From: an uncultured bacterium
GTDB taxonomy: Bacteria; Oederibacteriota; Muellerivitia; Muellerivitales; Muellerivitaceae
Assembly: GCA_964529445.1 (NCBI GenBank)
Contig: CAZGWJ010000001.1
Coordinates: 14,863-78,862, forward strand
Direction: 5' to 3'
DNA length: 64,000 nucleotides
Part shown: in pieces, positions 1-64,000 of the stretch
Layout: every line of letters begins with the position of its first letter
How positions within the stretch are numbered: the stretch's first letter is position 1
Notes under the pieces: generated by a model
What the model saw: only the letters and a program-made list of their open reading frames with translations
Told to the model about the DNA's origin: nothing
The model's database searches: none
Program-made: the position numbers and the translations under genes

Positions 1-1601
<1,601 letters not shown>

Positions 1602-1805
1602 CCTAATCTCCTCTTGAGAAATTGTGCCGCCCGGGTGGGAGGGGTGGAGCGTGGGGGCGGTCTGACGTCGAAATCGGGGTTCACGGCGGGGGAAGGGGAT
1701 CCCTCGACGCCGCAAACACGTCCGCTTTTATACAGCATTTTCAGGGGTTTCTCAAAAGTAATGACCGTGACATTCCTTCGAAAAAGCCAAAAAAACCAAT
1801 ACAAA

Positions 1806-1880
1806 GCCAACGCGAAGCCGTCCGCCTTTGGCGAGACCTCGCCATCAAGGGCTCTGGATGGCGGGCAGAGCCGCAGAGAA
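1806..1880. repeat. About 75-nt intergenic element, copy 1 of 2. The second copy is at 6321..6395, about 90% identical over the first roughly 60 nt.
   Basis: Shared run gccaacgcgaagccgtccgcctttggcgagacctcgccatcaaggg(c/t)tctggatggcgggc. It contains the dyad GGCGAG-AC-CTCGCC and a second hairpin GCCATC..GATGGC. Confidence 0.8.
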
Positions 1881-2061
1881 CTTCAGAATTATGAAGGGTT
1901 ATTGGGATGTGGCCAAATAGATTCGATCGGTATCAATTCAAAAAACGGTAAGCAATTCACTGGTGTCCAAGACGTCCGCCCTTCACGGGTCACGAGCCGT
2001 CAAACCCTTGTTTTGGACAGGCTCGAACACACAACCACGAAAAAGCCCCCTCTCCCCTTCC

Positions 2062-2085
2062 CCCTCTCCCGCAAGCGGGAGAGGG
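2062..2085. repeat. GC-rich hairpin CCCTCTCCCG-CAAG-CGGGAGAGGG, REP-like. Related copies are at 42433..42456, 31016..31039 and 57305..57327.
   Basis: Perfect 10-bp inverted repeat with the same stem sequence recurring at other intergenic sites. There is no clean U-tract directly after it on either strand. Confidence 0.6.
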
Positions 2086-2201
2086 CAATCATTCGAGCGT
2101 GAATTTCGCGACGAATGATGGGTGAGGGGACGTCTTGAGATGCCCTTCGGTTGAATGGTCTTGGACAGGTGTGTAAGCAATTTGAAAATGACTTTCTCAG
2201 C

Positions 2202-2231
2202 GGCTCTGTGTCTCTGCGGTCCCCGTTTCTG
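2202..2231. repeat. Copy of the dispersed CTCTGCGG decamer-type intergenic element, abutting the cydB stop
   Basis: ggctctgtgtCTCTGCGGTCCCCGTTTCTGTcag. It shares the CTCTGCGGTYCCCGTTT core with copies at 33147, 35036, 35117 and others. Confidence 0.6.
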
Positions 2232-3245
2232 TCAGTAGCCGTCGGGATCGGGGACGATCTTTCCCCTGAACGTCCGATACACCCAGGCCGTATAGAGGAT
2301 CACCAGCGGCAGGCCGAGTCCCGCGATGACCAGCATGATCCCGAGCGTCTTCGGCGAGGACGCGGAGTTCAGGACCGTCAGGCTGTTCGCGGGCGAACCC
2401 AGGGAGTAGACCATCGAGGGGTACAGGGAGGAGAAGAAGAAGGCCAGGGTCAGCACGATGGCAAGGGCGGAGGCCAGGAAGGCCCCGAAGGGTCGTTCTC
2501 GAACGAGGAAGGGGATTCCCAAGCCGGCGGCACAGGCCCCTAGGGGAAGGATCAGCAGGAAAGGGCGACTCTCGAAGGCCGTCCGGACCGGATCGGAACC
2601 GGCGATCGAGAGGGCGGTCAGGCCGAGGATGAAAAGGGGGAGGAGCACGCCGCCCAACCGGGCCACGGCCCGGAAGCGTTCCCGCAGAGGGTCCTCGGTC
2701 TTGAGGACGAGGTAGAGGGACCCGTGCACGGCCAGGACGCAGACCGAGGCCAGGCCGAACGTCAGGGCGAAGGGGTTCAACAGGGAAAGGAAGGTGCCCG
2801 CGAACTCGTGGTCCGGAGCCAGGGGGATGCCCCGTACGAGATTGCCGAAAGCGACCCCCAAGAGGAGCGCGGCCAACGTGCTGCCTCCCGCAAAGGCCAT
2901 GTCCCAGATCGCCCTCCAGGGGGCGGCGTCCACCTTGCTCCGGAACTCGAGGGATACGGCGCGCAGGATGAGGGCGAAAAGGAAGAGCATGAAGGCGAGG
3001 TAGAAACCCGAGAAGACCGTGGCGTAGACGTGAGGGAAGGCCGCGAAAAGGGCGCCGCCACCCGTCACCAGCCAGACCTCGTTGCCGTCCCAGACGGGGG
3101 CGATGGACTGAAGGAGCGTGCGCCGCCCTGTTTCCGTCCGGACGCCGAGGTGCAGGATACCGACCCCGAGGTCGAAGCCGTCCAGCACGATATAACCGAT
3201 GAACAGGAGGGCCACCAGGGCGAACCAGATGCTTTCGAGATCCAT
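2232..3245 (-). CDS. cydB: Cytochrome bd ubiquinol oxidase subunit II
   Basis: Translation from the internal ATG at 3243-3245 gives MDLESIWFALVALLFIGYIVLDGFDLGVGIL..., a typical CydB. The listed ORF 2232..3458 carries a spurious N-terminal extension that overlaps cydA. The start overlaps the cydA stop (ATGA). Confidence 0.9.
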   Translation of the reverse strand: MDLESIWFALVALLFIGYIVLDGFDLGVGILHLGVRTETGRRTLLQSIAPVWDGNEVWLVTGGGALFAAFPHVYATVFSGFYLAFMLFLFALILRAVSLEFRSKVDAAPWRAIWDMAFAGGSTLAALLLGVAFGNLVRGIPLAPDHEFAGTFLSLLNPFALTFGLASVCVLAVHGSLYLVLKTEDPLRERFRAVARLGGVLLPLFILGLTALSIAGSDPVRTAFESRPFLLILPLGACAAGLGIPFLVRERPFGAFLASALAIVLTLAFFFSSLYPSMVYSLGSPANSLTVLNSASSPKTLGIMLVIAGLGLPLVILYTAWVYRTFRGKIVPDPDGY

Positions 3246-4579
3246 CAGGATGCGACCTTTCCCGGGGGTTCGGGTCCCTTCATCACCTTGTGCACGGCGA
3301 GATACACGAAAAGCAGGAAGAGGAGGGAGTAGATGGCTCCGAAAAGGACGAGCGAGAAAAGGACCTCGCCGGCCGTCACGGTCTTTGAAAGGGCGTCGGA
3401 GGTGCGGAGGAGGTTGTACACGATCCAGGGTTGGCGGCCCACCTCGGTGGCGATCCATCCCACCTGGTTGGCGATCTGGGGGAGCAGTAGGGAGGGGACG
3501 AGCGCGAGAAGATAGGGGCGGAATTCAAAGAGCCGGCCCCGCCACCAGAGCAGGAGGCCCAGGAGGGAGAGCCCGATCAGGGCCATCCCGATCCCCACCA
3601 TGAGATGGTAGGCCTGGAAGACGATCTGAACAGGGGGGCGGTCGCCGGGAGGGAATTTTCTCAGGCCCGGCAGATGGCTTTTCGCGTCGAAGGTCACCAG
3701 CCAGCTGAGCATTCCCGGAAGCTTGACACCCCAGACCGTCTCGTTCCTCTCGTCCACCCATCCGAACAGGTACAGGTCGGCAGGGCCGGATTCCGGGTAA
3801 TGGGCCTCGTAGGCCGCGAGTTTGACGGGTTGCGTCGCGGCCACCTGGACGGCATGTCCGTGACCCACGAACAGTTGGAGCAGGGAGGCGAAGGCGGCCA
3901 CCAGGAGGCCGACCTTCAGGCAGGAGCGCGCGAACTCGAGGTGCCGTCTCTGCAGGAGGTAGAGGGCCGCGATCCCTGTCACCACGAAGGCGCCCGTGAG
4001 CCAGCATCCCACGATGACGTGGCTGAATCGGTAAAGGGAAGAGGGGTTGAAAACCATGGCCCAGAAATCGGTGATCTCGGCGCGGGTGGTGCCGTTCCTC
4101 GTCACGAGGGTGTAGCCCGCGGGAGTCTGCATCCAGGAATTCGCCGTGACGATCCAGAACGCCGAAAGGTGCGCTCCCAGGGAAACGAGGAAGGAGGACG
4201 TGAAATACATCCGGGGACCGACCTTTTTCCGGCCGAAAAGAAGGACTCCCAGGAAGGTGGATTCGAGGAAGAAGGCGAAGATGCCCTCGGCAGCCAGGGG
4301 ACTGCCGAAGACGTCGCCCACGAAGCGGGAATATGCGGCCCAGTTGGTGCCGAACTCGAACTCCATCACGATGCCGGAGGCCACGCCCAGGGCGAAGGTG
4401 AGCGCGAAGAGGCGGGTCCAGAACCGGGCCGCCTCCAGGTGGTGGGCCTCGCGGGTCTTCAGGTACAGGGCCTCGAACCACACGATGAAGAGAGAAAGGC
4501 CGATCGAGAGGGGTGGGAATATGTAATGGAAGCCGATTGTCAAGGCGAATTGAATTCGCGAGAGGAGAAGGGCGTCCAT
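3245..4579 (-). CDS. cydA: Cytochrome bd ubiquinol oxidase subunit I
   Basis: 444-aa polytopic membrane protein MDALLLSRIQFALTIGFHYIFPPLSIGL..., a typical CydA N-terminus and Q-loop region. Confidence 0.9.
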   Translation of the reverse strand: MDALLLSRIQFALTIGFHYIFPPLSIGLSLFIVWFEALYLKTREAHHLEAARFWTRLFALTFALGVASGIVMEFEFGTNWAAYSRFVGDVFGSPLAAEGIFAFFLESTFLGVLLFGRKKVGPRMYFTSSFLVSLGAHLSAFWIVTANSWMQTPAGYTLVTRNGTTRAEITDFWAMVFNPSSLYRFSHVIVGCWLTGAFVVTGIAALYLLQRRHLEFARSCLKVGLLVAAFASLLQLFVGHGHAVQVAATQPVKLAAYEAHYPESGPADLYLFGWVDERNETVWGVKLPGMLSWLVTFDAKSHLPGLRKFPPGDRPPVQIVFQAYHLMVGIGMALIGLSLLGLLLWWRGRLFEFRPYLLALVPSLLLPQIANQVGWIATEVGRQPWIVYNLLRTSDALSKTVTAGEVLFSLVLFGAIYSLLFLLFVYLAVHKVMKGPEPPGKVAS

Positions 4580-4657
4580 GGACGATATTCAATCGGTTCC
4601 GGAGGGGAATGTCAACTGGTGCTTGCTGTGCGCTTGGGATCCGGAATCGCCGTCGGA

Positions 4658-5044
4658 TCAGGTGTTGTTGTAGGTGAACCGAATCTCCGGCGGATGCTGG
4701 AGCGTGTGATGGATGGTGCAGGATTCGGCGGCTCGCTGGGCCACTTCCCTGAGATCGGGCGGGAGGCCGGCCGGGAGGTGGACCTGGATGTCGAAGGCGC
4801 CGATGCGGTGGGGTCCTTCGGCCATCGTGCCCGTCACGTCGACGGAAAGGCCGCGGGGTTCGAACCCCTTGCGGCGGAGGAATCTCGCCACGAAGAACCC
4901 GACGCAACCGGCCAGGGAGGCCGCCAGGTAATCGACCGGGGAGGGGTCCGCGGGCTCTCCCGGTTTCTGATCGGTGAAATAGGCATTGCCGCGGGTCCTC
5001 ATCTCCAACTTGTCCTCGCTGATCCAACGGGCGGTTGCTTGCAT
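4658..5044 (-). CDS. OsmC/Ohr-family peroxiredoxin-like protein
   Basis: 128 aa of OsmC-like size with the paired Cys context (LAGCVGFF ... AAESCTIHHTL). It sits 78 nt upstream of cydA on the same strand. Confidence 0.75.
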   Translation of the reverse strand: MQATARWISEDKLEMRTRGNAYFTDQKPGEPADPSPVDYLAASLAGCVGFFVARFLRRKGFEPRGLSVDVTGTMAEGPHRIGAFDIQVHLPAGLPPDLREVAQRAAESCTIHHTLQHPPEIRFTYNNT

Positions 5045-5122
5045 GAAAAACTCCTGTCGTATTCGTAAAGGATCGGTTCGATCGGTCTTATCAGACTGAT
5101 CAGACGGATCAAAAGCCGCTGC

Positions 5123-5335
5123 TTACTTGTTGCTCTGCTTCGTCGGGCAGGTGGAGATTCCCAATAGCGCGTAGGGCGTGCAGAACTGCAACTGGGCCGT
5201 CAGCAAGGCGGCGGCTCCCGCGATCCACGCGATCCACGCCGCAGTCCCCTGGAGAAAGAACCCAGCGACCACCAGGACGACTCCCACGACGTAACGGACG
5301 ATGCGGTCGGTCCCACCTACGTTTTTCTTGAACAT
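5123..5335 (-). CDS. DUF2892 (YgaP-like) small membrane protein
   Basis: MFKKNVGGTDRIVRYVVGVVLVVAGFF...TAQLQFCTPYALLGISTCP from the internal ATG at 5333-5335, preceded by an AGGAGG RBS. The listed ORF carries a 12-aa extension. Confidence 0.6.
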   Translation of the reverse strand: MFKKNVGGTDRIVRYVVGVVLVVAGFFLQGTAAWIAWIAGAAALLTAQLQFCTPYALLGISTCPTKQSNK

Positions 5336-5357
5336 GACACGCCTCCTGGAACTTGAT

Positions 5358-5687
5358 TCAAAGCGCCGCACCCTGCAACAGCGCGGTCTTCAACGCGTTG
5401 GCGTTGGTGACGCCGATGAACTGCTTCACCGGCCTTCCGTTCTTGAAGACCATGAGCGTGGGGATGCTCATGATGCCATAATGACCCGCCACCTCGGGGT
5501 TCTCGTCGGTGTTGAGTTTTCCCACGACCGCCGTCTCGCCGATCTCGGAGGCCAACTGCTCCACGATGGGGCCCTGCATCCGGCAGGGGCCGCACCAGGG
5601 GGCCCAGAAATCGACCAGGACGGGCTTGTCCGAGTCGATAACATCCTTCTGCCAGCCTTGGGTCGTGAATTCCTTCGCCTTGTTCAT
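5358..5687 (-). CDS. trxA: Thioredoxin
   Basis: [37 protein letters not shown]... with the WCGPC active site, about 109 aa from the ATG at 5685-5687. An AAGGAGGAT RBS lies 6 nt upstream. Confidence 0.9.
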
Positions 5688-5741
5688 GACATCCTCCTTG
5701 GTTTTCCGGGCCGCCACGGCGGGCCGCCCCATGCACGGCTC

Positions 5742-5897
5742 TTACGAATGACTGACCATCGCACCCATCAGCGCCCCGTAGAAGGTGCTGATCCAGGGGT
5801 TCGAGGTGATGGGGCAAGCCCCCGAGGAACAGCCCACCAGCTTGTACCAGGTGAAGCCGAAGAGGGCCCCGATCACGATGCCGGCTGCCAGACGCAT
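5742..5897 (-). CDS. 51-aa membrane peptide with a GCSSGACP motif, hypothetical and below the ORF-track size cutoff
   Basis: Reverse-complement translation gives MRLAAGIVIGALFGFTWYKLVGCSSGACPITSNPWISTFYGALMGAMVSHS*. It has GC-rich codon usage like its neighbours and lies between arsR and trxA on the same strand. Confidence 0.5.
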   Translation of the reverse strand: MRLAAGIVIGALFGFTWYKLVGCSSGACPITSNPWISTFYGALMGAMVSHS

Positions 5898-5914
5898 GGT
5901 TACCTCCATCAGAC

Positions 5915-5925
5915 TATTAGTATTA
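5915..5925. promoter_or_regulatory. 11-bp box TATTAGTATTA, candidate ArsR-family operator, about 20 bp upstream of the small ORF start
   Basis: The identical 11-mer occurs in the opposite orientation at 6258..6268, about 20 bp upstream of the arsR start. Both sit in AT-rich promoter-like context. Confidence 0.35.
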
Positions 5926-5954
5926 ACTTATGAAACTGGGCCGAAAAAAAGGCC

Positions 5955-6239
5955 TCAGGCGTCGCAGAAGATCTCCTTCATCAAGTCCACCAGTTTTCCC
6001 ACCTTCGGGTTGGCCACGTCGTAGAAAGTGCGGTTTCCGCGGCGGGAGGTCTTCAGGACGCCCCGGGCCCTCATCTGCGCCAGGTGCTGGGAAACGTTGG
6101 ATTGGGTGGTCCCCAGGGCCTTCGTGAGGTCCTGGACGTTCCTCTCGCCGTTCACCAGGATGGCCAGAATGGACAGTCGGATGGGATGCGCGATGGATTT
6201 CACGCAATGGGCCGCCATGTCCACCTGGGCTTTCCTCAT
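5955..6239 (-). CDS. ArsR/SmtB-family metalloregulatory transcriptional repressor
   Basis: 94 aa with the HTH signature SIAHPIRLSILAILVNGERNVQDLTKALGTTQSNVSQHL. Confidence 0.85.
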   Translation of the reverse strand: MRKAQVDMAAHCVKSIAHPIRLSILAILVNGERNVQDLTKALGTTQSNVSQHLAQMRARGVLKTSRRGNRTFYDVANPKVGKLVDLMKEIFCDA

Positions 6240-6257
6240 GTCGACCTCCTTATATTA

Positions 6258-6268
6258 GATAATACTAA
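6258..6268. promoter_or_regulatory. Second copy (inverted) of the 11-bp TATTAGTATTA box, upstream of arsR
   Basis: taatactaata is the reverse complement of the box at 5915..5925. It is embedded in ttatattagataatactaatattctattatt. Confidence 0.35.
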
Positions 6269-6320
6269 TATTCTATTATTTGTCAAGGGGCAAATGGCGA
6301 GGATAACGGCTTAATTCAAC

Positions 6321-6395
6321 GCCAACGCGAAGCCGTCCGCCTTTGGCGAGACCTCGCCATCAAGGGTTCTGGATGGCGGGCGAAGTCGCGAAGAA
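6321..6395. repeat. About 75-nt intergenic element, copy 2 (see 1806..1880)
   Basis: gccaacgcgaagccgtccgcctttggcgagacctcgccatcaagggttctggatggcgggc is near-identical to copy 1. The distal part is degenerate. Confidence 0.8.
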
Positions 6396-6512
6396 CTGCA
6401 TGGATCGGAGACGGAAACGGCCTGAGATTGCCACACCTCAGACCACGCCTACCCGCCCTGAGCGAGGCCGAAGGGTCGGCGCTGAGGTTCACAATGACGG
6501 ATATAGCACAAA

Positions 6513-6886
6513 TCAACCGGTCAGTTTAAGTATGCGACCCACCGAGAGATAGGTAAGCCAAAGGCCAATAACGAACAAGAGGATTCCCAGCAGTAGAGTA
6601 ATTGAGGGTCCGGGTGTCATGTCCCATATAAGAACACATAACCATAACCCCCGTTCCATGAGTGAGAGGCCAATTACACCGAACAATACACCCAGAATAA
6701 AATCTTTTATCTTTTTTTGTGCCACAGCTCGCATTCGTTACCGGCCCAGACCTCGTCCGGCCGGTCCTCGATGTGGACCCGCAAATACTGCAGGCCGTCG
6801 ATTTCCTTGATGTTGATGACCTTGCCCACGCCGCGCGTGATCTTGTTGAAAACCTCGTCGTCCGTCTCAAAAGGGAAGTCGCCCAT
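6513..6886 (-). pseudogene. Small membrane protein gene split by a frameshift at an A7 homopolymer (6711..6717). The N-terminal 59 aa and the C-terminal two-TM part are in different frames.
   Basis: Frame A from the ATG at 6884-6886: MGDFPFETDDEVFNKITRGVGKVINIKEIDGLQYLRVHIEDRPDEVWAGNECELWHKKR*. An A8 version would read ...WHKKKIKDFILGVLFGVIGLSLMERGLWLCVLIWDMTPGPSITLLLGILLFVIGLWLTYLSVGRILKLTG. The segment 6500..6720 is AT-rich relative to the genome. Confidence 0.4.
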
Positions 6887-7031
6887 GAAGGCACCTCGGG
6901 ATAGAAGGGTTGTTGCGGCTATTGTACCTCAAATGAAAGAAGAATTCGGAATGAGGAACGGGAAATAGCCGTCTTGGCGTGGGCCGAAGGCCCTTGGCGA
7001 ACTTGGCGGTGAAAAAAGGTTTTGGAAAGGA

Positions 7032-7859
7032 TCAGTCGGGCAGGCTTTGGATCCTCTCCACGCATTCGCGGATGAGGTAGTCGGGGGTGGAAGCGCCCGC
7101 TGTGATGCCCACCCGGGTCTTGCCTTTGAACCAGGCGGGATCGAGCTCCTGGGCCGTTTCGACGTGGTAGGTGGCGCTGGGGAGATGCGCCTCGCAGGTC
7201 TCGGCCAGTTTGTGGGTGTTGGAGGAGTTGCGTCCCCCGATCACCACCATGACCTCGACCCTGCGGGAAAGCTCCTCGGCGGATTGTTGGCGGCGCTGGG
7301 TGGGTTTGCAGATGGTGTTGACGGCCTCCACCCGGGCGCAACGCGCCTTCAGGAGGTCCACCATCTTCCCGAACTTGTCCATCAGGAGGGTGCTCTGGCA
7401 GATGACGCCGATCGCGGCGTCCGCGGGGACCTTCTCCACGTCCTCCGGCTTGTTGACGATGAGGGGGTCCTTCATGCGGCTGGCGATGCCCTTGACCTCG
7501 ACGTGGTTCGGGTCGCCCACGATGACGATGCGTAACCCCTTCGACTCCAGGTCCTGGCCCGCCTTGTAGATGCTCGTCACGAGGGGACAGGTCAAGTCCA
7601 CGACCTGGTGGTCCTTTTTCAATTCCTCCAGGATATTCACGTCCAGCCCGTGGGCCGTGATGACGACCGGGTCGTCACCGATGTCCGAGGACGCTTTCAC
7701 CATGCGCTTGTGTTCGCGTTCGAGACGGGCCACTTCCTGGGGGTTGTGGATGAGGGAACCGTAGATGGCCGCGCGCGGGAGCTCCTCGGCCTTCTGGATG
7801 GCCCGTTTCACGCCGGTGCAGAACCCGGCGGCATTGGCGATGAGGATCTCCCGTGGCAT
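7032..7859 (-). CDS. ispH: 4-hydroxy-3-methylbut-2-enyl diphosphate reductase
   Basis: MPREILIANAAGFCTGVKRAIQKAEE..., a typical IspH/LytB N-terminus with the conserved Cys, from the internal ATG at 7857-7859. Confidence 0.9.
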   Translation of the reverse strand: MPREILIANAAGFCTGVKRAIQKAEELPRAAIYGSLIHNPQEVARLEREHKRMVKASSDIGDDPVVITAHGLDVNILEELKKDHQVVDLTCPLVTSIYKAGQDLESKGLRIVIVGDPNHVEVKGIASRMKDPLIVNKPEDVEKVPADAAIGVICQSTLLMDKFGKMVDLLKARCARVEAVNTICKPTQRRQQSAEELSRRVEVMVVIGGRNSSNTHKLAETCEAHLPSATYHVETAQELDPAWFKGKTRVGITAGASTPDYLIRECVERIQSLPD

Positions 7860-8024
7860 GACGACCCCTGAACGGCTCTCACCACGAAGACACGAAGGCA
7901 CCAAGGTGGAACCTGTATGATGGAAGACACGGAAACGATCCCGGTGCAAGCTTTGGATGCGATGTCCGTGCCCTGATATATATAATGAAGCGCGGACGAA
8001 TTACACCCCTTTCCGACCAACTCC

Positions 8025-11000
8025 TTGTCAAAAGGATCGCATCCTGTGACCCTTTCCCTATATAGAGGCCCTTTTCAGCCCTTCCTCGAGGAGAAACTGG
8101 TTGAACGCGTCGGTGCCTTCCGCGCGACCCATCCACGCGACGGGCTCACGGTCCTCGTTCCGAACCACCTCCTGACCCGGCACTTGCGGCGGATCCTGAC
8201 CGGGCGCGAAGGTTCGCTCTTCAATGTCGGCATATCCACGCTGCAGCATCATCTGAAGGAATCGACGGAGGAACTCTTCCTTTCCCGGGGATCCAGGCCC
8301 GTCCCGACGGGTGCCGCGTCACTTGTTCTCGAGGCTCTTTGTCCCCCGGCTTCACTGGCCGGTGGTCCTTTCGAGTCCATGGCGGGCAAACCCGGATTCC
8401 ATCCCGCCATCCACAAGACGATCCTCGAATTGCAGGAGGCGATGTTCGAGCCGGTGGCATTGCGCAAAGCGGCGGATGTCCTTTCTTCGGAGGAGGGGGG
8501 GCGGACGCTGTCCTCGCGCCTGCGGACCATCGCCGACGTATGGGATTCCTACGTATCGTGGAAATCGAAGAACGGGTTCCATGATGGGACCGATGCGGCT
8601 CGCGCGGTTCTGAAAAGCGCCTCCGGGCAGGGACCCCTCTTCCTCTACGGTTTCTACGACGCCACCCGGCTCCAGGAGGCCGTCTTCGCCCATTGGGCCG
8701 GGTTCCGGCCCGTGGAGTGTTTCGTTCCCGCCATGGATCGGGAGGCGTTCGAATACGCCCGACCTTTTGTCGAGCGCCTCAAGGTTCTGGGGGCGGAGAT
8801 CCGGGAAAGCGCGGAATATCCATCCGGAGATTCGCCTCTTTCCCGCCTCCAGGCACGCTTGTTCGGTTTCGGCGGACACGAACCGGATGTCTCGCTCGAG
8901 AAGGAGGAGGCGTTCGCGGGTTCCGACTTGAAAGTGTTCCTTTGCCCCGGCGAGGAAAGGGAAATGAGGGAAGCGGCGAGGGAAATGGCCTCTGCGGCCC
9001 TGGAGGGGAACATCCCCTTGCGGGAGTGCGCCGTCCTCTTCCGGACGCCCGAAGCCTACGAGGACCTTTCGGCCCCGGTCTTCGCGACGCAGGAGATTCC
9101 CTTCGAGTGGCGGCTTTCCCATCCCCTGGGAAGAACGCCGGAAGGCCGCGTCGCGGCGGCCTTGTGGAAATGCCTGTCGGAGGATTTCCCGCGCGGCACC
9201 GTGATGGATCTCCTGTACTCCGGTTGTGTGGATCCCCGCACTTTCTCCGTGGAAGGCACCGGTTGGAATCCGGGAGCTTGGGACATCCTCTCTCGTGAAG
9301 CCCAGGTGGTGGGCGGGCTCGATCAATGGAGGACCCGCATCGGGGCCTTGATGGACGATCTCGTGGCGCGGGAAAAGCGGGAGGGAAAACGGGAGGGAGA
9401 CTCCCGCCTTTCGGACGTGGATGCCCTGCGGGGCGTCGTGGATGCCCTCGCGCGGATGGCCCGGGATCTCCCGGCGGGCGGCTCGATCGAGGAGCGTGCC
9501 GCCAGTTTCGCCCGCCTGTTGGAGAGGATCATTCTTCCGGGAGATGTCAGGGAAGCCCTGGTCAGGGCCTTCAAGGGTTTGAGGGCCCTGGAAGGATTGC
9601 CGCAGGATCAGCCGCCCTTCGCCGACCTGTTGCGAACCCTTCTGGAGGGGATCCAGGTCGAACCGCCTGGTTCGTCGGAAGGCGGGATCGGTCTTCTGCC
9701 GCTCATGGACGCGCGCGGCGTTCCCTTCGACGTCGTGGCGTTGCCCGGACTCGCGGAGAAGGGCGTACCCCGGCTGGTGCGTCCCGACCCGTTCCTGCCC
9801 GACGGCGCCCGCTTTCGGCTCAACGAATGGGCTTCGAGCGCGAAGATCGGCGCCTATATCCCGCCGAAATCCGAAAGCGCGAAGGAGGAGCGACTGCTCT
9901 TTGCCTTGGGCGTGATGGCGGCTCGCAAGCGTCTCATCCTCACCGTGCCTGTCCTGGACGTCGCGGGGGGCCAGGTTCGCTACCCGTCGGTCTACGTCCT
10001 GGAAGCCGTCGAGGCCGCCGCGGGCCGGGATCCGGCCCGATCCGGGTTCCCGAAGGGTCTGGTTCGCAACATCCGCTATGATGAGCTCGATCGGGGGGAC
10101 ATCGCCTCCTGCTCCGACGATCGGGAACGGCTCGTGACGGCCATGGCGATCGCGCGCCGGGGGAACCTGGTCCCCGCATTGGCCTATATCCGACGTCATC
10201 CTTTCTATCTTCCGGGCGAAACCCTCCTGAGAGAACGGCAGGATTCGTCCGTTTTCACGGTTTTCGACGGGATGATCCGGGACAAGACCCTCCTCGGGAA
10301 GCTCAACGACCGTTTCTCGCTCGAGAAAGGCGCCTGGTCCCCCACGCGCTTGGAGACCTACGCCACCTGCCCGTTGAAGTATTACTTCCGGTACGCGCTT
10401 TCGATCCCCGTCACGCCCGAGCCCGAACAGGAACTCGAGATCGACGCCCCTTCCAGGGGTTCGCTCATCCACGAGGTCCTTGAGAAGACGTTCGCCCGGG
10501 GCCTCGAGGAGGGCTGGTTGAAGGCAAGGGACGCAGCCCAGGCCCGGGAAGCCGCCGGGCAGGAGATCGAGCGGACCCTGGATCGTTTCGAAAAGGACGG
10601 GGTCACGGGTTCCGCCGTTCTTTGGATGCGGGAGAGGGCGGTCGTGCGGGAAACCGTGATGAACACCCTGGAGGTCGCTCTTCGCGAAACGGACTGGGAG
10701 GTCGCCGCGATCGAGGCATCGTTCGGCGGGGAAGGCAAACCCGGGTTCGCGCTCACCCTTCCCGACGGGTCCGCCGTGGAGCTCAAGGGACGCGTCGATC
10801 GCGTGGATCTCTCGCGGGACCGTCATAAGACACGAGTCGTGGACTATAAATCCGGGAGCGCGACCGCCTATCACAACAATCGCCTGGAAAAGGGGATGCA
10901 CATCCAGTTGGCTCTCTACGCCCGGGCGGTCGGTCGTCTGTTCCCGGGGACCCAGCCGGGGCCGGCCGTCTACGAGTTCGTGACCCAAGGGACCCGGGAC

Positions 11001-11237
11001 AAGGCCGTCCGAAAGGGGATCGACGAGAAGGAATGGCTCCGCATCGACGCGGAACTGCTGGAGGTGGCCCGCATTGTCGTGGAGGGAGTGCGCGCCGGCT
11101 TGTTCCCCGGAATGGCCGGTAATTGCCCGTATTGCGATTATCGTCTCCTCTGCGGCACGGGCATGAAGGAAAGGGCCGAGCGCAAACAGGACGATCCGGC
11201 TATCGCGGACCTTTGCCGGTTGGAGGGCATCCAGTGA
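8025..11237 (+). CDS. AddB-like PD-(D/E)XK nuclease subunit of an AddAB-type helicase-nuclease (inactive helicase-like N-terminus, C-terminal nuclease with Cys cluster)
   Basis: 1070 aa with no Walker A. The C-terminus ...GNCPYCDYRLLCG carries the Fe-S-type Cys cluster typical of AddB. It precedes the AddA-like helicase. The start is TTG at 8025 or GTG at 8046. Confidence 0.75.
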   Translation: MSKGSHPVTLSLYRGPFQPFLEEKLVERVGAFRATHPRDGLTVLVPNHLLTRHLRRILTGREGSLFNVGISTLQHHLKESTEELFLSRGSRPVPTGAASLVLEALCPPASLAGGPFESMAGKPGFHPAIHKTILELQEAMFEPVALRKAADVLSSEEGGRTLSSRLRTIADVWDSYVSWKSKNGFHDGTDAARAVLKSASGQGPLFLYGFYDATRLQEAVFAHWAGFRPVECFVPAMDREAFEYARPFVERLKVLGAEIRESAEYPSGDSPLSRLQARLFGFGGHEPDVSLEKEEAFAGSDLKVFLCPGEEREMREAAREMASAALEGNIPLRECAVLFRTPEAYEDLSAPVFATQEIPFEWRLSHPLGRTPEGRVAAALWKCLSEDFPRGTVMDLLYSGCVDPRTFSVEGTGWNPGAWDILSREAQVVGGLDQWRTRIGALMDDLVAREKREGKREGDSRLSDVDALRGVVDALARMARDLPAGGSIEERAASFARLLERIILPGDVREALVRAFKGLRALEGLPQDQPPFADLLRTLLEGIQVEPPGSSEGGIGLLPLMDARGVPFDVVALPGLAEKGVPRLVRPDPFLPDGARFRLNEWASSAKIGAYIPPKSESAKEERLLFALGVMAARKRLILTVPVLDVAGGQVRYPSVYVLEAVEAAAGRDPARSGFPKGLVRNIRYDELDRGDIASCSDDRERLVTAMAIARRGNLVPALAYIRRHPFYLPGETLLRERQDSSVFTVFDGMIRDKTLLGKLNDRFSLEKGAWSPTRLETYATCPLKYYFRYALSIPVTPEPEQELEIDAPSRGSLIHEVLEKTFARGLEEGWLKARDAAQAREAAGQEIERTLDRFEKDGVTGSAVLWMRERAVVRETVMNTLEVALRETDWEVAAIEASFGGEGKPGFALTLPDGSAVELKGRVDRVDLSRDRHKTRVVDYKSGSATAYHNNRLEKGMHIQLALYARAVGRLFPGTQPGPAVYEFVTQGTRDKAVRKGIDEKEWLRIDAELLEVARIVVEGVRAGLFPGMAGNCPYCDYRLLCGTGMKERAERKQDDPAIADLCRLEGIQ

Positions 11238-14200
11238 CGGCGCCCCGAAAACCCGCGGATACGAAGATTCGGGAGCGCCTCGTCAGGGCGCGGGGTGTGA
11301 ACGTGACCGTGGACGCCTCGGCCGGCACCGGCAAGACCCACCTCATGATGGACCGGCTTCTTTTCCTGCTGGAGGAGGAGCACGTACCTTTGCCCCGCAT
11401 CGCCGCCATCACATTCACCAAGAAGGCCGCGGGGGAACTCGTCACCCGTCTGCGCGAACGCATCGAAAAGGCGGAGCGGGCGGACGGCGCCGACCGGGCC
11501 CTGCTGCGACGCGCCCTGCAGGACCTGGAACAAGCTTCGGTGGCCACCATCCATTCGTTCTGCGCAGGCCTGTTGTCCGAATACCCCGTGGAGGCGGGCG
11601 TCGACCCCCGCTTGTCGGTCCTCGAGGAGGACCAGGCCCGGGCTTTCGAGTCCGAATGTTGGGACGGTTTCCTGCGCGCCTTGAAGGCGGAGGCGGCCCG
11701 GCCACTCCTTGATGCTTTGCACGCCGGCTTGACGCTCACCCATGTCCAGGAGCTCAAAAGATCGCTGCTTTCGTTCCGCTCCCTGCTTTCACGGCCTGAA
11801 GCGGGGCCCCTTCCGGCACCGGAAGGGGTCCGGTCGGCCCTTGACGCGGCTGCGAAGGTTTTCGGGAGGGAGCGATCCCATTGCACCGACGAGGAGGACG
11901 CGCTCTTCGTCATCGTGGAGGGTGTTGGGGCCTGGAGGGAACGCCTGGCCGGGCTGAAGGGTACCGAACAGGCATTGGCCGCCGCTCGGCAGGGGGAACC
12001 CAAGTTCAACCGCAAGGGGAGCGAGAAGAACTGGGGCGGCAAGGCCCGCATCACAGCCGTCCGGGAAGCGGTCGCGGACGTGGCCGATGCCTGGAGGGAA
12101 TACCAGACCCTCTTCGGCGAGGTCCTCCTGCGGAACCTCACGGGATTCCTCTGGGATTACCTCGACCAATACGCCGCCCGAAAAAGCGAGGCCGGTTTTC
12201 TCGACTTCAACGACCAGTTGCTCAAGACGCGCGACCTGCTCCTGCATCATCCGGAGGTGCGGGAGGCCCTGAAGCGGCGTTACGACCACCTCCTGGTGGA
12301 TGAATTCCAGGATACCGACCCGCTCCAGGTCCAGATCGTCTTCCTGCTTTGCGAGGAGAGGGGCCGATCAGCCGGCCGATTCGAGGATGTCGTCCTCGAG
12401 AAGGGCAAGCTCTTCCTGGTGGGCGACCCCAAGCAGAGCATCTACCGTTTCCGGGGGGCCGACGTCGAGATGTACGAGGACGCCCGCCGCCGCGTGGCCG
12501 CCCAAGGGGGTTTGAACGAGACGCTGGGCGTTTGTTTCCGCATGAGACCCGCCTTGGTGGCCTTTTCCAATCGTTTCCTCGCCCCGCTCTTCGAGGGGAG
12601 CGGCGACTACGTCCCGCAGACGGCCCATCGCGGTGAGCCGGAGGATCCGCGTGCCATTCCGCCGCTCTGGGTCCTTTCCGTTTCGATGCCGGAGGGGAAG
12701 GTGTCAGCCGATGAACGCCGTCTCCTCGAGGCGAAGGCCGTGGCGTCCTTCCTGAAGCGGGGTCTTCTCGCGGGGGCCCACACGGTCCCGGACCGTGACG
12801 GAAAGGGCAACCATCTCCTGGGACCCGGGGACGTGGCGGTCCTCTTCAAGGAACTCTCCACCTACGAGGATGTTTACGAGAAGGCGTTCCGCGAGGCGGG
12901 CCTGCCCTATGCGGTCGTGGGAGGACGGCGCTTCTATAACCGCATGGAGGTCGCGAACCTGACGGCGATCCTCCTGGCCCTGCGATCCCCGGCCGACGAG
13001 GCCGCTGTCGCGGCTTGCCTGCGGGGTCCCGCTTACGGTTTTTCCGACGAGGACCTTTTATCGTTCCGTCTGGCGGGTGGGCGATTCCTCTACCTGGAGG
13101 ATCCGCCCGAGCTCGCAGACCCCGACGGGCGTTTCAAGGCCGCCTTCCGCCAGCTGGGCGCGCTCCACGAGGCCGCGCGGACGCTCTCGACGCCGGATAT
13201 CCTGTTGCGCATCCTTCTGGACACGGCGCTCATGGCCGTGACCGCGGCCCAGCATTACGGCGAGCAACGCGTCGCCAATCTGCTGAAGGTGGTGGACCAG
13301 TCGCGGGACCTGGAGCGAAGCGGCGGCAACTCCTTCCGCAATTTCGTCGAGTGGCTTCAGGCCCGGAGGGAGGAGGCGGCGCGTGAAGGCGAGGCGCCGG
13401 GTCCGGACCAGGCGGGCGACCGCGTGACGCTTATGACGGTGCACCAGGCCAAGGGGCTCGAGTTCCCGGTCGTCGTGGTGGCGGGTGGCGGCGATTGGGA
13501 CAAGGACGAATCGTTTCTCCCGGATCGCTCCAGCGGACGGCTCGAGACCAAGCTGGGGGGTTACCGGACTTCGGGGATGGAAGAGGCGATGGGGCGCGAG
13601 GCCGCCCGACAACAGGCGGAAACGCAACGGCTCCTTTATGTGGCTTGCACGAGGCCGAGGGAATCCCTCGTGATCCCGCTCCTGCCAGACACGGGGGAGA
13701 AGAAATTTCTGGCCCCATTTCTCGGTGCGCTCACGAAGGACGAAGGAACCCACGATCTCGCACCGGGCTTGCAAGGCCATTTCATCGCCTTTTCGGACGA
13801 GCCGGGGAAACGTGCGGACCTCGCGGCCTTCCAGGTTCTCCTGGCGAATGCGAAGGCGGACCCGAAGGCCGTTCGGAGCCTGGCGGATGCACTGGATAAG
13901 TCCGCGGAAGAGAGAAGAAACCGGATCCGGGAGCTCCACGACGCGGGTCGACGCGTCACGGCCCACCGCGTCGCGGAGGAGGAGGGCGAGAACGCTTCGG
14001 CGTCCTCGGAAGCCATGGCGTTCGGGAGCACGGTGCATCGTCTGATGGCCGGGGGGGTGGGTGCCAGGAAGGAACCGTCTGCGGCAACGATCCGTTCCGT
14101 GGGCTTGGCTTCGGGTCTGTCGAAGACGGCGGTTTCGGAGGCGCAGGGCCTGATCGCAAGGGCTTTCGCCTCGCCCCTCATCCTGCGAGCCATGGCCTCG

Positions 14201-14461
14201 AAGGAGGTCCACGTGGAATTGCCGGTCTCTCTGGTGGATGCGGCTGGTGAGATGCTCGAGGGCGTGATGGACCTGGCGTTCGTCGAGGACGGGAAGTGGG
14301 TCGTGGTGGATTACAAGACCGACCGGGATCCGGCGCGTTTCAAGGAGAAATATGAAGCGCAGTTGAAGGCGTATGCGAGGTTGCTGGAGGCGTCAACAAA
14401 GATGCCGGTGAAGGAGAAGGTGCTGTTGTTCCTGAGGTCCGGGGAAGAGGCCCGGGTCTAG
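11234..14461 (+). CDS. AddA/UvrD-like ATP-dependent helicase with C-terminal PD-(D/E)XK nuclease domain
   Basis: Walker A VDASAGTGKTHLM, UvrD-type motifs (QDTDPLQ, VGDPKQSIYRFRGAD), and the C-terminal nuclease motif MDLAFVEDGKWVVVDYKTD. The GTG start at 11234 overlaps the upstream stop (GTGA). Confidence 0.85.
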   Translation: MTAPRKPADTKIRERLVRARGVNVTVDASAGTGKTHLMMDRLLFLLEEEHVPLPRIAAITFTKKAAGELVTRLRERIEKAERADGADRALLRRALQDLEQASVATIHSFCAGLLSEYPVEAGVDPRLSVLEEDQARAFESECWDGFLRALKAEAARPLLDALHAGLTLTHVQELKRSLLSFRSLLSRPEAGPLPAPEGVRSALDAAAKVFGRERSHCTDEEDALFVIVEGVGAWRERLAGLKGTEQALAAARQGEPKFNRKGSEKNWGGKARITAVREAVADVADAWREYQTLFGEVLLRNLTGFLWDYLDQYAARKSEAGFLDFNDQLLKTRDLLLHHPEVREALKRRYDHLLVDEFQDTDPLQVQIVFLLCEERGRSAGRFEDVVLEKGKLFLVGDPKQSIYRFRGADVEMYEDARRRVAAQGGLNETLGVCFRMRPALVAFSNRFLAPLFEGSGDYVPQTAHRGEPEDPRAIPPLWVLSVSMPEGKVSADERRLLEAKAVASFLKRGLLAGAHTVPDRDGKGNHLLGPGDVAVLFKELSTYEDVYEKAFREAGLPYAVVGGRRFYNRMEVANLTAILLALRSPADEAAVAACLRGPAYGFSDEDLLSFRLAGGRFLYLEDPPELADPDGRFKAAFRQLGALHEAARTLSTPDILLRILLDTALMAVTAAQHYGEQRVANLLKVVDQSRDLERSGGNSFRNFVEWLQARREEAAREGEAPGPDQAGDRVTLMTVHQAKGLEFPVVVVAGGGDWDKDESFLPDRSSGRLETKLGGYRTSGMEEAMGREAARQQAETQRLLYVACTRPRESLVIPLLPDTGEKKFLAPFLGALTKDEGTHDLAPGLQGHFIAFSDEPGKRADLAAFQVLLANAKADPKAVRSLADALDKSAEERRNRIRELHDAGRRVTAHRVAEEEGENASASSEAMAFGSTVHRLMAGGVGARKEPSAATIRSVGLASGLSKTAVSEAQGLIARAFASPLILRAMASKEVHVELPVSLVDAAGEMLEGVMDLAFVEDGKWVVVDYKTDRDPARFKEKYEAQLKAYARLLEASTKMPVKEKVLLFLRSGEEARV

Positions 14462-14618
14462 CAGGATGCTGAATAAGTCCCCATGGAGACCTTTTCACGT
14501 CATGCGCGGATCTCGCAGTCGGAAAAGGCGGTATTGTCCGTTCAATCCTTGGCTAAGGGCAGGAGCCATAAACACTTTTCAGCAACCTGCCAGAAGCGAC
14601 TCGCAGCGGTTTCGCGGG

Positions 14619-16682
14619 TCACGGACGGCTAGGCCAAGCCCGCCCGATATTCGCCGGATGCCACCTCGTTTTCTTCTGCGTGTCATACCGGTCGCGGATG
14701 AACATCAGATGTGTCGCCGGGTACCCCCGCTTCAGCGCGTCCGCGAGGATCTTGTAGGATATCCTGTAAAGATGGTCGTTCGGGTCCGATCCCAGGCGTC
14801 TTCTTTCAGCCCCCGCCAGGATCAGGGCCTTCTCTGCAAGCACACTCACCAGCAGGGGATCACCCGATCGTGCCAGGAGCGCGATCATCTCGTCGAGATC
14901 CTCCCGGTTCGAGGATTGGTCAGCACGCAACAGTTGACGGTATACAAGCGTATTGAGCACCCGGTTCCCGTAGCACAGTTCGAGCAGATCATGGACGACG
15001 ATTTTTGAAGAGGGTAAAACGATCAGGGCGAGCGGGGGCGAGCCGTCCAGAGGCTCCCGGAGCCGGTAAAAACGGGCGTCCTTCCAGCGGATTTCAAGGA
15101 ACTGTCGATAGTCCGCGTCTACGACCAGGGCGATCCAATGGGTGTCGTCATCGGTTTTGCACGGATGTTCGGAACGGATGACCGGAAGTAAAAGTGCGGG
15201 ATCGGCGGGTTTCGCGCGCAGATTTCCCAGCAACCGTCCCGGCCCGTCGGAGGCGGACAATTCCTTCAGGATCTTCCAGACATCATGATCGGCAATGTTC
15301 CGTGCCCGGGCCACCCGGGGATCCCATCGGATCGTGGCATTCCGGTAGGGTCCGAAAAGCTGGACCAGGTCCACAACCGACGAGATGGCCAGGATGAGCG
15401 TCAATACGACCGGTGAGATCCGGAACGGGGGAACCCGGGACAGGAACCGATCCAGTCCCCATGCCGCCAGTCCCAGGGCGAGCAGGAAGGCCGGAAGGAT
15501 CCGGAAGGGTTCGATCCCCCGGGCGAGAATGCCCGGGATGAGGTAAAGAACGAAAAGACCCAATCCCAGGAGACGATGACGGCGGTGGAGAATGAACAAG
15601 AGGGCACCTTCCAAGAACAGGACGGCCAGCATGGGATTCAGCAGGCCGCCCCAAAGGGGACCGTAATCCGTGGAATGCCCCGGGATCCCCGTGAGCAGGG
15701 TGCGGAGATAGCCGGAAATGTTGTGAAGGGATTCCGTCAGGGCTCGGGGATCCGAGAGGAGGATCTTGTCCCGGATGTGTCCACCGAAGCCCTCTTTCCA
15801 GGCGGCGTATCCGAAGAGGATCCAACCGGGAAGGGAACCCAGGAACATCCGGATCCGGTTTCCCCGACGATCCGGATGGCCTTTGGTGAGCGTTCCAGCG
15901 AGGAGGCCGAAACTTACGACGATCCCGGGCCAGATGGCATAAGTTAAAAACCCCAAACTCCATGCGATCCCGATAGTCCAGGCGAGTCGCTTTCTTCGAG
16001 ACGCGGAATTTTCCCGAGCATGAAGACCGATTAGCGTCCAAGTGACCGTGAACAGGATGATAAAGGGAACGACCGGGAGGCAGAAACGTGAGATCAAAAG
16101 GGGCCAGATCCCAAAAGTCATGAATGTGGTGGCGATCAAGGCGGCTCGGACTCCCGCAAAGGGGCGGACCGCCAGGAATGCCAGGGGGAGGCATACGAAG
16201 GAAAGGACGACTTGAAAGGATCGCATGGACTCGAGGCCCACTCCGAAAAGGGAAAACCATCCGGCCAGCATTGCGTGGAAAGCGGGCGGATGCTGGGCGA
16301 AACCATGAAAGAAGCGACCGTTCCAGCCGTCGATCGACCAGAGCTGCGAGATCAGGAGAGCCTCCGACTCGTCGCCGGTCGGCCATGGAAAAAAGGAGTG
16401 GAGTTGGAAGGATCGGGCGAACAGACCGCCCAGAAGGAGGATCGACAGGACCCGGGCAACGGTCCTCGGATCGGTCGAAGTTGTTTTCGGCGAGGGAGGA
16501 GGCGGGCCCAACCTCAAACGCAGGATATAGATCAGGATGATCAGGGCCCAGAACGCGGCGACGAGGATCTTCGGCAGGTCCTGGGTCGCCAGGATCGTGA
16601 AAAGGATCAAGGTGATCGCGGGACGTGAGAATTCCTGGAACGGATGGACCGGAAGGGTGTCGAGGTGGCGGGTCGAGGACAT
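14619..16682 (-). CDS. GT39/PMT_2-family (ArnT-like) polytopic membrane glycosyltransferase with C-terminal helical-repeat region
   Basis: About 11 TM segments, the DE motif in the first loop (TGDESEALL), GGLLNP motif, and C-terminal soluble domain. Paralogue of the next two genes. Confidence 0.75.
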   Translation of the reverse strand: MSSTRHLDTLPVHPFQEFSRPAITLILFTILATQDLPKILVAAFWALIILIYILRLRLGPPPPSPKTTSTDPRTVARVLSILLLGGLFARSFQLHSFFPWPTGDESEALLISQLWSIDGWNGRFFHGFAQHPPAFHAMLAGWFSLFGVGLESMRSFQVVLSFVCLPLAFLAVRPFAGVRAALIATTFMTFGIWPLLISRFCLPVVPFIILFTVTWTLIGLHARENSASRRKRLAWTIGIAWSLGFLTYAIWPGIVVSFGLLAGTLTKGHPDRRGNRIRMFLGSLPGWILFGYAAWKEGFGGHIRDKILLSDPRALTESLHNISGYLRTLLTGIPGHSTDYGPLWGGLLNPMLAVLFLEGALLFILHRRHRLLGLGLFVLYLIPGILARGIEPFRILPAFLLALGLAAWGLDRFLSRVPPFRISPVVLTLILAISSVVDLVQLFGPYRNATIRWDPRVARARNIADHDVWKILKELSASDGPGRLLGNLRAKPADPALLLPVIRSEHPCKTDDDTHWIALVVDADYRQFLEIRWKDARFYRLREPLDGSPPLALIVLPSSKIVVHDLLELCYGNRVLNTLVYRQLLRADQSSNREDLDEMIALLARSGDPLLVSVLAEKALILAGAERRRLGSDPNDHLYRISYKILADALKRGYPATHLMFIRDRYDTQKKTRWHPANIGRAWPSRP

Positions 16683-16763
16683 GATGCCAGTCTATCAAAA
16701 GGCGCGCCGGGGACCCAACGCATCGGATTTATCGTGATCAGGATCCCGATTCGGGAAAAGGGA

Positions 16764-18881
16764 TCAACCCGGATCCCGGTAGTACTTCTCCAGTAATTGC
16801 AGGTTCTTGCGGGCCGGCGTCCGATCGATCGGCGCCGCCAGGGCACCCCGGAAGTAGGCCTGAGCGGCTTCCCGGTCGCCTCGACGGATGGCCAGGACGC
16901 CCAGTTCGTTCAAAAGGTGTGCGGCCGGATATCCCTCCTTCGCGGCTTGTTCATACGAGCGAACCATGGACTCGGGATCCCGATTGGCTCCGTGATTCAA
17001 GGCAAGCGATTCATGGACCAGGGAGGTCAGGAAGCGGTCGCGCGAAGCATCCTTTCGCAGCGACTCCAGGGAGCGAAGAATGCCCGTCCGGGGGCGTTCC
17101 ACACCGCAGTTCAGGACCTGATGGGTGATTTTCTGGACCTGTCGATGGAAACGGCCCCACTGTTCCAGGGTCTCCCGGTTCCCGGGCTCCACGGGGAGGA
17201 TTCCCAGGACCCACTCGCCGTCCGGACGAGGTCGGTTCCAAGGGAGGATCTGCCAGCGGACCCCGGGGAAGCGATTGTCCAGGAACGGAAGATGATGGAT
17301 GTTTACGATGAATGCCGCCCAGCGCACTTCCACAGACCGATGGCGGGGGTTTTCCAGCGCGTCGAAGGGATGAACCGCCACGGAGAGGGTTTGGTCGTAG
17401 GGATCCGAATGCATTTGAGGCATGATCCATCCCGGACCTTCCTTCGACGCCTTCGCGTGAAGGGTCCTGAACGCGGCCGCATACTCGCGGGAATAGTAGA
17501 AGTCCTCCTGGGAGGGATCTCGTTTGAAATAGGCGGGTTGAGCCACGAAAAGATGGTAGGCACTCATCGCGGCGCAAGCCGCGAGAAGCAACAGGATGAC
17601 CGGGGTCCTTCGATTGGATGAAAGGGCGCGGATCGTGGCATCAAAAGAACAGGCGGCGACAGCCAGGACGAAGGGGATCGCCGCCGTGAGTCGGAAGGCT
17701 TCAAAATCCCGCGTCAGGAGTGCCGGCATCAGACTGATCACCAGCCCGGGCAACAGGAAACGCCGTGAGGGATGTTCTCGGTGGCGGATCAGAAGGACAA
17801 GACCCGCCAGAAAGAGGGCGCCGAGAAGGGGATCGAGCAGCCCCCCCCACATGGGTTTGAACGCGAAGAGGGGTGTTTCGACGCCCCAGAGAAGGCTTCC
17901 GAGATAGACGGCAATGCTGTGAAACCACTCTCCCGCGTTACCCCGGCCGGATGCGAAACCGATCCGAGCCAGGTAACCGCCGTAACCGTCTAGAAAGGCC
18001 TGCCGGAGGATGGGGAGTGGCAGAAGGAAGGCGGGTAGGGCGAAGAGAAGGAGCGTCCGGCGTCTCGAGGGTGCATTTTGCGTCTCCACGAACAGCATCA
18101 TCCCGGTCAGAAGCATCACGACGGGCCATCCCAGGTAGGAATAGAAACCGACCGCATTGCAAAGACCGAGGAGCAGGATCCAGCGCCCCCGGCGCGGTTC
18201 GGGCGAATTCCGCCAGGCACCCAAGAGGGCCAGGATGGCGAATTCCAGGAATAGGAAGAGAACCAGGTTGACTGCGGCGCGTCCCACGTGAAGGGGCCAG
18301 AAGGAGAAAGCGAGAAGAAGGGTGGCGATCCGGGCGGCCCTCGCATCCAGGAGGGTCCTGAAAGCCGGATAGGCGATGAAAAGGACTAGAATTGAGATCA
18401 CGGAGGGAAAACCCCAGAGCGAAACCAGTGAGGGCTCGATGAAACGAAACCAGGCCATGAGAGCCCAGTGGGTCAGGGGCGGCAATTGGGTCACGCTGTA
18501 CAGGAAACGGCCGTCCCATCCGTGAACCGCCATGTGGGAAGCGATGAATCCGAAGAGTCCCTCGTCGAGATTGGGCCATGGATAGAGACGGGTCAGGTTC
18601 GCGATTCGCAGAAAGACGCCCAGTCCGATGGCTGCGATCCAGAAGGCATTGGAAGCGAGGAGAGGAGGGATCGGGATTCTCCGAATCCCGGTATCCAGGC
18701 GGACCCTCCAGAATCGGAGAAGGATGAACAGAACGACGAGGGGAGCGACCATGGGGCGTATCCCGAGCGGGAGAGGAACATGCGCGAGAAGAGCCAGGAG
18801 CGACGCGGAGATCACCAAGGTGCCGAGGGGAGAAACGGGTGACAGGATTCCCCGAAGGTGAACGATAGGTCTGAAAATCAT
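16764..18881 (-). CDS. GT39/PMT_2-family membrane glycosyltransferase (paralogue 2)
   Basis: NLDEGLFGF...HGWDGRF, GGLLDP, and a TPR-like C-terminus (YEQAAKEGYPAAHLLNELGVLAIRRGDREAAQAYF). Confidence 0.75.
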   Translation of the reverse strand: MIFRPIVHLRGILSPVSPLGTLVISASLLALLAHVPLPLGIRPMVAPLVVLFILLRFWRVRLDTGIRRIPIPPLLASNAFWIAAIGLGVFLRIANLTRLYPWPNLDEGLFGFIASHMAVHGWDGRFLYSVTQLPPLTHWALMAWFRFIEPSLVSLWGFPSVISILVLFIAYPAFRTLLDARAARIATLLLAFSFWPLHVGRAAVNLVLFLFLEFAILALLGAWRNSPEPRRGRWILLLGLCNAVGFYSYLGWPVVMLLTGMMLFVETQNAPSRRRTLLLFALPAFLLPLPILRQAFLDGYGGYLARIGFASGRGNAGEWFHSIAVYLGSLLWGVETPLFAFKPMWGGLLDPLLGALFLAGLVLLIRHREHPSRRFLLPGLVISLMPALLTRDFEAFRLTAAIPFVLAVAACSFDATIRALSSNRRTPVILLLLAACAAMSAYHLFVAQPAYFKRDPSQEDFYYSREYAAAFRTLHAKASKEGPGWIMPQMHSDPYDQTLSVAVHPFDALENPRHRSVEVRWAAFIVNIHHLPFLDNRFPGVRWQILPWNRPRPDGEWVLGILPVEPGNRETLEQWGRFHRQVQKITHQVLNCGVERPRTGILRSLESLRKDASRDRFLTSLVHESLALNHGANRDPESMVRSYEQAAKEGYPAAHLLNELGVLAIRRGDREAAQAYFRGALAAPIDRTPARKNLQLLEKYYRDPG

Positions 18882-19036
18882 GAGGTCAGTTTATCAAAGC
18901 CGTCTGTGAGCCGCCAGCCGGTATTCCTTGACCCTCCGGGATGACGAGCCGAGCTTTTTTACCCCTCCAGGCCGACATCCATGCGTCGGGATGGGATTTC
19001 AAGGGGGACGAGTCCACCTCAGTCCGGGGCATCCAT

Positions 19037-20947
19037 TCAGTTCCGTGGATCGGAGGTCACTCGCCGGTATACCTCCCGAAGGAAAGCGTCCCCTTCGAAA
19101 AGCCGACGATTGGCCACCAGATCCTCAAGGTGTCGCTTCCGGACGCTCGCGGGGCTTGCCCCGAGGTCCATGTCCTCGAGTCTTGTCCGATAAAGGTGCT
19201 GAAGGAAGCTCTCGGCGGCAAGAAGCCGGTTCAAACGCCCCCGGTCGATCTGATCCATCGAGAAGATGGCGATTCCCTTGGGGCGATCGCTCCCATCGGT
19301 GGACGAAGGCAGGGGGATCCGACGGCAATCCGGAGAAAGCCCCTTGAGCAGCGGGTACAAGTCGTCGTCCGTGAGGAAAGCGGCCCAAACGGCATGATCC
19401 AGTTGCGTGCCGGGTTTGGACAGGATATTCCAGGGCCGCGAGAGGACCTGAAGGGAGGGATTCATGGAGGAAAAGGAAACCGGGTCCGAAGTGTCCAATC
19501 GCAGGAACAACATACCCATTCCGTGGTCCCGAGCGTGATCCTGGAGCAAGCGGAAGGTGTACAAGTCCTCGATCCGACGCTGCCCCTCCCACCGCTGGGG
19601 GTCCGTGGCCCAGGCCCGGGCGGGTCCCCAGAGATGGAAGAGATTCAGCCCGGAGGATAGAACCAGCAGGAATACCAGCGCATAGGTCGGGCGCTGGGTC
19701 GTTGCACCCAGCACGCGAAGGCCGCGATAAAGGAAGAAACAGGTCAGGGGTTGAAGGTGCGCCAACCGGGTGAAATTGACGCCGCTCGTGAGGAACACAG
19801 GGAGGAGCAGGAGCGGGAACAGAAGGAGCATGAACAAATGGCCGGGATCCTTCCGGCGGCGGAAGGAATCGGCAAGGCCCGAAAGAAAGAACGCCAACTC
19901 GATCGGATTGAGAAGACCGCCCCAGGCGGGGCCATACCGGAAAGAATCGACGGGATTCGTCGCGAAAGCCGCAAGGTACGAGAAGCGCGCCAAAAAATCA
20001 TAGGGATCCGCCGGGAGGGTCAGCATGTTCATCAGGTGTCCGCGATAGGCACCTCGGAAGGCAAGGATCAGCAGGGGAACCAGGAACAGAAGGGGGATCC
20101 CGACGAGCCAGGGAATGCTCCTGCGGATGGACGCGTCCTTCAGGCGGTGACGGTAGGCCAGGAGTGCCGCGACAAGGACGGCGGGCACGATCCAGGACCA
20201 GCTGAAGAAGGTGAGGAAACCCGCACCAAGACAGATTCCCAAGAGCAGCATCCACCCTGTCCGTCCCCACCTTCCGCTTGTCGAGATGAATACCGTCAGG
20301 AAGCCGCAGAGACATTCCCAGAAGAGGAGCAGGACGTAGGGATGCGAATGACGTCCGGGGAGAAGGGACCAATACCCGAGGGCCGTCCAAGCCAGGACGC
20401 CCAGGAAGGCGTTCATCCCTCCCAGGCGGCTTGCGGTGGCGGCTGTCAACCCCCAAGCACCCGCGACGAGAAGCGCCGGAAACAGCCAAAGCGAGAAGGG
20501 GGAAGGTCCGAGGAACCGGAAGAAGAGGGCTTGGATCCAGATGAAGAGGGGCGGTAGCGAGGAATAGAAGTAGTGGAAACGTCCATCCCAACCCTCGATG
20601 TTATCGAGCGCATAGAGCCCGTGGATCCCTTCGTCATAAAGCGGCCAAGCCGAATAACCGGTTACGTTCCAGAACCGTGCAAGCAGACCCGCGATCAGAA
20701 GAATGGCGAACAGGATTCCGGGGCGCCCGACGGGAAAGAGGGGCTTATTGGGCGATTCCCGAAGTGGAAGGGGATGGATTGCCAGCAGCAGGACGAAGAA
20801 CAGGAGGATCGACGAAAGGAATACCTTGGGAAGGTATCCCAAGCTTGGATAGGCGATGAACGTGCTGATCGCGATCAGGACGGCCAGTGCGGTCCGGGAG
20901 AAGCGCCGGTCTTCGAGGGAGACCGCGGTGACAGGACGAGGGGTCAT
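19037..20947 (-). CDS. GT39/PMT_2-family membrane glycosyltransferase (paralogue 3)
   Basis: LYDEGIHGLYALDNIEGWDGRF, GGLLNP, same architecture. Confidence 0.75.
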   Translation of the reverse strand: MTPRPVTAVSLEDRRFSRTALAVLIAISTFIAYPSLGYLPKVFLSSILLFFVLLLAIHPLPLRESPNKPLFPVGRPGILFAILLIAGLLARFWNVTGYSAWPLYDEGIHGLYALDNIEGWDGRFHYFYSSLPPLFIWIQALFFRFLGPSPFSLWLFPALLVAGAWGLTAATASRLGGMNAFLGVLAWTALGYWSLLPGRHSHPYVLLLFWECLCGFLTVFISTSGRWGRTGWMLLLGICLGAGFLTFFSWSWIVPAVLVAALLAYRHRLKDASIRRSIPWLVGIPLLFLVPLLILAFRGAYRGHLMNMLTLPADPYDFLARFSYLAAFATNPVDSFRYGPAWGGLLNPIELAFFLSGLADSFRRRKDPGHLFMLLLFPLLLLPVFLTSGVNFTRLAHLQPLTCFFLYRGLRVLGATTQRPTYALVFLLVLSSGLNLFHLWGPARAWATDPQRWEGQRRIEDLYTFRLLQDHARDHGMGMLFLRLDTSDPVSFSSMNPSLQVLSRPWNILSKPGTQLDHAVWAAFLTDDDLYPLLKGLSPDCRRIPLPSSTDGSDRPKGIAIFSMDQIDRGRLNRLLAAESFLQHLYRTRLEDMDLGASPASVRKRHLEDLVANRRLFEGDAFLREVYRRVTSDPRN

Positions 20948-21001
20948 GCCGGCAGTCTAGCAAACGAGACCCGCGTCTTCAAACGGGGACGTCCAAGCCC
21001 A

Positions 21002-22531
21002 TCAGGGCTGAAGCGATCGAGGCGGGCATTCCAGGAAACGGTAGGGTGTTCGCACGTCCGAGATGTAATGTCGGTTGGGAAGGGGCGGCAGTTCCGCGCC
21101 GAAGTCCCGCGTCAGGATCGCCCGGAAGAGGTTGACGGGAGTCAGGTCCTGGGGCAGTTGGATTCGGGACCCGGCGGGAGGGCGCACGGCGAGGAGAATC
21201 CCGAAACGTTCGAAGCGGTCCGTTCTCGCCGGGTCGTAGTGGAAGGTGAGCGAATCCGGACCGTGATCCGCCTGGAGCACGATGTAGCAAGGGGGAAGGG
21301 CGCTCGTCAGGGTCCGGTCGAGGAACCGGTCGAGGAGGCGATTCAAGTAGGCAAGCTGTTCCCGGTATCGTTTCCGGTGCTCCTCCGGGCTTAACAAACC
21401 CGGGCGGATCAGGTCACTGCCGCTGTTCATGAAGTCTCCGGGCGTGTTGCCGGGGAACCTCCCCTCCGCGTCGAAAACGAATGGTGGATGAGGACACACG
21501 ATATGGGCCAGGATGAACTGGGGACCCGGGTTGTGGGAAAGGGTCTCCAAGGCGCGGAAAGCCCCCAGGACGCGGGCATGATGAGTGCGGAACGGAGAAA
21601 GCGATTCCGATCCCAGCATTCGCGCCACGGCGGGCAGGGGTGTCCATTGGACCCAACCCGATTCGAACTCGTTCAGGACGGATCCGGTCCGCACATAGAG
21701 GTCCGCGTCCTTTAATTCGGTCAATTCGTATCCCGATTCCAGCGCGACGAACCGGTATCCGCGTTCCTGGAGCATTCGTCGGACCCGGCTGTTGGACAGG
21801 AGGGGTTTGATGAAAATGAGATCCGATGCGTTGCCGAACGTTTTCTTCAGGGTGTCCAAGTATCCCATGTTCAGGGAGGAGGTAAGGGAGAGGACCGTGT
21901 GGGAATAGTTGGTTCGTGCATGGCGCGCGACCTGGAAACCGCGCTTCTCAAGGTCCTGGAGGAACGGCTCGTTCTCGAATTGGTAGATCTGTCTCAGGAC
22001 ATCCTGGCGTCCATACCCGTCCAGAACGATGTAAAGGATGTTCGGGGCATGTCCCCTGTCCACGGGAAGCGTTCCGGCGGAAGCGTCCGTCTTCTTCGGG
22101 GGCGTGGACGGGTTTGGGAACGCGTGGGGGATGAAAATCAGGAGTTGGATCAGCCCCAGGATGGCTCCGGTGACGGTCAAGGCGCGCCCGAGAGGGGGCA
22201 CGCGCTTGGGACTCCAAGTGCGCAAAAGGACGATGATCAGGAGGCAACCCCAGATGACCAGGGACCAGATTCCGGGCGGATGGGACGGGGAGTGGGGCAC
22301 CAACAAGGTGGAGGGAGGACCGAGATAGAAAAGGAGCCACCAAGCGGAGAGGATCGCACCGCAACGGTCGTCAGGGAGTCGTCGTCTCAGCAGGGCGTAA
22401 AGAAGTCCATGTAGGAAAACGAGCAGGAGCAGGGGTCGTCCCAACACGGAGGGGGGGAAATAGCCGGCGTTCCTCGAGTATAGATGAAGGAGCGGGGCGA
22501 TCGCCCATCCGAAGGATTGGAGCCCGGCCAT
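21002..22531 (-). CDS. Membrane-anchored sulfatase/alkaline-phosphatase-superfamily protein (LtaS / phosphoglycerol- or phosphoethanolamine-transferase-like)
   Basis: N-terminal TM helices, then ILYIVLDGYGRQDV... of sulfatase-type fold. The start overlaps the upstream methyltransferase stop (TGATG). Confidence 0.65.
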   Translation of the reverse strand: MAGLQSFGWAIAPLLHLYSRNAGYFPPSVLGRPLLLLVFLHGLLYALLRRRLPDDRCGAILSAWWLLFYLGPPSTLLVPHSPSHPPGIWSLVIWGCLLIIVLLRTWSPKRVPPLGRALTVTGAILGLIQLLIFIPHAFPNPSTPPKKTDASAGTLPVDRGHAPNILYIVLDGYGRQDVLRQIYQFENEPFLQDLEKRGFQVARHARTNYSHTVLSLTSSLNMGYLDTLKKTFGNASDLIFIKPLLSNSRVRRMLQERGYRFVALESGYELTELKDADLYVRTGSVLNEFESGWVQWTPLPAVARMLGSESLSPFRTHHARVLGAFRALETLSHNPGPQFILAHIVCPHPPFVFDAEGRFPGNTPGDFMNSGSDLIRPGLLSPEEHRKRYREQLAYLNRLLDRFLDRTLTSALPPCYIVLQADHGPDSLTFHYDPARTDRFERFGILLAVRPPAGSRIQLPQDLTPVNLFRAILTRDFGAELPPLPNRHYISDVRTPYRFLECPPRSLQP

Positions 22532-23961
22532 CAGGAAAGGACCCCTTTGTGCACCATCCGGTAAAGGATCCGTTCACTGGAGCAGAGGCGGACCTTCTCC
22601 AAGATCCGGAACGAGCGGCTAAAGACCTGCTCAAGGTGATCGGAACGATAGGGGGCCAGCAGCGATCCGCGGCCGGCGGCCATGGCTCTTACCTGGGGAT
22701 CGTCAGGACCTGGGAATTCCAGGATAAGACGACGGCCGCACAGGGCGAAGAAATCGGCTTGCCGATCCAGGGGAACAAGCGAGGAGAAGGTTAGATGATG
22801 GACCAGTGCGAGGGCGAGCGCCATGTCCGCGGGTCCGCGATCGAAGAGAGAAGACCTTTCTCGGCCGATCCAACCCTGCGCGGGACTCGGGTTCGACAGG
22901 TCCATCCACAGGGGAAGAACATTGCGCACACCCTGTCGACGCACACGTTCCCAGAGGCGCTCGACGGAACCGTGGTCCGAATCGAGGGCGAGGACGAAAG
23001 ATGCGTCGCTCGCGGCCGTCAAGCTGAAATCCCCGGTGTTGGAGCCGAGGTCCCAGAGGACACCGGGAGAGGAATCCCGGATCCAGGATTCCACGACCCG
23101 GCGCTTTTTCTCAACCGCCTCCGGGGGATAGGGTAGGTTCTGAGAGTAGTCCGACCAGTGAGTATCCGCAGAAGGAGGCCTCATGCGGCGAATTCCGCGG
23201 TTCAGATCGTCCAAGAGCCCACGAAGCATGGTCTCGCTCATCCGGGGAGGAGGAGCGGTTCGGCCGGGTTTCAGGGGCCGGTTCTCGACACGGGCTTGCA
23301 GGTGAAGGTGTCCTGCCAGGAAGGGGTCGAATCGGCTCAGGAAAGGCAGGGCGCGCGACACTTCCCGCAGGTCGAATCCATCCATGCGCGAACGGAAGTA
23401 GAGGCCCCAACCGGAATGGATCCGGCTCATGGCGGCGAGCGTGGCTAAGAAATGACGGCAGAACTGGCGGTAGGCCACCCAGGGTTCGGATCGGGGGCAG
23501 AATTCGAAGGAGAGCGTGTCGATCCAGAGGGGGACACCTTCGTGGAATTGAACGTTGTATGCACTCGCATCTTTGAGGATCATTTCGTACTTTCGCGCCC
23601 GTACGGCCAAGTCCAATGTCAGAAGGGCGGCCTCCTTCCACTGGCTGAAGCACCATTCGTAAGGGTGGGAGACGAAGCGGAGGGGTTCAGGCTCCAGGAC
23701 TGCGGCGGCTTCCGTTTCGAAGGGAAAAGGCTTGTCGAGGACACGATGAGGTATGAGGGATCGGCTTTCAAAAAGCGACGTCTGGAGGCCGCTGGTTTCC
23801 ATGTGTTTCAGGTGCGAGAGGTGGGATGCGTCCACAACCCGGTAGGGGCGCGAGAGATGGATCACGATCCCGCCCGCAGGATCGCGGAAGGAGGCGGGAT
23901 GAGCCGGAGGGTTGTTCAAGGCTTTTTCCTCGGGGTCCTCCGGAAGATATCCTTGATCCAT
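22531..23961 (-). CDS. Two-domain protein with C-terminal class I SAM-dependent methyltransferase fold
   Basis: VLWDLGSNTGDFSLTAA...LALDSDHGSV...LPLWMDLSNP resembles the SAM-binding motifs I to III. The N-terminal 250 aa are of unknown function. Confidence 0.55.
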   Translation of the reverse strand: MDQGYLPEDPEEKALNNPPAHPASFRDPAGGIVIHLSRPYRVVDASHLSHLKHMETSGLQTSLFESRSLIPHRVLDKPFPFETEAAAVLEPEPLRFVSHPYEWCFSQWKEAALLTLDLAVRARKYEMILKDASAYNVQFHEGVPLWIDTLSFEFCPRSEPWVAYRQFCRHFLATLAAMSRIHSGWGLYFRSRMDGFDLREVSRALPFLSRFDPFLAGHLHLQARVENRPLKPGRTAPPPRMSETMLRGLLDDLNRGIRRMRPPSADTHWSDYSQNLPYPPEAVEKKRRVVESWIRDSSPGVLWDLGSNTGDFSLTAASDASFVLALDSDHGSVERLWERVRRQGVRNVLPLWMDLSNPSPAQGWIGRERSSLFDRGPADMALALALVHHLTFSSLVPLDRQADFFALCGRRLILEFPGPDDPQVRAMAAGRGSLLAPYRSDHLEQVFSRSFRILEKVRLCSSERILYRMVHKGVLS

Positions 23962-24134
23962 TCGATGCCCCGAGCCAGCGTGGAACGCAGCGCGAACATC
24001 AGGCCCGCCAGCAGTCCGATCAGGACCTGGATCATGTAGCTTCCCGATCCCGGATCCAGGTAGGCAGCGGCTTCACCAGGGAAGATCCACAGGAGTGCGG
24101 CGAATGCCAGGAACCGTCTCGGGCCTTGGGACAT
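23916..24134 (-). CDS. 72-aa membrane peptide with YLDPGSGS motif, hypothetical
   Basis: MSQGPRRFLAFAALLWIFPGEAAAYLDPGSGSYMIQVLIGLLAGLMFAL... It has a signal/TM segment and overlaps the upstream gene end by about 45 nt. Confidence 0.4.
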   Translation of the reverse strand: MSQGPRRFLAFAALLWIFPGEAAAYLDPGSGSYMIQVLIGLLAGLMFALRSTLARGIEWIKDIFRRTPRKKP

Positions 24135-24293
24135 GGGGTGTGCCTCCCCGCGTTTTTGTTGAAAACCCTTCACGTGCGAACGATCGATGTTGGCATGATA
24201 TCACCTCTCTGGATCGATGTCGGCGGACCGAGGGGCATGAGAGAGTCTGCGGTGGAGTCTCGAAACGTCCAGGGAGGCCGGAAATCGGCCGTT

Positions 24294-24650
24294 CTACCGT
24301 GGAAAAGTGTGCTTCCTTGACGGGCGCATGTTGCGCTGTTCCTCAAGGCGCTTCTGGATTTTCGCAAGCCGATGATTCCAGCGCTTCTGGAGGTCGGGAG
24401 AGAGTAGCAAACTCTTCACATTGAGGTCCATGAGGGGGACGCATTCATGCAAGGTTTGCAAGGCCTCTTCGAGATGTTCGGGGTGGAGCGCCCTATCCGT
24501 CAGTTCGGCCAGGCGGTTCACCTTGCGCCGCAGGCGGTCGACGGCCGCGTTCTTGCCGGCCAGGTTCATGCGCTGGTAGAGCTTGTTGACTTCGCCAGCG
24601 AGGTCCAGGCAGTCGCGCGCGAGATCGTCCGTGGGTGTCACGGAATCCAT
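24294..24650 (-). CDS. 118-aa hypothetical helical protein immediately downstream of hpnE
   Basis: MDSVTPTDDLARDCLDLAGEVNKLYQRMNLAGKNAAVDRLRRKVNRLAELTDRALHPEHLEEALQTL... begins 8 nt after the hpnE stop. The listed ORF carries a spurious low-complexity N-terminal extension. Confidence 0.35.
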   Translation of the reverse strand: MDSVTPTDDLARDCLDLAGEVNKLYQRMNLAGKNAAVDRLRRKVNRLAELTDRALHPEHLEEALQTLHECVPLMDLNVKSLLLSPDLQKRWNHRLAKIQKRLEEQRNMRPSRKHTFPR

Positions 24651-24657
24651 GATGCCA

Positions 24658-26013
24658 TCACCTGGAGCGGTCGGGAAGCATGAAATCCAGGGCGGCCTGG
24701 GCGGCGCGATGTCCGGAAAGGACGGCACCCTCGACCGTGGCGGGAAGCCCCGTGTCCGTCCAGTCCCCGGCCAGGAGCATGCCGGGAATCTCCGTCGCAC
24801 AGGGGGAGCGGTGACGGAGGGCATCCGGGTCGAGGCGCGGGGTGGCGGCCATCTCGCGAACGACCTTCGCGTGACGGACGACGAAGGAGGCCGCCCGGAA
24901 GGCGAGTCGTTCCCGCAGTTCACCGACCGCCCGCGAGACGATCTCGCCGTCACCGCGATGGGCCAGGTCCTGCGCGGCGCTGGCTACGAGCGAGAGGTAC
25001 TGGCCCCGCCCGGAAGGGCAACGCCAGCCCCAGTTCTCGTTGCGGTTGAAGGCCCAGTCGAAGCGTGCGCCGGAAAGCCCCGTGAAAGGTTCTGAAAGGA
25101 CCTGCCGATCGAGAAGCGCGTTGACCGACAGGATGGATGATTTCACGAGCGCCGACGGATCCCCTCCGATCGGGGGTGCGTCCCCGCCGAGGTGTGCCTT
25201 GAGGAACCAGGGAGGGACCGCCCAAAGGAGGAGTTCCCCCGCGTGCTCCGCCCCCGTGGTGTCCCCGATGAGGAATCGTCCATCCCGGAACGCGAATCCG
25301 CGAACCGGGCGTCGCAGGAGGAGTTCGCTGCCGCGCGTTGCGAGCCAAGGCGCCAGCCGCGGGAAGAGGACGTCCCCCAGGGGAAGGCGTGGGATCCCGA
25401 TGGCGCTGTCGAAACGGCGATGGGAGAAGATGCGCCGCATCGCGACCGCCAACAGGGCCAACGGCGCCTGATCCGGTTCGAGGTTCACGATGGATCGGGC
25501 GAGGGGCACCCAGAACCTTTCGCGGGAGACGGGACCCTGTCCCATCTGGTCCAGGAAACCGGCCACGGAAAGGTTCCGCAGATCCGGCCGCAGGTCGGGC
25601 AGTCGCAGGGACCGAAGTGCCGACGCGAGGGCTTTCTTTTCGGGTCCGGGGAAGGCGTCCGAGAAGAACAACCCGGCGGCCAGATGGAAGGGCGCGGGGA
25701 GGGGCCAGGCGGAAAGGGAACTCCTCCAACCGCCGGGAGCGATCCAGGAGAGGGAAAGGGGGTCATGCCAGCGGATCTCGCTTTCGGCGTTGAGCCGACG
25801 GAAGAGCGCCAGGGTTTCCTTGTAACAACCCATGAGCAGGTGGGGGCTGTTGTCGAAGGGCGCGGGAAACATGTCCGAAGGCGCCGAGGATGACCAACGC
25901 CCGCCCGGATGACCGTGCGCCTCGAGGAGGGTGACCTTCACGCCGGCTTCCGCGAGGGCGGTTGCTGCGGCCGTCCCGGCGAGGCCCGCGCCGACGACGA
26001 GAGCGGACCTCAT
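24658..26013 (-). CDS. hpnE: Hydroxysqualene dehydroxylase (FAD-dependent, amine-oxidase fold)
   Basis: From the internal ATG at 26011-26013: MRSALVVGAGLAGTAAATALAEAGVKVTLLEA (Rossmann GxGxxG). It overlaps the hpnD stop (ATGA). The listed ORF has a 181-aa junk extension. Confidence 0.8.
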   Translation of the reverse strand: MRSALVVGAGLAGTAAATALAEAGVKVTLLEAHGHPGGRWSSSAPSDMFPAPFDNSPHLLMGCYKETLALFRRLNAESEIRWHDPLSLSWIAPGGWRSSLSAWPLPAPFHLAAGLFFSDAFPGPEKKALASALRSLRLPDLRPDLRNLSVAGFLDQMGQGPVSRERFWVPLARSIVNLEPDQAPLALLAVAMRRIFSHRRFDSAIGIPRLPLGDVLFPRLAPWLATRGSELLLRRPVRGFAFRDGRFLIGDTTGAEHAGELLLWAVPPWFLKAHLGGDAPPIGGDPSALVKSSILSVNALLDRQVLSEPFTGLSGARFDWAFNRNENWGWRCPSGRGQYLSLVASAAQDLAHRGDGEIVSRAVGELRERLAFRAASFVVRHAKVVREMAATPRLDPDALRHRSPCATEIPGMLLAGDWTDTGLPATVEGAVLSGHRAAQAALDFMLPDRSR

Positions 26014-26855
26014 GAGGGTTGGCCGATCCGTCCGGTGAGGCAGCGCAACCAGGCGCCCGCCACGGCGGCGGCCTTTCGAAAGGTTGAAAGGCGGATCCGC
26101 CCGGCGAGGGCGCGGGACGGTTTTTCGTAAAGGAGCCGGTGGATCGGGAGGTAGACCGCCGCAATGGCCTCGGCCGTCGACAGGGCCCCCCGCTCCCGGG
26201 CGGAAAGGGCTCGGCACGCGGCTTTCCATGAATCCAGGGCACGGTCGAGTTGGAAGCGCGCGAAGGCGTCCCAGGCGGGACCCGCCTGCGGAAGGCGCCC
26301 GGGTTCGAGGTCGAACCGGCGCCACTCCGAAGCCGGGAGATAGAGGCGGCCCATCGCAAGGTCCTCCCTCACGTCGCGCACCACGTTGGTCAACTGGAGG
26401 AAAAGACCCAGGTTCATCGCATAGGTTCGGTGGGCCGCGTCCTTGTATCCGAAGATCTCCATGCTGGAAAGACCGGGCCCGCCGGCGACCTTCGATGCGT
26501 AATCCCTCAGCTGGGCGAAGCGGGTGAGGCGGACACGGCCCAGATCCCGGGCGCATCCATCCAGGACCGCGAGAAGCGGCGGGAGGGTCACGCCGAGAGG
26601 GAGCGCGGCGGACAGGAAGGGGCCGAGGATCGGATGGTCCGATCGCCCCCTTGAAAACCCGGTTTTCAGGTCCCGCCGCAGGGCGTCCAGGCGCCTTCTT
26701 TTTTCGGAGATCGATCCGGGCTCGTCCACGATGTCATCGGCTTCGCGGCAGAAACGGTAAAGACCCATCAACGCCCTGCGCCGGGCGGCGGGCAACAGGA
26801 GCATGGGCAGGTAGAAATTCGTCAGCTTGTTCAAGGATGCTTGCTTGGCGGTCAT
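26010..26855 (-). CDS. hpnD: Presqualene diphosphate synthase (squalene/phytoene synthase family)
   Basis: MTAKQASLNKLTNFYLPMLLLPAARRRALMGLYRFCREADDIVDE... The start overlaps the hpnC stop (ATGA). Confidence 0.8.
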   Translation of the reverse strand: MTAKQASLNKLTNFYLPMLLLPAARRRALMGLYRFCREADDIVDEPGSISEKRRRLDALRRDLKTGFSRGRSDHPILGPFLSAALPLGVTLPPLLAVLDGCARDLGRVRLTRFAQLRDYASKVAGGPGLSSMEIFGYKDAAHRTYAMNLGLFLQLTNVVRDVREDLAMGRLYLPASEWRRFDLEPGRLPQAGPAWDAFARFQLDRALDSWKAACRALSARERGALSTAEAIAAVYLPIHRLLYEKPSRALAGRIRLSTFRKAAAVAGAWLRCLTGRIGQPS

Positions 26856-27724
26856 GGCAGGAGCGCTTTCACGAGGAGTGCGGCTTTTCCAGCCGCGCTC
26901 CAGGCGGGGCGGCGTTCCAGGACGCCGGGACCCAGGTCGCGTATCCGGTCGAGGAGGCCCTGGCCCCCGAGAACCGTGGCCTTGATCTCGAGTCGCAGGC
27001 GCCCGGTCAGGGCGTCGATCAGGGGACGACCCCGGGAATAGTAGTCCTGTGTGAAGGCGACCATGGAGGCGACCAGGCGTCCCGCCTCCTCCGTGGGGCG
27101 GCGCTCCAGGAGATCCTTCTCCGTGACACCGGCCCGACGCCATTCGCTCCTCGGGTAATAGATGCGTCCCCGGGCGAGGTCCACGGAGGAATCCTGCCAA
27201 AAATTGATGAGCTGGAGCCCCGAGCAGATGTGGTCCGAGAGGGAGTGCAGTTTTTCGTCGCGCACGCCGTGGATGAGGAGGACCATGCGGCCGACGGGGT
27301 TTGCGCTGTGGCGGCAGTAATCGAGGAGTCGCTCCCAGGTGGACCAGCGATGGATGGCGACGTCCATGCGGAAGGCCTTGAGAAGATCGAGCGGCAGTTT
27401 CGGGGGGATCTGGAAGGTGCGCAGGGTATGGGCGAAAGCCGTGAGGATTGGTGGAGCCGGACGATCCTTCAGGGCCGAACGCAGTCCGTTTTCCCATGCC
27501 GCGAGGTCGCGCAGTCGGGACCTCGGGGTCCGGCCGGGACCGTCCTCGTCGGCGTAATCGTCGGCGACGCGGGCGAAGGCGTAGAGGGCCGCCACATGGG
27601 GTCGAAGTCGTTTCTCCACCAGGAGGGAGGCGACGGGGAAGTTCTCGTAATGGGCGCGCGCCATCCGCTGCGCCTCGTCATAGGCGCCGGAGAGGGTGTC
27701 GGGGACCCGATGGGGCGAGATCAT
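26852..27724 (-). CDS. hpnC: Hydroxysqualene synthase (squalene/phytoene synthase family)
   Basis: MISPHRVPDTLSGAYDEAQRMARAHYENFPVASLLVEKRLRPHVAALYAFARVADDYADE..., 290 aa. Confidence 0.8.
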   Translation of the reverse strand: MISPHRVPDTLSGAYDEAQRMARAHYENFPVASLLVEKRLRPHVAALYAFARVADDYADEDGPGRTPRSRLRDLAAWENGLRSALKDRPAPPILTAFAHTLRTFQIPPKLPLDLLKAFRMDVAIHRWSTWERLLDYCRHSANPVGRMVLLIHGVRDEKLHSLSDHICSGLQLINFWQDSSVDLARGRIYYPRSEWRRAGVTEKDLLERRPTEEAGRLVASMVAFTQDYYSRGRPLIDALTGRLRLEIKATVLGGQGLLDRIRDLGPGVLERRPAWSAAGKAALLVKALLP

Positions 27725-27920
27725 GGAACCTTAACTATAACGGTTCACTAAAAGACCCGCGAAGGGAAAAAGGACGTTCGACCTCCGGGCAATCGGGGAT
27801 CCGGACAGAGGTTATTCGTTGTCCAAATGGGGGGCGATTTCCAGGCCCGTTAAAGGAGGGGCATTTGATAGAATAAACATCCGTTTTACAGGGCCATTTT
27901 CTATGTTGGAGGATGATTCG

Positions 27921-30252
27921 ATGAGAAAGAGAACCCCGATCCTGGTCGCCTTCCTTGCGCTGGTGTTGTCGGTCGGACTCCATGCCTGCAAGAGCAAGGA
28001 CAACCCCGTTGCGCCGCCTGCCACGACGAATCCTCCCACGAGCACCTTCACGCTGTGCGTGAACGCCTCCAATACCCCCTGCACCTGGAGCCCGACGCCC
28101 ACTCGCACGCCTTCCCCGACTCGCACCCCCTCCGCTACTTTCACGGCCACCACACCGGGTGCCGCCACCTTCACACCGACCCTCACGCCCACGGCGACCA
28201 ACACCTGGTCGCCCACCCTTTCCTTCACGAACACCTTCACCTCGCCGCCCACGGCTACCTTCACCAACACGAACACGCCCTATACGGGAAGCGGCATCCA
28301 GGGCAATGTCACCTTCACGGGTGGGGGATTGAGCACCACCAACCCCGCCTACCTTTACGTGTCCTCCCATCCCTCTTTCATGGCGGAGGGGAGATCCGCA
28401 ACCCTCACGACGAACGGAGGAGCCTACTTCATCTCTCCCATGGGGTTGGGGACCTACTACATGGTGGTCTGGAGGGATGGGAACGCCGATGGGGATTACG
28501 TCGATCACCCCCGGCAGGGCGACTATTACCAGATCTACCAGGGTGATTCCACCCTCCCGGCCGTGGACGGTATCGCCGTCACGGCGGGCGGGATGACTAC
28601 CGTGGACGTGACCCTCACGACGGATTACCGATTCAGCGGCATCTCCGGGAACGTCTATTACCTGGGGAGCGGGACCGTGGACAACGAGCACCGTCTCTAT
28701 GTCCAATCCTACACCGACGCCACCTACATGACACAGGACCCCAACCAGATCGGGCCGGGGGACGTGACGTCGAACGGCGGCCGTTACGATTGCCTCAGCA
28801 CCAGCGCGGGCCCTCTGTACCAGTTGGTCTTCTATGACGCCGACGGCAGCGACGCGCTCTCGCCGGGCGACCCCTTCGTCGTGACCGGGGCCTACACCCC
28901 GTCCGTATCTCTCAGCCGCAACGTGACCTTCGGGGACGGCGTGGCGGGCGGCGACCTGGAGAACGAGTGGGAAGACATCACGGGCACTCTTCGGGCGGCC
29001 GGAACCCTGCAGTATTCCGGGAGCGTGACCCAGGTGTCCGCCTCCAATCCCATCATTCTCGCGGCCTGGCTCGACCCGAATCTGGACAGCGATCCAGTCG
29101 CCCAGTACGTGTACTACAACGGCGCAAGCGGGGGCTATTTGTTCAACCCCCCGGTGGGCGGGCCCTTCTACGCCATCGCGATCATGTTGGCGGGAGGTCT
29201 TGCCAATAACGGGCCCTCCGTCGGCGACCCGTACTACGTCATCGACACGGGTTGTTCCGTGCCGCCCACGGCGTGGACCGTTTCGGGACCCTCGTCGCTG
29301 GATATCACGATCAACGACTCTTGCCGCCTGGAGGGCGTCTACGGCACCGCGAACTACACCGGCGGCGTGACGGAGGTGAACGGGGACAACCGCCTCTGCA
29401 CCGCGGCCTATGCCGATCCCCTCTACCAGACCCGCGTGGGTTTTGTCGAGGATGTGAGCACCAATGGCGGGCGATACGACCTGCTTTGCCCCGGTTCGGC
29501 GGGAACGACCCTCTACCAGCTGGCATGGCTCGATGCCGACGGCGACCGGCGCCTGGATGTGGGCGAGATCTACGAGGCGCAGGGTCCCTTCGTGTCGGGG
29601 ATCGCCATGACGCGGGACATCAGCATCGGGGATGACAAGGTGTGGACGGGACGGTTCCTCCAGGGGAAGGTGAGCTATTCCGGGGCGGGGAGCGTGAACG
29701 CCACCTATCCGCTCCTGGCCCACCTGGAATGCAATGCCACCTTCGACGGGAGCTGTCCAGGATGGGAGAACCGGGACGAGGAGGTCTGGGTGAATGGCGG
29801 GTACTACCATATCCCGGTGCCGCTGACCTACTCGACCGTCTACGCGGCCTTCGTCTACAACGCGGCGGGGCTTCCGATGATCGACGGGCCCCACGACGCT
29901 TCCCGACGTGGTGGTGGGGACCACCTGCATGATCCCGGGAGTGAGGGGCTTGGTGACCTATATCCCTGGCGGGGTGAGCGAGAGCTGTCCCCTCTACGTG
30001 AGGGCCTATGCCGACCTCGCCCGTACCATCGAACTGGGGACGGCCCGGACGTTCGCGAGCGGCGGTCGTTATGATGTCGTGCTCACGAACACGGCGCCTG
30101 GGACGACCGTCCACTTGCGGGCCTATTACGACACCAACTGCAACCACGACATCGATGCCGGCGACAAATGGGACGATGTGGGTTCGGCCGTGGTGGATCT
30201 CGGGGTGGCCAGCAACAACATCAGCTTCTCGGGCAGCAACACGCTCCCTTAA
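27921..30252 (+). pseudogene. Secreted lipoprotein with Thr/Pro-rich linker and at least four roughly 100-aa repeats. The reading frame switches near 29875..29885 (frame 0 to frame +1).
   Basis: MRKRTPILVAFLALVLSVGLHAC (lipobox), a GGAGGA RBS, and a TPTPTRTPSPTRTPS linker. Repeats share NGGRYD...LYQL.W/FxDADGD. The ORF 27819..30074 dies in junk after ...NAAGLPMIDGPHDAS, while ORF 29908..30252 continues the repeat pattern (SGGRYDVVL...). Confidence 0.6.
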
Positions 30253-30265
30253 GGGATGGCAGGGA

Positions 30266-30299
30266 GGCCCGGCTTCCGGAAGGAGGCCGGGCCTTTTTT
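30266..30299 (+). terminator. Rho-independent terminator after the lipoprotein gene
   Basis: GGCCCGGC-ttccggaaggag-GCCGGGCC followed by TTTTTTATT. Confidence 0.7.
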
Positions 30300-30727
30300 A
30301 TTGATTTGCAGTAGGTGGGGCAAGGTTGAAAAGGCGGGTGTTTCTTTATATAGTAACGGGCCTTCAATGCCTTTCGGGTTCTCTTGCCCCGAATGGTGAG
30401 GGGCCCGAAGGGCCGCTCGAATCCATTGCGGGGCCTTTCGACTTGGCTCAAGGTTCAGGGTCCGGTGAGGGGTGAAGGAAGCTAGGGACGTTTATACCGA
30501 CCGCGAAGATGAAGATGGTTTTGTGCGGCAAGTATAATGTCCTCTTTGGGTGTTGTGATCGCAAAGACCGAAAAACGGGTCTTTCCGATGGTTCGATGAC
30601 AGAGGACGTTTACATCGAGTGGACGGATTGGGAGTAGGTATAAGACACTCGATGTAACGCCGATTTCTTTTGTCAGGATTACGAAAAACAAAGTGCGGTT
30701 TTTCGTAAAGCGAGTCGGTTGATAATC

Positions 30728-30804
30728 GGACGTTTAGCTCAGCTGGTTAGAGCGTCGCGTTCACATCGCGAAGGTCGCTGGTTCAAGTCCAGCAACGTCC
30801 ACCA
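30728..30804 (+). tRNA. tRNA-Val (anticodon CAC)
   Basis: GGACGUU acceptor stem, GCUC D-stem, anticodon loop UUCACAU, TΨC arm GCUGG-UUCAAGU-CCAGC, discriminator A, encoded CCA. Confidence 0.85.
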
Positions 30805-30814
30805 CCCAGAACAA

Positions 30815-30851
30815 AGGGTCTTGCCGAGCGGCAAGGCCCTTTTGTGTTTTA
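30815..30851 (+). terminator. Intrinsic terminator downstream of tRNA-Val
   Basis: 11-bp stem AGGGUCUUGCC-gagc-GGCAAGGCCCU followed by TTTTGTGTTTT. Confidence 0.75.
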
Positions 30852-30904
30852 AGGGGACGTTGTCTCACCACCTTGTTGTGTCCGGTGGACGCTGTCTTAC
30901 CAGT

Positions 30905-30947
30905 ACCCAAAAGGCCCCCCGCTATGCGGCGGGGGGCCTTTTGGTTT
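30905..30947. terminator. Bidirectional intrinsic terminator-like hairpin
   Basis: cccaaaAGGCCCCCCGC-tatgcg-GCGGGGGGCCTTttggttt. It is flanked by an A-run and a T-run. Confidence 0.6.
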
Positions 30948-31128
30948 AAACAACGGATCTCACGAACCCCTCTCCCTTGATCCCTCCCCCGCGAGCAGAG
31001 GAGGGAGATGGTTTTTCCCTCGCCCGTTTACGGGAGAGGGCCGAGCCGCCCGAGGCCACCCGCCGAGGGCGAAGTTGGCTCGCACAGATTCAGGGAATCT
31101 GCGAAGGGAGAGGGGGCCAAGGCAGTGG

Positions 31129-32910
31129 TCAGCCCAGGCGTTTCCTCAGCGCCTCCATCTGGTCCTTCATCTTGGAAGGGAGACGATCGCCAAAGGTCGC
31201 GAAATACTTCTCCGCGTCGGCGAGGTCGCTCTTGAAGGATTCCTTGTTCACGCGCATCAGTTCCGCGTAGTCCTCCTTCGAGAGGTCCAGGCCCTTGAGG
31301 TCCAGGTCGCCTTCCCGGGGCATCCATCCGATGGGGGTCTTTTCCGCGTCCACCTTGCCCTCCACGCGCTCGCACATCCACTTCAGCACGCGGGCGTTCT
31401 CCCCGAAGCCGGGCCACAACCAGCGGCCCTGCCGGTCCTTTCGGAACCAGTTCACGTAGAAGCAGGTCGGGGCGTTCTCGCCGAGTTTCTCGCCCATGCG
31501 GAACCAGTGGGCGAGGTAATCGCCGGCGTGGTAACCGATGAAGGGGGTCATGGCGAAGGGGTCCCGGCGCAGTTTCTGGCCCACGTCCAGGGCCGCGGCC
31601 GTGGTCTCGGAGGCCGCCGTGGCACCCAGGAACACTCCGTGGTCGAAGTCGAACGCCTGGTGCACCAAGGGGATCGTCGTCGATCGGCGCCCGCCGAACA
31701 CGAAGATGTCGATGGGAACGCCGTTCGGGTCCTCCCAGTCGGGGCAGATGACCGGGCATTGCGAGGCGGGCGCCGTGAATCGCGCGTTGGCGTGCGCCGC
31801 CGGCTCCTTGCAGGCCGGCGTCCACTCGTTGCCCTTCCAGTCGATGGCGTGCTCGCAGGCGGCATCGTGCCCCTCCCACCAGACGTCCCCATCGTCCGTG
31901 AGGGCGCAGTTGGTGAAGATGGTGTTCCTCTCGGCCGAACGCATGGCCATGGGGTTCGACTTCATCGAGGTGCCGGGCGCCACACCGAAGAAGCCGGCCT
32001 CGGGATTGATGGCGTAGAGGCGGCCGTCAGGGCCGATCTTCATCCAGGCGATGTCGTCCCCGATGCATTCGGCCTTCCATCCGGGGATCGTGGGGGTCAG
32101 CATGGCGAGGTTGGTCTTGCCGCAGGCCGAGGGGAAAGCCGCGGCAATATGGAACCGGCGTCCCTCGGGGTTCGTGAGGCGCAGGATGAGCATGTGCTCG
32201 GCGAGCCAGCCCTCCTGACGACCCATGAAGGACGCGATGCGAAGGGCCAGGCACTTCTTGCCGAGAAGCGCGTTGCCCCCGTAGCCGGAACCGTAGGACC
32301 AGATGAGTGTTTCCTCGGGAAAGTGCGCGATGTACTTCTGCTCGATGGGGGCGCAGGGCCAGGGCTTGTCCTTCTGCCCGGCGGCCAGGGGAGCCCCGAT
32401 GGAGTGGAGACAGGGGACGAACTCGCCGTCCGAACCCAGGGTTTCCAGGACTTTCTTCCCGACGCGGGTCATGATGTGCATGTTGACGACGACGTAGGCC
32501 GAGTCGGTGATCTCCACGCCGATCTTGGCGATAGGACTGCCGATGGGTCCCATGGAGAAGGGAATGACGTACATCGTGCGGCCCCTCATGCATCCGTCGT
32601 AGAGCTGGCGCATGGTTTTTTTGAGCTCTCCGGGGTCGATCCAGTTGTTCGTGGGGCCCGCGTCCTCCTGCTTCCGGGAGGCGATATAGGTGCGGTTCTC
32701 CACACGGGCCACATCGGAAGGGTCCGAACGGAACAGGAAACTGTTCGGCCTCTTGCGCACGTTCAGGCGGGTCGCGGCGCCGGTAGCGACCATTTCCTCC
32801 AGCAACCGGTCGTATTCGTCCCTGGACCCGTCGGCCCAGACGACACGGTCGGGTTTGCAGAGGGTCTTGATCTCCTCCACCCAGGCGAGAAGTTTCTTGT
32901 GTTCCGTCAT
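31129..32910 (-). CDS. pckG: Phosphoenolpyruvate carboxykinase (GTP)
   Basis: 593 aa, [36 protein letters not shown]..., typical GTP-PEPCK. Confidence 0.95.
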
Positions 32911-33146
32911 GACGCTCCTCCTTCAAGAAGGCCCGAAGCCCTCTATATTCCCCGTGGCAACCCGCCCGGGGTTGGGCGAGAGTTTAACAACGCAGGCAAG
33001 CAATAACAACAAATATCCCCCGTTTTTCGAGTCCTGCGCTTTCGGGGGGGCCGATGGGGGAAGGATTCTTCGGGCTGGGCGTTATGGGTGTGAAAGGTTT
33101 GAAAAGTGTGAAGGTGTGAAAGGGCAGGAAAAAGATGAACTTTTGG

Positions 33147-33192
33147 GTTGTTCTCCGCGTCTCTGCGTTTCCGCGGTTCCCGTTCCTGTGTT
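33147..33192. repeat. Dispersed CTCTGCG-decamer element, abutting the stop of the 564-aa gene
   Basis: gttgttctccgcgtctctgcgtttccgcggttcccgttcctgtgtt. Confidence 0.65.
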
Positions 33193-34887
33193 TTACGCCT
33201 TCATCTTGCGGAGGAACTCGAAGTTGCTCAGCCGGATCTCCGGGAAGCCCTGGGCGTCTGTGACGAGCCGCCCCCGGGAGTCGCGCGACACCATGACATG
33301 GTTGCCCCGAAGGTTCAGGTCCTCCACCCCCACGGCGGCCAATTTCCGGCGGGTCCGGTCCAGCAGGGCGAAGTACATGTCCTTGTCGATGAGGTTCTCC
33401 TTGTAGGCGCGCAGGGCGTCGATGCCCTCGTAGTAGTCGCCGTCCTGGTCGGCCAGCTTCTCGTCGGGTCCGTTCCAGTAGCCCCAGATGATGATGTAGT
33501 CGCGATTGGGCTTGAGGACGGGCTCCCCGTCGGGCGTGACGAGCACCTCGTGGGAATGGTACCGGGAACCGTCGAAGACGCTTCGGGAGATCTCGGTGGC
33601 GCTGTCGGACATGTAGATGGCGCGGGGATAGATGCAGGCCACGCCCCGCTGGGCCAGTTCCACGGCCAGGGAGACCTCCTCGAAGGGGCTGTTGTACCCG
33701 TGGGACAGGATCTTCTGCTCGTCCTCGCGGAAGGGGTCCATGTCGGGCTGTTGGCCCACGCGGGAGGCCTGCAGGACCAGGTGGATGCCGTCCTTGGTGA
33801 TGGTGTGGTACATCTCGCTGTAGACAGAGATCTTCGTCTTGGGGAAGTGCCGCCAGCGCTCGGGGAGGAAGTAGTCGTAGAGGACGGGGTCCTTCCCGAC
33901 GACCCAGAGGCGGCCCTTCACGCTCTCCACGCGTCCGTACACGTAATCCACCCCCAGCAGGTTGACGGCGTGCAGGCTGGATTCGGGGTTCTCCTCCGTC
34001 CGGACCTTGAAACGGTCCCGCTGGCGCTTCAGGTATTCCTGGCGCTTCTGCTGGCGCACGCGCTCCTCGTTGGAGAGGGTGCGCTCCAGGAGCTCGAAGT
34101 CCACGAGGGCGTAGAGGGTGCGCCCGTCGCGGGTGCGGGCCAGGGTGCGCTCCGATTCGGGCCGGACGATGATATGGTCCGGCTTGTTGTCCCGGACCTT
34201 GAAACCGGCGTCTTCCATGACCTGTTGGGCGTCCAGGGCCAGGCCTTTCATGTTCTCGCGGCTGATGATGCCGGCCGTGAAGGCCTGGTGGGCGTCGATG
34301 CCCTTGATCCACTCGTACACCACGGCGTAGAGGCGGTGCATGTCGAGGGTCACCTCGTCGTGCGAGCGCAGTTTCGAGAGCATCTTGTGTTCCTTGCGGC
34401 CGCTCTGCCAAAGGTCAACGGTCGCGGAGGCCACGAAGATGGCCAGCGGCTTCTGGACCACGATGCGCCGTCCCGAGTGGTAGAGCTTGTTGCGAAGCTC
34501 CTTGAGCAGGGAGAACTCCTCGAAGGGACTGTTGAAGGCCGCGCCCTCCAGCACGTCCAGTTCCTCAGCGCCGGGGATGTCCTGGCCCATGCGGTTCCAC
34601 TTCATCACGATGTCCTTGGAATGCCCGTTCACGGATTTGGTCCGGATCTTGTAGATGGAACTGGTGCCGGAAAGTCGCGTCGAATGCGATTCGAACCAGT
34701 CACGATCCAGCCAGTAGTTGGAAGGATCCAGCAGGTCCAGGAAGGGAAGGCCTTCCGCCGTGACATAAAGCTCGCCCGTGTCGAGGGTCAGGTGGGCATA
34801 CTCGACGCCCAGGACCTTGGTGATGCGGTTCTTTTTCCGGTCCTTGACGCCCTTGTGCCAGGTTTTCAGTTGGGAGGAAGGCGGCAT
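33193..34887 (-). CDS. Hypothetical 564-aa protein made of two homologous halves, each with atypical-kinase-like motifs (RIO/Kdo/APH-like fold suspected)
   Basis: Duplicated segments AAFNSPFEEFSLLKELRNK / GYNSPFEEVSLAVELAQRG. Half 1 has IVMKW, the hinge-like YEWIKG, DHIIVRP and LVDFELL. Half 2 has YIIIWGYW, GNHVMVSRD and IRLSNFEFL. Balanced composition, so the real strand is minus. Confidence 0.7.
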   Translation of the reverse strand: MPPSSQLKTWHKGVKDRKKNRITKVLGVEYAHLTLDTGELYVTAEGLPFLDLLDPSNYWLDRDWFESHSTRLSGTSSIYKIRTKSVNGHSKDIVMKWNRMGQDIPGAEELDVLEGAAFNSPFEEFSLLKELRNKLYHSGRRIVVQKPLAIFVASATVDLWQSGRKEHKMLSKLRSHDEVTLDMHRLYAVVYEWIKGIDAHQAFTAGIISRENMKGLALDAQQVMEDAGFKVRDNKPDHIIVRPESERTLARTRDGRTLYALVDFELLERTLSNEERVRQQKRQEYLKRQRDRFKVRTEENPESSLHAVNLLGVDYVYGRVESVKGRLWVVGKDPVLYDYFLPERWRHFPKTKISVYSEMYHTITKDGIHLVLQASRVGQQPDMDPFREDEQKILSHGYNSPFEEVSLAVELAQRGVACIYPRAIYMSDSATEISRSVFDGSRYHSHEVLVTPDGEPVLKPNRDYIIIWGYWNGPDEKLADQDGDYYEGIDALRAYKENLIDKDMYFALLDRTRRKLAAVGVEDLNLRGNHVMVSRDSRGRLVTDAQGFPEIRLSNFEFLRKMKA

Positions 34888-35035
34888 GGTCCCTCGTTGC
34901 GACGAACGGTTGGCTGATTATACACCGGGGTTAAAAAAGGAGGGCGGCTGAACACCCACAATTACCGCAGAGTCACAGAGGCCTGTCGATCGAGGAAGGA
35001 TCATCATGCCGTCAGAAGAAGTAAGATCTCTGTGT

Positions 35036-35085
35036 CTGAGCGCTTCTGCGGTTCTCGTTGCCGTTCCGCGGTCGTATCGGAATCC
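35036..35085. repeat. Dispersed CTCTGCG-decamer element
   Basis: atctctgtgtctgagcgcttctgcggttctcgttgccgttccgcggtcgt. Confidence 0.6.
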
Positions 35086-35116
35086 ATCCCCTCCATCGGT
35101 GGTTAAAATGGCTTGA

Positions 35117-35165
35117 GTTGTTCTCTGCGGCTCTGCGCCTCTGCGGTTCCCGTTTTCGTGTTGTC
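35117..35165. repeat. Dispersed CTCTGCG-decamer element (three tandem units), abutting the queD stop
   Basis: gttgttctctgcggctctgcgcctctgcggttcccgttttcgtgttgtc. Confidence 0.65.
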
Positions 35166-35169
35166 GGGA

Positions 35170-35640
35170 TTAGTTTCCGCCGCGGTAGGTGACCGAACTC
35201 GAATCCGACTCCCACAGCGTCATCTCGACCGGCGTCACGCCCTCCTTCTTCAGCCGGGGGGCGAGGCGTTTCCAGAGGTCGCGAATGATGTTCTCGGCGG
35301 TGGGCTGGAGGGTGGGCGTCGAGCGGAACGGCTCCACCTCCTGGTTGATGAAGCGGTGGTCGTAGCGGGAACGGACCTCCGAATCCAGGATCTCCTTCAG
35401 GCGCCGGAAATCCACGACAAAACCGGTGTCGCTCTTCACGGGTCCCTTCGCGGTCACGCGGAGGCGGTAGGAGTGGCCATGGGGAAATTCCGCGGCCCTC
35501 GGGTCGTCGGCACGATAGCCCGAGCAACGTCCGAAGACCGACAGGTTCCTCTCGCGGCTCCAGGCGGGGTTGTGGAGGTAGTGGGCCGCCTCGAACGCGA
35601 CCTCTTTGGATATCTCGACTAATTCTTTAGACACGGACAA
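35170..35640 (-). CDS. queD: 6-carboxy-5,6,7,8-tetrahydropterin synthase / 6-pyruvoyl-tetrahydropterin synthase family
   Basis: FEAAHYLHNP...CSGYRADDP...HGHSY, with the Zn-ligand His/Cys pattern of PTPS/QueD. Confidence 0.8.
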   Translation of the reverse strand: MSVSKELVEISKEVAFEAAHYLHNPAWSRERNLSVFGRCSGYRADDPRAAEFPHGHSYRLRVTAKGPVKSDTGFVVDFRRLKEILDSEVRSRYDHRFINQEVEPFRSTPTLQPTAENIIRDLWKRLAPRLKKEGVTPVEMTLWESDSSSVTYRGGN

Positions 35641-35646
35641 TCTCCT

Positions 35647-35685
35647 TACCGCAGAGAACGCAGGGATCGCAGGGAACAGCTAAGA
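35647..35685. repeat. Dispersed CTCTGCG-decamer element (inverted orientation)
   Basis: accgcagagaacgcagggatcgcagggaacagctaagaccc. Confidence 0.6.
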
Positions 35686-35748
35686 CCCTAAGTCGGGAAA
35701 TGCATTCCCGCAAGTGCCTTTTAACTGCGATCAATGATGGAACCCTAT

Positions 35749-35783
35749 AGGGTCGTTCTCTGCGAACTCTGCGTACCCTGCGG
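35749..35783. repeat. Dispersed CTCTGCG-decamer element, abutting the nadE stop
   Basis: gggtcgttctctgcgaactctgcgtaccctgcggt. Confidence 0.6.
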
Positions 35784-37466
35784 TTAATCCTCGGTGAAGC
35801 GCTGCGCGAGGGGCATCCGACGGCCGATGCCGAAGGCCTTCGGGGTCACCTTCAGCCCGGGCGCCATCTGGCGTCTCTTGTATTCGTTGCCCGACACCAT
35901 GCGAACGACCTTCTCCACCACCGATCGCTTGAATCCGGCTTTCACGATGCGGGAGGCTTCCCAATGGTCCTCCACGTAGTGCTTGAGGATGGCGTCCAGC
36001 GTGTCATAGGGAGGCAGGGTGTCCTGGTCGGTCTGGTGGGGCCTGAGTTCCGCCGAGGGGGCTTTCCTGAAGACGGCTTCGGGGATGAGCCGCCGGTGGC
36101 GGTTGGCGTAGCGGGCGAGGGCGTACACCTGGTGCTTGGGAAGGTCCGAGATGACGGCGAGACCGCCGCACATGTCGCCGTAAAGGGTGCTGTAACCGAC
36201 GGCCAGTTCGCTCTTGTTGCCCGTGGAGAGGACGAGACGGCCGAACTTGTTGGAGAGGGACATGAGGAAGAGGCCGCGCAGGCGGGCTTGCGCGTTCTCC
36301 TCGGCCAGTCCGGGTTTCGTGCCCCGGAAGGCGGGAGCGAGGGAGGAAAGGGCCGCGCGGAAGGACCTCGTGATGGGAAGGACCCGGAAGTCGATCCCGA
36401 GGGCTTGGGCGAGGGTTTCGGAATCCTTCACGCTGCCCCGCGAGGAGTAGGGTGAGGGCATCGTGACGCCCATGACGTTCTCCCTGCCCAGGGCCTCGAC
36501 GGCGAGACAGGCCACGAGGGCCGAGTCGATCCCTCCCGAGAGGCCGATGAGCACCCGCGAGAAGCCGCATTTGTTCACGTAATCGCGGGTGCCTAAAACC
36601 AGGGCGCGGAACTGGGCTTCGACGATGGTGGAGGAGGACGGCCGGACGTCGAGCCGCGGGCGGGACGGATCGAAGACCAGAAGGTCCTCCGCGAAGTCGA
36701 GGGCGCGGGCCAGAAGGCGGCCCCTCGCGTCCACGGCCATCGAGGCGCCGTCGAACACGAGGTCGTCGTTACCGCCCACCAGGTTGCAGTACAGGACGGG
36801 GCATCTCAGGCGACGGGCCGCGGTCGCGAGGACGGCCTGTCGCTGGGCGAGCTTGTCGCGGTGGAAGGGGGAAGCCGAGAGGTTCAGCACCAGGTCGGGA
36901 CGGTGGGCCGCCAGTTCCCGGACGGGGTCGCGGTCGTAGAGGGGGCGGCGGTTTCGCCGGGGATTCGCGTTCCAAAGGTCCTCGCAGATGGTGACCCCGA
37001 TCCGAAGGCCATCCAGACGATACGGCGGTGCCAACCGGGGCGCCGGCTCGAAGTAACGGTCCTCGTCGAAGACGTCGTAGTTGGGGAGCAGGACCTTCCG
37101 ATCGACATGGAGGATACGGCCGTCCTTCACCGTGAGAGCCGCGTTGTGGAGGTGCTTGCCGGTATTCCGGTTGGGAAGCACGGTCCCCACGACGGCCGCG
37201 ATGCCGCGGGCCGAGCGTGCCACCCGCTTCAGGGACTTATCGGCGGCCTTCAGGAAAGCGGGGCGCTCCAGCAGGTCGCGGGGGGGATAGCCGGTGAGCG
37301 TGAGCTCGGGAAAGATCGCGAGGCCGCAATCGGCCGCCCGGGCGCGTTCAAGGGAGCGTTCGATCTTGAGGGCGTTTCCCTCAAAGTCCCCGATGGTGGT
37401 GTTGATTTGACATAAAGCTATCTTCAAGTCAGGATGTCCGTCCGGGTTTCGTCGATGTTTCGTCAC
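35784..37466 (-). CDS. nadE: Glutamine-dependent NAD+ synthetase
   Basis: 560 aa. N-terminal CN-hydrolase domain (LKIALCQINTTIGDFEGN) plus C-terminal NAD synthetase domain (GLSGGIDSALVA P-loop). Confidence 0.95.
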   Translation of the reverse strand: MTKHRRNPDGHPDLKIALCQINTTIGDFEGNALKIERSLERARAADCGLAIFPELTLTGYPPRDLLERPAFLKAADKSLKRVARSARGIAAVVGTVLPNRNTGKHLHNAALTVKDGRILHVDRKVLLPNYDVFDEDRYFEPAPRLAPPYRLDGLRIGVTICEDLWNANPRRNRRPLYDRDPVRELAAHRPDLVLNLSASPFHRDKLAQRQAVLATAARRLRCPVLYCNLVGGNDDLVFDGASMAVDARGRLLARALDFAEDLLVFDPSRPRLDVRPSSSTIVEAQFRALVLGTRDYVNKCGFSRVLIGLSGGIDSALVACLAVEALGRENVMGVTMPSPYSSRGSVKDSETLAQALGIDFRVLPITRSFRAALSSLAPAFRGTKPGLAEENAQARLRGLFLMSLSNKFGRLVLSTGNKSELAVGYSTLYGDMCGGLAVISDLPKHQVYALARYANRHRRLIPEAVFRKAPSAELRPHQTDQDTLPPYDTLDAILKHYVEDHWEASRIVKAGFKRSVVEKVVRMVSGNEYKRRQMAPGLKVTPKAFGIGRRMPLAQRFTED

Positions 37467-37500
37467 CCTTGAGATTCGTTCTTGGTGTCTTCGTGCCTTC

Positions 37501-38118
37501 GTGGTGAACGATGCGGTAATGGGAGAGTCTAAAGTGAAGTGCCCGGATTGTCAAAAACTCGATGATTCGCCACGTTGGCGGCGCCTTGGAGCCAAGCTCC
37601 GTGGCGGTTCTCGCCTGGTCGTCGGCGTCCTGGCCGACACGCAGGGAACACTCTCGATGGCCCAGTTGGATTCCGTCAAACGCGCCTTCAAGGGAGCCGA
37701 CGCGATCCTTCATGCAGGGGGCATCGGGGACGTCCGGGTTCTCGAGCAGTTGGAGCCCATGGCGCCCGTCTTCGCCGTGAACGGCAACCAGGACGACCAG
37801 GTCGTGAAATACGAGGTGTTGCAGAAGGTGGTGCTGAACTTCGGACCCGTCCGGTTGGGCCTCACCCATGGTTACGGCAAGCCGCACGGTTTGAAGGCCC
37901 GGCTCCTGAAGGAGTTCGAGGGAGCGGGCGTTTCGCTCATCGTTTACGGGCGCAATTTCGAGCCTACCGCCATGCAGGCGGGGGACGTGTTCTTCTTCAA
38001 TCCGGGTTCCATCTCGGGAACGAGACCGGAGGGGAAGAAGGGCACCGACCGTCCACGTGTTGGGTTACTCTACTTGCAAGGTCAGTGTATTGAGGGTCAG
38101 CCGGGAATACCCCTGTAA
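37501..38118 (+). CDS. YfcE/MJ0936-type metallophosphoesterase. Start uncertain.
   Basis: VGVLADTQGT ... VNGNQDD ... GLTHGYG ... GRNFEP resemble the calcineurin-like motifs. The N-terminal 40 aa are uncertain. Confidence 0.65.
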   Translation: MVNDAVMGESKVKCPDCQKLDDSPRWRRLGAKLRGGSRLVVGVLADTQGTLSMAQLDSVKRAFKGADAILHAGGIGDVRVLEQLEPMAPVFAVNGNQDDQVVKYEVLQKVVLNFGPVRLGLTHGYGKPHGLKARLLKEFEGAGVSLIVYGRNFEPTAMQAGDVFFFNPGSISGTRPEGKKGTDRPRVGLLYLQGQCIEGQPGIPL

Positions 38119-38174
38119 AGAAAGTTAGGAGTTAGGAGTTAGGAGTCGTTGACAAAACAAAGAAGTGCTTATTG

Positions 38175-38230
38175 GTGGCGCCCGTAGGGCGCTGGTGGTG
38201 CCTCGAAGAGGCACTGGTGGTGAAAGAGGT
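38175..38230 (+). promoter_or_regulatory. Tandem GC hairpins GGYGCC-loop-GGCRC-TGGTG in the 5' leader of the lipoate-ligase-like gene. A related copy is at 61869..61905 upstream of mfd.
   Basis: ggtggcgcccgtagggcgctggtg + gtgcctcgaagaggcactggtggtgaaagagg. Copy 2 reads cgtggcgcctcgaagaggcgctcgtggtgaacaagg. Confidence 0.45.
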
Positions 38231-38284
38231 GACTCCGTGATCTGGAAGTTGTTGCCATCGTCATCTAAACCTACAAAATCACAG

Positions 38285-38914
38285 ATGGAGTGGGACGCCG
38301 CCCTCTTCCACTCCTTCAAGAAGGGCGATGCACCCATCCTGCGCTTCTTCTCGTTCTCCCATCCCACCCTCACCTTGGGCCGCCTTGAGGCCAATCGCAT
38401 CGAACTCAACGCCCTTCCTTATCCCTATGAAGTGCGCCCTACGGGGGGGCGGGCCGTCTTCCACTCCGAGGCCGATCTCTGCTACGCCGTCATCGCGTCG
38501 ACCGACGACCCCCTCGTGGGGGGCCGACTGCCCGAGAGCTACCGGAAGATCAGCACCCTGATCGCTAAGGGTCTTGCCGCCCTGGGGCGCCCGGTGGCTC
38601 TCTCCGACTCGCCCCACAAGGGCCGCGGACCGGGCCATTGCTTCTCGGCGCCCACCCAGGCGGAACTGCTCATGGACGGCCGCAAGGTGGCGGGCGGGGC
38701 CCAGGCCCGGGAGGGGGATGTCCTCTTGCAACAGGGGGTCATTCTCCTTAACGTGGGAGAGGGTTGGCGAGGGCTGCTTGGTGAGACCGACCCGGAGAAG
38801 TTGATGATCGGCCTCAACGACGAGGGGCGGGAACCGGTTCTCGCGGCCGCCGACGTCGAACGCGCCGTGATCCAGGCTTTCGTTTCCAACGGTGTGAGTT
38901 TTGATATAACGTAG
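38285..38914 (+). CDS. Lipoate/octanoate-protein ligase family protein (BPL_LplA_LipB catalytic domain, LipM/LipB-like)
   Basis: MEWDAALFHSFKKGDAPILRFFSFSHPTLTLGR..., with the conserved catalytic lysine context LMDGRKVAGGAQ. Confidence 0.7.
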   Translation: MEWDAALFHSFKKGDAPILRFFSFSHPTLTLGRLEANRIELNALPYPYEVRPTGGRAVFHSEADLCYAVIASTDDPLVGGRLPESYRKISTLIAKGLAALGRPVALSDSPHKGRGPGHCFSAPTQAELLMDGRKVAGGAQAREGDVLLQQGVILLNVGEGWRGLLGETDPEKLMIGLNDEGREPVLAAADVERAVIQAFVSNGVSFDIT

Positions 38915-38929
38915 AAGCCGGAACAACAA

Positions 38930-38975
38930 CGCTCACCGCAGAGGACGCGGGGAACACAGAGAACGACTTTTTGGG
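38930..38975. repeat. Dispersed CTCTGCG-decamer element (inverted)
   Basis: cgctcaccgcagaggacgcggggaacacagagaacgactttttgg. Confidence 0.6.
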
Positions 38976-39007
38976 TTTTGGAAGTTGAGTCACCCTCGAT
39001 CGTCTTT

Positions 39008-39036
39008 CCCTGTGACCTCTGCGTTCTCTGCGGTCC
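39008..39036. repeat. Dispersed CTCTGCG-decamer element upstream of the Lpd-like gene
   Basis: cccctgtgacctctgcgttctctgcggtc. Confidence 0.6.
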
Positions 39037-39051
39037 ATGTGAGGTGTATTC

Positions 39052-40335
39052 GTGAAGTCCTTTGATGTTCTCATCGTCGGCGGCGGTCCCGGCGGATACA
39101 CGCTGGCTCATCTGCTGGCCCGCCAGGGCAAGTCGGTCGCGCTTTTCGAGCGCAGGAAGCTCGGCGGGGCCTGCCTGCACGTGGGTTGCATTCCTACCAA
39201 ACTCCTCCAGCAGGCCTCCGTCCGCTACTCCGCGCTCTCCAAGGAAGGCAAGTCCTGGGGCCTCGAGGCTCCGGAAGTGAAGCTGAATTTCGATACCATC
39301 GTGGCCCGCCTCAAGAAGACCGTCACGGTCCTGGAGATGGGCATCTCCTCCATGTTGAAAGCCGACAAGGTCGAGGTCGTTCAGGGCGAGGCGACTGTCA
39401 AGGCGCCGGACCTCGTTGTATGCAGCGGCGAGGAATATAAAGGGAAGGAGCTCATTCTCGCGGTGGGTTCCCGTCCCCGCGTCCTGCCCTCCTTCCCCCT
39501 GGGCGACGGCGTCGTGACGAGCGACGAACTGCTGTCCCAGCCGAGGCTTCCCAAGTCCCTGCTGGTGGTCGGGGCGGGCGTCATTGGCCTCGAGTTCGCC
39601 GGCCTCTACGCCCAGATGGGCGTGAAGGTGCGCGTGGGGGACATCCTTTCCACCCTGATCCCCACCATGGACGCGGAACTCTCCCAACTGCTCCTGAACG
39701 CTTATCGAAAGATGGGCGTGGAGCTCGAACTGGGCGTCGAGGAGGTCGTCCGCAGGGACGAGGATATGGTTCTCGTCGCGGCGGGGCGAGTGAACAACCT
39801 GGACCACGCGGGGATCCCCGCGTTGAATCTCGCGATCGAGAAGGGCCGCGTGAAGGTGGACGGACAATTGAGGACTTCCGTTCCCGGCGTCTGGGCCATC
39901 GGCGACCTGTCCTCGACGTTCCCCTACGCCCATTCGGCCTACGAACACGCCCGCATCGTTGCGGAGGCCATGAAAGGATCGAAGGAGACGATGGACGACC
40001 GCAAGGTGCCCCACGTCATCTTCTCCTCCCCTGAGATGGCGGGCGTGGGGATGACCGAGGCGGAGGCCAAGGCCGCCTGCCCGAGCCTGAAGGTCTTGCG
40101 CAACAACATGGCGGCCGTCTCCAAGGCCCGCATCCTGGGCGAGATCCAGGGTTTCGTGAAGGTGCTTTACGACGGAGATTCGGGGAGGATCCTGGGGGTT
40201 CAGATGGCCGGTCCCGAGGCCACGGACCTGATCGGCGAGGCGTGCCTGCTGGTGTCGAAGGGCCTGACGGTGGAGGACCTGAAGAGGACGTTGCATCCGC
40301 ACCCCACGCTCGCGGAAGCCTTCTACTTCCACTGA
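39052..40335 (+). CDS. Dihydrolipoyl dehydrogenase-like pyridine nucleotide-disulfide oxidoreductase
   Basis: MKSFDVLIVGGGPGGY ... GGACLHVGCIPTK (redox-active disulfide), second Rossmann GAGVIGLEF, and the C-terminal dimerisation HPHPTLAEAF. Confidence 0.85.
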   Translation: MKSFDVLIVGGGPGGYTLAHLLARQGKSVALFERRKLGGACLHVGCIPTKLLQQASVRYSALSKEGKSWGLEAPEVKLNFDTIVARLKKTVTVLEMGISSMLKADKVEVVQGEATVKAPDLVVCSGEEYKGKELILAVGSRPRVLPSFPLGDGVVTSDELLSQPRLPKSLLVVGAGVIGLEFAGLYAQMGVKVRVGDILSTLIPTMDAELSQLLLNAYRKMGVELELGVEEVVRRDEDMVLVAAGRVNNLDHAGIPALNLAIEKGRVKVDGQLRTSVPGVWAIGDLSSTFPYAHSAYEHARIVAEAMKGSKETMDDRKVPHVIFSSPEMAGVGMTEAEAKAACPSLKVLRNNMAAVSKARILGEIQGFVKVLYDGDSGRILGVQMAGPEATDLIGEACLLVSKGLTVEDLKRTLHPHPTLAEAFYFH

Positions 40336-40352
40336 CCCAACATGACCATTAG

Positions 40353-40418
40353 CCACCGATGGATGGGGATGGATCCGCCTTCGGCGAGATCTCGGCACCA
40401 ATGTTAATTGGTGACGGA
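40353..40418. repeat. Structured intergenic element GATGGATGGGGATGGATCC + CCGCCTTCGGCGAGATCTCGGC core + hairpin CACCAAT-gttaa-ATTGGTG. An inverted homologue is at 53591..53652.
   Basis: The core matches the CCGCCTTTGGCGAGACCTCGCC core of the 75-nt elements at 1822..1843 and 6337..6358. Confidence 0.7.
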
Positions 40419-40610
40419 CACCGATTAGGCTTCATCGGTCATCCCGAGACGGATTTCGTGAGGGATCCCCGGTTCTGCCCATTCGTGTGTAGGGCCTCGC
40501 CCATGGCATGGTTTGGTAGCGCTTCCACCCTATTTGCCGTTCACTTCATTCTGCACGCCTGTTGTATCATTCCACTCACGACATTCAACCCTTTCGAAGG
40601 CGGTGCCTGA

Positions 40611-42410
40611 ATGACGAGAAACCTGATGAACCTCCTCCTCACCCTCCTGATCGGCCTGATGCCGATGGCTTTGGCGGCTCAAGGGGCGCCTCCGGGCGGC
40701 AAACCCCTCCTCCCCAAACCGGGCATCGAGATGTTCCCGACGGGCGACCTCCAGGAAGGTTTGGGCGTCGCCGAGATCGTCCCCGTGGAGGGTCAGCCCT
40801 TCAGGAAGGCCATCCGCCTCACGACCCTGAAGGCGGGTGCCATGAAATGGAATCCGCAGAACGACATCATGATCACGGTCCCGACCCAGGCCGGGGACGT
40901 CATGCTCCTCGAGTTCTGGATGAGGGCCGTCAAGGGCCAGGGCGAGAGCGGGGACGCCAAGAGCGAGGTGGTCTTCGAGCGGTACGGCGACCCCTGGACC
41001 AAGGCCATCGAGCAGAGCATCTCGGCCGGGCCGAAATGGAAGAAGTTCATGATGCCCTTCGTGGCCCGGGAGGACCTGGAAGCCGAAAAATCCCATCTTT
41101 CCTTCCGCATGGGGTATGGGCCGCAGAGCTACGAACTGGCCGACGTCAAGATCACCAACTACGGCACCAAGAAGAAGCTATCGGACATGCCCCAGACCAA
41201 GGTGACCTACGGGGGCATGGAGGAGGACGCTCCCTGGCGCAAGACGGCCGAGGAGAACATCGAGAAGGTCCGCAAGGGCGACCTCACCGTGACGGTGAAG
41301 GACAAGAACGGAAAGCCCCTGTCCGGCGCGAAGGTCTCGGTTCGCATGAAACGCCACGCCTTCGGGTTCGGTTCGGCCGTGGTGGCAGGCCGGATGGCCG
41401 GCACCGGCGAGGATTCCGACCGTTACCGCGCCGAGATCGAGCGGCTCTTCAGCCGCGTGGTCTTCGAGAACGACCTGAAGTGGGGTTTCTGGGAGCAGGG
41501 AGCCACGAACAGCGGCGGATGGAGCCGCAAGGAAACGCTGGATGCCGCGAAGTGGTTGAATGACCGGAACATCGAGATCCGGGGTCACAACATGGTCTGG
41601 GGCGGATGGAAGTACATGCCGGGTGATGTCCAGCAACTCAAGGACAAACCGAAGGCCCTGGAAGCCGCCATCGAGAAGCGCATCATGGACGTCGGCGGAG
41701 CGATGAAGGGGAAGCTGGTCGAATGGGACGTGGTCAACGAGCCGGTCCCGGAGAAGGCCCTGACGGATATTCTGGGCCAGGATGCGCTGGTCACCTGGTT
41801 CAAGAAGGCCCGCGAGGCCGACCCCAAGGCCGTTCTCTTCGTGAACGATTATCCCAACCCCGATTCGATGGGGCACCTGGACGGATGCGAGGCGGTCATC
41901 AAGTTCCTGCAGGAAAAGAAGGCGCCCGTGGGCGGCTTCGGGTTGCAGGCCCACATCGGCGAGTCCCCCTGGTCCATTCCGGACCTCCTCCAGGTCATCG
42001 ATCGTTTCGGCGCCCTCGGGGTCCCCGTGGCGATCACCGAATACGACACCCAGATCAAGGACGAGGAGTTGGAGGGGCAGTTCACGAAGGATTTCATGAC
42101 GGCGGTCTTCAGCAACCCCCACGCCAACAGCTTCATCACGTGGGGCTTCTGGGACGGGGCCCATTACGGCCAGAAGGCGCCCTTCTTCAAGCGGGATTGG
42201 TCCTTGAAACCCGCTGGCAAGGCCTTCGAGGAACTGGTGCTCAAGGATTGGTGGACCAACGCGGACGGGAAGACCGACGCGGCAGGTTCGTACCAGACAC
42301 GCGGCTTCGCGGGGGACTACGAAGTCGTCGTGAAGTCGGGCTCCAAGTCGGTGACGGTCAAGGCCCAGTTGTCCAAGGACGGCCTGGCCCTCCCGGTTGT
42401 TTTGAAGTAA
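40611..42410 (+). CDS. Secreted GH10 endo-1,4-beta-xylanase with N-terminal carbohydrate-binding-like domain
   Basis: Signal peptide MTRNLMNLLLTLLIGLMPMALAAQG, then the GH10 catalytic signatures WDVVNEP and ITEYDTQ. Confidence 0.8.
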   Translation: MTRNLMNLLLTLLIGLMPMALAAQGAPPGGKPLLPKPGIEMFPTGDLQEGLGVAEIVPVEGQPFRKAIRLTTLKAGAMKWNPQNDIMITVPTQAGDVMLLEFWMRAVKGQGESGDAKSEVVFERYGDPWTKAIEQSISAGPKWKKFMMPFVAREDLEAEKSHLSFRMGYGPQSYELADVKITNYGTKKKLSDMPQTKVTYGGMEEDAPWRKTAEENIEKVRKGDLTVTVKDKNGKPLSGAKVSVRMKRHAFGFGSAVVAGRMAGTGEDSDRYRAEIERLFSRVVFENDLKWGFWEQGATNSGGWSRKETLDAAKWLNDRNIEIRGHNMVWGGWKYMPGDVQQLKDKPKALEAAIEKRIMDVGGAMKGKLVEWDVVNEPVPEKALTDILGQDALVTWFKKAREADPKAVLFVNDYPNPDSMGHLDGCEAVIKFLQEKKAPVGGFGLQAHIGESPWSIPDLLQVIDRFGALGVPVAITEYDTQIKDEELEGQFTKDFMTAVFSNPHANSFITWGFWDGAHYGQKAPFFKRDWSLKPAGKAFEELVLKDWWTNADGKTDAAGSYQTRGFAGDYEVVVKSGSKSVTVKAQLSKDGLALPVVLK

Positions 42411-42432
42411 TTCCTCGCCCCGCTCCCTTTGT

Positions 42433-42456
42433 CCCTCCCCCGCTTGCGGGGGAGGG
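42433..42456. repeat. GC hairpin CCCTCCCCCG-CTTG-CGGGGGAGGG followed by GCAATTCC. Same family as 2062..2085.
   Basis: Both copies are followed by gggcaat(c/t). Confidence 0.55.
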
Positions 42457-42607
42457 CAATTCCTCAGAACCGATCTTTGGTGATAGAGGAATGGGTGAGG
42501 GGATCAGTTCGATGTTACCCATTGAGTCGGATGATGTTTTTCGCGCCTTCGCGCCTTCGCGATGGCTGTGAATTGTCCGTGTCCTATTTGTAATCTCGGA
42601 GGTTTCC

Positions 42608-43342
42608 ATGAGCATCGAATCCGTCAAGGGCAAGTGGGCTTTGATCACTGGCGCGAGCCGGGGCGTCGGCAAGCAGGTCTCCCTCGCCATGGCCAAGCTG
42701 GGGACGAACCTCGTTCTCCACAGCCGGGATGCCGCCCACACCGACCCCGTCGCGAAGGAATGCCGGGCCCTCGGCGTGAAGGTGGCCCAGGTCGCGGGGG
42801 AACTCTCCGATCAGACCCAGGTGGATTCCATGCTGGATGCGGCCCTGAAGGCCGCGGGCCAGATCGACATCGTCTTCAACAACGCTGCCTTGATGACGAA
42901 GTATCGGCAGGACCCCTGGACCGTGACGGCGGAGGAATTTCGCACGAGTTTCGAGATCAACGTCATCGCACTGGCCCGCATCTGCAACCGCTTGGTGCCT
43001 CCCATGATCCAGCGCAAGTGGGGGCGTGTCGTCAACACGACCTCGGGCATCAAGGAACAGCCCGAATTGATCGCCTATTCCATCTCGAAGGGCGCGGTGG
43101 ACAAGTACGTGAGGGACTTTGCGCCTTCGTTGAAGGACACGGGGGTCATGATGAATCTGCTGGATCCGGGTTGGCTGAGGACGGACTTGGGTGGGCCCAA
43201 CGCCCCCAACGCGGTGGAGAGCGTCGTCCCCGGCGCCATCGTGTCGGCCCTGCTGGACGACGGCATCAGCGGTCGACTTTTCCGTGCGCAAGATTACGCG
43301 GGGATGGGTTTGGCGGATGCCCTGAAGAAAGCGACAAGCTGA
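42608..43342 (+). CDS. Short-chain dehydrogenase/reductase (SDR) family oxidoreductase
   Basis: WALITGASRGVGKQ (TGxxxGxG), NNAA, and catalytic YSISKGAVDK. Confidence 0.85.
   Translation: MSIESVKGKWALITGASRGVGKQVSLAMAKLGTNLVLHSRDAAHTDPVAKECRALGVKVAQVAGELSDQTQVDSMLDAALKAAGQIDIVFNNAALMTKYRQDPWTVTAEEFRTSFEINVIALARICNRLVPPMIQRKWGRVVNTTSGIKEQPELIAYSISKGAVDKYVRDFAPSLKDTGVMMNLLDPGWLRTDLGGPNAPNAVESVVPGAIVSALLDDGISGRLFRAQDYAGMGLADALKKATS
43225..43342. repeat. About 118-bp imperfect direct repeat, copy A (the functional 3' end of the SDR gene). Copy B is at 44066..44175, about 85% identical.
   Basis: cgccatcgtgtcggccctgctggacgacggcatcagcggtcgacttttccgtgcgcaagattacgcggggatgggtttggcggatgccctgaagaaagcgacaagctga versus cgccatcgttccggccttgctggacgacggcatcagcgggcgcctctttcgcgcgcaggatgacgcggggatgagcttggcggatgccctcaagaaggccgcgcaataa. 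Confidence 0.85.
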
Positions 43343-43370
43343 AATTTGACCTATTGAGAGGATATAACCA

Positions 43371-43745
43371 ATGTGTTATACTCCTGGTATGAAGGTGGAG
43401 TTCTACAAGACTCCAAGCGGTCGTAAACCGGTCGAGGATTTCATACTTGGCCTCTCGGCGGGCGACCAAGGCGAGTTTGCGGGCGTGAAACGAGGGATCG
43501 AGAAGTACGGACTCAAGTGCCCGCTGGTGATATTTAAGAACCTGTCGGGCAAACTTTGGGAGGTCAAGTTTTCAGGGGAAGGCGGGAAGTACAGGATCGC
43601 ATATGTCGTGATTACGGGGCCTGAAATGGTTTGGCTCCACGCCTTCAAGAAGAAGACCCAAAAGACCCCCAAGGATGACTTGGAACTGTCGTTGAAACGG
43701 ATGAAGGAGGTATTGGACCATGAAAAAGCACAAAAGAACCGATAA
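43371..43745 (+). CDS. HigB/RelE-superfamily toxin of Gp49-like (PF05973-type) family
   Basis: MKVEFYKTPSGRKPVEDFILGL...KLWEVKF...YRIAYVV. Alternative start at 43389. Lower GC than its surroundings. Confidence 0.7.
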   Translation: MCYTPGMKVEFYKTPSGRKPVEDFILGLSAGDQGEFAGVKRGIEKYGLKCPLVIFKNLSGKLWEVKFSGEGGKYRIAYVVITGPEMVWLHAFKKKTQKTPKDDLELSLKRMKEVLDHEKAQKNR

Positions 43746-44061
43746 GCCCTATTACGATCCGACTTCTTTCTTCGCGAAACTGGAAAGGAACCCCGAGGTC
43801 AAACGCCGTGCTGAACAGAAGGAAAGAATGTTCGACCTGGCCATGGAGGTTCGGAAGCTCAGGGAGGATGCCGGACTTACCCAAAAGACACTCGCTGCCA
43901 GGATCGGGACCAAGCAAAGCGCGATCTCCCGTGTTGAAAGCGGTCAGTACAAGTCCAGCCCCTCCATTAGCCTGCTGGAAAGCGTGGCGATGGCTTGCGG
44001 TAAACGGCTTGAGATCAGTTTCGTGAAACCCAAGGTGCATGCGCACGCGGGGCGGTCCTAA
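43720..44061 (+). CDS. HTH XRE-family antitoxin (HigA-like)
   Basis: LREDAGLTQKTLAARIGTKQSAISRVESGQ is an XRE HTH. It overlaps the toxin gene by 26 nt, as is typical for toxin-antitoxin pairs. Confidence 0.7.
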   Translation: MKKHKRTDKPYYDPTSFFAKLERNPEVKRRAEQKERMFDLAMEVRKLREDAGLTQKTLAARIGTKQSAISRVESGQYKSSPSISLLESVAMACGKRLEISFVKPKVHAHAGRS

Positions 44062-44065
44062 TACG

Positions 44066-44175
44066 TCGCCATCGTTCCGGCCTTGCTGGACGACGGCATC
44101 AGCGGGCGCCTCTTTCGCGCGCAGGATGACGCGGGGATGAGCTTGGCGGATGCCCTCAAGAAGGCCGCGCAATAA
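44066..44175. repeat. Copy B of the duplicated SDR 3' end (displaced remnant encoding ...ALLDDGISGRLFRAQDDAGMSLADALKKAAQ*)
   Basis: See 43225..43342. It begins one nucleotide after the higA stop. Confidence 0.85.
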
Positions 44176-44259
44176 ACGGGGTCACGCTTCACAGACTGAA
44201 AACAAAATGCCTGCCACCTTCACGCCTTCAAACACACCGTATAATATCAATGTAGGATC

Positions 44260-47200
44260 TTAGCGTACTCCATATAGAAGGTTCCTCAGAACCTTTCCTT
44301 GTTTAGTTGTGAACCTGAACTGGAACCCGTACTCCCGACCACTCCACGGGCGGGTGCATTGCGCGCCCACCTTGATCAGCACCTTGTTCCAGCCCTTCTT
44401 CAATGAGACCGGCTTCTTGAAGAGCGTCCTCAACAGCAATCCCTTCTCGTTCACGACGAGCTTTCCGTTCACCCAGGCCTTCATCGAATCATCACCTGCG
44501 GCCTCGACATAGGCGGTCCTCGCCTTGTCCGACCACACCGAACACTTGGCGTAGGCCACGCCCTGCTCGGGGAAGGTCACTCCGCATTCCCTGAAGTCCA
44601 CGTAACCGAAGCAGGTGAATTCCCGGCCCGGGGCCCTCAGCCACGACAGGCCCTTCCCATAGGACGCGAGATCCGCGTTCTTCTCGGGGCCGTACACACG
44701 GTCCAGACCCTTCCCGTCCTTGTTGTCGAAGGAACCCACCACCGAGAACCAGGCGGGGAATCCGGAACCCCACTCCACGTTGGAGACCTGCTTCTTCACG
44801 GTCTTCTTGCCGTCGAGAACCTCGACGGTGATCTTGGCCTGGCTCAAGACCGGGAGGGCATCGGCCTGGGGGCTCAGCTCCCAAACGAGATGGCACAGTT
44901 CTCCCACCTTTACGATCAAGTCCGGGTCCGGCTTGCTGTCCACGCCCCAGCCCGCGGGGGCAACGATTGCGACCTTGGCACCCAATTCACGCCCGGTGTT
45001 GTTCTCGATGAGGGCATGGATCTTGAGGATCCCTCCGGTCTTCAGGTCATGGTCAACATGGATCTGGATGGGGTTCAGGTTCTCTACCCCACGCTTGCCG
45101 TCATGCACGACGCTCTTGTAGCGGCGGCCCTTGGGCAGGATCCCGGTGTTTCCGTCGACCTTCCCGACCTTCAAGCGGCCCTTGGCGTTCGTCGCGAGGG
45201 GTGTCTCCGCGTATTGGCCCCTCTCATATCCATAGGTGAGACCGTCGTCGTCGTAGAGGACGAAAGCACCGGGTTTCCCGGCGTAGGTATGCACCGTGAC
45301 GTCGGTCAACGGCTTCTCAAGGGCATAGGCCATCTCGGGGCCCATGGGGATGATGCTTCCGGCCCGGGCGAAGAGGGGGATGCGACCCAAAGGCGCACCT
45401 ACCGTGATCGTGCGGCCGCCCTTGATCTTCTCGCCCGTCCTGAAGTCGTACCAATCCCCCTTCGGCAGATAGACCTCACGCGTGCGGGCGTCCTCTTGCA
45501 GGATGGGGGCCACCAACAGGGCTGGGCCGAACATGAACTGGTCGGTGGCGGCGACTGCTTTCGGGTCCTCGGGGAAAGCCATCAGCATGGGACGCATGAT
45601 GGGCGCGCCGGTCAGGTGCACCTGGCGGGCCAGGGAATAGATGTAGGGCATCAGGCGGTAACGAAGGGCGATATGGTCGGCCACGATCCTTTCGATCGCA
45701 GGGCCGTAGGTCCAGGCCTCGTTCTCGGGCTTGGTGCCATGCGTGCGGAACAGGGCGTTGAACACGCCCCACTCGAACCAGCGGGCGTAGAGTTCGGGCG
45801 TGAAGGGACGGTAGGTCATGAAGCCGCCTGCGTCGGTGCACCACCAGGGTTGTCCCGAGAGGGAAACGCCTTGGCCGATCACCACCTGGTCGCGGAAAAC
45901 CTCCCAAGAAGCCTCGATGTCGCCGGACCAAAGCGTGGTGCCGTAACGCTGGACGCCGGCCCAGGTCGAACGGGCGAGGTTGAAGACGCGATCCGTGAAG
46001 TCCTTGCGCTGACCCTCGTAGAGACCCTTGGTCCAGAGCAGGGTATAGATGTTGTGCACGCGTTCGCGCGCCCCCAGGAAATGCTTCGTGGCAGGCGGGT
46101 GGTGCTCCAACTCGCCCATGTCGGTCCAATAACCGCGCACACCCAGCTCGAAGAGGGGCTTGATGTCGCCCCACCAGGTCTTGCGGGCCGCAGGATTCGA
46201 ATGGTCCACCGAGGGGTTGCCCGGTCCGGGCATGTCGTTGATGAAGCCGCGGGATTTGTAGGACTCGTAGAGCCTTGAGGTGCGGGTCATGTAGGGATGC
46301 TGGGCCTGCAACACCTTCACGTTAAGTTTTTCCATCTCGCGGAAAAGGGCGGGGGGATCGGGCCAGTTCTCCTTGTCCCAGGAGAGGTCGCCGAAATCCT
46401 TGAACCACATCCAGTCGATGACGAGCACGTCGAGAGGAAGGCCACGGCGGCGGTATTCGCGGGCCACGCGCAGGAATTCCTCCTGCGTGCGGTAGCGGTT
46501 CTTGCATTGGATGAAGCCCAGCGCCCACTTGGGCGGTATGGGGGAGGCGCCCGTGAGGGCCGCGTAACCGGCCAAGAGGCCGTCGGCGCGGTCGCGCAGA
46601 ATGAGGAAGAGGTCCATCACCCCGTCGTCGAGAAGGATGGCCATCCGGTCCGGGTGGTTCTCGCCGGAATGCTGGTCCCAGGCCCAGGGCGCGGAGCACC
46701 AGTTCCAGCCGAAGTCGGTGGGGCCTTCGCCCACCTTTGCCCCGCCCACGGCGAAGCGCATGGCCCAGGACGAGTTGACGAGGCAACCCCATCCGGCGCT
46801 CGTGATGAAGAAGGGCATGCCGTCGTTGCCACTGCGGCGCTTGCCGGCCCATTCGTGCCACATGCGGCGCTCGTGCCCGCGCTGGTCGAGGTTCGCCATG
46901 GGGTCCTGGCCGAGACCGTAGACCCTCTCGTCCTTCTTCAACTCGAACCGGACCACGGTGACCTGCTTGAGCCCGGTCGGGGGCGGGGCGATCTTGTTCA
47001 TGCGGTGGGCGGCCAGCGTCCGGGGCTCGTGACGGACCTCGGCGGTTTTGCCAGTAGGCGTGGAGAGGATCAGGCGGCCCTTGGGGTCGGTCACGCGGAA
47101 CGAGAAGGGCGAGAGGGTGACTTCGAGGATGCGGGAGGCGGTCGCGAGGCGCATCTTACCGGCGGATTTGGACAAACGGGCCGGGATGAAGCAGGGGGGA

Positions 47201-47346
47201 TGCTCGACGACGAAGGTCTCCTCGACCTTGGGGGTGCCGGGCGTGAAGCGGTAGCGCAGGATGTCGGGGGAGGTGAACCCCAGGCGGGCCTCGCCGCGCG
47301 GGGTCTTGACGGTCAATTCACTCTCATTGAAAAAATAGGCAGGCAT
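44260..47346 (-). CDS. GH31 alpha-glucosidase/alpha-xylosidase with C-terminal beta-sandwich (CBM/galactose-binding-like) domain
   Basis: WALGFIQCKNRY, LDVLVIDWMWF (catalytic nucleophile region), YWTDMGE. The start is probably MPAYFFNESE at 47346. Confidence 0.85.
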   Translation of the reverse strand: MPAYFFNESELTVKTPRGEARLGFTSPDILRYRFTPGTPKVEETFVVEHPPCFIPARLSKSAGKMRLATASRILEVTLSPFSFRVTDPKGRLILSTPTGKTAEVRHEPRTLAAHRMNKIAPPPTGLKQVTVVRFELKKDERVYGLGQDPMANLDQRGHERRMWHEWAGKRRSGNDGMPFFITSAGWGCLVNSSWAMRFAVGGAKVGEGPTDFGWNWCSAPWAWDQHSGENHPDRMAILLDDGVMDLFLILRDRADGLLAGYAALTGASPIPPKWALGFIQCKNRYRTQEEFLRVAREYRRRGLPLDVLVIDWMWFKDFGDLSWDKENWPDPPALFREMEKLNVKVLQAQHPYMTRTSRLYESYKSRGFINDMPGPGNPSVDHSNPAARKTWWGDIKPLFELGVRGYWTDMGELEHHPPATKHFLGARERVHNIYTLLWTKGLYEGQRKDFTDRVFNLARSTWAGVQRYGTTLWSGDIEASWEVFRDQVVIGQGVSLSGQPWWCTDAGGFMTYRPFTPELYARWFEWGVFNALFRTHGTKPENEAWTYGPAIERIVADHIALRYRLMPYIYSLARQVHLTGAPIMRPMLMAFPEDPKAVAATDQFMFGPALLVAPILQEDARTREVYLPKGDWYDFRTGEKIKGGRTITVGAPLGRIPLFARAGSIIPMGPEMAYALEKPLTDVTVHTYAGKPGAFVLYDDDGLTYGYERGQYAETPLATNAKGRLKVGKVDGNTGILPKGRRYKSVVHDGKRGVENLNPIQIHVDHDLKTGGILKIHALIENNTGRELGAKVAIVAPAGWGVDSKPDPDLIVKVGELCHLVWELSPQADALPVLSQAKITVEVLDGKKTVKKQVSNVEWGSGFPAWFSVVGSFDNKDGKGLDRVYGPEKNADLASYGKGLSWLRAPGREFTCFGYVDFRECGVTFPEQGVAYAKCSVWSDKARTAYVEAAGDDSMKAWVNGKLVVNEKGLLLRTLFKKPVSLKKGWNKVLIKVGAQCTRPWSGREYGFQFRFTTKQGKVLRNLLYGVR

Positions 47347-47570
47347 GGTTATCTCCGATAGAAAGTAAACCCGCAGGGGAGGCGGGTGCCGGCATTCTAT
47401 ATCTAGCAAACGGAAATGAGGAAAATTGAAATCGGTACAACGAAAGAACCATGACCGTCAATTCAACGACGTTTGTGGTGGGCGCGCCCGTGTTTTGCGA
47501 TGCTTCCATTCGCAATGACGAATTATATGACGGGGTCGTTCTTTGCGGGCTTGGCGTACTTGGCGGTTAA

Positions 47571-50153
47571 TTAATCGGTCGTGCCGAAAGCCTCGGCCGG
47601 TATAGGTTCCCACTTCTCGGCTCCGGGCGGCATCCACAGGAGGTGCAGGGCCATATCGGACCCTTCCTCCTTCCTGTATTCCAGCGTCAGGGGGTAGGAT
47701 CCCGGTCCCAACATCAGGCCGGGCGAGCGGCCCCCGTCGTTCACGGGCAGTTCCTTGCCAGCGACCGTCAGGATCGCCTGGTCCAGCGTCAGCACGTCGA
47801 AGCGGTATCGGCCGCCCTGGGTCACCTTCAACCACCCTTGCCAGCGGATCGAGAAGGGCGGGAAGTCCTCGAACGGGAAATCCTTCTTGTTCGTGAAGTT
47901 GATCTGAGGGTCCCATTGGATGGAAACGAGTTCCCCCTTGTTCGCGTAGTAGCCCTTGAGTCCGGTGGCCAGGGGCAAGGTCGAGAGGAACATCGGGGAG
48001 TCGAAGCGGGCGGATTTTCCGCTCGGCAGAATCATCTGGACCTCGGCGCGCGCGGGTCCGGGCCGGTGGATGAGCGCCAACCTCACCCGGTGGAAGCCGC
48101 GCACCAGCGTGACGGGCCTGTTCCAGGCGACCGGGTCGCGCCCGATCCTCAGGTAGGCCTCGCCATTGGTCTTGGCCCGGAAAACGTAGGCACCGCTCTG
48201 CTCGAACCAACCGACCGCATCCAGCGTGGCCTTGTACGGTCCATCCGGCAGGGCATCGCCCAGTTCCCGGAAAGTGCCGGTTCCATCCTGTCCCGTGATG
48301 ACGGCTTTCATGCCCTGGGCCGCCCGGGCGGCAGCCTCCGGGATGGTGAGGAAGGTCAGAAGCGCCCGGCCCTTCGGGTCGAGGAAACGATCTTCCTTCG
48401 CCTCCGGATAGAGGCGTTTCAAGTGAGCCACCACGCCGGATTTGTATTCCTCAAGGACATAAACCAGGTCGCGGCCCTCCGGGAGGACGGGCGCCGCCAA
48501 GTGCCGGGGGTATTCGAAGGTGTGGACGTTATCGCGGTTCCCGTAGGAGAGGAAAGACACCGTATTGTGCCGGCTGTAGAGGGGGGTCACGCAGAAGACG
48601 GCTTTCTTCCCGAGACGCTCGATCATGCGGCCGATCCGCGTGGCCTCCACGTGGGGTCCGTGCCAGCAATCGGCATTCTTCGCCTGCGAGATGAAGTAAA
48701 CGTGGAAGTTCAGGTAGGTGATGAGGGCCAACAGGACGGCCAAGCCCTTGTTGCGCCTCCTGCGCCATTTCGGCTTGAGGACCTGGAGCCGGTCGTAAAG
48801 ACGGACGAGTGCGGTGCCCGCGAGGATGGCAATGAAAGGCGTGAGCGAGAAGAGCCGACTGGATTGCGCGGAGGAGTCGGCGGCCAGCAGGGCCGGCATT
48901 GTCATCACGATGAGTCCTGCGAGGGCAAAGGCCTCCCATTTGCGGCGGCGGATGTGGCGCACGGCCTGCAGGATCCCCAGGACGAAGAGAATGCCCGTGA
49001 AGGGGTCCAGCATCGGAGCGCCGGGCAGGTTGTGACGCGGGTTCAGGTCGCCCTGGTAGTTGAACATCAACTTGGTGCCGGTGATGTTGCGGACCAGGGG
49101 CATCACGCTCTTTTCGGCCTTCATCTGCGAGAAGATCCAGAGATCGCCTTCCCGGTTTCCGATGTTCTTCGAGAGGACCATGTGAAGCAGCAGAGGGAGT
49201 GCCAATGCGACGAAGGCGATCAGCATTGCCCGGTGGGGCTTGAAGAGAAGGGCGGCCTGTCTGATCCCCCTGGGACGGAGCAGGAGCACGAAGACCAGGA
49301 GGAGCAGGGGGGCGATCTTGAAGGCCTGATAGGTATAGAGGCCCAGACCGAGCACGACACCCGACAGGATGAAGGCCCAGAGACGCTTCTTCACGACCTT
49401 CCGGGCCACCAGGTAGAGCGCGAGGGCGCCGAAGAGATAGAGAGGCACTTGCACGGTCGGGTAGCCGTTGCGGCTGTAGATGACGTGCCAACGCATGACG
49501 GCCAGCAGGAAGAGGGATGCCAGGGCCACGCGGGGGCCCGAGAAGTGGCGAACGACGTAATAGACCAGGGGCATCGCCAGGAGCGCCAGGAAGACGAAAA
49601 AGAGGTGGAAAGCAAGATAGGAGGATCCGAAAACCCCGAACCAACCGGCCAATTGCGTGAAGAGAAGGGGTTCGGGGACCGCCTGGGTGTAGGCGTCGAA
49701 GAAGGGGTTCCATCCTTCCTTCAATATGCGGAGGGCGTTGAGGCCGGTGAGACCCTGGTCGCTGTGCATTCCGGAGGGCATCTCGGAGAGGCGGAAGACG
49801 CGCAGGAGGAGGGCGAGGAGCATCGTGGAGCCGAACAAAGTGGCTTCGACGCGAAAGGGAACGGGTTTTTCCCTGGGCGGCGTCTTGCGGTCGGGGGGGA
49901 CGAAAAACAGGAGGAGGACGGCGGCGAGGACGAACAGGGAAAGCCCGATCCAGAGGGTGGGTTTCACCCCCGGGATGACAAGGCAGGCCTGCCCCAGGAT
50001 CAAAAGCCCGAGGGCCAGCCAGTAGGCATGGGCCTTGAGGACCTTTTTCACTATGAGGGGATTATATAAGGAAACCACCGATTGGCGGTTTCGATTTTGT
50101 AGGGGCGACCCCATGCGGTCGCCCACTCGAAATTCACGGATCGGGTGGCCCAC
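47571..50153 (-). CDS. GT39/PMT_2-family membrane glycosyltransferase (paralogue 4) with C-terminal PA14-like domain
   Basis: MHSDQGLTGLNALRILKEGWNPFF and GDLNP motifs. The C-terminus WQGWLKVTQGGRYRFDVLTLDQAILTVAGKEL...LTLEYRKEEG is PA14-like. Confidence 0.75.
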   Translation of the reverse strand: MGHPIREFRVGDRMGSPLQNRNRQSVVSLYNPLIVKKVLKAHAYWLALGLLILGQACLVIPGVKPTLWIGLSLFVLAAVLLLFFVPPDRKTPPREKPVPFRVEATLFGSTMLLALLLRVFRLSEMPSGMHSDQGLTGLNALRILKEGWNPFFDAYTQAVPEPLLFTQLAGWFGVFGSSYLAFHLFFVFLALLAMPLVYYVVRHFSGPRVALASLFLLAVMRWHVIYSRNGYPTVQVPLYLFGALALYLVARKVVKKRLWAFILSGVVLGLGLYTYQAFKIAPLLLLVFVLLLRPRGIRQAALLFKPHRAMLIAFVALALPLLLHMVLSKNIGNREGDLWIFSQMKAEKSVMPLVRNITGTKLMFNYQGDLNPRHNLPGAPMLDPFTGILFVLGILQAVRHIRRRKWEAFALAGLIVMTMPALLAADSSAQSSRLFSLTPFIAILAGTALVRLYDRLQVLKPKWRRRRNKGLAVLLALITYLNFHVYFISQAKNADCWHGPHVEATRIGRMIERLGKKAVFCVTPLYSRHNTVSFLSYGNRDNVHTFEYPRHLAAPVLPEGRDLVYVLEEYKSGVVAHLKRLYPEAKEDRFLDPKGRALLTFLTIPEAAARAAQGMKAVITGQDGTGTFRELGDALPDGPYKATLDAVGWFEQSGAYVFRAKTNGEAYLRIGRDPVAWNRPVTLVRGFHRVRLALIHRPGPARAEVQMILPSGKSARFDSPMFLSTLPLATGLKGYYANKGELVSIQWDPQINFTNKKDFPFEDFPPFSIRWQGWLKVTQGGRYRFDVLTLDQAILTVAGKELPVNDGGRSPGLMLGPGSYPLTLEYRKEEGSDMALHLLWMPPGAEKWEPIPAEAFGTTD

Positions 50154-50283
50154 CCCTCACCCCATCCCTCTCCCACAAGGGGCGAGGGGGAAATGAACAA
50201 GGGGGCAGGTTGCCTCTCGGCCCGCTTTCCCCTAATATCTTGGGGCTTTTGACGGTCCTCACATCCTGAAAAAGAGGTCTCCC

Positions 50284-51708
50284 TTGGGCAAGATCACGTT
50301 CGGCACATCCGGTTGGCGCGCCATCATTGCGGACGAGTTCACCTTCGCCAACGTCCGGATCGGCGTGGCGGCCATCGCGAAGCACCTTCTGGCCCAGAGG
50401 CAGGAGGGCGCCGGGGTTGTGGTAGCCGGGGACTACCGCTTCTTCTCCGAGAAATTCATGGAACTGACCTGCCAGGTTCTGGCGGGCTATGGCATCACCT
50501 CGTTCCTCTGTCCCGTCGGTACGCCCACGCCGACGGTGTCCTACGAACTGATCCGTCGCAAGGCCGCGGGCGCCATCAACTTCACGGCCAGCCACAATCC
50601 CTACGACTACCAGGGACTCAAATTCAACGGCGCCGACGGAGGACCCGCTCCCGTCACCGTCACGAGGCAACTGGAAGCCACGGCGGCCTCCCTGCAGGAT
50701 ACCCGGGAGGTCGTCGAGGAGATGCCGATCGCGCAGGCCCGGTCCCGCGGCCTCGTCGTGGACATCGACCCGAAAGAAGCCTACTTCGAGCGGTTGAGGG
50801 AGCTGGTGGATTTCGACGTCCTGCGCCGCGCGAAGCTTCGCGTGGTGGTGGATGCCATGAACGGGAACGGCCGGGGTTACCTCGATGTCCTCCTGGAGGA
50901 AGCGGGGGTGAAGACGAAGGTCCTGCGGGATTCCCGCGACCCTTTCTTCGGTTTCCACCACCCCGAGCCCGGCGCGAAGGAACTGGCCGATGCCGTGCGC
51001 GAAGTCAAGGCCTGGCCGGCCAACATGGGCCTGGCGAACGACGGCGACGCCGACCGGTTCGGCGTCCTCGACAATGACGGGACCTACATCACACCCAACC
51101 AGGTGGTGGCGATCCTCTTCGAGCATCTCCTGAAGACGCGTGACTGGAAGGGTTGCGTGGTGCGTACCCTGCCCACCACCCACCTCATCGACGCCATCGC
51201 GAAGGCCCATGGGGTGGAGGTGCGCGAGACCCCGGTCGGTTTCAAATACATCGCCGAGGTCATGGGAAGGGAATCCATCATCATCGGCGGCGAGGAATCG
51301 GGGGGACTCACGGTGCACGGCCATGTCCCGGAGAAGGACGGCATCCTGGCGTGCCTCCTCATGGCCGAGGTGGTGGCCAAGACCGGTCGCAACCTGGGAG
51401 CCATCCTCAAAAACATGGAACGGGAGTATGGCACGGTCCTGGGCGACCGGATCAACATCCCCTTGAAGCCCGGGCTCAAGGAGACCATGATCGCGAAGCT
51501 GAAGGGAACACCTCCCTCGGAGATGGCGGGGAAGCGCGTGGTGAACGTGAGGACCGAGGACGGCTTCAAGTTCATCCTCGAGGGCGACGAATGGATCATG
51601 ATCCGCTTCTCGGGCACCGAACCCCTGATGCGCTGTTACGTCGAGGCGCGTTCGCCGCAGGGCCTGGAGAACCTCCGCGAAGCCGGCAGGAAGCTGACGG
51701 AGATCTGA
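50284..51708 (+). CDS. Phosphoglucomutase/phosphomannomutase (alpha-D-phosphohexomutase family)
   Basis: FGTSGWRA, phosphoserine loop TASHNP, metal loop DGDADR. TTG start with an AAGAGG RBS. Confidence 0.9.
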   Translation: MGKITFGTSGWRAIIADEFTFANVRIGVAAIAKHLLAQRQEGAGVVVAGDYRFFSEKFMELTCQVLAGYGITSFLCPVGTPTPTVSYELIRRKAAGAINFTASHNPYDYQGLKFNGADGGPAPVTVTRQLEATAASLQDTREVVEEMPIAQARSRGLVVDIDPKEAYFERLRELVDFDVLRRAKLRVVVDAMNGNGRGYLDVLLEEAGVKTKVLRDSRDPFFGFHHPEPGAKELADAVREVKAWPANMGLANDGDADRFGVLDNDGTYITPNQVVAILFEHLLKTRDWKGCVVRTLPTTHLIDAIAKAHGVEVRETPVGFKYIAEVMGRESIIIGGEESGGLTVHGHVPEKDGILACLLMAEVVAKTGRNLGAILKNMEREYGTVLGDRINIPLKPGLKETMIAKLKGTPPSEMAGKRVVNVRTEDGFKFILEGDEWIMIRFSGTEPLMRCYVEARSPQGLENLREAGRKLTEI

Positions 51709-51722
51709 CGGTTTTCACCGCC

Positions 51723-51737
51723 CCCCCCGTTCGGGGG
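51723..51737 (+). terminator. Weak hairpin CCCCC-GTTC-GGGGG after the phosphohexomutase gene
   Basis: Short stem, poor U-tract. Confidence 0.3.
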
Positions 51738-51895
51738 ATCTTCGACAAGTATGCAAAGCCAGTCGGATCGATCTCTCCTAAATAACGCCTAATTCCTCAT
51801 TCCTAATTACTAATTGGGGTGCGACGATTGGGGCATGACGCGCCCTTCGCGTATAATGACCTCCGAGTGATATATCCTCCTCGCCGGAGAGCGTC

Positions 51896-52930
51896 TTGGA
51901 CACCCCCCTTCGACCCTATTCCCCCCTCTCCTTCCTCAAGGGACCCGTCTTCCTCTGGGTCCTTTGGACCGCTGTCATCGGCGGCGTGGCCTGGTGGTAC
52001 ACCCGCGACCTTTTCATCGCCCAGGCCGTGGGGGGTACCGGCGCCATCGCCCTTCTCCTACATTCCATCTGGCTCAAGGTGCGCCTCGACAGCCGCTGGC
52101 TCGTCGATCTCCAGGTGTTCCTCGTCCGCACCGGCGCCTTGTCCGATCAGCACCGTGTGAAGCGCATCTTCATGCCCTGGGAGGCGGGTGCCGCCCGGAG
52201 GAAATTCCTGGCCTCGACCCTGGAAAATGTGCGCGACATGGAAAAGAGGATGCACGAGGCGCGTCATGCCCTCGACAAGTTCGTGGGGACCAAGGCCTCC
52301 CAGTTCGCCGCGAAATACGCTTCGGGCAACCAATGGGGCGGGGAGATGGTGCCCGTCTATGTCCTTTTCGCCGATGTGCGGGGGTTCACGCGCATGACGG
52401 AAAAATTGAAGCCCACCGAGACCGTCACCTTCCTGAACCGCTTGTTTTCGGCCCTCGAGGAGGTGGTCCGGGAATCCGGCGGCGAGGTCAACAAGTACAT
52501 CGGGGATTCCATCCTGGCTTTCTTCCCCCGCTCACTCGAGGATGAGGCCCCGGCCGTCAAGCGGATCCTACTCGGAGCCCTCCGGATGATGGACCGGTTC
52601 CTCGAGATCGACGCGAAATACAAGAGCGATTACAGCGTGACGCCGGAGGTGGGATTCGGCATGGGCTTGGCCGCGGGCGTGGCCGTCCTCGGCAACGTGG
52701 GGTCCATGAACCGCATGGAGTTTACGCTGGTGGGCGATACCGTGAATACGGCCTCCCGCCTCTGCTCCATCGCTGAGCACGGCCAGATCCTCGTGAACGA
52801 GGAGATGGCCCGGGTCGCGGAGGGGATGTTCCGCATGGAGGCCCTGGGGGCCGTCAAGCTGAAGGGGAAGGCCGAGCCGGTCGTTCCCACCGTGATCATG
52901 GGGGAGAAACTGCAGCCCGGGCTGGCATGA
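51896..52930 (+). CDS. Membrane-anchored class III adenylate cyclase (paralogue 1)
   Basis: Two N-terminal TM helices, then the cyclase homology domain (CHD): FADVRGFT (metal Asp), NKYIGDS (metal Asp plus Lys), a Thr in the LVGDTVNTASRL region (Lys/Thr pair, so adenylyl-specific). Confidence 0.8.
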   Translation: MDTPLRPYSPLSFLKGPVFLWVLWTAVIGGVAWWYTRDLFIAQAVGGTGAIALLLHSIWLKVRLDSRWLVDLQVFLVRTGALSDQHRVKRIFMPWEAGAARRKFLASTLENVRDMEKRMHEARHALDKFVGTKASQFAAKYASGNQWGGEMVPVYVLFADVRGFTRMTEKLKPTETVTFLNRLFSALEEVVRESGGEVNKYIGDSILAFFPRSLEDEAPAVKRILLGALRMMDRFLEIDAKYKSDYSVTPEVGFGMGLAAGVAVLGNVGSMNRMEFTLVGDTVNTASRLCSIAEHGQILVNEEMARVAEGMFRMEALGAVKLKGKAEPVVPTVIMGEKLQPGLA

Positions 52931-53066
52931 TATGGTAGAATCCGTTTTTCAGCCGTTGTTCCATCCTCGGGAAGTGCCGGGGCGAACCGGGTGGCTCGCC
53001 CGAACGTGAACATCCTGGGCGGCTGGCCTGTGGGCCGCCCAGGGGAAACAGGAATCCGGGTCGTTC

Positions 53067-53411
53067 ATGTCAGAACCCACCGCTTCGAAAAACGACAGGG
53101 AGATCATCGCCGCGGCTGTCCGCGTCATGATGCGGGTGGCAGCGGCCGTCCTCGTGTCGGCGCTCGTCCAGATCATCTTCGTGACCGTCTTCCTGATGTC
53201 GCAGGTCTCCCTGGGAGAGAAGTACGCATTCATGCGCGATTTCATGCCCGCCTTTTCCGCCCTCGCGGGCGTCTCCCTTCTCACCGTGATCAAGGGGAAA
53301 CCCTTCCTCGTGGCGGCCATCGCCTTTGCCCTCGTGGTGACCGCGATCATGTGGTATTTCCAGACGGCGTTGTTCGTCCTGTGGGGAGCGATGAGCGCCA
53401 CGGGGGGATGA
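53067..53411 (+). CDS. 114-aa three-TM membrane protein, hypothetical, between cyclase genes 1 and 2
   Basis: GC3-rich codon usage and three hydrophobic helices. Confidence 0.45.
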   Translation: MSEPTASKNDREIIAAAVRVMMRVAAAVLVSALVQIIFVTVFLMSQVSLGEKYAFMRDFMPAFSALAGVSLLTVIKGKPFLVAAIAFALVVTAIMWYFQTALFVLWGAMSATGG

Positions 53412-53590
53412 GCCGAACGACAGTGAGGAGTTAGCCCGTTCGACTCCTTTCAGTCGCTCAGGGCGCGGCGACTGGGACGCCGCGAAGTGAGGAGTTGAAG
53501 GAAGAACGGCAGTTGATAAACCCACGTCGATAGTCGATCCGGTTTTCCCTCCCGAAGGTCTTTCCTCCAAGTCCGTGTCGTATCGGAACC

Positions 53591-53652
53591 CGTCACCGAA
53601 TGCTTTCGGTGACGAGGTCTCGCCAAAGGCGGATCCATCCCATCCATCAGTG
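53591..53652. repeat. Inverted homologue of the 40353..40418 element: hairpin CGTCACCG-aatgcttt-CGGTGACG + GAGGTCTCGCCAAAGGCGG core + GGATCCATCCCATCCATC
   Basis: Its reverse complement reads gatggatgggatggatccgcctttggcgagacctcgtc, and copy 3 reads gatggatggggatggatccgccttcggcgagatctcggc. Confidence 0.7.
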
Positions 53653-53753
53653 GCAAAATAAGCCGTCTTTTCGTCGTTCCTGTATCCCTCCCATCTCCCG
53701 CGTCTGGTGGCCCTCGCCTTTTTGCGTTAAACTGTCCTCAAGAACGCCAACCG

Positions 53754-54818
53754 GTGAGCGCCCCCATGCCCGAGTCCCCCAAACCGCGGTTTCCCGGTTT
53801 TCTCCGATCGCTCCTGCCCTGGCTTGCCTGGCTGGGCGTCAGCGCCGCGGTCGGGGTTTTCCTCTCGGCGGCCTTCAACAACAGGGATGTCTTCCTGTGG
53901 GCGGCCGGAACCGCAGCGGTCGCCCTGCTGGTTTTTCGTTGGGCCTATGACGCTTACCGCCTGCTGTCCGTGATGGATCTCTTCTATCGGCATCATATGC
54001 TTCCGGCCGTCCTCCGGCGTCCCTGGATCTTCTGGCCCTGGGGACCTGCACTGGGCTTGAGAATCGTCCTCCGCGCGACCGTGCACGAGTACCAGAAGGT
54101 CTCCAAGAAGATGCACGAGGCCACGGGGGCGCTCGAGAAGTTCGTGGGCGCAGGCGCGGCCGAGCGCAGTATCCGGGCCGCCGCGAAACCGGCCATGGGC
54201 GGGGAATCCCGGAGGGTCTTCTGCCTGTTCGCGGATGTCCGCGGCTTCACGCGCATGACCGAGCGCCTCAAGCCGGAGGAGACGGTGGATATCCTGAACC
54301 GCATCTTCACCGAACTGGACGCCGTCATCGTCCAGTACGGGGGAGAGATCAACAAGTACATCGGGGACGCCGTTTTCGCGTATTTCAGGTGTCCCTACGA
54401 CAACGAGGAGGTCGCGGCCCGCAACGTCCTGCGCGCGGCCTTGAGGATGCAGGAGTCCTTCGACGCCTTGAACGTGAGGATCCGGAACGCCTCCTACAGC
54501 GCCCCGGTGGAGATCGGGCTGGGCATCGGGTTGACGGCGGGAACGGCCATCCTGGGCAGCATGGGCAGTGCCAACCGGATGGAATACACCCTCATCGGCG
54601 ATGTCGTGAACCTGGCCTCCCGGCTGTGCGCCATCGCAAAACCCCTTGAAGTGCTCGTGAACGAGGAGATGGCCGAGATGGTGCAGGAGTATTTCGACAT
54701 GACCTCCCTGCCCCCCGTGGAGTTGAAGGGGAAGACGGGCCTGCAGGTCCCCTATGTCATCGTCGGCGAGAGGATGATGCTGACCAAGGGGCTCGCCGAG
54801 AAGGGAAAACGTCTTTGA
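53754..54818 (+). CDS. Membrane-anchored class III adenylate cyclase (paralogue 2)
   Basis: FADVRGFTRMTERLKPEET...NKYIGDAVFAYF...LIGDVVNLASRL. Confidence 0.8.
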   Translation: MSAPMPESPKPRFPGFLRSLLPWLAWLGVSAAVGVFLSAAFNNRDVFLWAAGTAAVALLVFRWAYDAYRLLSVMDLFYRHHMLPAVLRRPWIFWPWGPALGLRIVLRATVHEYQKVSKKMHEATGALEKFVGAGAAERSIRAAAKPAMGGESRRVFCLFADVRGFTRMTERLKPEETVDILNRIFTELDAVIVQYGGEINKYIGDAVFAYFRCPYDNEEVAARNVLRAALRMQESFDALNVRIRNASYSAPVEIGLGIGLTAGTAILGSMGSANRMEYTLIGDVVNLASRLCAIAKPLEVLVNEEMAEMVQEYFDMTSLPPVELKGKTGLQVPYVIVGERMMLTKGLAEKGKRL

Positions 54819-55870
54819 ACCGCATTCCTTCCGAAAAGGTTCCTCCGCCGCGGGAACACCGGCCTGGGCGGGATGGTGCCGTCGAGGCGGCGTTCATCCT
54901 CTTCGCCCTTCTGGGGGTCGCCGGGATCCTCTTGTCCGCGAACCGGGATTCCTTGCCAGCCGCCTGGAGGATCGCCGCTCCCTGGATGACGGGTCTGGGG
55001 GTCTTGGGCCTGCTTTGGTGGTGTGGCGCATCGCTGGTGATGCTGCTCCAGCACCAGCTGGATGCGGTCAAGGCCCTTCCGGCCGGCTTCCAGCGCATGA
55101 GGTTGTGGCAGGTCGGAACCCCGCTGGATGGATTCCACCGCCTGGCAACGGCACTCGCGAAGGCGCAGGTCGAAAGGGATGAACGGATCGCTTCCCTTCA
55201 GGCCAGCCATGACCGCTACGTCGGGACCACGATGTCGGATCGGGCGCGCCGCATGGCCTCCCAGGAGGAACTGGGCGGCGTCAAGAGGCGCGTCTTCGTC
55301 ATGTTCTCCGACATCCGCGGTTTCACCCGCATGACCGAGCAGTTGAAGCCCGAGGAGGTCGTCGAGGTTCTCAACATCTGTTTCACGGAGTTCGAGAAGG
55401 TGATCCGCGAGAACGGGGGGGAGATCAACAAGTACATCGGCGACGCGGCGTTCGCGTATTTCCGGATGCCGCACGGCGATCTCGAAGCGGGGGTCCGGGC
55501 CGTTCTTCGCAGTGCGGTGAAGATGCAGGAGCGGTTCGATTTCCACAACTCCCGATTCAAGGTCTCCTACAGCAAGCCGGTCGAGATCGGGCTGGGGCTC
55601 GGCGTGACGGCGGGGGAGGCCATCCTCGGGAACATCGGTTCGCCCCAGCGCATGGAGTTTACCCTGATCGGGGACGTGGTGAACCTGGCCTCGCGGCTTT
55701 GCGGCATCGCCCGGCACGGGCAGATCCTCGTCAGCGAGGAGATGGCCGAGATCGCGAAGGCCTGGTTCGAGCTTTCGCCCCAACCGGAGGTGCAGTTGAA
55801 GGGAAAGCTGGTGCCCCACCGGCCTTACGCGGTCGTGGGGGAACGGATGGGTTTCGGGAGGGATATGTAG
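54815..55870 (+). CDS. Membrane-anchored class III adenylate cyclase (paralogue 3). The TTG start overlaps the upstream stop.
   Basis: FSDIRGFTRMTEQLKPEEV...NKYIGDAAFAYF...LIGDVVNLASRL. Confidence 0.75.
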   Translation: MNRIPSEKVPPPREHRPGRDGAVEAAFILFALLGVAGILLSANRDSLPAAWRIAAPWMTGLGVLGLLWWCGASLVMLLQHQLDAVKALPAGFQRMRLWQVGTPLDGFHRLATALAKAQVERDERIASLQASHDRYVGTTMSDRARRMASQEELGGVKRRVFVMFSDIRGFTRMTEQLKPEEVVEVLNICFTEFEKVIRENGGEINKYIGDAAFAYFRMPHGDLEAGVRAVLRSAVKMQERFDFHNSRFKVSYSKPVEIGLGLGVTAGEAILGNIGSPQRMEFTLIGDVVNLASRLCGIARHGQILVSEEMAEIAKAWFELSPQPEVQLKGKLVPHRPYAVVGERMGFGRDM

Positions 55871-55935
55871 GAAACGGCTTCCATGTTAATGGGGTGATAG
55901 GTGCGATTGGGAACGTCGGTTCTGAGGGAGAGCGG

Positions 55936-57165
55936 ATGAAGAGGAAGCGAACCGCGGAGAAGGGAAAGCCGGCCTACGCCCATTTCGGCTTGAAGCGGGA
56001 CCCCTTCAGCACGCTGGCCCTCCAGCCCTTCGAGATGGAATTCTTCGCGGGTCGCCGGGCTCTCATCGAGCGTCTTGTCGCGGATCTCCATTCCCTGTCG
56101 AACACGGGATTGGCGGGCGAGCCGGGCATGGGCAAGTCCAGTCTCCTGAACCTCCTGCGCGAGAAGGCGGGCCGAGGCGTCGCCGTCGTGTCCATCGGCG
56201 TTCCGCTGGACGACGCGAACTATCTCCTGGTCGAGCTATTGGGTGCGCTGATGGAAGCCCTTCCTCGCTCGGGAGGGCTCGACCGCCGGGCGGTGAACCG
56301 CCGGATGAGGGAAGGCGTCCTGGACAAGGCGACCCTGCTTCGGCTGGTCCGAACCCTCCTGGCGCGTTCAAGAAAACCGGTCGCGGTCCTCGTGGACGAC
56401 ATCGAGAAGATCCGGGGGGACCGGATTCGCCATCTCACCCGGTCCGATCGCACGCTCCAGTTCCTGGAGGAATTGAAGGTTCTCTTCGAGAGTCGCAATG
56501 CCTGTTTCTTCGTGACGCTCCAGGAGGAGTTCTTCTCGAAGGTCACCCAGGTCGTCAAGGAGGGGGCCGAGCCCACCGTGCTCGGGCTTTTCAGGAACAT
56601 CGTGAAGGTGGACCGGTTCCCGATCCCGGAACTCCGCGAGGTGCTGGCCACGCGGCTGAAGGCCGCAGGGCACCCGGGGGGCATCGAGGCGGTCGTGGAG
56701 GACGAGGGGATGCGCCTGGCCCTTGGCCTTTCCGACGGGAACCCCCGCCGTTTCCTGTACCTGATGTCCGAGGGCATGGCGAGGGCCGCCCTGCGCCGGG
56801 CTTCCCGCATCGGTTTCGAGGATGTTTTCGGCGCCTTGAACGAACACTTGAAACTCGACCGCGTGTGCATGAAACTGATGTTCTTCCTCTCGAAGTCCGG
56901 GCGCGCCACTGCGGCCAACGTGGACCTGCAGGCGTTCATGGAGCTCGATGCCGTCTCGCTCTCGCGGAGGTTCGAGGTTCTCGCGAAGAACCGCCTGGTG
57001 TCCGCCGTGGACGTGGTGGAGGGATCCCGGGTCTACGCCCTGCCGGGATTGGAGGGTTCCATCGAGCATCCTTCCGCCTCGGGGAAGGATGCCGGGAAAA
57101 CGCAGTCCGCGGTCGGACTTTCCCAAAAGGGCGAGAAGATGTACCTGCTGGACGAGGAGAACTGA
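55936..57165 (+). CDS. ExeA/GspA/MshM-like AAA ATPase (AAA_22-type)
   Basis: N-terminal HFGLKRDPFS motif, then the Walker A GEPGMGKSSLLN. The listed ORF 55699.. carries a 79-aa junk extension. Confidence 0.6.
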   Translation: MKRKRTAEKGKPAYAHFGLKRDPFSTLALQPFEMEFFAGRRALIERLVADLHSLSNTGLAGEPGMGKSSLLNLLREKAGRGVAVVSIGVPLDDANYLLVELLGALMEALPRSGGLDRRAVNRRMREGVLDKATLLRLVRTLLARSRKPVAVLVDDIEKIRGDRIRHLTRSDRTLQFLEELKVLFESRNACFFVTLQEEFFSKVTQVVKEGAEPTVLGLFRNIVKVDRFPIPELREVLATRLKAAGHPGGIEAVVEDEGMRLALGLSDGNPRRFLYLMSEGMARAALRRASRIGFEDVFGALNEHLKLDRVCMKLMFFLSKSGRATAANVDLQAFMELDAVSLSRRFEVLAKNRLVSAVDVVEGSRVYALPGLEGSIEHPSASGKDAGKTQSAVGLSQKGEKMYLLDEEN

Positions 57166-57168
57166 TCC

Positions 57169-57206
57169 GCTCACGCTTCACAGACCTTGATGGGTCTCTG
57201 CGGACA
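57169..57206. repeat. Dispersed element gctcacgcttcacagaccttgatgggtctctgcggac (decamer family plus the 14-mer shared with 44182..44195)
   Basis: CACGCTTCACAGAC also occurs at 44182..44195. GGTCTCTGCGGAC matches the decamer core. Confidence 0.55.
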
Positions 57207-57369
57207 AGCATCATTCTTGGCTTCTGGTCTCGAAGGGTTCGGCCCTCTCCCGTGGTACATCCCCCGGACGGGGGGCAAGGGGCGGGGGGGATGCCGTTGA
57301 ATTTCCCTCTCCCTCGACGGGAGGGGGAAGGGTGAGGATCCGATCCCGGGTTGCGCGAAGGGAAACACC

Positions 57370-57693
57370 ATGGCGGCACTGATCGTATTCGTCACCACGC
57401 CGAACCGCCGCGTGAGCGAACGGCTCATGCGCATCGCCGTGGAAGGCCGTTTCGCCGCCTGCGCCAACCGGTTGCCGGGTTTGGCGAGCCGATATTGGTG
57501 GAAGGGGCGCGTCGAGACCGCGCGGGAGGAACTGCTGATCCTCAAGACCACGGTGCGCAAGTATCCCTCCCTGGAGCGCGTTCTTCGCAAGGCCCATCCC
57601 TACGAAGTGTGCGAGATCCTGGCCGTGAAGGTCGCGGCTGGCAACCCGTCCTATCTGGGATGGATCCAAGAAAGCCTGGGTGTTTCCCGATGA
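57370..57693 (+). CDS. cutA: Divalent-cation tolerance protein CutA
   Basis: MAALIVFVTTPN...ACANRLPGLASRYWWKG...PYEVCEILAV, a typical CutA1. Confidence 0.85.
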   Translation: MAALIVFVTTPNRRVSERLMRIAVEGRFAACANRLPGLASRYWWKGRVETAREELLILKTTVRKYPSLERVLRKAHPYEVCEILAVKVAAGNPSYLGWIQESLGVSR

Positions 57694-59072
57694 TGGCCGA
57701 GCAGGAGTCCTATGTCGAATCCCTCCGTTGGATGGTGCGAGCCCGTTGGGTCGTGCTGTTGCTGGCGACCATTCTGGTGTCCGCCGTCGAATGGGTGACA
57801 CCGGGGCCGGCCCGCAACACCTTCGCGTGGATCGTCATCCTGATCGAGACCTGTTTCAATCTCGTCTACGGTTTCATGGCCGGTTACCGGAGCGTCGCGA
57901 GGCCCCTTCTGGCGGCCGGGTTCCTGGTCGACGGGGCCGTCCTCTGCATTTGGGTGGTGTTTTCAGGCGGCGCGGTGAGCGTCAATGCCACCTACCTTCT
58001 CATCATCCTCATCGCTTCCAGCATGGTCCATTCCCCCCGAATGGTGGCCGGGATCGGGGTGGCCATCGCGGCCATGTTCGTCGTCGCCATGCGAATCAGT
58101 TACGACCTGCACATCTCGGCTTGGGTTCCTGCGCAGGGCATGAACCCGTTCTGGGCCCTGCTGGAATCCTCCCCGGAGGAAACCCGACGTCTCGTGTACC
58201 TCCAGCAGACCCTCCGATGGGTGGTCTGGATGGCCGCCGTGACGGTCATCAGCACCTTCCTGGTTCGGCGCATTTGGCAGAGGGAGGAACGCCTCCGCGA
58301 ATCGGAAAGGGGCATCGACCAGCAACGACGCCTGCTCCAGCTGGGTGAACTGGCCGGGCGACTGGCGCACAGTCTCAACACCCCCTTGGGACTCATTTCG
58401 GGCAACATGGAAATGCTGATCCGGAAAGTGCGCAAGGGAAGCGCGGTCCACAAGGACCTCACGAGGATCATGGAGTTCGTGCACCGCGCCGTGAAGACCC
58501 TGGAGGATGTCCTGGCCTACAACCGCCAGAGTCTCTCGCATATCCGGGACATCGACATTTCCGGGTTGGTGCGCGTGGTGGTGGAGGCCGTGAATCCCCG
58601 CCTGGAGAAATGCAGGGGGCGTGTCATCCTCGACCTGCAGGAGGACATTCCCGCCTTGCGGGGTTATCCCGAGGCCGTTCAACAGGCCCTCTTGAACCTG
58701 GTGGAGAACGCGGTGGATGCGCTCGAAGAGGGCGGGACGGTGGTGGTCGAGGCGCGCTTCGATCCGGGTCCCGTCCGCTTGTCGGCCCAGGACAACCGCG
58801 GGGACATCCGGATCGTCGTGAGGGACAACGGGAAGGGCGTGCCGACCCAGGACTTGAAGCGGATCTTCGAACCCTTCTTCACCACCAAGGAATACGGCCA
58901 CGGCACCGGCTTGGGTCTTCCCATCGTGAAGCGCATCATGGAGGAACATGGTGGTCAGATCCGGGCGGAGCGGAACGTCGAGCGGGGCATGAAGTTCACG
59001 CTCCTGTTCCCCATGAAGGCGGTGCCGGTCATGGACCGGGAAGGGTTGCCGGTCGATTTCTTCGAGCGATAA
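57690..59072 (+). CDS. Sensor histidine kinase (polytopic membrane N-terminus, HisKA + HATPase_c)
   Basis: MMAEQESYV... The start overlaps the cutA stop (ATGATG). H-box HSLNTPLGLISGNMEML, G2 box GTGLGLPIVKRIMEEHGG. Confidence 0.85.
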   Translation: MMAEQESYVESLRWMVRARWVVLLLATILVSAVEWVTPGPARNTFAWIVILIETCFNLVYGFMAGYRSVARPLLAAGFLVDGAVLCIWVVFSGGAVSVNATYLLIILIASSMVHSPRMVAGIGVAIAAMFVVAMRISYDLHISAWVPAQGMNPFWALLESSPEETRRLVYLQQTLRWVVWMAAVTVISTFLVRRIWQREERLRESERGIDQQRRLLQLGELAGRLAHSLNTPLGLISGNMEMLIRKVRKGSAVHKDLTRIMEFVHRAVKTLEDVLAYNRQSLSHIRDIDISGLVRVVVEAVNPRLEKCRGRVILDLQEDIPALRGYPEAVQQALLNLVENAVDALEEGGTVVVEARFDPGPVRLSAQDNRGDIRIVVRDNGKGVPTQDLKRIFEPFFTTKEYGHGTGLGLPIVKRIMEEHGGQIRAERNVERGMKFTLLFPMKAVPVMDREGLPVDFFER

Positions 59073-59090
59073 GAGGCCAGGAGGTCAACC

Positions 59091-59570
59091 ATGAGCAAGA
59101 AGAGGAAACCCGTGAAGACGGCGAAAGCCGTCCAGGCGGCGCGTCCCACAAAAGCCGCGATCCAGGCCCGGTTGCTGGTGGTGGACGATGAGGCCGAATT
59201 CGCCTCGATGATCCGGAAAACCCTGGAATCGGAGGGATACAGCGTCGATACGGCCCTGAACGGGACCCAGGCCATCGAGATGCACCGCAAGCACGCCTAC
59301 GATTTGGCCCTCGTGGACCTCAAGATGCCGGACATGACGGGACTGGAACTGCTCCAGTATCTCAAGGTGCGGGACAAGCGGATCTCGGTCGTCCTGATGA
59401 CCGCCTTCGGATCGCTGGCCGTAGGCATCGAGGCGCTGAAGAAGGGCGCCAGCGACTACCTTCCCAAGCCGTTCAAGTTGGCGGTCCTCAGCTCGAAGGT
59501 CCAGGATGCCCTGACCCGGCGTGCGAAGTACCTCGAGGAACAGGCGCATTCGCCCATCGACGAGATGTGA
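59091..59570 (+). CDS. Single-domain response regulator (CheY-like receiver)
   Basis: LLVVDDE ... DLALVDLKMPDMTG ... VVLMTAF ... YLPKPF. Confidence 0.85.
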   Translation: MSKKRKPVKTAKAVQAARPTKAAIQARLLVVDDEAEFASMIRKTLESEGYSVDTALNGTQAIEMHRKHAYDLALVDLKMPDMTGLELLQYLKVRDKRISVVLMTAFGSLAVGIEALKKGASDYLPKPFKLAVLSSKVQDALTRRAKYLEEQAHSPIDEM

Positions 59571-59574
59571 AGCC

Positions 59575-60231
59575 TTGAAGCCCGCGAGATCCGGAAAAGA
59601 CCGGGGCGTTCCCGGCCCGACGGTGGGCCGCCTATCCCGGTACCTGCGCGCCTTCTCGCAGTTCGAACGCGACGGCCGGAAAGTGGCTTCCTCCCGGGAA
59701 CTCGCCCGGGCCACCGCCTTGAGCCCGGAGGCCGTGCGGAAGGACCTGGCCCATTTCGGCCAGTTCGGGCGGCGCGGCATCGGTTACGACGTGAAGAGCC
59801 TGGCCGCCCAGGTGAGGGAGATCCTGGGCCTGTCGAAGCCCCGGGCGGTCGCCATCGTGGGTGTGGGTAACCTCGGGACCTCCCTCCTGCAGTACGGCGG
59901 GTTCGCGAAGGCGGGGTTCAAGGTCGAGGCGGCCTTCGACACGGATCCCTCCAAGGTGGGATGGGAATTGGAGGGCGTGAGGATCTGGCCCATGGGAGCC
60001 CTGCGGCAGACCCTGCGCGAGAAGCGCATCGAGATCGCCATCCTGGCCGTCCCGGCCGGCCAGGCCCAGCGCGTCACGGACGAACTGGTGGATTCCGGAG
60101 TGCGCGCCGTCCTCAATTTCGCGCCGATCGTCCTTTCCACCCCGCCATCGGTGATGGTGAGGGCGGTGGATCTGGCCTCCGAGATGGAGCGCCTGACTTA
60201 CTTCCTGGACCGGGAGATTCCCGGCCGGTGA
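59575..60231 (+). CDS. rex: Redox-sensing transcriptional repressor Rex. The start is uncertain: TTG at 59575, or the ATG at 59521 overlapping the response regulator.
   Basis: VGRLSRYLRAF (wHTH), Rossmann AIVGVGNLG, and the C-terminal ILAVPAGQAQ...AVLNFAP. Confidence 0.8.
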   Translation: MKPARSGKDRGVPGPTVGRLSRYLRAFSQFERDGRKVASSRELARATALSPEAVRKDLAHFGQFGRRGIGYDVKSLAAQVREILGLSKPRAVAIVGVGNLGTSLLQYGGFAKAGFKVEAAFDTDPSKVGWELEGVRIWPMGALRQTLREKRIEIAILAVPAGQAQRVTDELVDSGVRAVLNFAPIVLSTPPSVMVRAVDLASEMERLTYFLDREIPGR

Positions 60232-60468
60232 CCGTTGCAGGGCCCTCGGAGCGGTCGAAACGGCGTGAAGGTCCCGACGGGGAATGTCCTGTATACGGGC
60301 CGTTCCAACCGAAGCCCCCCTCGTTGAAACCGATCGGATCCCCCGGTACCTTGTCTCAGTCCGGGGTCGGCCAAGCCGTCTTCCCGCCGTCGTTGTGGGG
60401 CTTCACCTTCGACCTTCGACCTGCTACCTTCTACCTGGACAAGGCAACCCACGGAGGTTCGGAAGCTG

Positions 60469-61116
60469 ATGAAAAAGAGAAACGGGGATGACGTACGACG
60501 GGGGCCTAAACCCTTCCTCTGGTTCCGCAAGCTCTACCACGTCCTCAATTCCTCCATGGTGCCGGTCTATTACTGGTGGAACCCCTTCGACCTGCCCCTC
60601 GCGACCGTGCGCCTGCACGTCCTGATCGCCCTCGCCGCGGCCTTCCTCTTCTTCATCACTTTCGACCTCCTCCGGCTGAACGTCAGGTCCTTCAACGATT
60701 GGATCCTGGCCCGTTTCTCCTTCATCATCCGCCAGGCCGAGGCGAAGCGCCTCACGGGCGCCACCTACATGTGCCCCGCCTTTTTCGCCGTGACGTGGTT
60801 CTTCGACTGGCGCATCGCGGTGGCGTCCATGCTGTTCATCTCGATCGGGGACACCGCGGCCGAGGTGGCGGGGCGTTTCTTCGGCCGCCACAAGATCGAG
60901 CGGTTCCACAAGTCGTGGGAGGGCACCTTCGGTTTCTTCCTCGCGACCTTCCCGATCGCCTGGATCCTTCTGGGCGACTGGCGCGTGGCCGCGGTCGGGG
61001 CTGCGGTCGGGGCCCTCACGGAACTGGTCACCACGGTGCTCGACGACAACTTCACGGTCCCTATCGGATCGGCCCTCGCCCTCTGGGGGGCTCTCGTCAT
61101 CTTCCGCCCGATGTAG
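60469..61116 (+). CDS. Polytopic membrane protein of the CTP-dependent polyprenol/diacylglycerol kinase (CdsA/dolichol-kinase/phytol-kinase) superfamily
   Basis: Six to seven TM helices, a GDTAAEVAGRFFGRHK motif, and HKSWEGTFGFF. Confidence 0.5.
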   Translation: MKKRNGDDVRRGPKPFLWFRKLYHVLNSSMVPVYYWWNPFDLPLATVRLHVLIALAAAFLFFITFDLLRLNVRSFNDWILARFSFIIRQAEAKRLTGATYMCPAFFAVTWFFDWRIAVASMLFISIGDTAAEVAGRFFGRHKIERFHKSWEGTFGFFLATFPIAWILLGDWRVAAVGAAVGALTELVTTVLDDNFTVPIGSALALWGALVIFRPM

Positions 61117-61483
61117 CCATCAAGGATCGCTTCCGGTCTATCCATCCTTGTCTTGTTATATTGCCCGAGAGTCAATGATGGATGAGGAGTGACGGCGGTC
61201 ATCCTGCACTGCCGTGATTGCGATCCCGCGTGATCCGACGCACGGGTTTATTCCATAAAAACGCATGAAAGCCCTTTTCACACGGGGATAAGCTCTTGCC
61301 CGGTCGTGTCGTCACCCGGAAATATTTCCCTCGCCGGCGTGCAATTTTCCCGCGGCCGGTCGTCTGAAGGGTGGAAGAGGAAAAGGGGGCCGCTGAGTTC
61401 CCTTGAGAAGGCGCCGGGTCAGGAACCCGGCGAGGAAAGCTCCCGACCCACACCCATACCCTGGGAGCTTCCGGGTGGAAGCG

Positions 61484-61639
61484 ATGGAACTGAACTGCGA
61501 ATCGATGAGATACCTGCTGGAGGCGTTCAGGAGGGGCGAGTTAACCGAGGACCAGAAGGCCGCCGTCCTGCACCATATGCTTCACTGCCCGGAATGCATG
61601 TTCCTCCTGACCCTGTCGCCCGTGCTGGTGGAGAACTGA
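61484..61639 (+). CDS. 51-aa zf-HC2-like (anti-sigma N-terminal zinc-finger type) peptide, speculative
   Basis: MELNCESMRYLLEAFRRGELTEDQKAAVLHHMLHCPECMFLL with the H-x3-C-x2-C pattern. No adjacent sigma factor. Followed by a terminator hairpin. Confidence 0.3.
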   Translation: MELNCESMRYLLEAFRRGELTEDQKAAVLHHMLHCPECMFLLTLSPVLVEN

Positions 61640-61655
61640 AAAGAGACTCGGCGCC

Positions 61656-61680
61656 AAACCCGGGCACCCCGGGTTTGAAA
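61656..61680 (+). terminator. Hairpin AAACCCGGG-cacc-CCGGGTTT, bidirectional-type terminator
   Basis: Perfect 9-bp stem flanked by an A-run and a T-rich flank. Confidence 0.5.
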
Positions 61681-61868
61681 AGTGTGAATGGGACGGCTGG
61701 ACAACTACAGAGGCGTATGAAATCGAACAACAAGGTATGAAGGTCGTAGCGAGCGCCCCGGGGAGGGAAGTCCCCGGGGCGTTCTGCATTTCGGGAGGGG
61801 TGGATACCCAAGGCGACTATTTCCATGACGGACTTCGGCCAAAGTCATGCGACATCCAATGGCAGTTT

Positions 61869-61905
61869 CGTGGCGCCTCGAAGAGGCGCTCGTGGTGAAC
61901 AAGGG
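61869..61905 (+). promoter_or_regulatory. Second copy of the GGCGCCTC-GAAG-AGGCGC-TCGTGGTGAA leader hairpin (see 38175..38230), about 85 nt upstream of mfd
   Basis: cgtggcgcctcgaagaggcgctcgtggtgaacaagg. Confidence 0.45.
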
Positions 61906-61987
61906 TCATATTGTTTTTCTCGTTCTTGTCGGATAAAGGGTTGTCTTTCGTCTCCGAATCTTCTATGTATATGCCGTCGGTCAATCG

Positions 61988-64000
61988 ATGGATCAACCGG
62001 GTGCCAGACCCCCCCGGGGGGAGGACTGGGCGCCCTTTTCGTGCTTGGAGACGACCTTGTCGTACGATTTGAACAAGAGTTTGTGCCCCGCCCTCTCCCT
62101 TCTCGACGCCGACTGGCCGGCGGCCGACGCGGCGCTCGCGCTTCTACGCGAGGCGAGTCCGCGCACCCTGATCCACGGACTGCCCGGATCCTCGCGCGCC
62201 TTCTTCCTTGCCTGGGCCTACCGGCGAACGGCCGGAAAGACCCCCTGGGTCGTGGTGACTGCCACGCGGGAGGAGGCGGTCGCTCTTCAGGGCGACCTGG
62301 TCACCTGGTTGCCCGGTATCCCGGTCCGGCTTTGTCCTTCCTGGGAGGTCCTGCCTCTCGACGTCGAGGAACCGGACTCCGAACTCATTGGCGAGCGTCT
62401 GCGCGCCTTCCTGATGCTGCAGAAAGGCGAACCCGGAATCGTCGTGGCGCCCCTGGTCGGGGCGTTGCAGGGAACGCTCCCGCCCGGCGAATGGATCGAT
62501 CGCCTGCTTCTCCTCCGCAAAGGCGCCGAGCTTCCCGGGAACCTCGAGGAACGGCTGGCCGCCCTCGGTTTCGAGCGCGTGGGACAGGTCATGGAAGCGG
62601 GACAGTTCGCGGTGCGCGGCGGGCTGGTGGACCTGGCGCCTCCCGGATCGCCCTCCGGACCCGTGCGCATCGAACGCTTCGGTGACATCGCGGAGTCCAT
62701 CCGAAGCCTGGACCTCACCTCCCAGCGCAGTTCCGGGGACGTCGCGGAGGTCGCCGTCTTTCCGGCCCACGAGGTGTTGATGACGTCCGAGGTGAGGGAG
62801 GCGATCTCGACGCGCTTGAGGGAGAAGACCGAGAAGGATTCGCTCTGGTCCCGGATGGCGCAGGAGCTGTTGGCCTCTACCGGCCGGTTCCCGGGATGGG
62901 CCTGGCATGCCCTGGGGGTCCTGGCCCGCAAAGGGCCGGCGTCCTGCCTCTGGGACCATGTGCCCGAGAAGGCGCGCCTCCTTGTGCTCGAACCCGCGGC
63001 CGTGATGGAACAAGCGCGCACGCTTTCCGAACGGATCGGGGATTGGGAGAGGGAGGCCGCCGAGGAAGGGGCGGACCTCTTTCCGGTTCGGGGGATGTTC
63101 GGGGACCTGGGATTCGTGGAGCGGGCCCTTGCGCGGGGCGCGGCCTTCGGCCTGGGACTGCTTCCCCAGGAGATGCCCGGCGGTCCGGCGGATCGAGACG
63201 CCAAGGTGCCCGCGCGGGTCCAGCCCCCTTATTACGGCAAGTTCGCCTCCTTCGTTTCGGACCTGAGGAAGGACGTGTCCGGGGGCGTCGTCACTCACTT
63301 GCTGTGCCACAACCGGGGCGAACGGGACCGGATGCGGGAGTTGATGGCCGAGGAGCACGTTTCGCCCGTCCTGTCGGTCGGCGAGATCGACCAGGGGTTC
63401 GTCGTGGACGATCTCGCCCTGTGCATCCTGCCCGACCACGACCTTTTCCGCCGTTACCGCGTGTCGCGCCATCCTCGTCGCCGGCGTTCCATCGCGGAGG
63501 GGAGACCCCTGGCGTCCCTTTCGGAACTGGCAGTCGGATCCCTGGCCGTCCATGTGGATTACGGCCGATGCCTCTATCGCGGCTTGACGCCCCTGGCGGT
63601 GGACGGCGTCACGAAGGACTATATCCAGCTCGAATTCGCCGACAAGGAGAAGGTGTACCTTCCCACCGATCAGATCACGCTCGTGCAGAGGTACGTGGGC
63701 GCGGAAGGCTCCGCGCCGCTGGCCAAGCTCGGCGGCGACGCGTGGAAGAGGACCAAGGAGCGCGTGGGGAAGCAGGTGGCCCTGGTGGCAAGGGAACTCG
63801 TGGCCTTGTACCAGGCCCGCGCGACGGCATCCAAGACGCCCCTGCCTCCCGACACGCCCTGGCAGGGCGAGTTCGAGGATTCCTTCCCCTACGACCTCAC
63901 GCCGGGCCAGGCGCGTTCCATCCGGGACGTGAAGAAGGACCAGCAGTCCCCCCGTCCCATGGACCGTCTCTTGTGCGGGGACGTGGGTTACGGCAAGACC
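61988..64000 (+). CDS. mfd: Transcription-repair coupling factor, 5' part (runs off the window end)
   Basis: No stop from the ATG at 61988 to 64000. The C-terminal visible segment FPYDLTPGQARSIRDVKKDQQSPRPMDRLLCGDVGYGKT is the Mfd helicase motif I region. It is absent from the ORF track because it is edge-truncated. The listed antisense ORF 62144..63553 is a shadow frame. Confidence 0.85.
   Translation, partial: MDQPGARPPRGEDWAPFSCLETTLSYDLNKSLCPALSLLDADWPAADAALALLREASPRTLIHGLPGSSRAFFLAWAYRRTAGKTPWVVVTATREEAVALQGDLVTWLPGIPVRLCPSWEVLPLDVEEPDSELIGERLRAFLMLQKGEPGIVVAPLVGALQGTLPPGEWIDRLLLLRKGAELPGNLEERLAALGFERVGQVMEAGQFAVRGGLVDLAPPGSPSGPVRIERFGDIAESIRSLDLTSQRSSGDVAEVAVFPAHEVLMTSEVREAISTRLREKTEKDSLWSRMAQELLASTGRFPGWAWHALGVLARKGPASCLWDHVPEKARLLVLEPAAVMEQARTLSERIGDWEREAAEEGADLFPVRGMFGDLGFVERALARGAAFGLGLLPQEMPGGPADRDAKVPARVQPPYYGKFASFVSDLRKDVSGGVVTHLLCHNRGERDRMRELMAEEHVSPVLSVGEIDQGFVVDDLALCILPDHDLFRRYRVSRHPRRRRSIAEGRPLASLSELAVGSLAVHVDYGRCLYRGLTPLAVDGVTKDYIQLEFADKEKVYLPTDQITLVQRYVGAEGSAPLAKLGGDAWKRTKERVGKQVALVARELVALYQARATASKTPLPPDTPWQGEFEDSFPYDLTPGQARSIRDVKKDQQSPRPMDRLLCGDVGYGKT

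Follow-up and report, generated by a model that had tools for sequence, protein, structure and literature searches.

The palindromic core that had been noticed at positions 40353-40418 belongs to a short unit made of two abutting hairpins, and this unit is probably (roughly 0.6) a non-autonomous mobile element of the REP/REPIN-like kind. Its copies form a multi-copy double-hairpin family that crosses phyla and has no fixed relation to genes. The family is previously undescribed: the core sequence string was not found in the papers searched, and keyword searches returned only general papers on REPs.

Our starting point was the window, that is, the whole 64-kb stretch of DNA that was analysed. 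Its G+C content is 63%, and the best named homologues of its proteins (from Verrucomicrobiota, Zixibacteria and Planctomycetota) are 41-55% identical. Short contigs matching parts of the window identically are present in the ENA assemblies ERZ27257488, ERZ27257495 and ERZ27257504. A search with the core pattern CCGCCTTYGGCGAGAYCTCGCC, allowing up to three mismatches, gave exactly four matches in the window, where 0.01 would be expected by chance; none of 100 shuffled sequences gave four. The four intergenic sites of the preliminary description were thereby recovered. Two matches are perfect (1822-1843 and 6337-6358, both on the plus strand) and two carry one mismatch each (40375-40396 on the plus strand and 53611-53632 on the minus strand), so that three of the positions given earlier stand, while the third site starts at 40375 and not at 40376. 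The corresponding units, 4.5-34 kb apart, are as follows.

1821-1865, plus strand: unit copy 1, 45 nt, TCCGCC-TTT-GGCGAGA/CCTCGCC-ATCAAGGGCTCTGGAT-GGCGGG, from core match and fold
6336-6380, plus strand: unit copy 2, 45 nt, one apex base different from copy 1, from core match and fold
40374-40418, plus strand: unit copy 3, 45 nt, the site flagged earlier, TCCGCC-TTC-GGCGAGA/TCTCGGC-ACCAATGTTAATTGGT-GACGGA, from core match
40374-40389, plus strand: hairpin 1 of copy 3
40390-40418, plus strand: hairpin 2 of copy 3
53589-53633, minus strand: unit copy 4, 45 nt, TCCGCC-TTT-GGCGAGA/CCTCGTC-ACCGAAAGCATTCGGT-GACGGG, from core match

All four copies are intergenic, and the genes next to them (hppA, arsR, the GH10 gene and the adenylate cyclase gene) are those named before. 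Copy 1, with the H+-pyrophosphatase gene (hppA) and cydB as neighbours, lies 220 nt upstream of the hppA start codon (1600, minus strand) and 66 nt past the conserved -35 box of that gene. Copy 2 is found 97 nt upstream of the start codon (6239, minus strand) of a gene for an ArsR-type HTH regulator; this arsR-like gene has an AT-rich dyad of its own at 6252-6271. Copy 3 is flanked by a dihydrolipoamide-dehydrogenase-like gene and the GH10 gene, and copy 4 by a 114-aa ORF and a class III cyclase gene. Three of the four are antisense to co-directional flanking genes.

In the window, the consensus unit of 45 nt reads 5'-TCCGCC-N3-GGCGAGA/YCTCGYC-apex-GRCGGR-3', with the slash between the two hairpins. 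More generally, the unit begins with a T and ends with a purine, 5'-T CCGCC N3 GGCG(A)GA / Y C(T)CGYY apex RRCGG R-3'. Hairpin 1 has a 6-bp stem, a bulged A and a 3-nt loop (pairs T-1:A15, C1:G14, C2:G12, G3:C11, C4:G10 and C5:G9; A13 bulged). Hairpin 2 has the shape that hairpin 1 takes when read in reverse complement, with a bulged T, and its tip is formed either by a loop of 3-5 nt or by an additional stem. Each of the four window copies has a tip of 16 nt, which brings the unit to 45 nt. The two hairpins are thus joined as an inverted doublet without any spacer, and what had been seen as the dyad GGCGAG-N2-CTCGCC is consequently just the seam at which the 3' arm of hairpin 1 meets the 5' arm of its partner. 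Units centred on AT have the same reading on either strand. In other words, the repeated object is one 45-nt unit rather than a 22-bp dyad. Moreover, the perfect dyad that had been reported for all four copies is present in copies 1 and 2 but not in copy 3 (CTCGGC) or copy 4 (CTCGTC).

This structure was examined further by comparing 169 units, 117 of them distinct. Distinct units fall mainly into two size classes, 33 nt (n=44) and 45 nt (n=20), with minor sizes of 32, 34, 36 and 42 nt and some longer ones. Variation in length is confined to one place, between CTCGYY and RRCGG, where the spacer separating the CTCGCC arm from the downstream GGCGGG arm ranges from 3 to about 60 nt. Over the 117 distinct units, pair Y16:R6' is C-G in 79 units, T-A in 29 and T-G in 4; pair Y21:R2' is C-G in 107, T-A in 8 and T-G in 2; pair Y22:R1' is C-G in 108, T-A in 4 and T-G in 5. 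The same covariation is seen within copies 3 and 4 (C16/G6' and T21/A2' in copy 4 versus T16/A6' in copy 3). Pairs were then counted on a stems-only alignment, with tips replaced by N. Under the two-hairpin model, three pairs and 21 cells are changed on both sides, a value reached in none of 500 shuffles, and the score is far above that of slid controls. The nested or dyad model, on the same stems-only alignment, has no double-sided changes and 10 mismatched cells at the co-varying positions. Thus, the CTCGCC arm co-varies with the downstream GGCGGG arm and not with GGCGAG. Pairing of 16:6' and 17:5' requires T18 to bulge. This bulge is backed by the variant CTTCGCC...GGCGAG at locus L232 (T17:A5') and was recovered independently by single-stranded DNA folding of all four window units, whose minimum-free-energy fold consists of the same two hairpins (folding z-score of copy 4, -5.5).

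Hairpin 1 was fixed by the search patterns for most of the family, and its variants come from copies found only by proximity. In these, the loop is free to vary (TAT, GAA, GTA, TGT, CTT), and two compensatory changes that were not pattern-selected occur in the stem: TCCGCT-TAT-AGCGAGA (T5:A9) at L136 and CCCGCC-TTT-GGTGAGG (C-1:G15) at L201. In the L136 variant hairpin 1 is intact and the dyad is broken. Judging from these alignments, both hairpins are upheld by compensatory changes and the dyad is not. A nested, T-shaped fold (outer CCGCC:GGCGG plus a dyad hairpin) is the minimum-free-energy fold of the 33-nt consensus. We rejected it as the selected structure because the compensatory changes at 16:6', 21:2' and 22:1' turn into C-A mismatches; its outer-stem extension is no better than base composition predicts. 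On the written strand wobble pairs outnumber C-A mismatches by 13 to 5, an excess that weakly hints at selection on one strand, which could be RNA.

Both window pairs share more than the unit. Copies 1 and 2 have 88 nt in common at 90% identity (1798-1885 / 6313-6400), and copies 3 and 4 have 60 nt in common at 78% identity (40366-40425 / 53582-53641, inverted). These had been taken for two structured sub-families of 65-75 nt, the second with a GATGGATGGGGATGGA prefix, and the span 40353-40418 for a single element. However, a single unit underlies both sub-families, set in flanking repeats of two different kinds, and that span is made of 21 nt of another repeat (40353-40373) followed by the 45-nt unit (40374-40418). 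The flanking repeats, which we call carriers in the case of copies 3 and 4, are located as follows.

40350-40373, plus strand: carrier left arm hosting copy 3, GCCACCGATGGATGGGGATGGA, outside the unit and uninterrupted in L120
40419-40429, plus strand: carrier right arm hosting copy 3, CACCGATTAGG
53577-53588, minus strand: carrier right arm hosting copy 4, TTCCGATACGAC
53634-53652, minus strand: carrier left arm hosting copy 4, CACTGATGGATGGGATGGA
35071-35102, minus strand: empty carrier, CCACCGATGGAGGGGATGGA/TTCCGATACGAC, junction between 35083 and 35082
1798-1820 and 6313-6335, plus strand: left flank common to copies 1 and 2, AATWCAAMGCCAACGCGAAGCCG
1866-1885 and 6381-6400, plus strand: right flank common to copies 1 and 2, kin to the CGCAGAGAAC module repeated in the window

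Relatives obtained via the flanking proteins made it possible to compare filled and empty sites. At the site orthologous to that of copy 3, in a relative with an 89% identical Pyr_redox protein (L120), the carrier is empty: just after the stop codon it reads GCCACAGATGGATGGGATGGA/CACCGATAAG, where the window has GCCACCGATGGATGGGGATGGA-(TCCGCC...GACGGA)-CACCGATTAGG. The boundaries of copy 3 are set by this empty site to within a 3-nt GGA ambiguity. Likewise, a relative with a 96% identical cyclase (L248) has the carrier without the unit at the site orthologous to that of copy 4, its spacer being GTCGTATCGGTG/TCCATCCCCTCCATCC as against GTCGTATCGGAA-(45 nt)-TCCATCCCATCCATCA in the window. There are two further empty carriers in L120, and the empty carrier of the window itself has no significant fold (z = 0.5). 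Since the carrier is empty in both relatives, the unit is a precise 45-nt insertion or deletion, and the GATGGATGGGGATGGA prefix belongs to a separate carrier repeat. Neither of the two orthologous comparisons revealed a target-site duplication. Taken together, these alignments show units that were gained or lost as exact blocks, without target-site duplication. No empty version of the flank of copies 1 and 2 was found. Upstream of hppA, two relatives (L125 and L126) have an almost identical promoter and leader of about 65 nt (putative boxes TTGAGA-N17-TATAAA, window positions 1727-1755, minus strand) and lack the unit. Overall, the unit is missing from three of the four orthologous intergenic regions of relatives (hppA, GH10 and cyclase).

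The family extends far beyond the window. When an exact core of 18-20 bases was used for searching, the genome scan (CCGCCTTNGGCGAGANCTCG, one genome per species) gave at least 117 loci and the metagenome scan, with a stricter pattern, at least 120. About half of the former arose by chance within coding regions of bacteria with a high G+C content and were told apart by G at the N positions and by the absent closing arm. Among the genome matches listed, about 53 are true units, and they come from roughly 35 MAGs or single-cell genomes, in some cases with several units per MAG. The hosts are Planctomycetota (Pirellulales, Planctomycetales, Phycisphaerales, Sedimentisphaerales), Omnitrophota (including one single-cell genome), KSB1, WOR-3, Ignavibacteriaceae, Firestonebacteria and Saccharibacteria. 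Their G+C content is 36%-58%, and the 22-base core is nearly invariant across genomes of 36%-63% G+C in at least 7 phyla. As for a phage or plasmid vector, we rejected it: one viral contig in 2.9 million has the unit, INPHARED reference phages gave no match and PLSDB plasmids only chance partial matches.

The surroundings of the units are just as diverse. Relative to flanking ORFs (crude gene calls), orientation is balanced: 43 units are opposite to both neighbours, 38 run the same way as both, 18 lie between divergent and 15 between convergent genes. The neighbours in 53 loci are unrelated housekeeping genes, and some units are downstream of genes or between convergent genes. The flanks differ among lineages, including AATCCGTG arrays, TTCTGCC arrays, tips of CGTC-type REPs and the centres or tips of other units. 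Because flank motif and strand differ between lineages, CsrA-type GGA sites in the flanking oligomer repeats were dropped from consideration. Units often sit inside other short repeats or hairpin tips and inside or beside each other, in either orientation: at L185 at least five form a head-to-tail array with a 36-nt period, and the contig ends in the array; at L164 one unit is inserted at the centre of another; and at L232 one lies within the hairpin 2 tip of another. At L018 and L108 the unit is in the tip of a CGTC-type REP hairpin (ATTCCCRC...GYGGGAAT), at L014 it adjoins such a hairpin, and at L070 and L098 a hairpin-1 monomer occupies the tip of other hairpins.

We also looked for an enzyme or an RNA family associated with the unit. 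All-against-all BLASTP of 1,002 ORFs from 53 loci detected no recurrent protein family near units. Assignment of 150 flanking ORFs gave 185 Pfam families, none of them recurrent, and no transposase (Pfam and NCBIfam), nor did an HUH/Y-motif regular expression run over all loci reveal a recurrent enzyme family linked to the unit. The single RAYT-like gene in 1.74 Mb of loci (L070:971-1531) matches NCBIfam NF047646 at E = 7.7e-13, which is below the curated cut-off, and has no Pfam match. Either side of this gene carries a hairpin of another kind, ATCAGCG...CGCTGGAT, and one of these hairpins hosts the hairpin-1 monomer. This shows that RAYT-like enzymes exist in these lineages but does not tie one to the unit. 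Two small GIY-YIG ORFs, one about 190 nt downstream of a unit inside a tRNA-gene insert and the other about 1.3 kb from a unit, were considered and found not to be linked to it. In the Rfam check suggested at the outset (Rfam 15; window and 18 loci), only tRNAs reached the gathering score. At E <= 10 nothing meaningful appeared around copies 1 and 3, and two sub-threshold chance matches complete the outcome of the scans. A known RNA family was therefore rejected.

The closest kinds of known elements are REP/BIME/REPIN sequences and the CGTC REP superfamily (PMC3733652, PMC6006769). REPs have loops of variable length, G-T pairs and closely spaced dimers (PMC3733652). REP (repetitive extragenic palindrome), BIME and REPIN (inverted REP doublet) sequences, which RAYT (TnpA-REP) tyrosine transposases mobilise, are imperfect palindromes of 20-45 nt that lie outside genes, are rich in G+C and have a bulged base. 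Like them, the unit is a short extragenic palindrome present in many copies (32-45 nt; four copies in 64 kb; several per MAG), and it forms an inverted doublet (bulged-A versus bulged-T hairpins). It also shares with REPs and REPINs the variable loops able to grow into extra stems, G-T pairs in the stems, clusters, nesting, high copy number and lack of coding capacity. Nonetheless, there are differences. The GT[AG]G tag of classical REPs is absent at the 5' foot of the unit, which starts with TCCGCC, and the last three bases before it vary (CTG, GTG, TTG, CCG, GGA and others). Furthermore, nothing separates the two hairpins of the unit, the 1.74 Mb of loci contained no RAYT gene with the unit on its flanks, and the core hardly changes from phylum to phylum, whereas each classical REP is confined to a species or genus.

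In this last respect the unit is reminiscent of the CGTC-tagged REP superfamily, which includes Neisseria dRS3 and Rickettsia RPE-4/-6 (Di Nocera et al. 2013, PMC3733652) and which is found across phyla without a dedicated transposase (PMC3733652). Common to both are similar sequence in distant phyla, no known dedicated transposase and dimers; the two also co-occur (L018, L108, L014). Members of that superfamily show a CGTC tag that stays unpaired, stems of 8-9 bp beginning with AT, loops of 4-5 nt and a CCA tail (PMC3733652). The unit shares none of these traits, and its stems are 6 bp long, GC-rich and bulged; there is only partial likeness to the tag, in that about 60% of units are preceded by G so that the boundary reads NGTC-CGCC. 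Having neither GT[AG]G nor CGTC tags, nor AT-start stems, nor a CCA tail, the unit is a member of no named family.

Other classes of small elements are more distant. Miniature derivatives of IS200/IS605 (PATEs), with their single-stranded 'peel and paste' mechanism, resemble the unit in lacking a target duplication and classical cut-and-paste terminal inverted repeats and in having hairpins with an extrahelical base and hints of strand specificity. In IS200/IS605 elements, the left and right hairpins are direct copies, cleavage takes place 10-19 nt from the hairpins and insertion occurs 3' of a fixed tetranucleotide. By contrast, the ends of the unit are the hairpin feet, its hairpins are inverted and terminal, and its left flanks have no common target tetranucleotide. 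The termini TCCGCC...GGCGGR are inverted repeats, as in a classical (DDE) MITE, yet the two filled/empty comparisons reveal no target-site duplication. Integron attC sites, too, are imperfect palindromes with extrahelical bases and variable terminal structure. They are recognised as folded single strands, and their variable terminal structure spans 3 to >80 nt. However, the variable part of the unit lies inside hairpin 2 only and not between inner repeats; the R''/R' GTTRRRY cores are absent from it, and there is neither a cassette array nor an integrase nearby. Finally, none of the four window copies has the U-tract of an intrinsic terminator after hairpin 2 (CAGAGCC, CGAAGTC, CACCGAT, TTCCGAT).

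The preliminary description had offered three readings: a regulon operator, a small non-coding RNA family and a MITE-like repeat. The last has fared best, with precise insertion or deletion at two sites and multiple copies in several phyla, in either orientation and next to unrelated genes. For the operator, a dimeric regulator would bind GGCGAG-N2-CTCGCC upstream of the hppA, arsR, GH10 and cyclase genes. The 14-bp palindrome with its constant 2-bp spacing is indeed the most conserved part of the unit, and all four window copies lie 5' of some gene. Yet in relatives three of the four orthologous regions lack the unit but keep the actual promoter blocks, for example the promoter and leader of hppA; the dyad is imperfect in copies 3 and 4 and broken at L136, where hairpin 1 is kept; and changes in CTCGCC are compensated in the downstream arm instead of GGCGAG. 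If we add the housekeeping genes next to units in 53 other loci, the units that are downstream of genes, between convergent genes, tandem or nested, and the separate dyad of the arsR-like gene, an operator becomes very improbable. Much the same facts bear on the possibility that the unit is primarily an RNA element, whose hairpins would serve in transcripts as a stabiliser, processing site, terminator or protein-bound small RNA, with this function driving the spread. REPs are known to act as RNA hairpins (PMC3733652), the compensatory changes back both hairpins, and the 13 to 5 ratio of G-U-type pairs to C-A-type mismatches points weakly to the written strand. Even the missing orientation bias is compatible with hairpin function, because the doublet is equivalent on either strand. 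However, single-stranded DNA hairpins predict compensatory changes equally well, no Rfam family was found at any threshold, hairpin 2 of the window copies is not followed by a U-tract, and units differ in presence between near-identical relatives, show no preference in orientation or position and occur in tandem and nested copies. We therefore regard the RNA reading as improbable, and the small non-coding RNA family of the preliminary description, given no Rfam match and no orientation bias relative to genes, is not supported.

Two further explanations were weighed. One is that the unit is a passive palindrome, carried by gene conversion among carriers or lost by hairpin excision, its cross-phylum spread resulting from old inheritance and horizontal transfer of flanks. 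On either side, filled and empty carriers are homologous over 12-25 nt, copy 3 is flanked by the 3-nt GGA microhomology, and in all three filled carriers the unit points the same way and has a related tip, so that gene conversion could produce the filled/empty pattern. This would leave copy 4, whose boundaries have no usable microhomology, and the unrelated flanks of the core in every lineage (AATCCGTG, TTCTGCC arrays, CGTC-type tips, other units) to be accounted for, and a near-identical core across differing G+C is hard to keep without an active process. We consider such a passive origin about as improbable as a primary RNA role. By analogy with gyrase, IHF and Pol I on BIMEs, the unit might instead be a domesticated DNA site for a conserved host protein. 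The conservation of that protein would explain the invariant core, extremely conserved in at least 7 phyla, and the lack of a linked transposase fits as well. On the other hand, no candidate protein is known, orthologous sites can do without a copy, and copy number and arrangement resemble those of a selfish repeat, which makes a host-protein site a still slimmer prospect.

If the unit is a REP/REPIN-like mobile element, it would fold on one DNA strand during replication, and an enzyme whose gene lies elsewhere in the genome would cut out the folded unit and paste it in. An HUH tyrosine transposase of the RAYT or IS200-IS605 type would be the best candidate for such an enzyme. By analogy, the absence of target duplication, the bulged hairpins and the weak strand signal (13 wobble pairs versus 5 C-A mismatches) are suggestive of movement as folded single-stranded DNA by this class of enzymes, but the proposal is tentative and we would not bet on it. 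Any effect on adjacent genes, for example as an RNA hairpin in the transcript, would be secondary. Some observations speak against a mobile element: the unit has no linked enzyme; it lacks the GT[AG]G tag and its ends, unlike those of IS200/IS605, are at the hairpin feet; and the near-invariant core is unusual, since REPs normally differ between species. That core could reflect selection by a conserved host factor. It is also tempting to speculate, although we find this rather doubtful, that there is a class of ultra-short (32-45 nt) double-hairpin elements with a core near-invariant in at least 7 phyla, which would insert preferentially into repeats and hairpin tips and depend either on an unrecognised trans-acting nuclease or transposase or on a universal host enzyme for bulged hairpins. 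In that case, the trans-acting nuclease or transposase might be shared by Planctomycetota, Omnitrophota and neighbouring lineages.

After the CGTC REPs, this would be the second case of a very small palindromic repeat whose sequence is maintained from phylum to phylum with no transposase linked to it, which sharpens the question of what moves such elements. The filled and empty alleles in relatives with 89% and 96% identical proteins provide defined substrates (strands, bulged base, carrier target) for an enzyme search, and they can also be used to measure mobility in natural populations. For annotation, GC-rich palindromes of this kind ought not to be taken for operators, riboswitches or small RNAs. 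In addition, the units break assemblies, as in the L185 contig that ends inside an array, and they seed spurious ORFs.

The carrier (GCCACYGATGGAKGGGGATGGA followed by YWCCGATAYG) is a second family of repeats, found both empty and holding the 45-nt double-hairpin unit at one fixed internal point; no fold of its own was predicted for the carrier. Its sites are as follows.

Carrier sites in the window and in close relatives
35071-35102 (-), window
flanks of 40374-40418, window, around a unit
flanks of 53589-53633, window, around a unit
2910, 11037 (-) and 12451 (-), relative L120
~1755-1800, relative L248

An Omnitrophota MAG (L070, 890-1600) carries a RAYT-like gene of 187 aa with the motifs NHIH ... 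YIINNP. The hairpin ATCAGCG...CGCTGGAT lies on both sides of this gene, and its downstream copy has a hairpin-1 monomer of the unit in its tip. At locus L185 (5677-5840), at least five units are arranged head-to-tail with a 36-nt period and zero spacers, and the contig stops within the array.

There are other repeats as well. Short-module repeats, degenerate in sequence and of the type CCGCAGAGAAC / CGCAGAGNCGCAGAG, are found in many intergenic regions of the window and on both strands; in other phyla the unit is flanked by similar CACAGAG or AATCCGTG arrays (e.g. L063, L014 and L039). In low-G+C MAGs the unit co-occurs with repeats of the classic CGTC type, GGATTCCCGC...GCGGGAATGAC and GTCATTGCGAG...GCAATC among them. 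Downstream of genes in the window lie strong, GC-rich palindromes (CCCCTCTCCC...GCGGGAGAGGG); they are related to ones in relatives L120 and L121 and probably represent another hairpin repeat or terminator family.

Sites of the other repeats
2186-2235, 33143-33192, 35018-35067, 35113-35162, 35648-35676, 39006-39034, window: degenerate short-module repeats
2047-2085, 30967-31005, 42418-42456, 57242-57280, window: GC-rich palindromes
flanks of the unit in L014, L018, L023, L064, L106 and L108: CGTC-type repeats

As for regulatory sequences, a block of ~65 nt upstream of hppA (1700-1772, minus strand) is nearly the same in relatives that share only 76-77% identity in CydB. The block is a promoter with its leader, both conserved, and might contain a regulatory element; TTGAGA-N17-TATAAA lies within it, as does the GC-rich leader. 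The arsR-like gene, whose start codon is at 6239 (minus strand), has a perfect AT-rich dyad, ATATTAG-N6-CTAATAT (6252-6271), directly upstream of that codon; compared with the GC-rich unit, this dyad is the more plausible operator for the regulator.

One tRNA gene, intact in L030 (1940-2025), is interrupted in syntenic L094 (7150-7600) by an insert coding for a 95-aa GIY-YIG protein. This insert resembles an intron or the insertion of a homing endonuclease, and it has no connection with the unit that lies upstream of it. Repeat family D1 corresponds to three class III adenylate/guanylate cyclase genes, tandem paralogues that are arranged likewise in relatives L248-L250.

Class III cyclase paralogues in the window
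51896-52930
53766-54818
54815-55870

Follow-up and report, generated by a model that had tools for sequence, protein, structure and literature searches.

A toxin-antitoxin cassette without an integrase at the duplicated 3' end of a dehydrogenase gene in an uncultured bacterium

Results

An SDR gene followed by a toxin-antitoxin pair and a second copy of its end

The window, i.e. the whole 64,000-nt stretch of DNA analysed here, contains a gene for a short-chain dehydrogenase (SDR) that is followed by a toxin-antitoxin (TA) pair and, in convergent orientation, by a gene for a GH31 glycoside hydrolase (Table 1). A repeat search detected a 102-nt direct repeat (43231-43332 and 44064-44165) whose copies are 85% identical and spaced by 833 nt, and alignment carries the repeat on to both stop codons, TGA at 43340-43342 and TAA at 44173-44175. 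The earlier note, made from the sequence alone, had described the end of the SDR gene as repeated downstream at about 85% identity, with a Gp49/HigB-like toxin gene and an XRE antitoxin gene as the sole genes between the copies; both statements are borne out, the latter by matches to PF05973 and PF01381. In spite of the insert the SDR ORF is whole and its conserved residues are kept.

Scanning the whole window for repeats (seed 11, minimum length 40 nt, maximum distance between copies 6 kb) resulted in five repeat families, comprising the SDR-end repeat, the repeat of three tandem cyclase paralogues, and three further short ones that are mostly or wholly intergenic. The family at 52622/54486/55559 was considered as a like phenomenon and rejected, as it corresponds to the cyclase paralogues.

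Table 1. Coordinates of the features at the SDR locus (positions in the window)
Feature	Position	Strand	Remarks
SDR (short-chain dehydrogenase), 244 aa, intact	42608..43342	+	PF00106, E 1.9e-37
Repeat copy A (attL-like), SDR terminus in current use	43231..43342	+	ends TGA
Longest run identical in copies A and B, 22 nt	43251..43272	+	contains the putative core
Putative crossover core GGCATCAGCGG	43262-43272	+	from the L131/L132 breakpoint and the L133 arm
Putative replacement terminus from the cassette, 23 codons + stop	43273..43342	+	placed by core mapping
Candidate TA operon promoter, TTGAGA-17-TATACT	43354..43382	+	consensus match only
Toxin, Gp49/HigB-like, RelE/ParE superfamily	43389..43745	+	PF05973, E 1.5e-17
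Antitoxin, XRE-type HTH, 113 aa	43720..44061	+	PF01381 HTH_3, E 1.8e-13
Conserved cassette right end	44015..44105	+	last ~45 nt of the antitoxin gene, TAATAC, 30-nt SDR-like arm, core
Repeat copy B (attR-like)	44064..44175	+	arm 44066-44094, core 44095-44105, host terminus 44106-44175 (TAA)
Spacer, displaced SDR end to GH31 stop	44176..44259	.	native; ~50 nt longer than in L129
GH31 glycoside hydrolase	44260..47346	-	PF01055, E 1e-85; convergent right neighbour

The domain match of the toxin scores 63.8 bits against a cut-off of 23.9 and that of the antitoxin 50.7 bits against 23, and a search of NCBIfam with the toxin gave no match. The mechanically called toxin ORF begins at 43371, and the alignments of its homologues begin at the ATG at 43389. 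These 196 homologues, mostly 110-111 residues long, cover 88% of the query, and the closest one outside the source is just 72% identical. The toxin gene precedes the antitoxin gene with an overlap of 26 nt in the bicistron, an order that is also found in the homologous pairs of loci L124 and L127. Judged by domain family and gene order the pair is of the type II HigB/HigA-like kind. A consensus search found one promoter-like site (0.3 expected), which is overlapped by a 6-6-6 inverted repeat, TATAAC/GTTATA, at 43363-43380 that may, by the same kind of consensus argument, act as the TA operator.

The GC content of the insert (43343-44063) is 0.523 as compared to 0.631 for the SDR body, 0.635 for the GH31 gene and 0.626 for the whole window, and GC at third codon positions (GC3) agrees in direction, being 0.68 for the toxin and 0.67 for the antitoxin gene versus 0.87 for the SDR gene. 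The lower GC of the insert that the earlier note had reported is thus confirmed, and so is its statement that no integrase remains, as no integrase or transposase domain was detected in the insert or in the 35 scanned ORFs of the window. Comparison of the cassette with plasmid, phage and IMG/VR collections gave no match.

Relatives with an empty site carry the tail of copy B

The relatives of the locus are short metagenomic contigs only, and the databases hold only five SDR variants of the lineage. The repeat-TA-repeat structure of the window is also present in L002 (ENA ERZ27257495); as this contig was assembled independently in a second sample, the arrangement is not an assembly artefact. 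The GH31 gene is the neighbour in all syntenic relatives, with synteny in L004, L129 and L130. The latter two have identical SDR genes with 89.9% nucleotide identity to that of the window, a GH10 gene lying upstream in L129. In both, the TA pair is absent and the SDR gene adjoins the GH31 gene with 34 nt in between, i.e. they represent an empty site. Their SDR genes end with KKAAQ* followed by AACGGGGTCGCGC, which equals the tail of copy B and not that of copy A, and the match of copy B to L129 includes the next 12 nt. The tail of copy A, KKATS* followed by AATTTGACC, was found in none of the relatives. Since the tail in L129 and L130 is that of copy B, the current SDR terminus is supplied by the cassette, and copy B keeps the native tail. 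The empty-site comparison proposed in the earlier note was thereby answered in its favour. Consistent with a foreign terminus, the identity of the SDR genes of the window and L129 is about 90% over the body and 83-84% over the final ~135 nt.

In the spacer downstream of copy B, ACGGGGTC.CGC recurs in L129 (p~0.017) and ATGCCTG.CA..TTCACG recurs 3' of copy B in L004 (p~0.007), and motifs beyond the stop codon are common only to sequences downstream of B copies. An extension of the repeat past the stop codon into a "leader" common to the A copies was rejected after comparing alignments with shuffles (p 0.15-0.67).

tblastn detected no second C-terminal copy in 80 orthologous genome-contig loci (59-74% identity), indicating that the duplication is limited to the window's own clade. 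A scan of metagenome contigs with the SDR protein yielded a best identity of 61% and no useful relatives, and self-blast of 132 loci gave many short-range repeat matches, which do not enter the conclusions. The closest sequenced relatives of the lineage are candidate division FCPU426 genomes.

Other small cassettes occupy the same site

In L004 the same SDR site holds a different TA pair, of the HI1419/HI1420 type, with a TIGR02683 toxin (E 2.9e-22) and a TIGR02684/PF21716 antidote. It is flanked by a duplication of 126 nt with 92% identity that starts 18 nt from the start of the duplication in the window. In L132 and L133, which represent the same element in independent assemblies (NCBI and JGI; 2 differences in 1022 nt), the site is taken by a UDG-like cassette with the right end of the window cassette. 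Its full order in L133 is UDG-like gene, ORF105, truncated XRE gene, TAATAC and copy B. L131 is likely the empty counterpart of L132 and L133, its contig stopping short of the GH31 gene.

Little space is left in any of the three cassettes, where genes and repeats are separated by just 28-82 nt and 2-32 nt, and no recombinase gene was found in them. Neither an autonomous, integrase-bearing relative at the site nor a circular form or attP junction was detected among the five lineage variants and the collections. Taken together, the comparison of these loci suggests that the SDR 3' end is a reused docking site, with two other integrase-less cassettes in relatives. The earlier note had left the choice between a minimal mobile unit and the remnant of a decayed island. 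As two other cassettes without an integrase use the site, the former is favoured and a one-off decayed island is disfavoured, although decay as such may have played a part. The search for flanking repeats at homologous TA pairs, also suggested there, turned out differently: around the closest toxin homologues (L124-L128, 65-72% identity) no gene-end duplication was found, and these loci have only short flanking repeats of 24-26 nt.

Both repeat copies are hybrids that switch at a common core

Copies A and B are equidistant from L129 (0.84-0.85 over the 96 nt compared), and therefore the window alone cannot place the crossover. Placing it by identity to L129 was uninformative, and the position was resolved only through L131, L132 and L133. 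L131 and L132 share 812 identical nt, comprising 138 nt upstream and nucleotides 1-674 of the SDR gene, yet differ in occupancy. Past nucleotide 674 five synonymous differences follow, and divergence is complete from nucleotide 726. As identity breaks down from this stretch, the L131/L132 breakpoint is assigned to the core. The host part of copy B in L133 is 89% identical to the L131 terminus although the backbones are identical upstream; being no closer than this, it suggests that the history of L133 involves more than one simple integration.

The right end of the cassette is common to hosts whose SDR genes differ by 15%: in the window and L133 it is identical at 88 of 93 positions (95%), as compared to 121 of 150 positions further upstream in the antitoxin gene. 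The arm is identical at 41 of 42 positions and unlike the native arm of either host, and occurrences of the motif CACGCGGGGCGGTCMTAATAC are confined to the window, L002 and L133. The 3' two-thirds of the antitoxin gene are also common to both cassettes (83% nucleotide identity; 24 synonymous and 6 nonsynonymous codon differences). The divergence of the antitoxin genes (17%) about equals that of the host SDR genes, and these two loci may thus go back to an old insertion with shared descent.

According to these alignments host and cassette sequence change over at the core GGCATCAGCGG within the repeat, and since this point falls inside the repeat both copies are hybrid. Copy A consists of a host 5' part and the cassette terminus, copy B of the cassette arm and the displaced host terminus, so that the first ~40 nt are cassette-derived in copy B and host-derived in copy A. 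The SDR gene itself is a hybrid, being host sequence up to the core and cassette-supplied beyond.

Codon usage differs between the two ends accordingly in the window, where the GC3 of copy A (0.71) resembles the cassette and that of copy B (0.86) the host with its SDR body; in L004 the direction is opposite (copy A 0.91, copy B 0.77). In the replacement terminus 13 of the 23 codons end in G or C (hand count), and its dS is 0.8-1.25 against every relative. Copy B translates in frame to VAIVPALLDDGISGRLFRAQDDAGMSLADALKKAAQ* and has a Y to D exchange at a conserved position. The codon differences between copies A and B comprise 10 synonymous and 3 nonsynonymous ones (binomial p = 3.5e-4), and the comparison of copy A with copy B yields a pooled ω of 0.054 (window 0.053, L004 0.069, L132/L133 0.035). 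The almost exclusively synonymous differences indicate that the copies were functional gene ends of different genomes while they diverged, and did not arise by duplication in place. For the displaced termini ω is 0.076 (copy B of the window versus L129) and 0.029 (copy B of L133 versus L131).

Discussion

We consider it probable that the locus arose by Campbell-type integration of a small, non-autonomous cassette at the SDR 3' end, where the cassette would be held by TA addiction. The earlier note had proposed integration into the 3' end of a gene with a replacement terminus, and this view is supported by the empty site in L129 and L130 and refined by the mapped core and the reuse of the site. 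A family of very small cassettes (0.8-1.3 kb) lacking an integrase would use the SDR 3' end for attachment, and the cassette of the window would stretch between the cores of the two copies, its order from copy A to copy B being core, 23-codon terminus with stop, promoter/operator, toxin, antitoxin, TAATAC and 30-nt arm. When circularised it would present one unbroken 108-nt imitation of the SDR end, and the attP junction expected in such a circle (copy-B arm, core, copy-A terminus) would read GGGGCGGTCCTAATACGTCGCCATCGTTCCGGCCTTGCTGGACGACGGCATCAGCGG joined to TCGACTTTTCCGTGCGCAAGAT. A single reciprocal crossover at the core, between the imitation and the chromosomal gene, would insert the cassette, leaving the SDR gene intact with the cassette terminus and pushing the host terminus downstream as a dead fragment. 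Recombination of the direct repeats would delete the cassette again; as such cells would be left with a persisting toxin once the labile antitoxin is gone, TA pairs would be the cargo that survives. The circular intermediate, the crossover enzyme and TA addiction are all three elements that we infer. As to the enzyme, the data are compatible both with a site-specific recombinase encoded at an unlinked locus and working in trans, and with RecA using the identical block of 22 nt.

The cassettes might instead be remnants of larger islands that came into the SDR 3' end through an integrase of their own and of which only the TA pair and the att scars are left; these remnants would be static and be moved solely by homologous recombination of flanking core genes. 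Such a model has been published for TA-only islets (PMC13617665) and CIMEs (PMC5704250), and it would accommodate both the turnover in L133, where the UDG-like gene and ORF105 took the place of the toxin gene and the 5' portion of the antitoxin gene with the ends being kept, and the similar divergence of antitoxin and host genes. We nevertheless regard it as unlikely, as each of the three independent occupants ends 2-82 nt from its repeats and is free of pseudogene debris, and no contig has an integrase-bearing relative at the site. Moreover, the displaced termini still show a pattern of purifying selection, their low ω implying recent displacement, and L131 and L132 differ in occupancy despite their identity over 812 nt.

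Homology-facilitated illegitimate recombination would need neither a circle nor an att site: linear DNA from a relative with a TA pair just 3' of its SDR gene would pair through SDR homology at its left side, while its right side would be joined illegitimately within the recipient's SDR end. Exactly donor terminus, TA pair and recipient terminus are predicted, and the drop in identity to L129 from ~0.90 to 0.83-0.84 in the last ~135 nt of the SDR gene fits as well. However, the junction of TAATAC with GTCGCCATCG and the 30-nt arm is common to the window and L133; being found in both hosts, it is carried by the cassette and did not form afresh on insertion. As the arm is also unlike the native sequence of either host, and a start of the L004 duplication just 18 nt away would be unexpected for random joins, we judge this route very improbable. 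Even less credit is due to an in situ tandem duplication of the SDR end, with one copy drifting and the TA pair inserted between the copies later. Both copies do have the lineage-typical Leu in GRLF and the 244-aa gene length in common, but a dead copy should gain mostly nonsynonymous changes, which is at odds with an ω of 0.05, the copy-A tail and the copy-B arm are without a counterpart in the host lineage, and an empty site exists. An artefact of metagenome assembly, joining strain variants, deserves the least weight of all: although all data are from metagenomic contigs, the full structure was assembled separately in L002 and the 93.6-kb source contig, the L132/L133 junction was assembled twice, and assembly at k=141 does not collapse copies of 85% identity.

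Campbell-type integration at the end of a gene has a precedent in e14 and phage 21, which are described as integrating within the 3' end of E. coli icd and leaving an icdC pseudogene (PMC13626634, citing Hill et al. 1989); on excision of e14 the two copies recombine into a chimeric gene (PMC13626634). As far as the icd case is described there, the SDR locus resembles it in the alternative terminus, with which the gene would stay functional, the native C-terminal fragment at the far end and the mainly synonymous differences. The SDR locus shows the repeats with an intact gene, the empty site and the synonymous bias that are expected of the icd type, but the SDR insert has no integrase of its own. 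e14 is a 15-kb prophage with integrase and excisionase, while the insert in the window amounts to 0.83 kb with the TA pair only, and, unlike at icd, the SDR site holds other tiny cassettes in relatives.

With CIMEs of the streptococcal ICE/IME type the cassette shares the att-flanked organization and the absence of integration and transfer genes, attL and attR being kept in the window, and the composite L133 cassette fits accretion followed by deletion as at streptococcal gene 3' ends. CIMEs, however, are decay products of an identifiable ICE/IME family able to mobilise them and have a short core, whereas no autonomous partner was found among the five lineage variants and the collections, the size of the cassettes is far below theirs and 108-126 nt of coding sequence make up the att repeat. 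Integron cassettes are likewise below 1 kb, lack an integrase and use one dedicated site with a recombinase encoded elsewhere, and TA cassettes are described as common in sedentary chromosomal integrons, where they stabilise arrays (PMC13108822). We rejected an identity with them, as DNA folding of cassette ends and repeats gave no attC-like structure better than shuffles (z -0.71 to +1.31) and no IntI or attI was found in the window; in contrast to integron cassettes, the cassette also has its own promoter-like site and a recombination site that imitates a gene terminus. TA-only islets (Belot et al. 2026, PMC13617665) have the type II TA pair as sole content, no mobile-element genes and a position in a high-turnover spot, and the loss of the toxin with retention of the antitoxin in L133 is another likeness. 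Their model invokes recombination at flanking core genes without a junction-level mechanism, whereas the window keeps a scar with a defined core in a gene. Finally, IMEX elements, which use host XerCD at dif, are also integrase-less and rely on a host recombinase; their target is the replication terminus and not coding sequence, and reading the core region CTGGACGACGGCATCAGCGGCCGC by eye revealed no dif-like dyad.

How chromosomal TA modules enter genomes without visible mobile-element genes is still called unclear (PMC13617665). The locus retains a complete junction record, comprising the empty site, three tiny occupants, a mapped core, a cassette-borne arm and a replacement terminus, and thereby makes this question directly testable. 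It suggests that docking of the prophage type with a replaced gene end, as in e14, operates at the scale of a 0.8-kb cassette in an uncultured lineage. For annotation it follows that short in-frame fragments of gene ends beside TA pairs can be att scars. It is conceivable, if rather doubtful, that the cassettes belong to an undescribed system of sub-kb, promoter-bearing, integrase-less units that use the imitation of a gene terminus as recombination site and depend on a recombinase encoded elsewhere or on RecA alone. If so, TA pairs or other genes would be exchanged as cargo among related genomes by a system that resembles integron cassettes in function but has its att site within coding sequence. 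Such a system would offer a concrete route by which "orphan" chromosomal TA modules move without a visible mobile element, and a reusable docking site would bear on the spread of small TA modules.

Architecture of the SDR locus

The SDR gene of the window is followed by a second copy of its own end, and only two genes, a toxin gene and an antitoxin gene, lie between the upstream copy A and the downstream copy B. A repeat search gave a direct repeat of 43231-43332 and 44064-44165 with 85% identity and a spacing of 833 nt, which on alignment reaches both stop codons. The GC content of the cassette is 0.523 versus 0.63 in each flanking gene, and its GC3 is 0.67-0.68 versus 0.87. The same structure was recovered by independent assembly of another sample (L002). 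Repeat, alignment to the stops, GC content and second assembly thus confirm the observation of the earlier note, which had described an SDR-end duplication around a low-GC insert of toxin and antitoxin only. Judged by family, gene order and overlap, the pair is best classified as an ordinary HigB/HigA-type module.

Features of the SDR locus in the window
Feature	Position	Strand	Details
SDR gene	42608-43342	+	244 aa; PF00106, E 1.9e-37
Stop codon of copy A	43340-43342		TGA
Promoter-like site	43354-43382		TTGAGA-17-TATACT; 12 nt past SDR stop codon; overlapped by 6-6-6 inverted repeat
Gp49/HigB-like toxin gene	likely start 43389		PF05973, E 1.5e-17
XRE antitoxin gene			26-nt overlap with toxin gene; PF01381, E 1.8e-13
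Stop codon of copy B	44173-44175		TAA

The antitoxin gene and copy B share one reading frame with TAA alone between them (window 44059-44175), as in the UDG-like cassette of contig L133 (1314-1430). Readthrough of the TAA would yield a fusion of the antitoxin with an SDR-like tail, but the layout was probably handed down together with the junction and is less likely to be functional. Furthermore, SDR coding positions 42773-42786 (GGCGTGAAGGTGGC) have a perfect 14-nt inverted match in the spacer downstream of copy B (44213-44226), within an 18-nt motif common to the spacer and related locus L004; the match may be fortuitous or left over from an older rearrangement.

Empty and occupied sites in relatives

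At 90% identity the SDR falls into a protein cluster of five members, the only variants of the lineage that exist, and the contigs of all five were examined; these relatives are short metagenomic contigs throughout. The earlier note had proposed looking for an empty site, and L129 and L130 have one, with a copy-B-type tail. Their SDR genes are mutually identical, show 89.9% nucleotide identity to the window SDR and are separated from the convergent glycoside hydrolase gene GH31 by 34 nt without insert; in L129, GH10 lies upstream. Their SDR terminus, KKAAQ* followed by AACGGGGTCGCGC, matches copy B (KKAAQ*, AACGGGGTCACGC) and not copy A (KKATS*, AATTTGACC).

In L004 (83% nucleotide identity) a different pair, a TIGR02683 'upstrm_HI1419' toxin (E 2.9e-22) and a TIGR02684/PF21716 antidote, occupies the same place, bracketed by its own SDR-end duplication (126 nt, 92% identity). 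Between copy B and GH31, outside this repeat-bounded cassette, L004 also has a 200-aa ORF (6446-7048, GC 0.405) with no match in Pfam, NCBIfam or PADLOC, which may represent an earlier insertion into this spot.

Over 138 nt of upstream sequence and SDR nt 1-674, L131 and L132 do not differ; five synonymous changes follow at nt 675-702, and all similarity is lost from nt 726 onward. L132 runs on into low-GC cargo (GC 0.46), and L131 into GC-rich sequence that ends with a GGATC motif. As this motif closely precedes the GH31 stop in both the window and L129, the L131 site looks empty, the contig itself stopping before GH31. The element of L132 recurs in L133, with 2 differences over 1022 nt, and there the cargo is complete, in the order replacement SDR terminus, UDG-superfamily gene, 105-aa ORF, N-terminally truncated XRE gene, TAATAC and displaced SDR end, with tail and downstream sequence of the latter matching L131.

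No second SDR-end copy was found in 80 more distant orthologous loci (59-74% identity). The closest genome matches to the window SDR are MAGs of candidate division FCPU426 (71-74% SDR identity), and the closest of them, L009 (same contig as L005), has GH10 upstream as well. In genome contigs (L009-L088) the orthogroup shows 59-74%, mostly 62-71%, identity under the labels FCPU426, Verrucomicrobiota, Proteobacteria (alpha, beta, gamma), Chloroflexota, Armatimonadota, Acidobacteria and Planctomycetota, some MAG labels being possibly unreliable. This cross-phylum similarity is unusually high and suggests that the SDR gene itself has been transferred horizontally more than once. Repeats of 90-115 nt around the SDR orthologue in two distant loci, L038 (1759-1848 and 3380-3470) and L051 (several positions), may be dispersed repeats or signs of SDR gene mobility. 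In an FCPU426 MAG with a 74% identical SDR (L006 2440-3660; also L005, L007 and L008) about 1 kb of DNA, A+T-rich as judged by eye, follows the SDR gene and holds a 126-aa ORF between 23-nt direct repeats (AATTTGATGGTTCGAAAATCGTT, 417 nt apart); an SDR-end duplication is absent from this region. The region downstream of the SDR gene seems variable in more distant relatives, too.

Mapping of the crossover

The window antitoxin gene has a homologue in the truncated XRE gene of L133 (175/211 nt; 24 synonymous and 6 nonsynonymous codon differences), and both share the junction with copy B, reading GGGGCGGTC(C/A)TAATAC up to the junction and GTCGCCATCG beyond it. The final 93 nt through the core, the putative crossover block, are 95% identical between window and L133, which modestly hints at a candidate protein-binding site at the cassette's right end. 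The SDR-like arm of copy B plus the core is identical at 41 of 42 nt and unlike either host's own sequence there; the 5' part of copy B is therefore cassette, not host. The L131/L132 breakpoint lies directly after GGCATCAGCGGCCGCTTCTT, and a 22-nt run is identical between the window copies (43251-43272 and 44084-44105). Since arm, breakpoint and run coincide at GGCATCAGCGG (43262-43272 and 44095-44105), we place the exchange point in this block.

Copy A accordingly consists of the host 5' part and the cassette terminus, and copy B of the cassette arm and the displaced host terminus, as expected if a circle and the chromosome had undergone a single reciprocal crossover. By hand count, 13/23 codons of the copy-A cassette terminus and 19/23 of the copy-B host terminus, with its tail as in L129, end in G/C, a GC3 signal that is reversed in L004. 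The displaced terminus of L133 is only 89% identical to that of L131 though the upstream backbones are identical, indicating that additional recombination occurred.

Selection on the copies

Comparison of copies A and B (Nei-Gojobori) gave omega values of 0.053 (window), 0.069 (L004) and 0.035 (L132/L133), pooled 0.054. The window copies differ by 10 synonymous and 3 nonsynonymous codons (p = 3.5e-4 versus neutral expectation), and since the differences are nearly exclusively synonymous, the copies diverged as working gene ends in different genomes. The window cassette-supplied terminus is far from every sampled SDR (dS 0.8-1.25). For displaced host termini versus their empty-site counterparts omega is 0.076 and 0.029, the sole striking change being Y to D in window copy B, where seven close homologues compared have Tyr or Phe. 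The displaced termini still look selected, so that displacement is recent relative to lineage divergence.

Other repeats and variable spots

An 88-nt direct repeat (90% identical; 1798-1885 and 6313-6400, 4.5 kb apart) adjoins stretches of low GC (1701-2200 and 6401-6900). It matches no Rfam family and is possibly a dispersed element; its first copy lies within mechanical ORFs 2-1810(-) and 1368-2102(+), leaving its intergenic status uncertain. A 152-nt repeat family is accounted for by three tandem class III adenylate/guanylate cyclase paralogues (51896-52930, 53754-54818, 54815-55870; PF00211, E 1e-23 to 6e-25), which are followed by a STAND NTPase gene (55699-57165). Three T/C-rich 50-nt direct repeats (33143-33192, 35018-35067, 35113-35162) surround ORF 33193-34887, which has no Pfam match. 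The sole tRNA of the window, tRNA-Val (anticodon CAC, 30728-30804), lies in a low-GC stretch (30301-30900) with no adjoining island or integrase. In two unrelated contigs, homologous Gp49-XRE pairs have short repeats on either side: L124 has a direct repeat of 26 nt (96% identical; 3802-3827 and 5329-5354), and L127 a 24-nt palindrome on both sides (3849-3872 and 4887-4910). Scars of the junction may persist at other toxin-antitoxin islets as well.

Origin and maintenance of the cassette

Empty site, hybrid copies and mapped core support and sharpen the earlier reading of site-specific integration with a replacement terminus. We conclude that a small cassette, in which 108 nt imitate the SDR end, probably entered at the core by Campbell-type recombination, giving the SDR gene a new terminus and displacing the old one downstream. 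No cassette contains a recombinase gene, and none of 35 window ORFs scanned has an integrase or transposase domain; the crossover agent might be an unlinked site-specific recombinase, or else RecA working on the longest stretch of identity, and both predict the same crossover position. Neither a circular form nor a donor of the cassette was found.

The main alternative is a decayed, now static island that once bore an integrase, as published for islets made up of toxin-antitoxin genes only (PMC13617665); however, the three occupants are tightly trimmed and free of debris, there are signatures of recent displacement, and an isogenic empty/occupied pair exists. Illegitimate joining conflicts with the shared junction and with the arm carried by the cassette, and an assembly artefact with the independent assemblies. 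Duplication in place followed by decay is ruled out by omega, that is, by divergence under function. An integron cassette was rejected as the ends lack attC-like folding and IntI was not found.

The closest analogue of the proposed integration is e14/phage 21 in E. coli icd, where a replacement terminus is supplied and the icdC pseudogene is left (PMC13626634), but e14 is a 15-kb prophage that encodes an integrase of its own. Like a CIME the locus retains att sites and lacks recombination genes, yet it has no known autonomous partner. The composite structure of L133 would fit entry of a second cassette at the left repeat of a toxin-antitoxin cassette already in place, with a later deletion; such accretion has been described for CIME/IME systems (PMC5704250). 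Recombination between the flanking repeats would permit cassette loss, which, going by established toxin-antitoxin biology, the toxin-antitoxin pair would penalise. Such a penalty would explain why two of the three occupied sites have toxin-antitoxin cargo and why in L133 the toxin is gone and the HTH part of the antitoxin kept.

Follow-up and report, generated by a model that had tools for sequence, protein, structure and literature searches.

A run of three adjacent genes for membrane-anchored nucleotide cyclases, with a gene for a small membrane protein lodged between the first two, raises the question of whether such an array is a recent local amplification, part of a phage-defense system or a signaling operon with several inputs. 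The array lies in a window of 64,000 nt from an uncultured bacterium (the whole stretch of DNA analyzed, GCA_964529445.1 CAZGWJ010000001.1:14863-78862), and all coordinates are positions in this window (Table 1). The observations described below make it fairly probable that the three genes specify membrane-anchored class IIIb adenylate cyclases, each maintained separately, and that they form an old array of mixed origin, which would function as a multi-input cAMP module in a conserved operon.

Table 1. Genes and intergenic elements of the cyclase array and its neighborhood
Feature	Coordinates	Strand	Remarks
PGM/PMM (phosphoglucomutase/phosphomannomutase)	50284..51708	+	Pfam PGM_PMM_I-IV; conserved neighbor upstream of cyclase(s)
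Cyclase copy 1, 344 aa: 2 TM, linker, class IIIb domain	51896..52930	+	PF00211 E 3.8e-23
Small membrane protein, 114 aa, three hydrophobic segments	53067..53411	+	Orphan family, only inside array
Hairpin and 20-mer repeat core	53586..53633	+	Inverted repeat I2; outside conserved array
Promoter-like/operator-like motif TTGCGTTAAACTG	53722..53734	+	Upstream of copy 2, conserved
Cyclase copy 2, 350 aa from ATG 53766 (354 aa from GTG 53754)	53766..54818	+	PF00211 E 6.3e-25
Cyclase copy 3, 351 aa	54815..55870	+	PF00211 E 1.1e-23; adjoins ATPase
Orc1/Cdc6-like AAA+ ATPase, C-terminal winged helix, 409 aa	55936..57165	+	Pfam nSTAND1, AAA_16, AAA_22
CutA1, 107 aa, PII-like trimeric small protein	57370..57693	+	PF03091 E 1.3e-31
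Membrane histidine kinase, 460 aa	57690..59072	+	HisKA, HATPase_c; syntenic
Single-domain response regulator, 159 aa	59091..59570	+	PF00072 E 1.2e-30
Rex-like redox-sensing repressor, ORF limits	59521..60231	+	Put_DNA-bind_N, CoA_binding; true start probably 59575 or 59623

Catalytic domains and predicted product

All three plus-strand ORFs match PF00211, with scores of 82.5, 88.3 and 84.2 bits against a Pfam cut-off of 21.9, which bears out the proposal of an earlier note on this DNA that they are class III membrane cyclases in tandem. Alignment with relatives indicates that copy 2 starts at the conserved ATG 53766, the GTG at 53754 not being retained, and the TTG start of copy 1 is preceded at 6 nt by a Shine-Dalgarno-like site, GGAGAG. 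In an alignment of 90 family sequences, the three copies included, the two metal-binding aspartates (D161 and D205, in the numbering of the 354-aa copy 2, which is used for all catalytic residues), the substrate-defining pair K201 and T279, and the transition-state residues N286 and R290 are all invariant. The aspartates and the Lys/Thr pair had thus been correctly assigned, and the transition-state pair is present as well. In residue-level HMMER alignments, the K of the motif INKYIGD and the T of EYTLIGD fall on the corresponding K and T of CyaB and OaPAC.

The best matches in both HMMER and Foldseek searches are characterized class IIIb adenylate cyclases, namely CyaB (PDB: 3r5g), CyaC (PDB: 1wc0), OaPAC and bPAC. 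Pseudomonas aeruginosa CyaB and Spirulina platensis CyaC display the same fold (Foldseek E 1e-16, target TM-score 0.8-0.9) and an identical set of six catalytic residues, including the Lys/Thr pair, at about 27% identity over the catalytic domain; they differ in their input parts, which in the array cyclases consist of a two-TM hairpin and a helix-loop-helix module. To judge from these sequence features, the three array proteins are probably active as enzymes, and the two specificity residues point to cAMP, formed from ATP, as their product. Stimulation by bicarbonate or CO2 has been reported for Thr-type (class IIIb) cyclases.

The active sites of class III cyclases are formed at a dimer interface, and copies 2 and 3 might accordingly work chiefly in a heterodimer, whether obligate or just preferred, as do the mammalian C1/C2 halves and the heterodimeric rhodopsin cyclases, with coupling of the two genes securing a 1:1 ratio. 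The translational coupling proposed earlier is supported by a 4-nt overlap of the two genes (TTGA), an NTGA overlap being kept in the related loci L132, L133, L087 and L088; the start/stop overlap with a purine-rich site upstream of it is conserved in five genomes, and in a sixth the genes are 1 nt apart. Copies 2 and 3 are also always found together, with no genome seen to have only one of them. However, all six catalytic residues are kept in both proteins, and hence the complementary degeneration of obligate heterodimers is absent and each protein could work as a homodimer. We accordingly consider heterodimerization as the main mode of action rather unlikely, though it could coexist with the interpretation of the locus as three separately maintained cyclases.

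A product other than cAMP, such as cGMP, appears very unlikely: the guanylate cyclase Cya2 of Synechocystis (PDB: 2w01) is among the closest structures, but the invariant Lys201 and Thr279 align with the Lys/Thr pair of the proven adenylate cyclases CyaB and OaPAC, and a lysine at position 488 of Cya2 goes with ATP, the E488K variant of that enzyme showing adenylate cyclase activity (PMC5995499).

Membrane anchor and linker

The earlier note had assigned two to four TM helices and a HAMP-like stalk to the cyclases. Hydropathy and the AlphaFold model instead indicate exactly two TM helices per cyclase, separated by an outer loop of 4-12 residues. In the AlphaFold model of copy 2 (pLDDT 89), TM1 (15-41) and TM2 (45-79) are followed by a loop (80-96), a linker helix (97-131), a short helix (133-143) and the cyclase domain (151-340). 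The cytosolic extension of TM2 (about 65-79), the loop and the linker helix are HAMP-like in outline in this monomer model. The Pfam HAMP profile (PF00672) has no match at E<=10 in six N-terminal regions, nor in the full proteins, and the copy 2 peptide that had been quoted as a stalk is the end of the linker helix, leading into a cyclase transducer element (CTE). The layout described for the CTE comprises a long linker helix with a conserved aromatic motif at its end and then a short helix before strand 1 (PMC5995499); in the copy 2 model, the linker helix ends in ALEKFVG and is succeeded by the short helix and by a strand at residue 151. The CTE motif (K/R)(F/Y)VG is conserved across the 90-sequence family alignment, with G132 nearly invariant, as against FGRY in Cya2.

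Homology to Rv1625c/Cya (PDB: 7yzi, 5o5k), as detected by HMMER, begins about 40 residues ahead of the catalytic domain, and in cyclases of this type, as in the array proteins, a long dimerizing linker helix is followed by a short helix that immediately precedes the catalytic domain. Unlike the array cyclases, Rv1625c is a class IIIa enzyme with six TM helices and a Lys/Asp pair; class IIIb enzymes carry Thr where class IIIa has this Asp. The N-terminal module of the array proteins was recovered only in this cyclase family in a search of 1.84 billion representatives.

The Rv1318c-Rv1319c-Rv1320c genes of Mycobacterium tuberculosis (with Rv3645) resemble the array in that they are three neighboring paralogs for membrane-anchored class IIIb cyclases in one genome. 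Mycobacterial cyclases of this type possess six TM helices and a HAMP domain, whereas those of the array span the membrane twice and match no Pfam HAMP profile; the resemblance is confined to the class IIIb domain and the tandem arrangement, and the operon partners are unrelated. The names of these mycobacterial genes occur together in two cyclase surveys (PMC2447327, PMC3961136).

Small membrane protein and intergenic elements

The intercalated ORF, described earlier as a three-TM protein, is a real and conserved gene, and hydropathy confirms the three hydrophobic segments. Its homologs, of 113-114 aa and 89, 66, 50 and 39% identity, number only four in 5.8 billion clusters, with one more in L088, and all are located between copy 1 and copy 2. 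Its dN/dS of 0.29-0.52 indicates purifying selection, and its C-terminus, WYFQxALFVLWG, is conserved; no Pfam, NCBIfam or PADLOC model matches it.

The structured repeat previously noted between copies 1 and 2 is borne out in part: it is a hairpin followed by the 20-mer GAGGTCTCGCCAAAGGCGGA and does not belong to the conserved array, the stretch that bears it being missing in the 96%-identical relative L132. The 20-mer also occurs at 1821, 6336 and 40374, giving four occurrences in the window as against 0.03 expected, and the region around the repeat matches 40349-40425 at 79% over 77 nt. It has no match in Rfam and is a short dispersed element specific to this genome.

A second element upstream of copy 2, TTGCGTTAAACTG, contains the heptamer TAAACTG, which is invariant in five aligned relatives, while the remaining spacer is not conserved. 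Every array has the pattern TTGCG[AT]TAAACT[GA] ahead of copy 2, as do at least 11 single-copy loci ahead of their cyclase, and it never precedes copy 1 or copy 3.

The conserved operon

The usual gene order in relatives is PGM, cyclase, Orc1/Cdc6-like AAA+ ATPase, CutA1, histidine kinase, response regulator and Rex. The segment from PGM to the histidine kinase, with one cyclase, is found in 20 related loci, in which PGM/PMM is syntenic and 65-70% identical. The ATPase lies downstream of the cyclase or cyclases in all loci, and CutA1 (108.7 bits against a PF03091 cut-off of 22.4) is syntenic in all loci that reach its position. The start of the histidine kinase gene overlaps the CutA1 stop (ATGA); the response regulator occupies the same position in L001 and L003, and the Rex-like gene in L003. 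The earlier note did not list these conserved partners, namely the ATPase, CutA1, the histidine kinase, the response regulator and Rex. From their position at the head of this conserved operon, the cyclases are assigned to chromosomal housekeeping signaling. As the partners are conserved in a single lineage only, common descent, and not a functional link, could account for part of the synteny.

The ATPase (AlphaFold pLDDT 87.5) has as its top Foldseek match the archaeal Orc1/Cdc6 protein 2qby_A (E 1.3e-10), with which it aligns over 383 columns that take in the AAA+ base, the lid and the winged helix. It differs from the archaeal Orc1 in being bacterial and encoded in a signaling operon, at about 19% identity. 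Its Walker A (GEPGxGKS) and Walker B (DDxEK) motifs are conserved, and its homologs are all at least 48% identical. It also scores 36.6 bits against the Pfam nSTAND1 model (cut-off 27.1), a clade first described in conflict systems (PMC8195603).

The nSTAND1 match, the small multi-TM protein within the array and the PADLOC PycC models, which match all three cyclases at E 1e-23 to 1e-28 (best 8e-28), could be read as signs of a Pycsar-like or STAND/NLR-like anti-phage system, with the ATPase or the small membrane protein as the effector of a cyclic nucleotide alarm. We consider this highly improbable, in agreement with the rejection of a Pycsar system in the earlier note. The PycC matches cover only the common, homologous cyclase domain, which here carries the purine (ATP) type Lys/Thr pair. 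Neither PycTM nor PycTIR is present: no neighbor has a PADLOC or Pfam match to an effector with a cNMP-binding domain joined to TM segments or a TIR domain, nor to any PADLOC effector model, the only PADLOC match of the ATPase being a marginal one to mad8 (E 0.002). As for the supposed effectors, the small protein contains no cNMP-binding domain and is not found in L087, and the ATPase lacks the sensor repeats and effector domains of STAND conflict proteins. Finally, the locus is fixed between PGM and the CutA1-histidine kinase-response regulator genes in about 25 loci of one lineage, a vertically inherited chromosomal synteny that is the opposite of a mobile defense island.

Evolutionary history of the array

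The array recurs in five related genomes, with copy 2 orthologs 67-96% identical, and is therefore old. Copy 1, the small protein, copy 2, copy 3 and the ATPase follow one another in L132, L133, L134 and L088, and the same order without the small protein gene is seen in L087; copy 1 has orthologs in all five. A phylogeny of the cyclases, of the kind that had been proposed as a check, shows old paralogs that never group together: each copy forms an ortholog clade of its own at 100% bootstrap, and monophyly of the three receives 0%. Copy 1 groups at 100% bootstrap with a subfamily characterized by a C-terminus in "...GLA" (P0087-P0108), which in other genomes is located elsewhere, and copy 3 joins the clade of syntenic single-copy cyclases at 51-70%. 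Copy 2 is placed less firmly, with 0-3% for a sister relationship to copy 3 and 10-49% for grouping with the single cyclases. The dN/dS values of the cyclases, 0.05-0.31, indicate purifying selection on all copies.

That one cyclase gene was recently amplified in tandem in this genome, for dosage or as a transient duplication, retains a negligible probability. The genes do adjoin one another on one strand and encode a single architecture, and most relatives have one cyclase at this position. The phylogeny just described nevertheless refutes this reading; moreover, the copies are only 38-44% identical over their whole length, each has orthologs in five other genomes at identities down to 65-67%, and all are under purifying selection. 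Of the two readings offered in the earlier note, amplification thus does not hold at any recent date, and for copy 1 not at all, while a multi-input module is favored.

Under the reading of the locus as an old array of mixed origin, copy 3 would be the positional, and probably the phylogenetic, counterpart of the single cyclase next to the ATPase in relatives. Copy 2, which appears to keep the ancestral upstream motif and to be translationally coupled to copy 3, looks like its partner in an ancient tandem duplication, as suggested by their position, the upstream motif in common and the coupling rather than by the tree. Copy 1 and the small membrane protein would have their origin in the different paralog subfamily sited elsewhere in other genomes.

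Functional implications

In the predicted architecture of each cyclase, a two-TM hairpin almost devoid of an outer loop leads through a short juxtamembrane helix-loop into a long linker helix, which terminates in the CTE and is followed by a catalytic domain with the full residue set. Like class III cyclases in general, the enzymes are expected to be active in dimeric form, turning ATP into cAMP. Identity among the copies is about 50-60% in the conserved catalytic domains but drops to 22-36% in the divergent membrane and linker regions at the N-terminus. It is therefore most likely that each cyclase links a membrane-proximal input, or a set-point, of its own to a common output, cAMP. This N-terminal divergence is the one observation from which multiple inputs are proposed, and the predicted outer loop appears too short to bind a ligand.

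A crude motif search of low sensitivity detected no CRP or cNMP-binding domain in the window. The missing cAMP receptor of this lineage might be sought among the invariable partners of the cyclases, as CutA1, by analogy with SbtB, or as the Orc1/Cdc6-like ATPase with its winged helix, an idea to which we attach only a small likelihood. We know of no nucleotide binding by CutA1 proteins. CutA1 is classed as PII-like, and SbtB, a member of the same superfamily, senses cAMP (PMC9974498); for the CutA1 of this operon, the link to the cyclases is one of gene neighborhood only.

On the whole, the array is best regarded as a signaling operon of an uncultured bacterial lineage, and not as a recent amplification or a phage-defense system. 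If one of the invariable partners is indeed the receptor, membrane-derived cAMP would control a novel type of effector, one with output into the adjacent circuit of histidine kinase, response regulator and Rex, and CutA1, or a bacterial Orc/Cdc6-like ATPase, would gain a defined role in signaling.

Catalytic domains and predicted activity

All three long ORFs of the array match PF00211 at 82-88 bits (cut-off 21.9) and share 38-44% overall pairwise identity, with the catalytic domains being 50-60% identical between copies whereas the membrane and linker parts are 22-36% identical. The public gene calls for copy 2 begin at the ATG at 53766 rather than at the GTG at 53754, and exact-sequence look-ups of the GTG-initiated form and of P0085 gave no match; residue numbers used here follow the 354-aa version. 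The best phmmer match among PDB sequences is Pseudomonas aeruginosa CyaB (3r5g, E 1e-25), followed by Cya2, OaPAC, bPAC and Spirulina CyaC. In the phmmer alignments the lysine in INKYIGD and the threonine in EYTLIGD are aligned with the Lys/Thr pair of CyaB and OaPAC, and the Asn and Arg of VNLASRL are in the expected place. Across 90 aligned family members, D161, D205, K201, T279, N286 and R290 are invariant. Foldseek comparisons with the copy 2 AlphaFold model (pLDDT 89) retrieve CyaB and CyaC (E about 1e-16, target TM-scores 0.8-0.9). The catalytic-residue alignments, taken together with this model, predict active class IIIb adenylate cyclases. The Lys/Thr pair on which the earlier note had relied is correctly assigned and the Asn/Arg residues are intact. 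The note's observation is real and its core interpretation stands, with several details corrected. The patterns INK[YF]IGDA and LF[SA]D[VIL]RGFT fit class III cyclases in general, and the matches listed from GTDB genomes are distant cyclases, 31-43% identical.

Features of the cyclase array and of the rest of the window
Feature	Position	Strand	Remarks
20-mer GAGGTCTCGCCAAAGGCGGA, three copies	1821-1840, 6336-6355, 40374-40393	-	repeat core
AddAB-type helicase-nuclease pair	8025-14461	+	PD-(D/E)XK nuclease, then UvrD-like helicase with PD-(D/E)XK domain
PMT_2 (ArnT/PMT-like) membrane glycosyltransferases, three paralogues	16764-18881, 19037-20947, 47571-50153	-	
tRNA gene	30728-30801	+	sole Rfam match in the 64-kb window
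GH31 glycosidase	44260-47409		
Cyclase copy 1	51896-52930	+	344 aa, PF00211
Small ORF	53067-53411	+	114 aa, three hydrophobic segments (hydropathy)
Hairpin and 20-mer GAGGTCTCGCCAAAGGCGGA	53586-53633	+	
20-mer GAGGTCTCGCCAAAGGCGGA, one copy	53614-53633	+	repeat core, spacer between small ORF and copy 2
Cyclase copy 2	53754-54818	+	354 aa as full ORF, PF00211
Cyclase copy 3	54815-55870	+	351 aa, PF00211
ATPase	55936-57165	+	Orc1/Cdc6-like, AAA+
CutA1	57370-57693	+	follows ATPase
Histidine kinase	57690-59072	+	follows CutA1
Response regulator	59091-59570	+	follows histidine kinase
Rex-like ORF	59521-60231	+	in the same tail

The N-terminal membrane and linker module

Hydropathy indicates two hydrophobic segments per cyclase, separated by an outer loop of 4-12 residues. 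In the copy 2 model, TM1 (15-41) is followed by TM2 (45-79), which extends into the cytosol, a loop (80-96), a long helix (97-131) with ALEKFVG at its end, and a short helix (133-143) ahead of the catalytic domain, which begins at strand 151. A linker helix followed by a short helix is the layout of the cyclase transducer element (CTE) (PMC5995499), and the model shares it; HMMER homology to mycobacterial Cya starts about 40 residues ahead of the catalytic domain. The stalk had been described as HAMP-like, but six N-terminal regions gave no match to Pfam HAMP even at E<=10, so that at most the helix-loop-helix outline fits the description. A profile built on the first ~118 residues retrieved only 20 proteins among 1.84 billion representatives, all full-length matches being cyclases of 340-375 aa. 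The module is thus private to this cyclase family, which makes it a compact candidate for intramembrane or lipid-sensing cyclase input.

Operon context and partners

Homologues of ~345 aa with full-length coverage are numerous in metagenomes. On long contigs the locus order is a phosphoglucomutase/phosphomannomutase (PGM/PMM), one cyclase, the ATPase, CutA1, a histidine kinase (HK) and a response regulator (RR), with a Rex-like protein after these in L003. The window has the same downstream tail, from the ATPase through the Rex-like ORF. When metagenome contigs were scanned with the ATPase and then mapped by tblastn, 20 loci with both PGM and ATPase contained exactly one cyclase between them, and one locus (L117) contained none. 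At L117:336-482, PGM directly precedes the ATPase across a 146-nt gap; the ATPase-CutA1 module can thus occur where no cyclase adjoins it.

The ATPases of the relatives are about 400 aa long and match Pfam nSTAND1 and AAA_16. The AlphaFold model of the window protein (pLDDT 87.5) comprises an AAA+ base, a lid and a winged helix, and is closest to archaeal Orc1/Cdc6 (2qby_A, E 1.3e-10 over 383 columns). The family is narrow, with 108 proteins, none of which falls below 48% identity to that of the window. The nSTAND1 family was defined in conflict systems (PMC8195603); unlike the STAND proteins of such systems, the window ATPase has neither sensor repeats nor effector domains. A literature search found no papers linking an adenylate cyclase with Cdc6-like ATPases in operons, and we know of no established bacterial signalling function for the Orc1/Cdc6-like ATPase or CutA1. 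The spacer between these two genes (57166-57369) is unusually long at 204 nt, the relatives having 3-40 nt or an overlap, and contains G-runs (GGGGGGCAAGGGGCGGGGGGG) and C/G-rich palindromic stretches.

As regards a Pycsar defence system, the PADLOC PycC models match the cyclases. These matches arise solely from the shared cyclase domain, no PADLOC effector model matches any neighbour of the cyclases, and the position between PGM and CutA1-HK-RR is fixed across about 25 loci, which is typical of vertically inherited core signalling and not of defence islands. We accordingly concur with the earlier note in rejecting Pycsar.

The PMT_2 paralogues and the GH31 glycosidase place the cyclase operon in a glycan-metabolism neighbourhood. 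The PMT_2 protein just upstream of PGM (47571-50153) bears a C-terminal PA14 domain.

Age and origin of the array

The loci L085 and L086 represent the same organism as the window. The order copy 1, small ORF, copy 2, copy 3 (and ATPase) recurs in the related loci L132, L133, L134 and L088, with copy 2 being respectively 96%, 82%, 79% and 72% identical to that of the window; L087 (67%) has the three cyclases and the ATPase but is devoid of the small ORF. In a bootstrapped neighbour-joining phylogeny (57 taxa, 300 replicates), a kind of analysis proposed in the earlier note, the orthologues of copies 1, 2 and 3 form separate clades with 100% support each, while joint monophyly of the three receives 0% and a sister grouping of copies 2 and 3 receives 0-3%. 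Copy 1 groups with a subfamily ending in "...GLA" (P0087-P0108) at 100%, or 92% with the catalytic domain alone, and copy 3 groups with the single-copy syntenic clade at 51-70%. One "GLA" member (P0099, in L089) occupies a different site, where it follows cytidylate kinase. The arrays in relatives, the neighbour-joining support and the separate location of P0099 together show that the three-cyclase array is old and composite. Copy 3 is in the ancestral position beside the ATPase, copy 2 is the keeper of the ancestral upstream region, and copy 1 was brought in from a separate line of paralogues. At L089:10001-16480 the "GLA"-type relative of copy 1 follows aromatic amino-acid genes and cytidylate kinase, and two large proteins (569 and 1236 aa) without Pfam domains lie downstream of it.

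The small membrane protein, found only beside copy 1, has no match in Pfam, NCBIfam or PADLOC. It was considered as a detached cyclase membrane anchor, a possibility rejected for want of similarity to the cyclase N-termini. Its dN/dS against orthologues is 0.29-0.52, as against 0.05-0.31 for the cyclases and 0.16-0.41 for the ATPase; all of them are kept by selection.

Coupling, spacers and the dispersed repeat

The copy 2 stop is overlapped by the copy 3 start (TTGA), with a purine-rich site about 8 nt upstream. The junction is an ATGA or GTGA overlap in L132, L133, L087 and L088, and in L134 the copy 3 ATG lies 1 nt after the copy 2 stop. These overlaps bear out the translational coupling proposed earlier and make it a conserved feature.

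Between the small ORF and copy 2, the only conserved part of the spacer is its last ~45 nt, which include TTGCG[AT]TAAACT[GA] (53722-53734) and the ATG at 53766. Allowing <=2 substitutions, this 13-mer precedes copy 2 in every array, as well as the lone cyclase of at least 11 single-copy loci, and is never found before copy 1 or copy 3; it is probably a promoter or operator. Its core TAAACTG, in the longer form (A/T)TAAACTGACC, is found again ahead of the PMT_2 ORF 16764-18881 (18887-18893, minus strand) and at 6522-6528 (minus strand), and may be a common promoter element of the organism rather than a cyclase-specific operator. A scan for sigma-70 promoters and terminators gave nothing above chance. 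A structured regulatory RNA was considered for the 356-nt spacer, which folds modestly better than shuffles (z -2.35); given this modest value and the lack of sequence conservation in relatives, the idea was dropped. Neither permissive nor gathering thresholds gave an Rfam match within the array or its surroundings.

The structured repeat element that had been counted with the array does exist as a hairpin followed by a 20-mer, but it is dispersed and is missing from the 96%-identical L132, where the whole stretch containing it is absent; it is an incidental insertion outside the cyclase system. The window holds four copies of GAGGTCTCGCCAAAGGCGGA against 0.03 expected, each preceded by a hairpin of different sequence; the copies at 53582-53657 and 40349-40425 match at 79% across 77 nt. 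The repeat looks REP- or MITE-like and has no counterpart in Rfam. Near-identical minus-strand stretches of about 70-110 nt at ~1780-1890 and ~6295-6405, each with GAGGTCTCGCCAAAGGCGGA, are similarly oriented, separated by 4515 bp, and enclose ORFs at 2232-5068; a terminator region that was duplicated, or the two ends of an insertion, could explain them.

Predicted signalling and significance

We propose that three dimeric, membrane-tethered class IIIb cyclases would convert ATP to cAMP, with signals relayed through the linker helix and CTE by private modules of two TM segments and a helix-loop-helix that have diverged between copies. Because the outer loop is almost absent, the cues that these modules sense would be limited to the membrane and the cytosol. 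Production of copies 2 and 3 would keep to a fixed ratio, and the two may also form heterodimers; copy 1 may act with the small membrane protein.

No CRP/cNMP-binding domain was detected in window ORFs of at least 60 aa by a PROSITE-like pattern and phmmer with an E. coli CRP query, a search of low sensitivity. The PII-like protein SbtB binds cAMP (PMC9974498), and CutA1 is likewise PII-like; CutA1 and the Orc1/Cdc6-like ATPase are therefore, by gene neighbourhood, candidate cAMP receptors worth testing.

Bacteria with multiple cyclases and adjacent cyclase paralogues are already known, and the system itself is thus a familiar layout of a well-understood enzyme class, here in an uncultured lineage. 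The operon context and the paralogue history add to the picture drawn in the earlier note. The coupling of copies 2 and 3 is useful for studying homodimer and heterodimer sorting among co-expressed class III cyclases. On the whole, the array is a clean natural example of a single ancestral cyclase slot turning into three enzymes that have been retained since ancient times and are wired differently. The tight, exclusive and conserved linkage of cyclase, Orc1/Cdc6-like ATPase and CutA1 is the main lead to follow, and it supplies a testable candidate for a cAMP receptor other than CRP.
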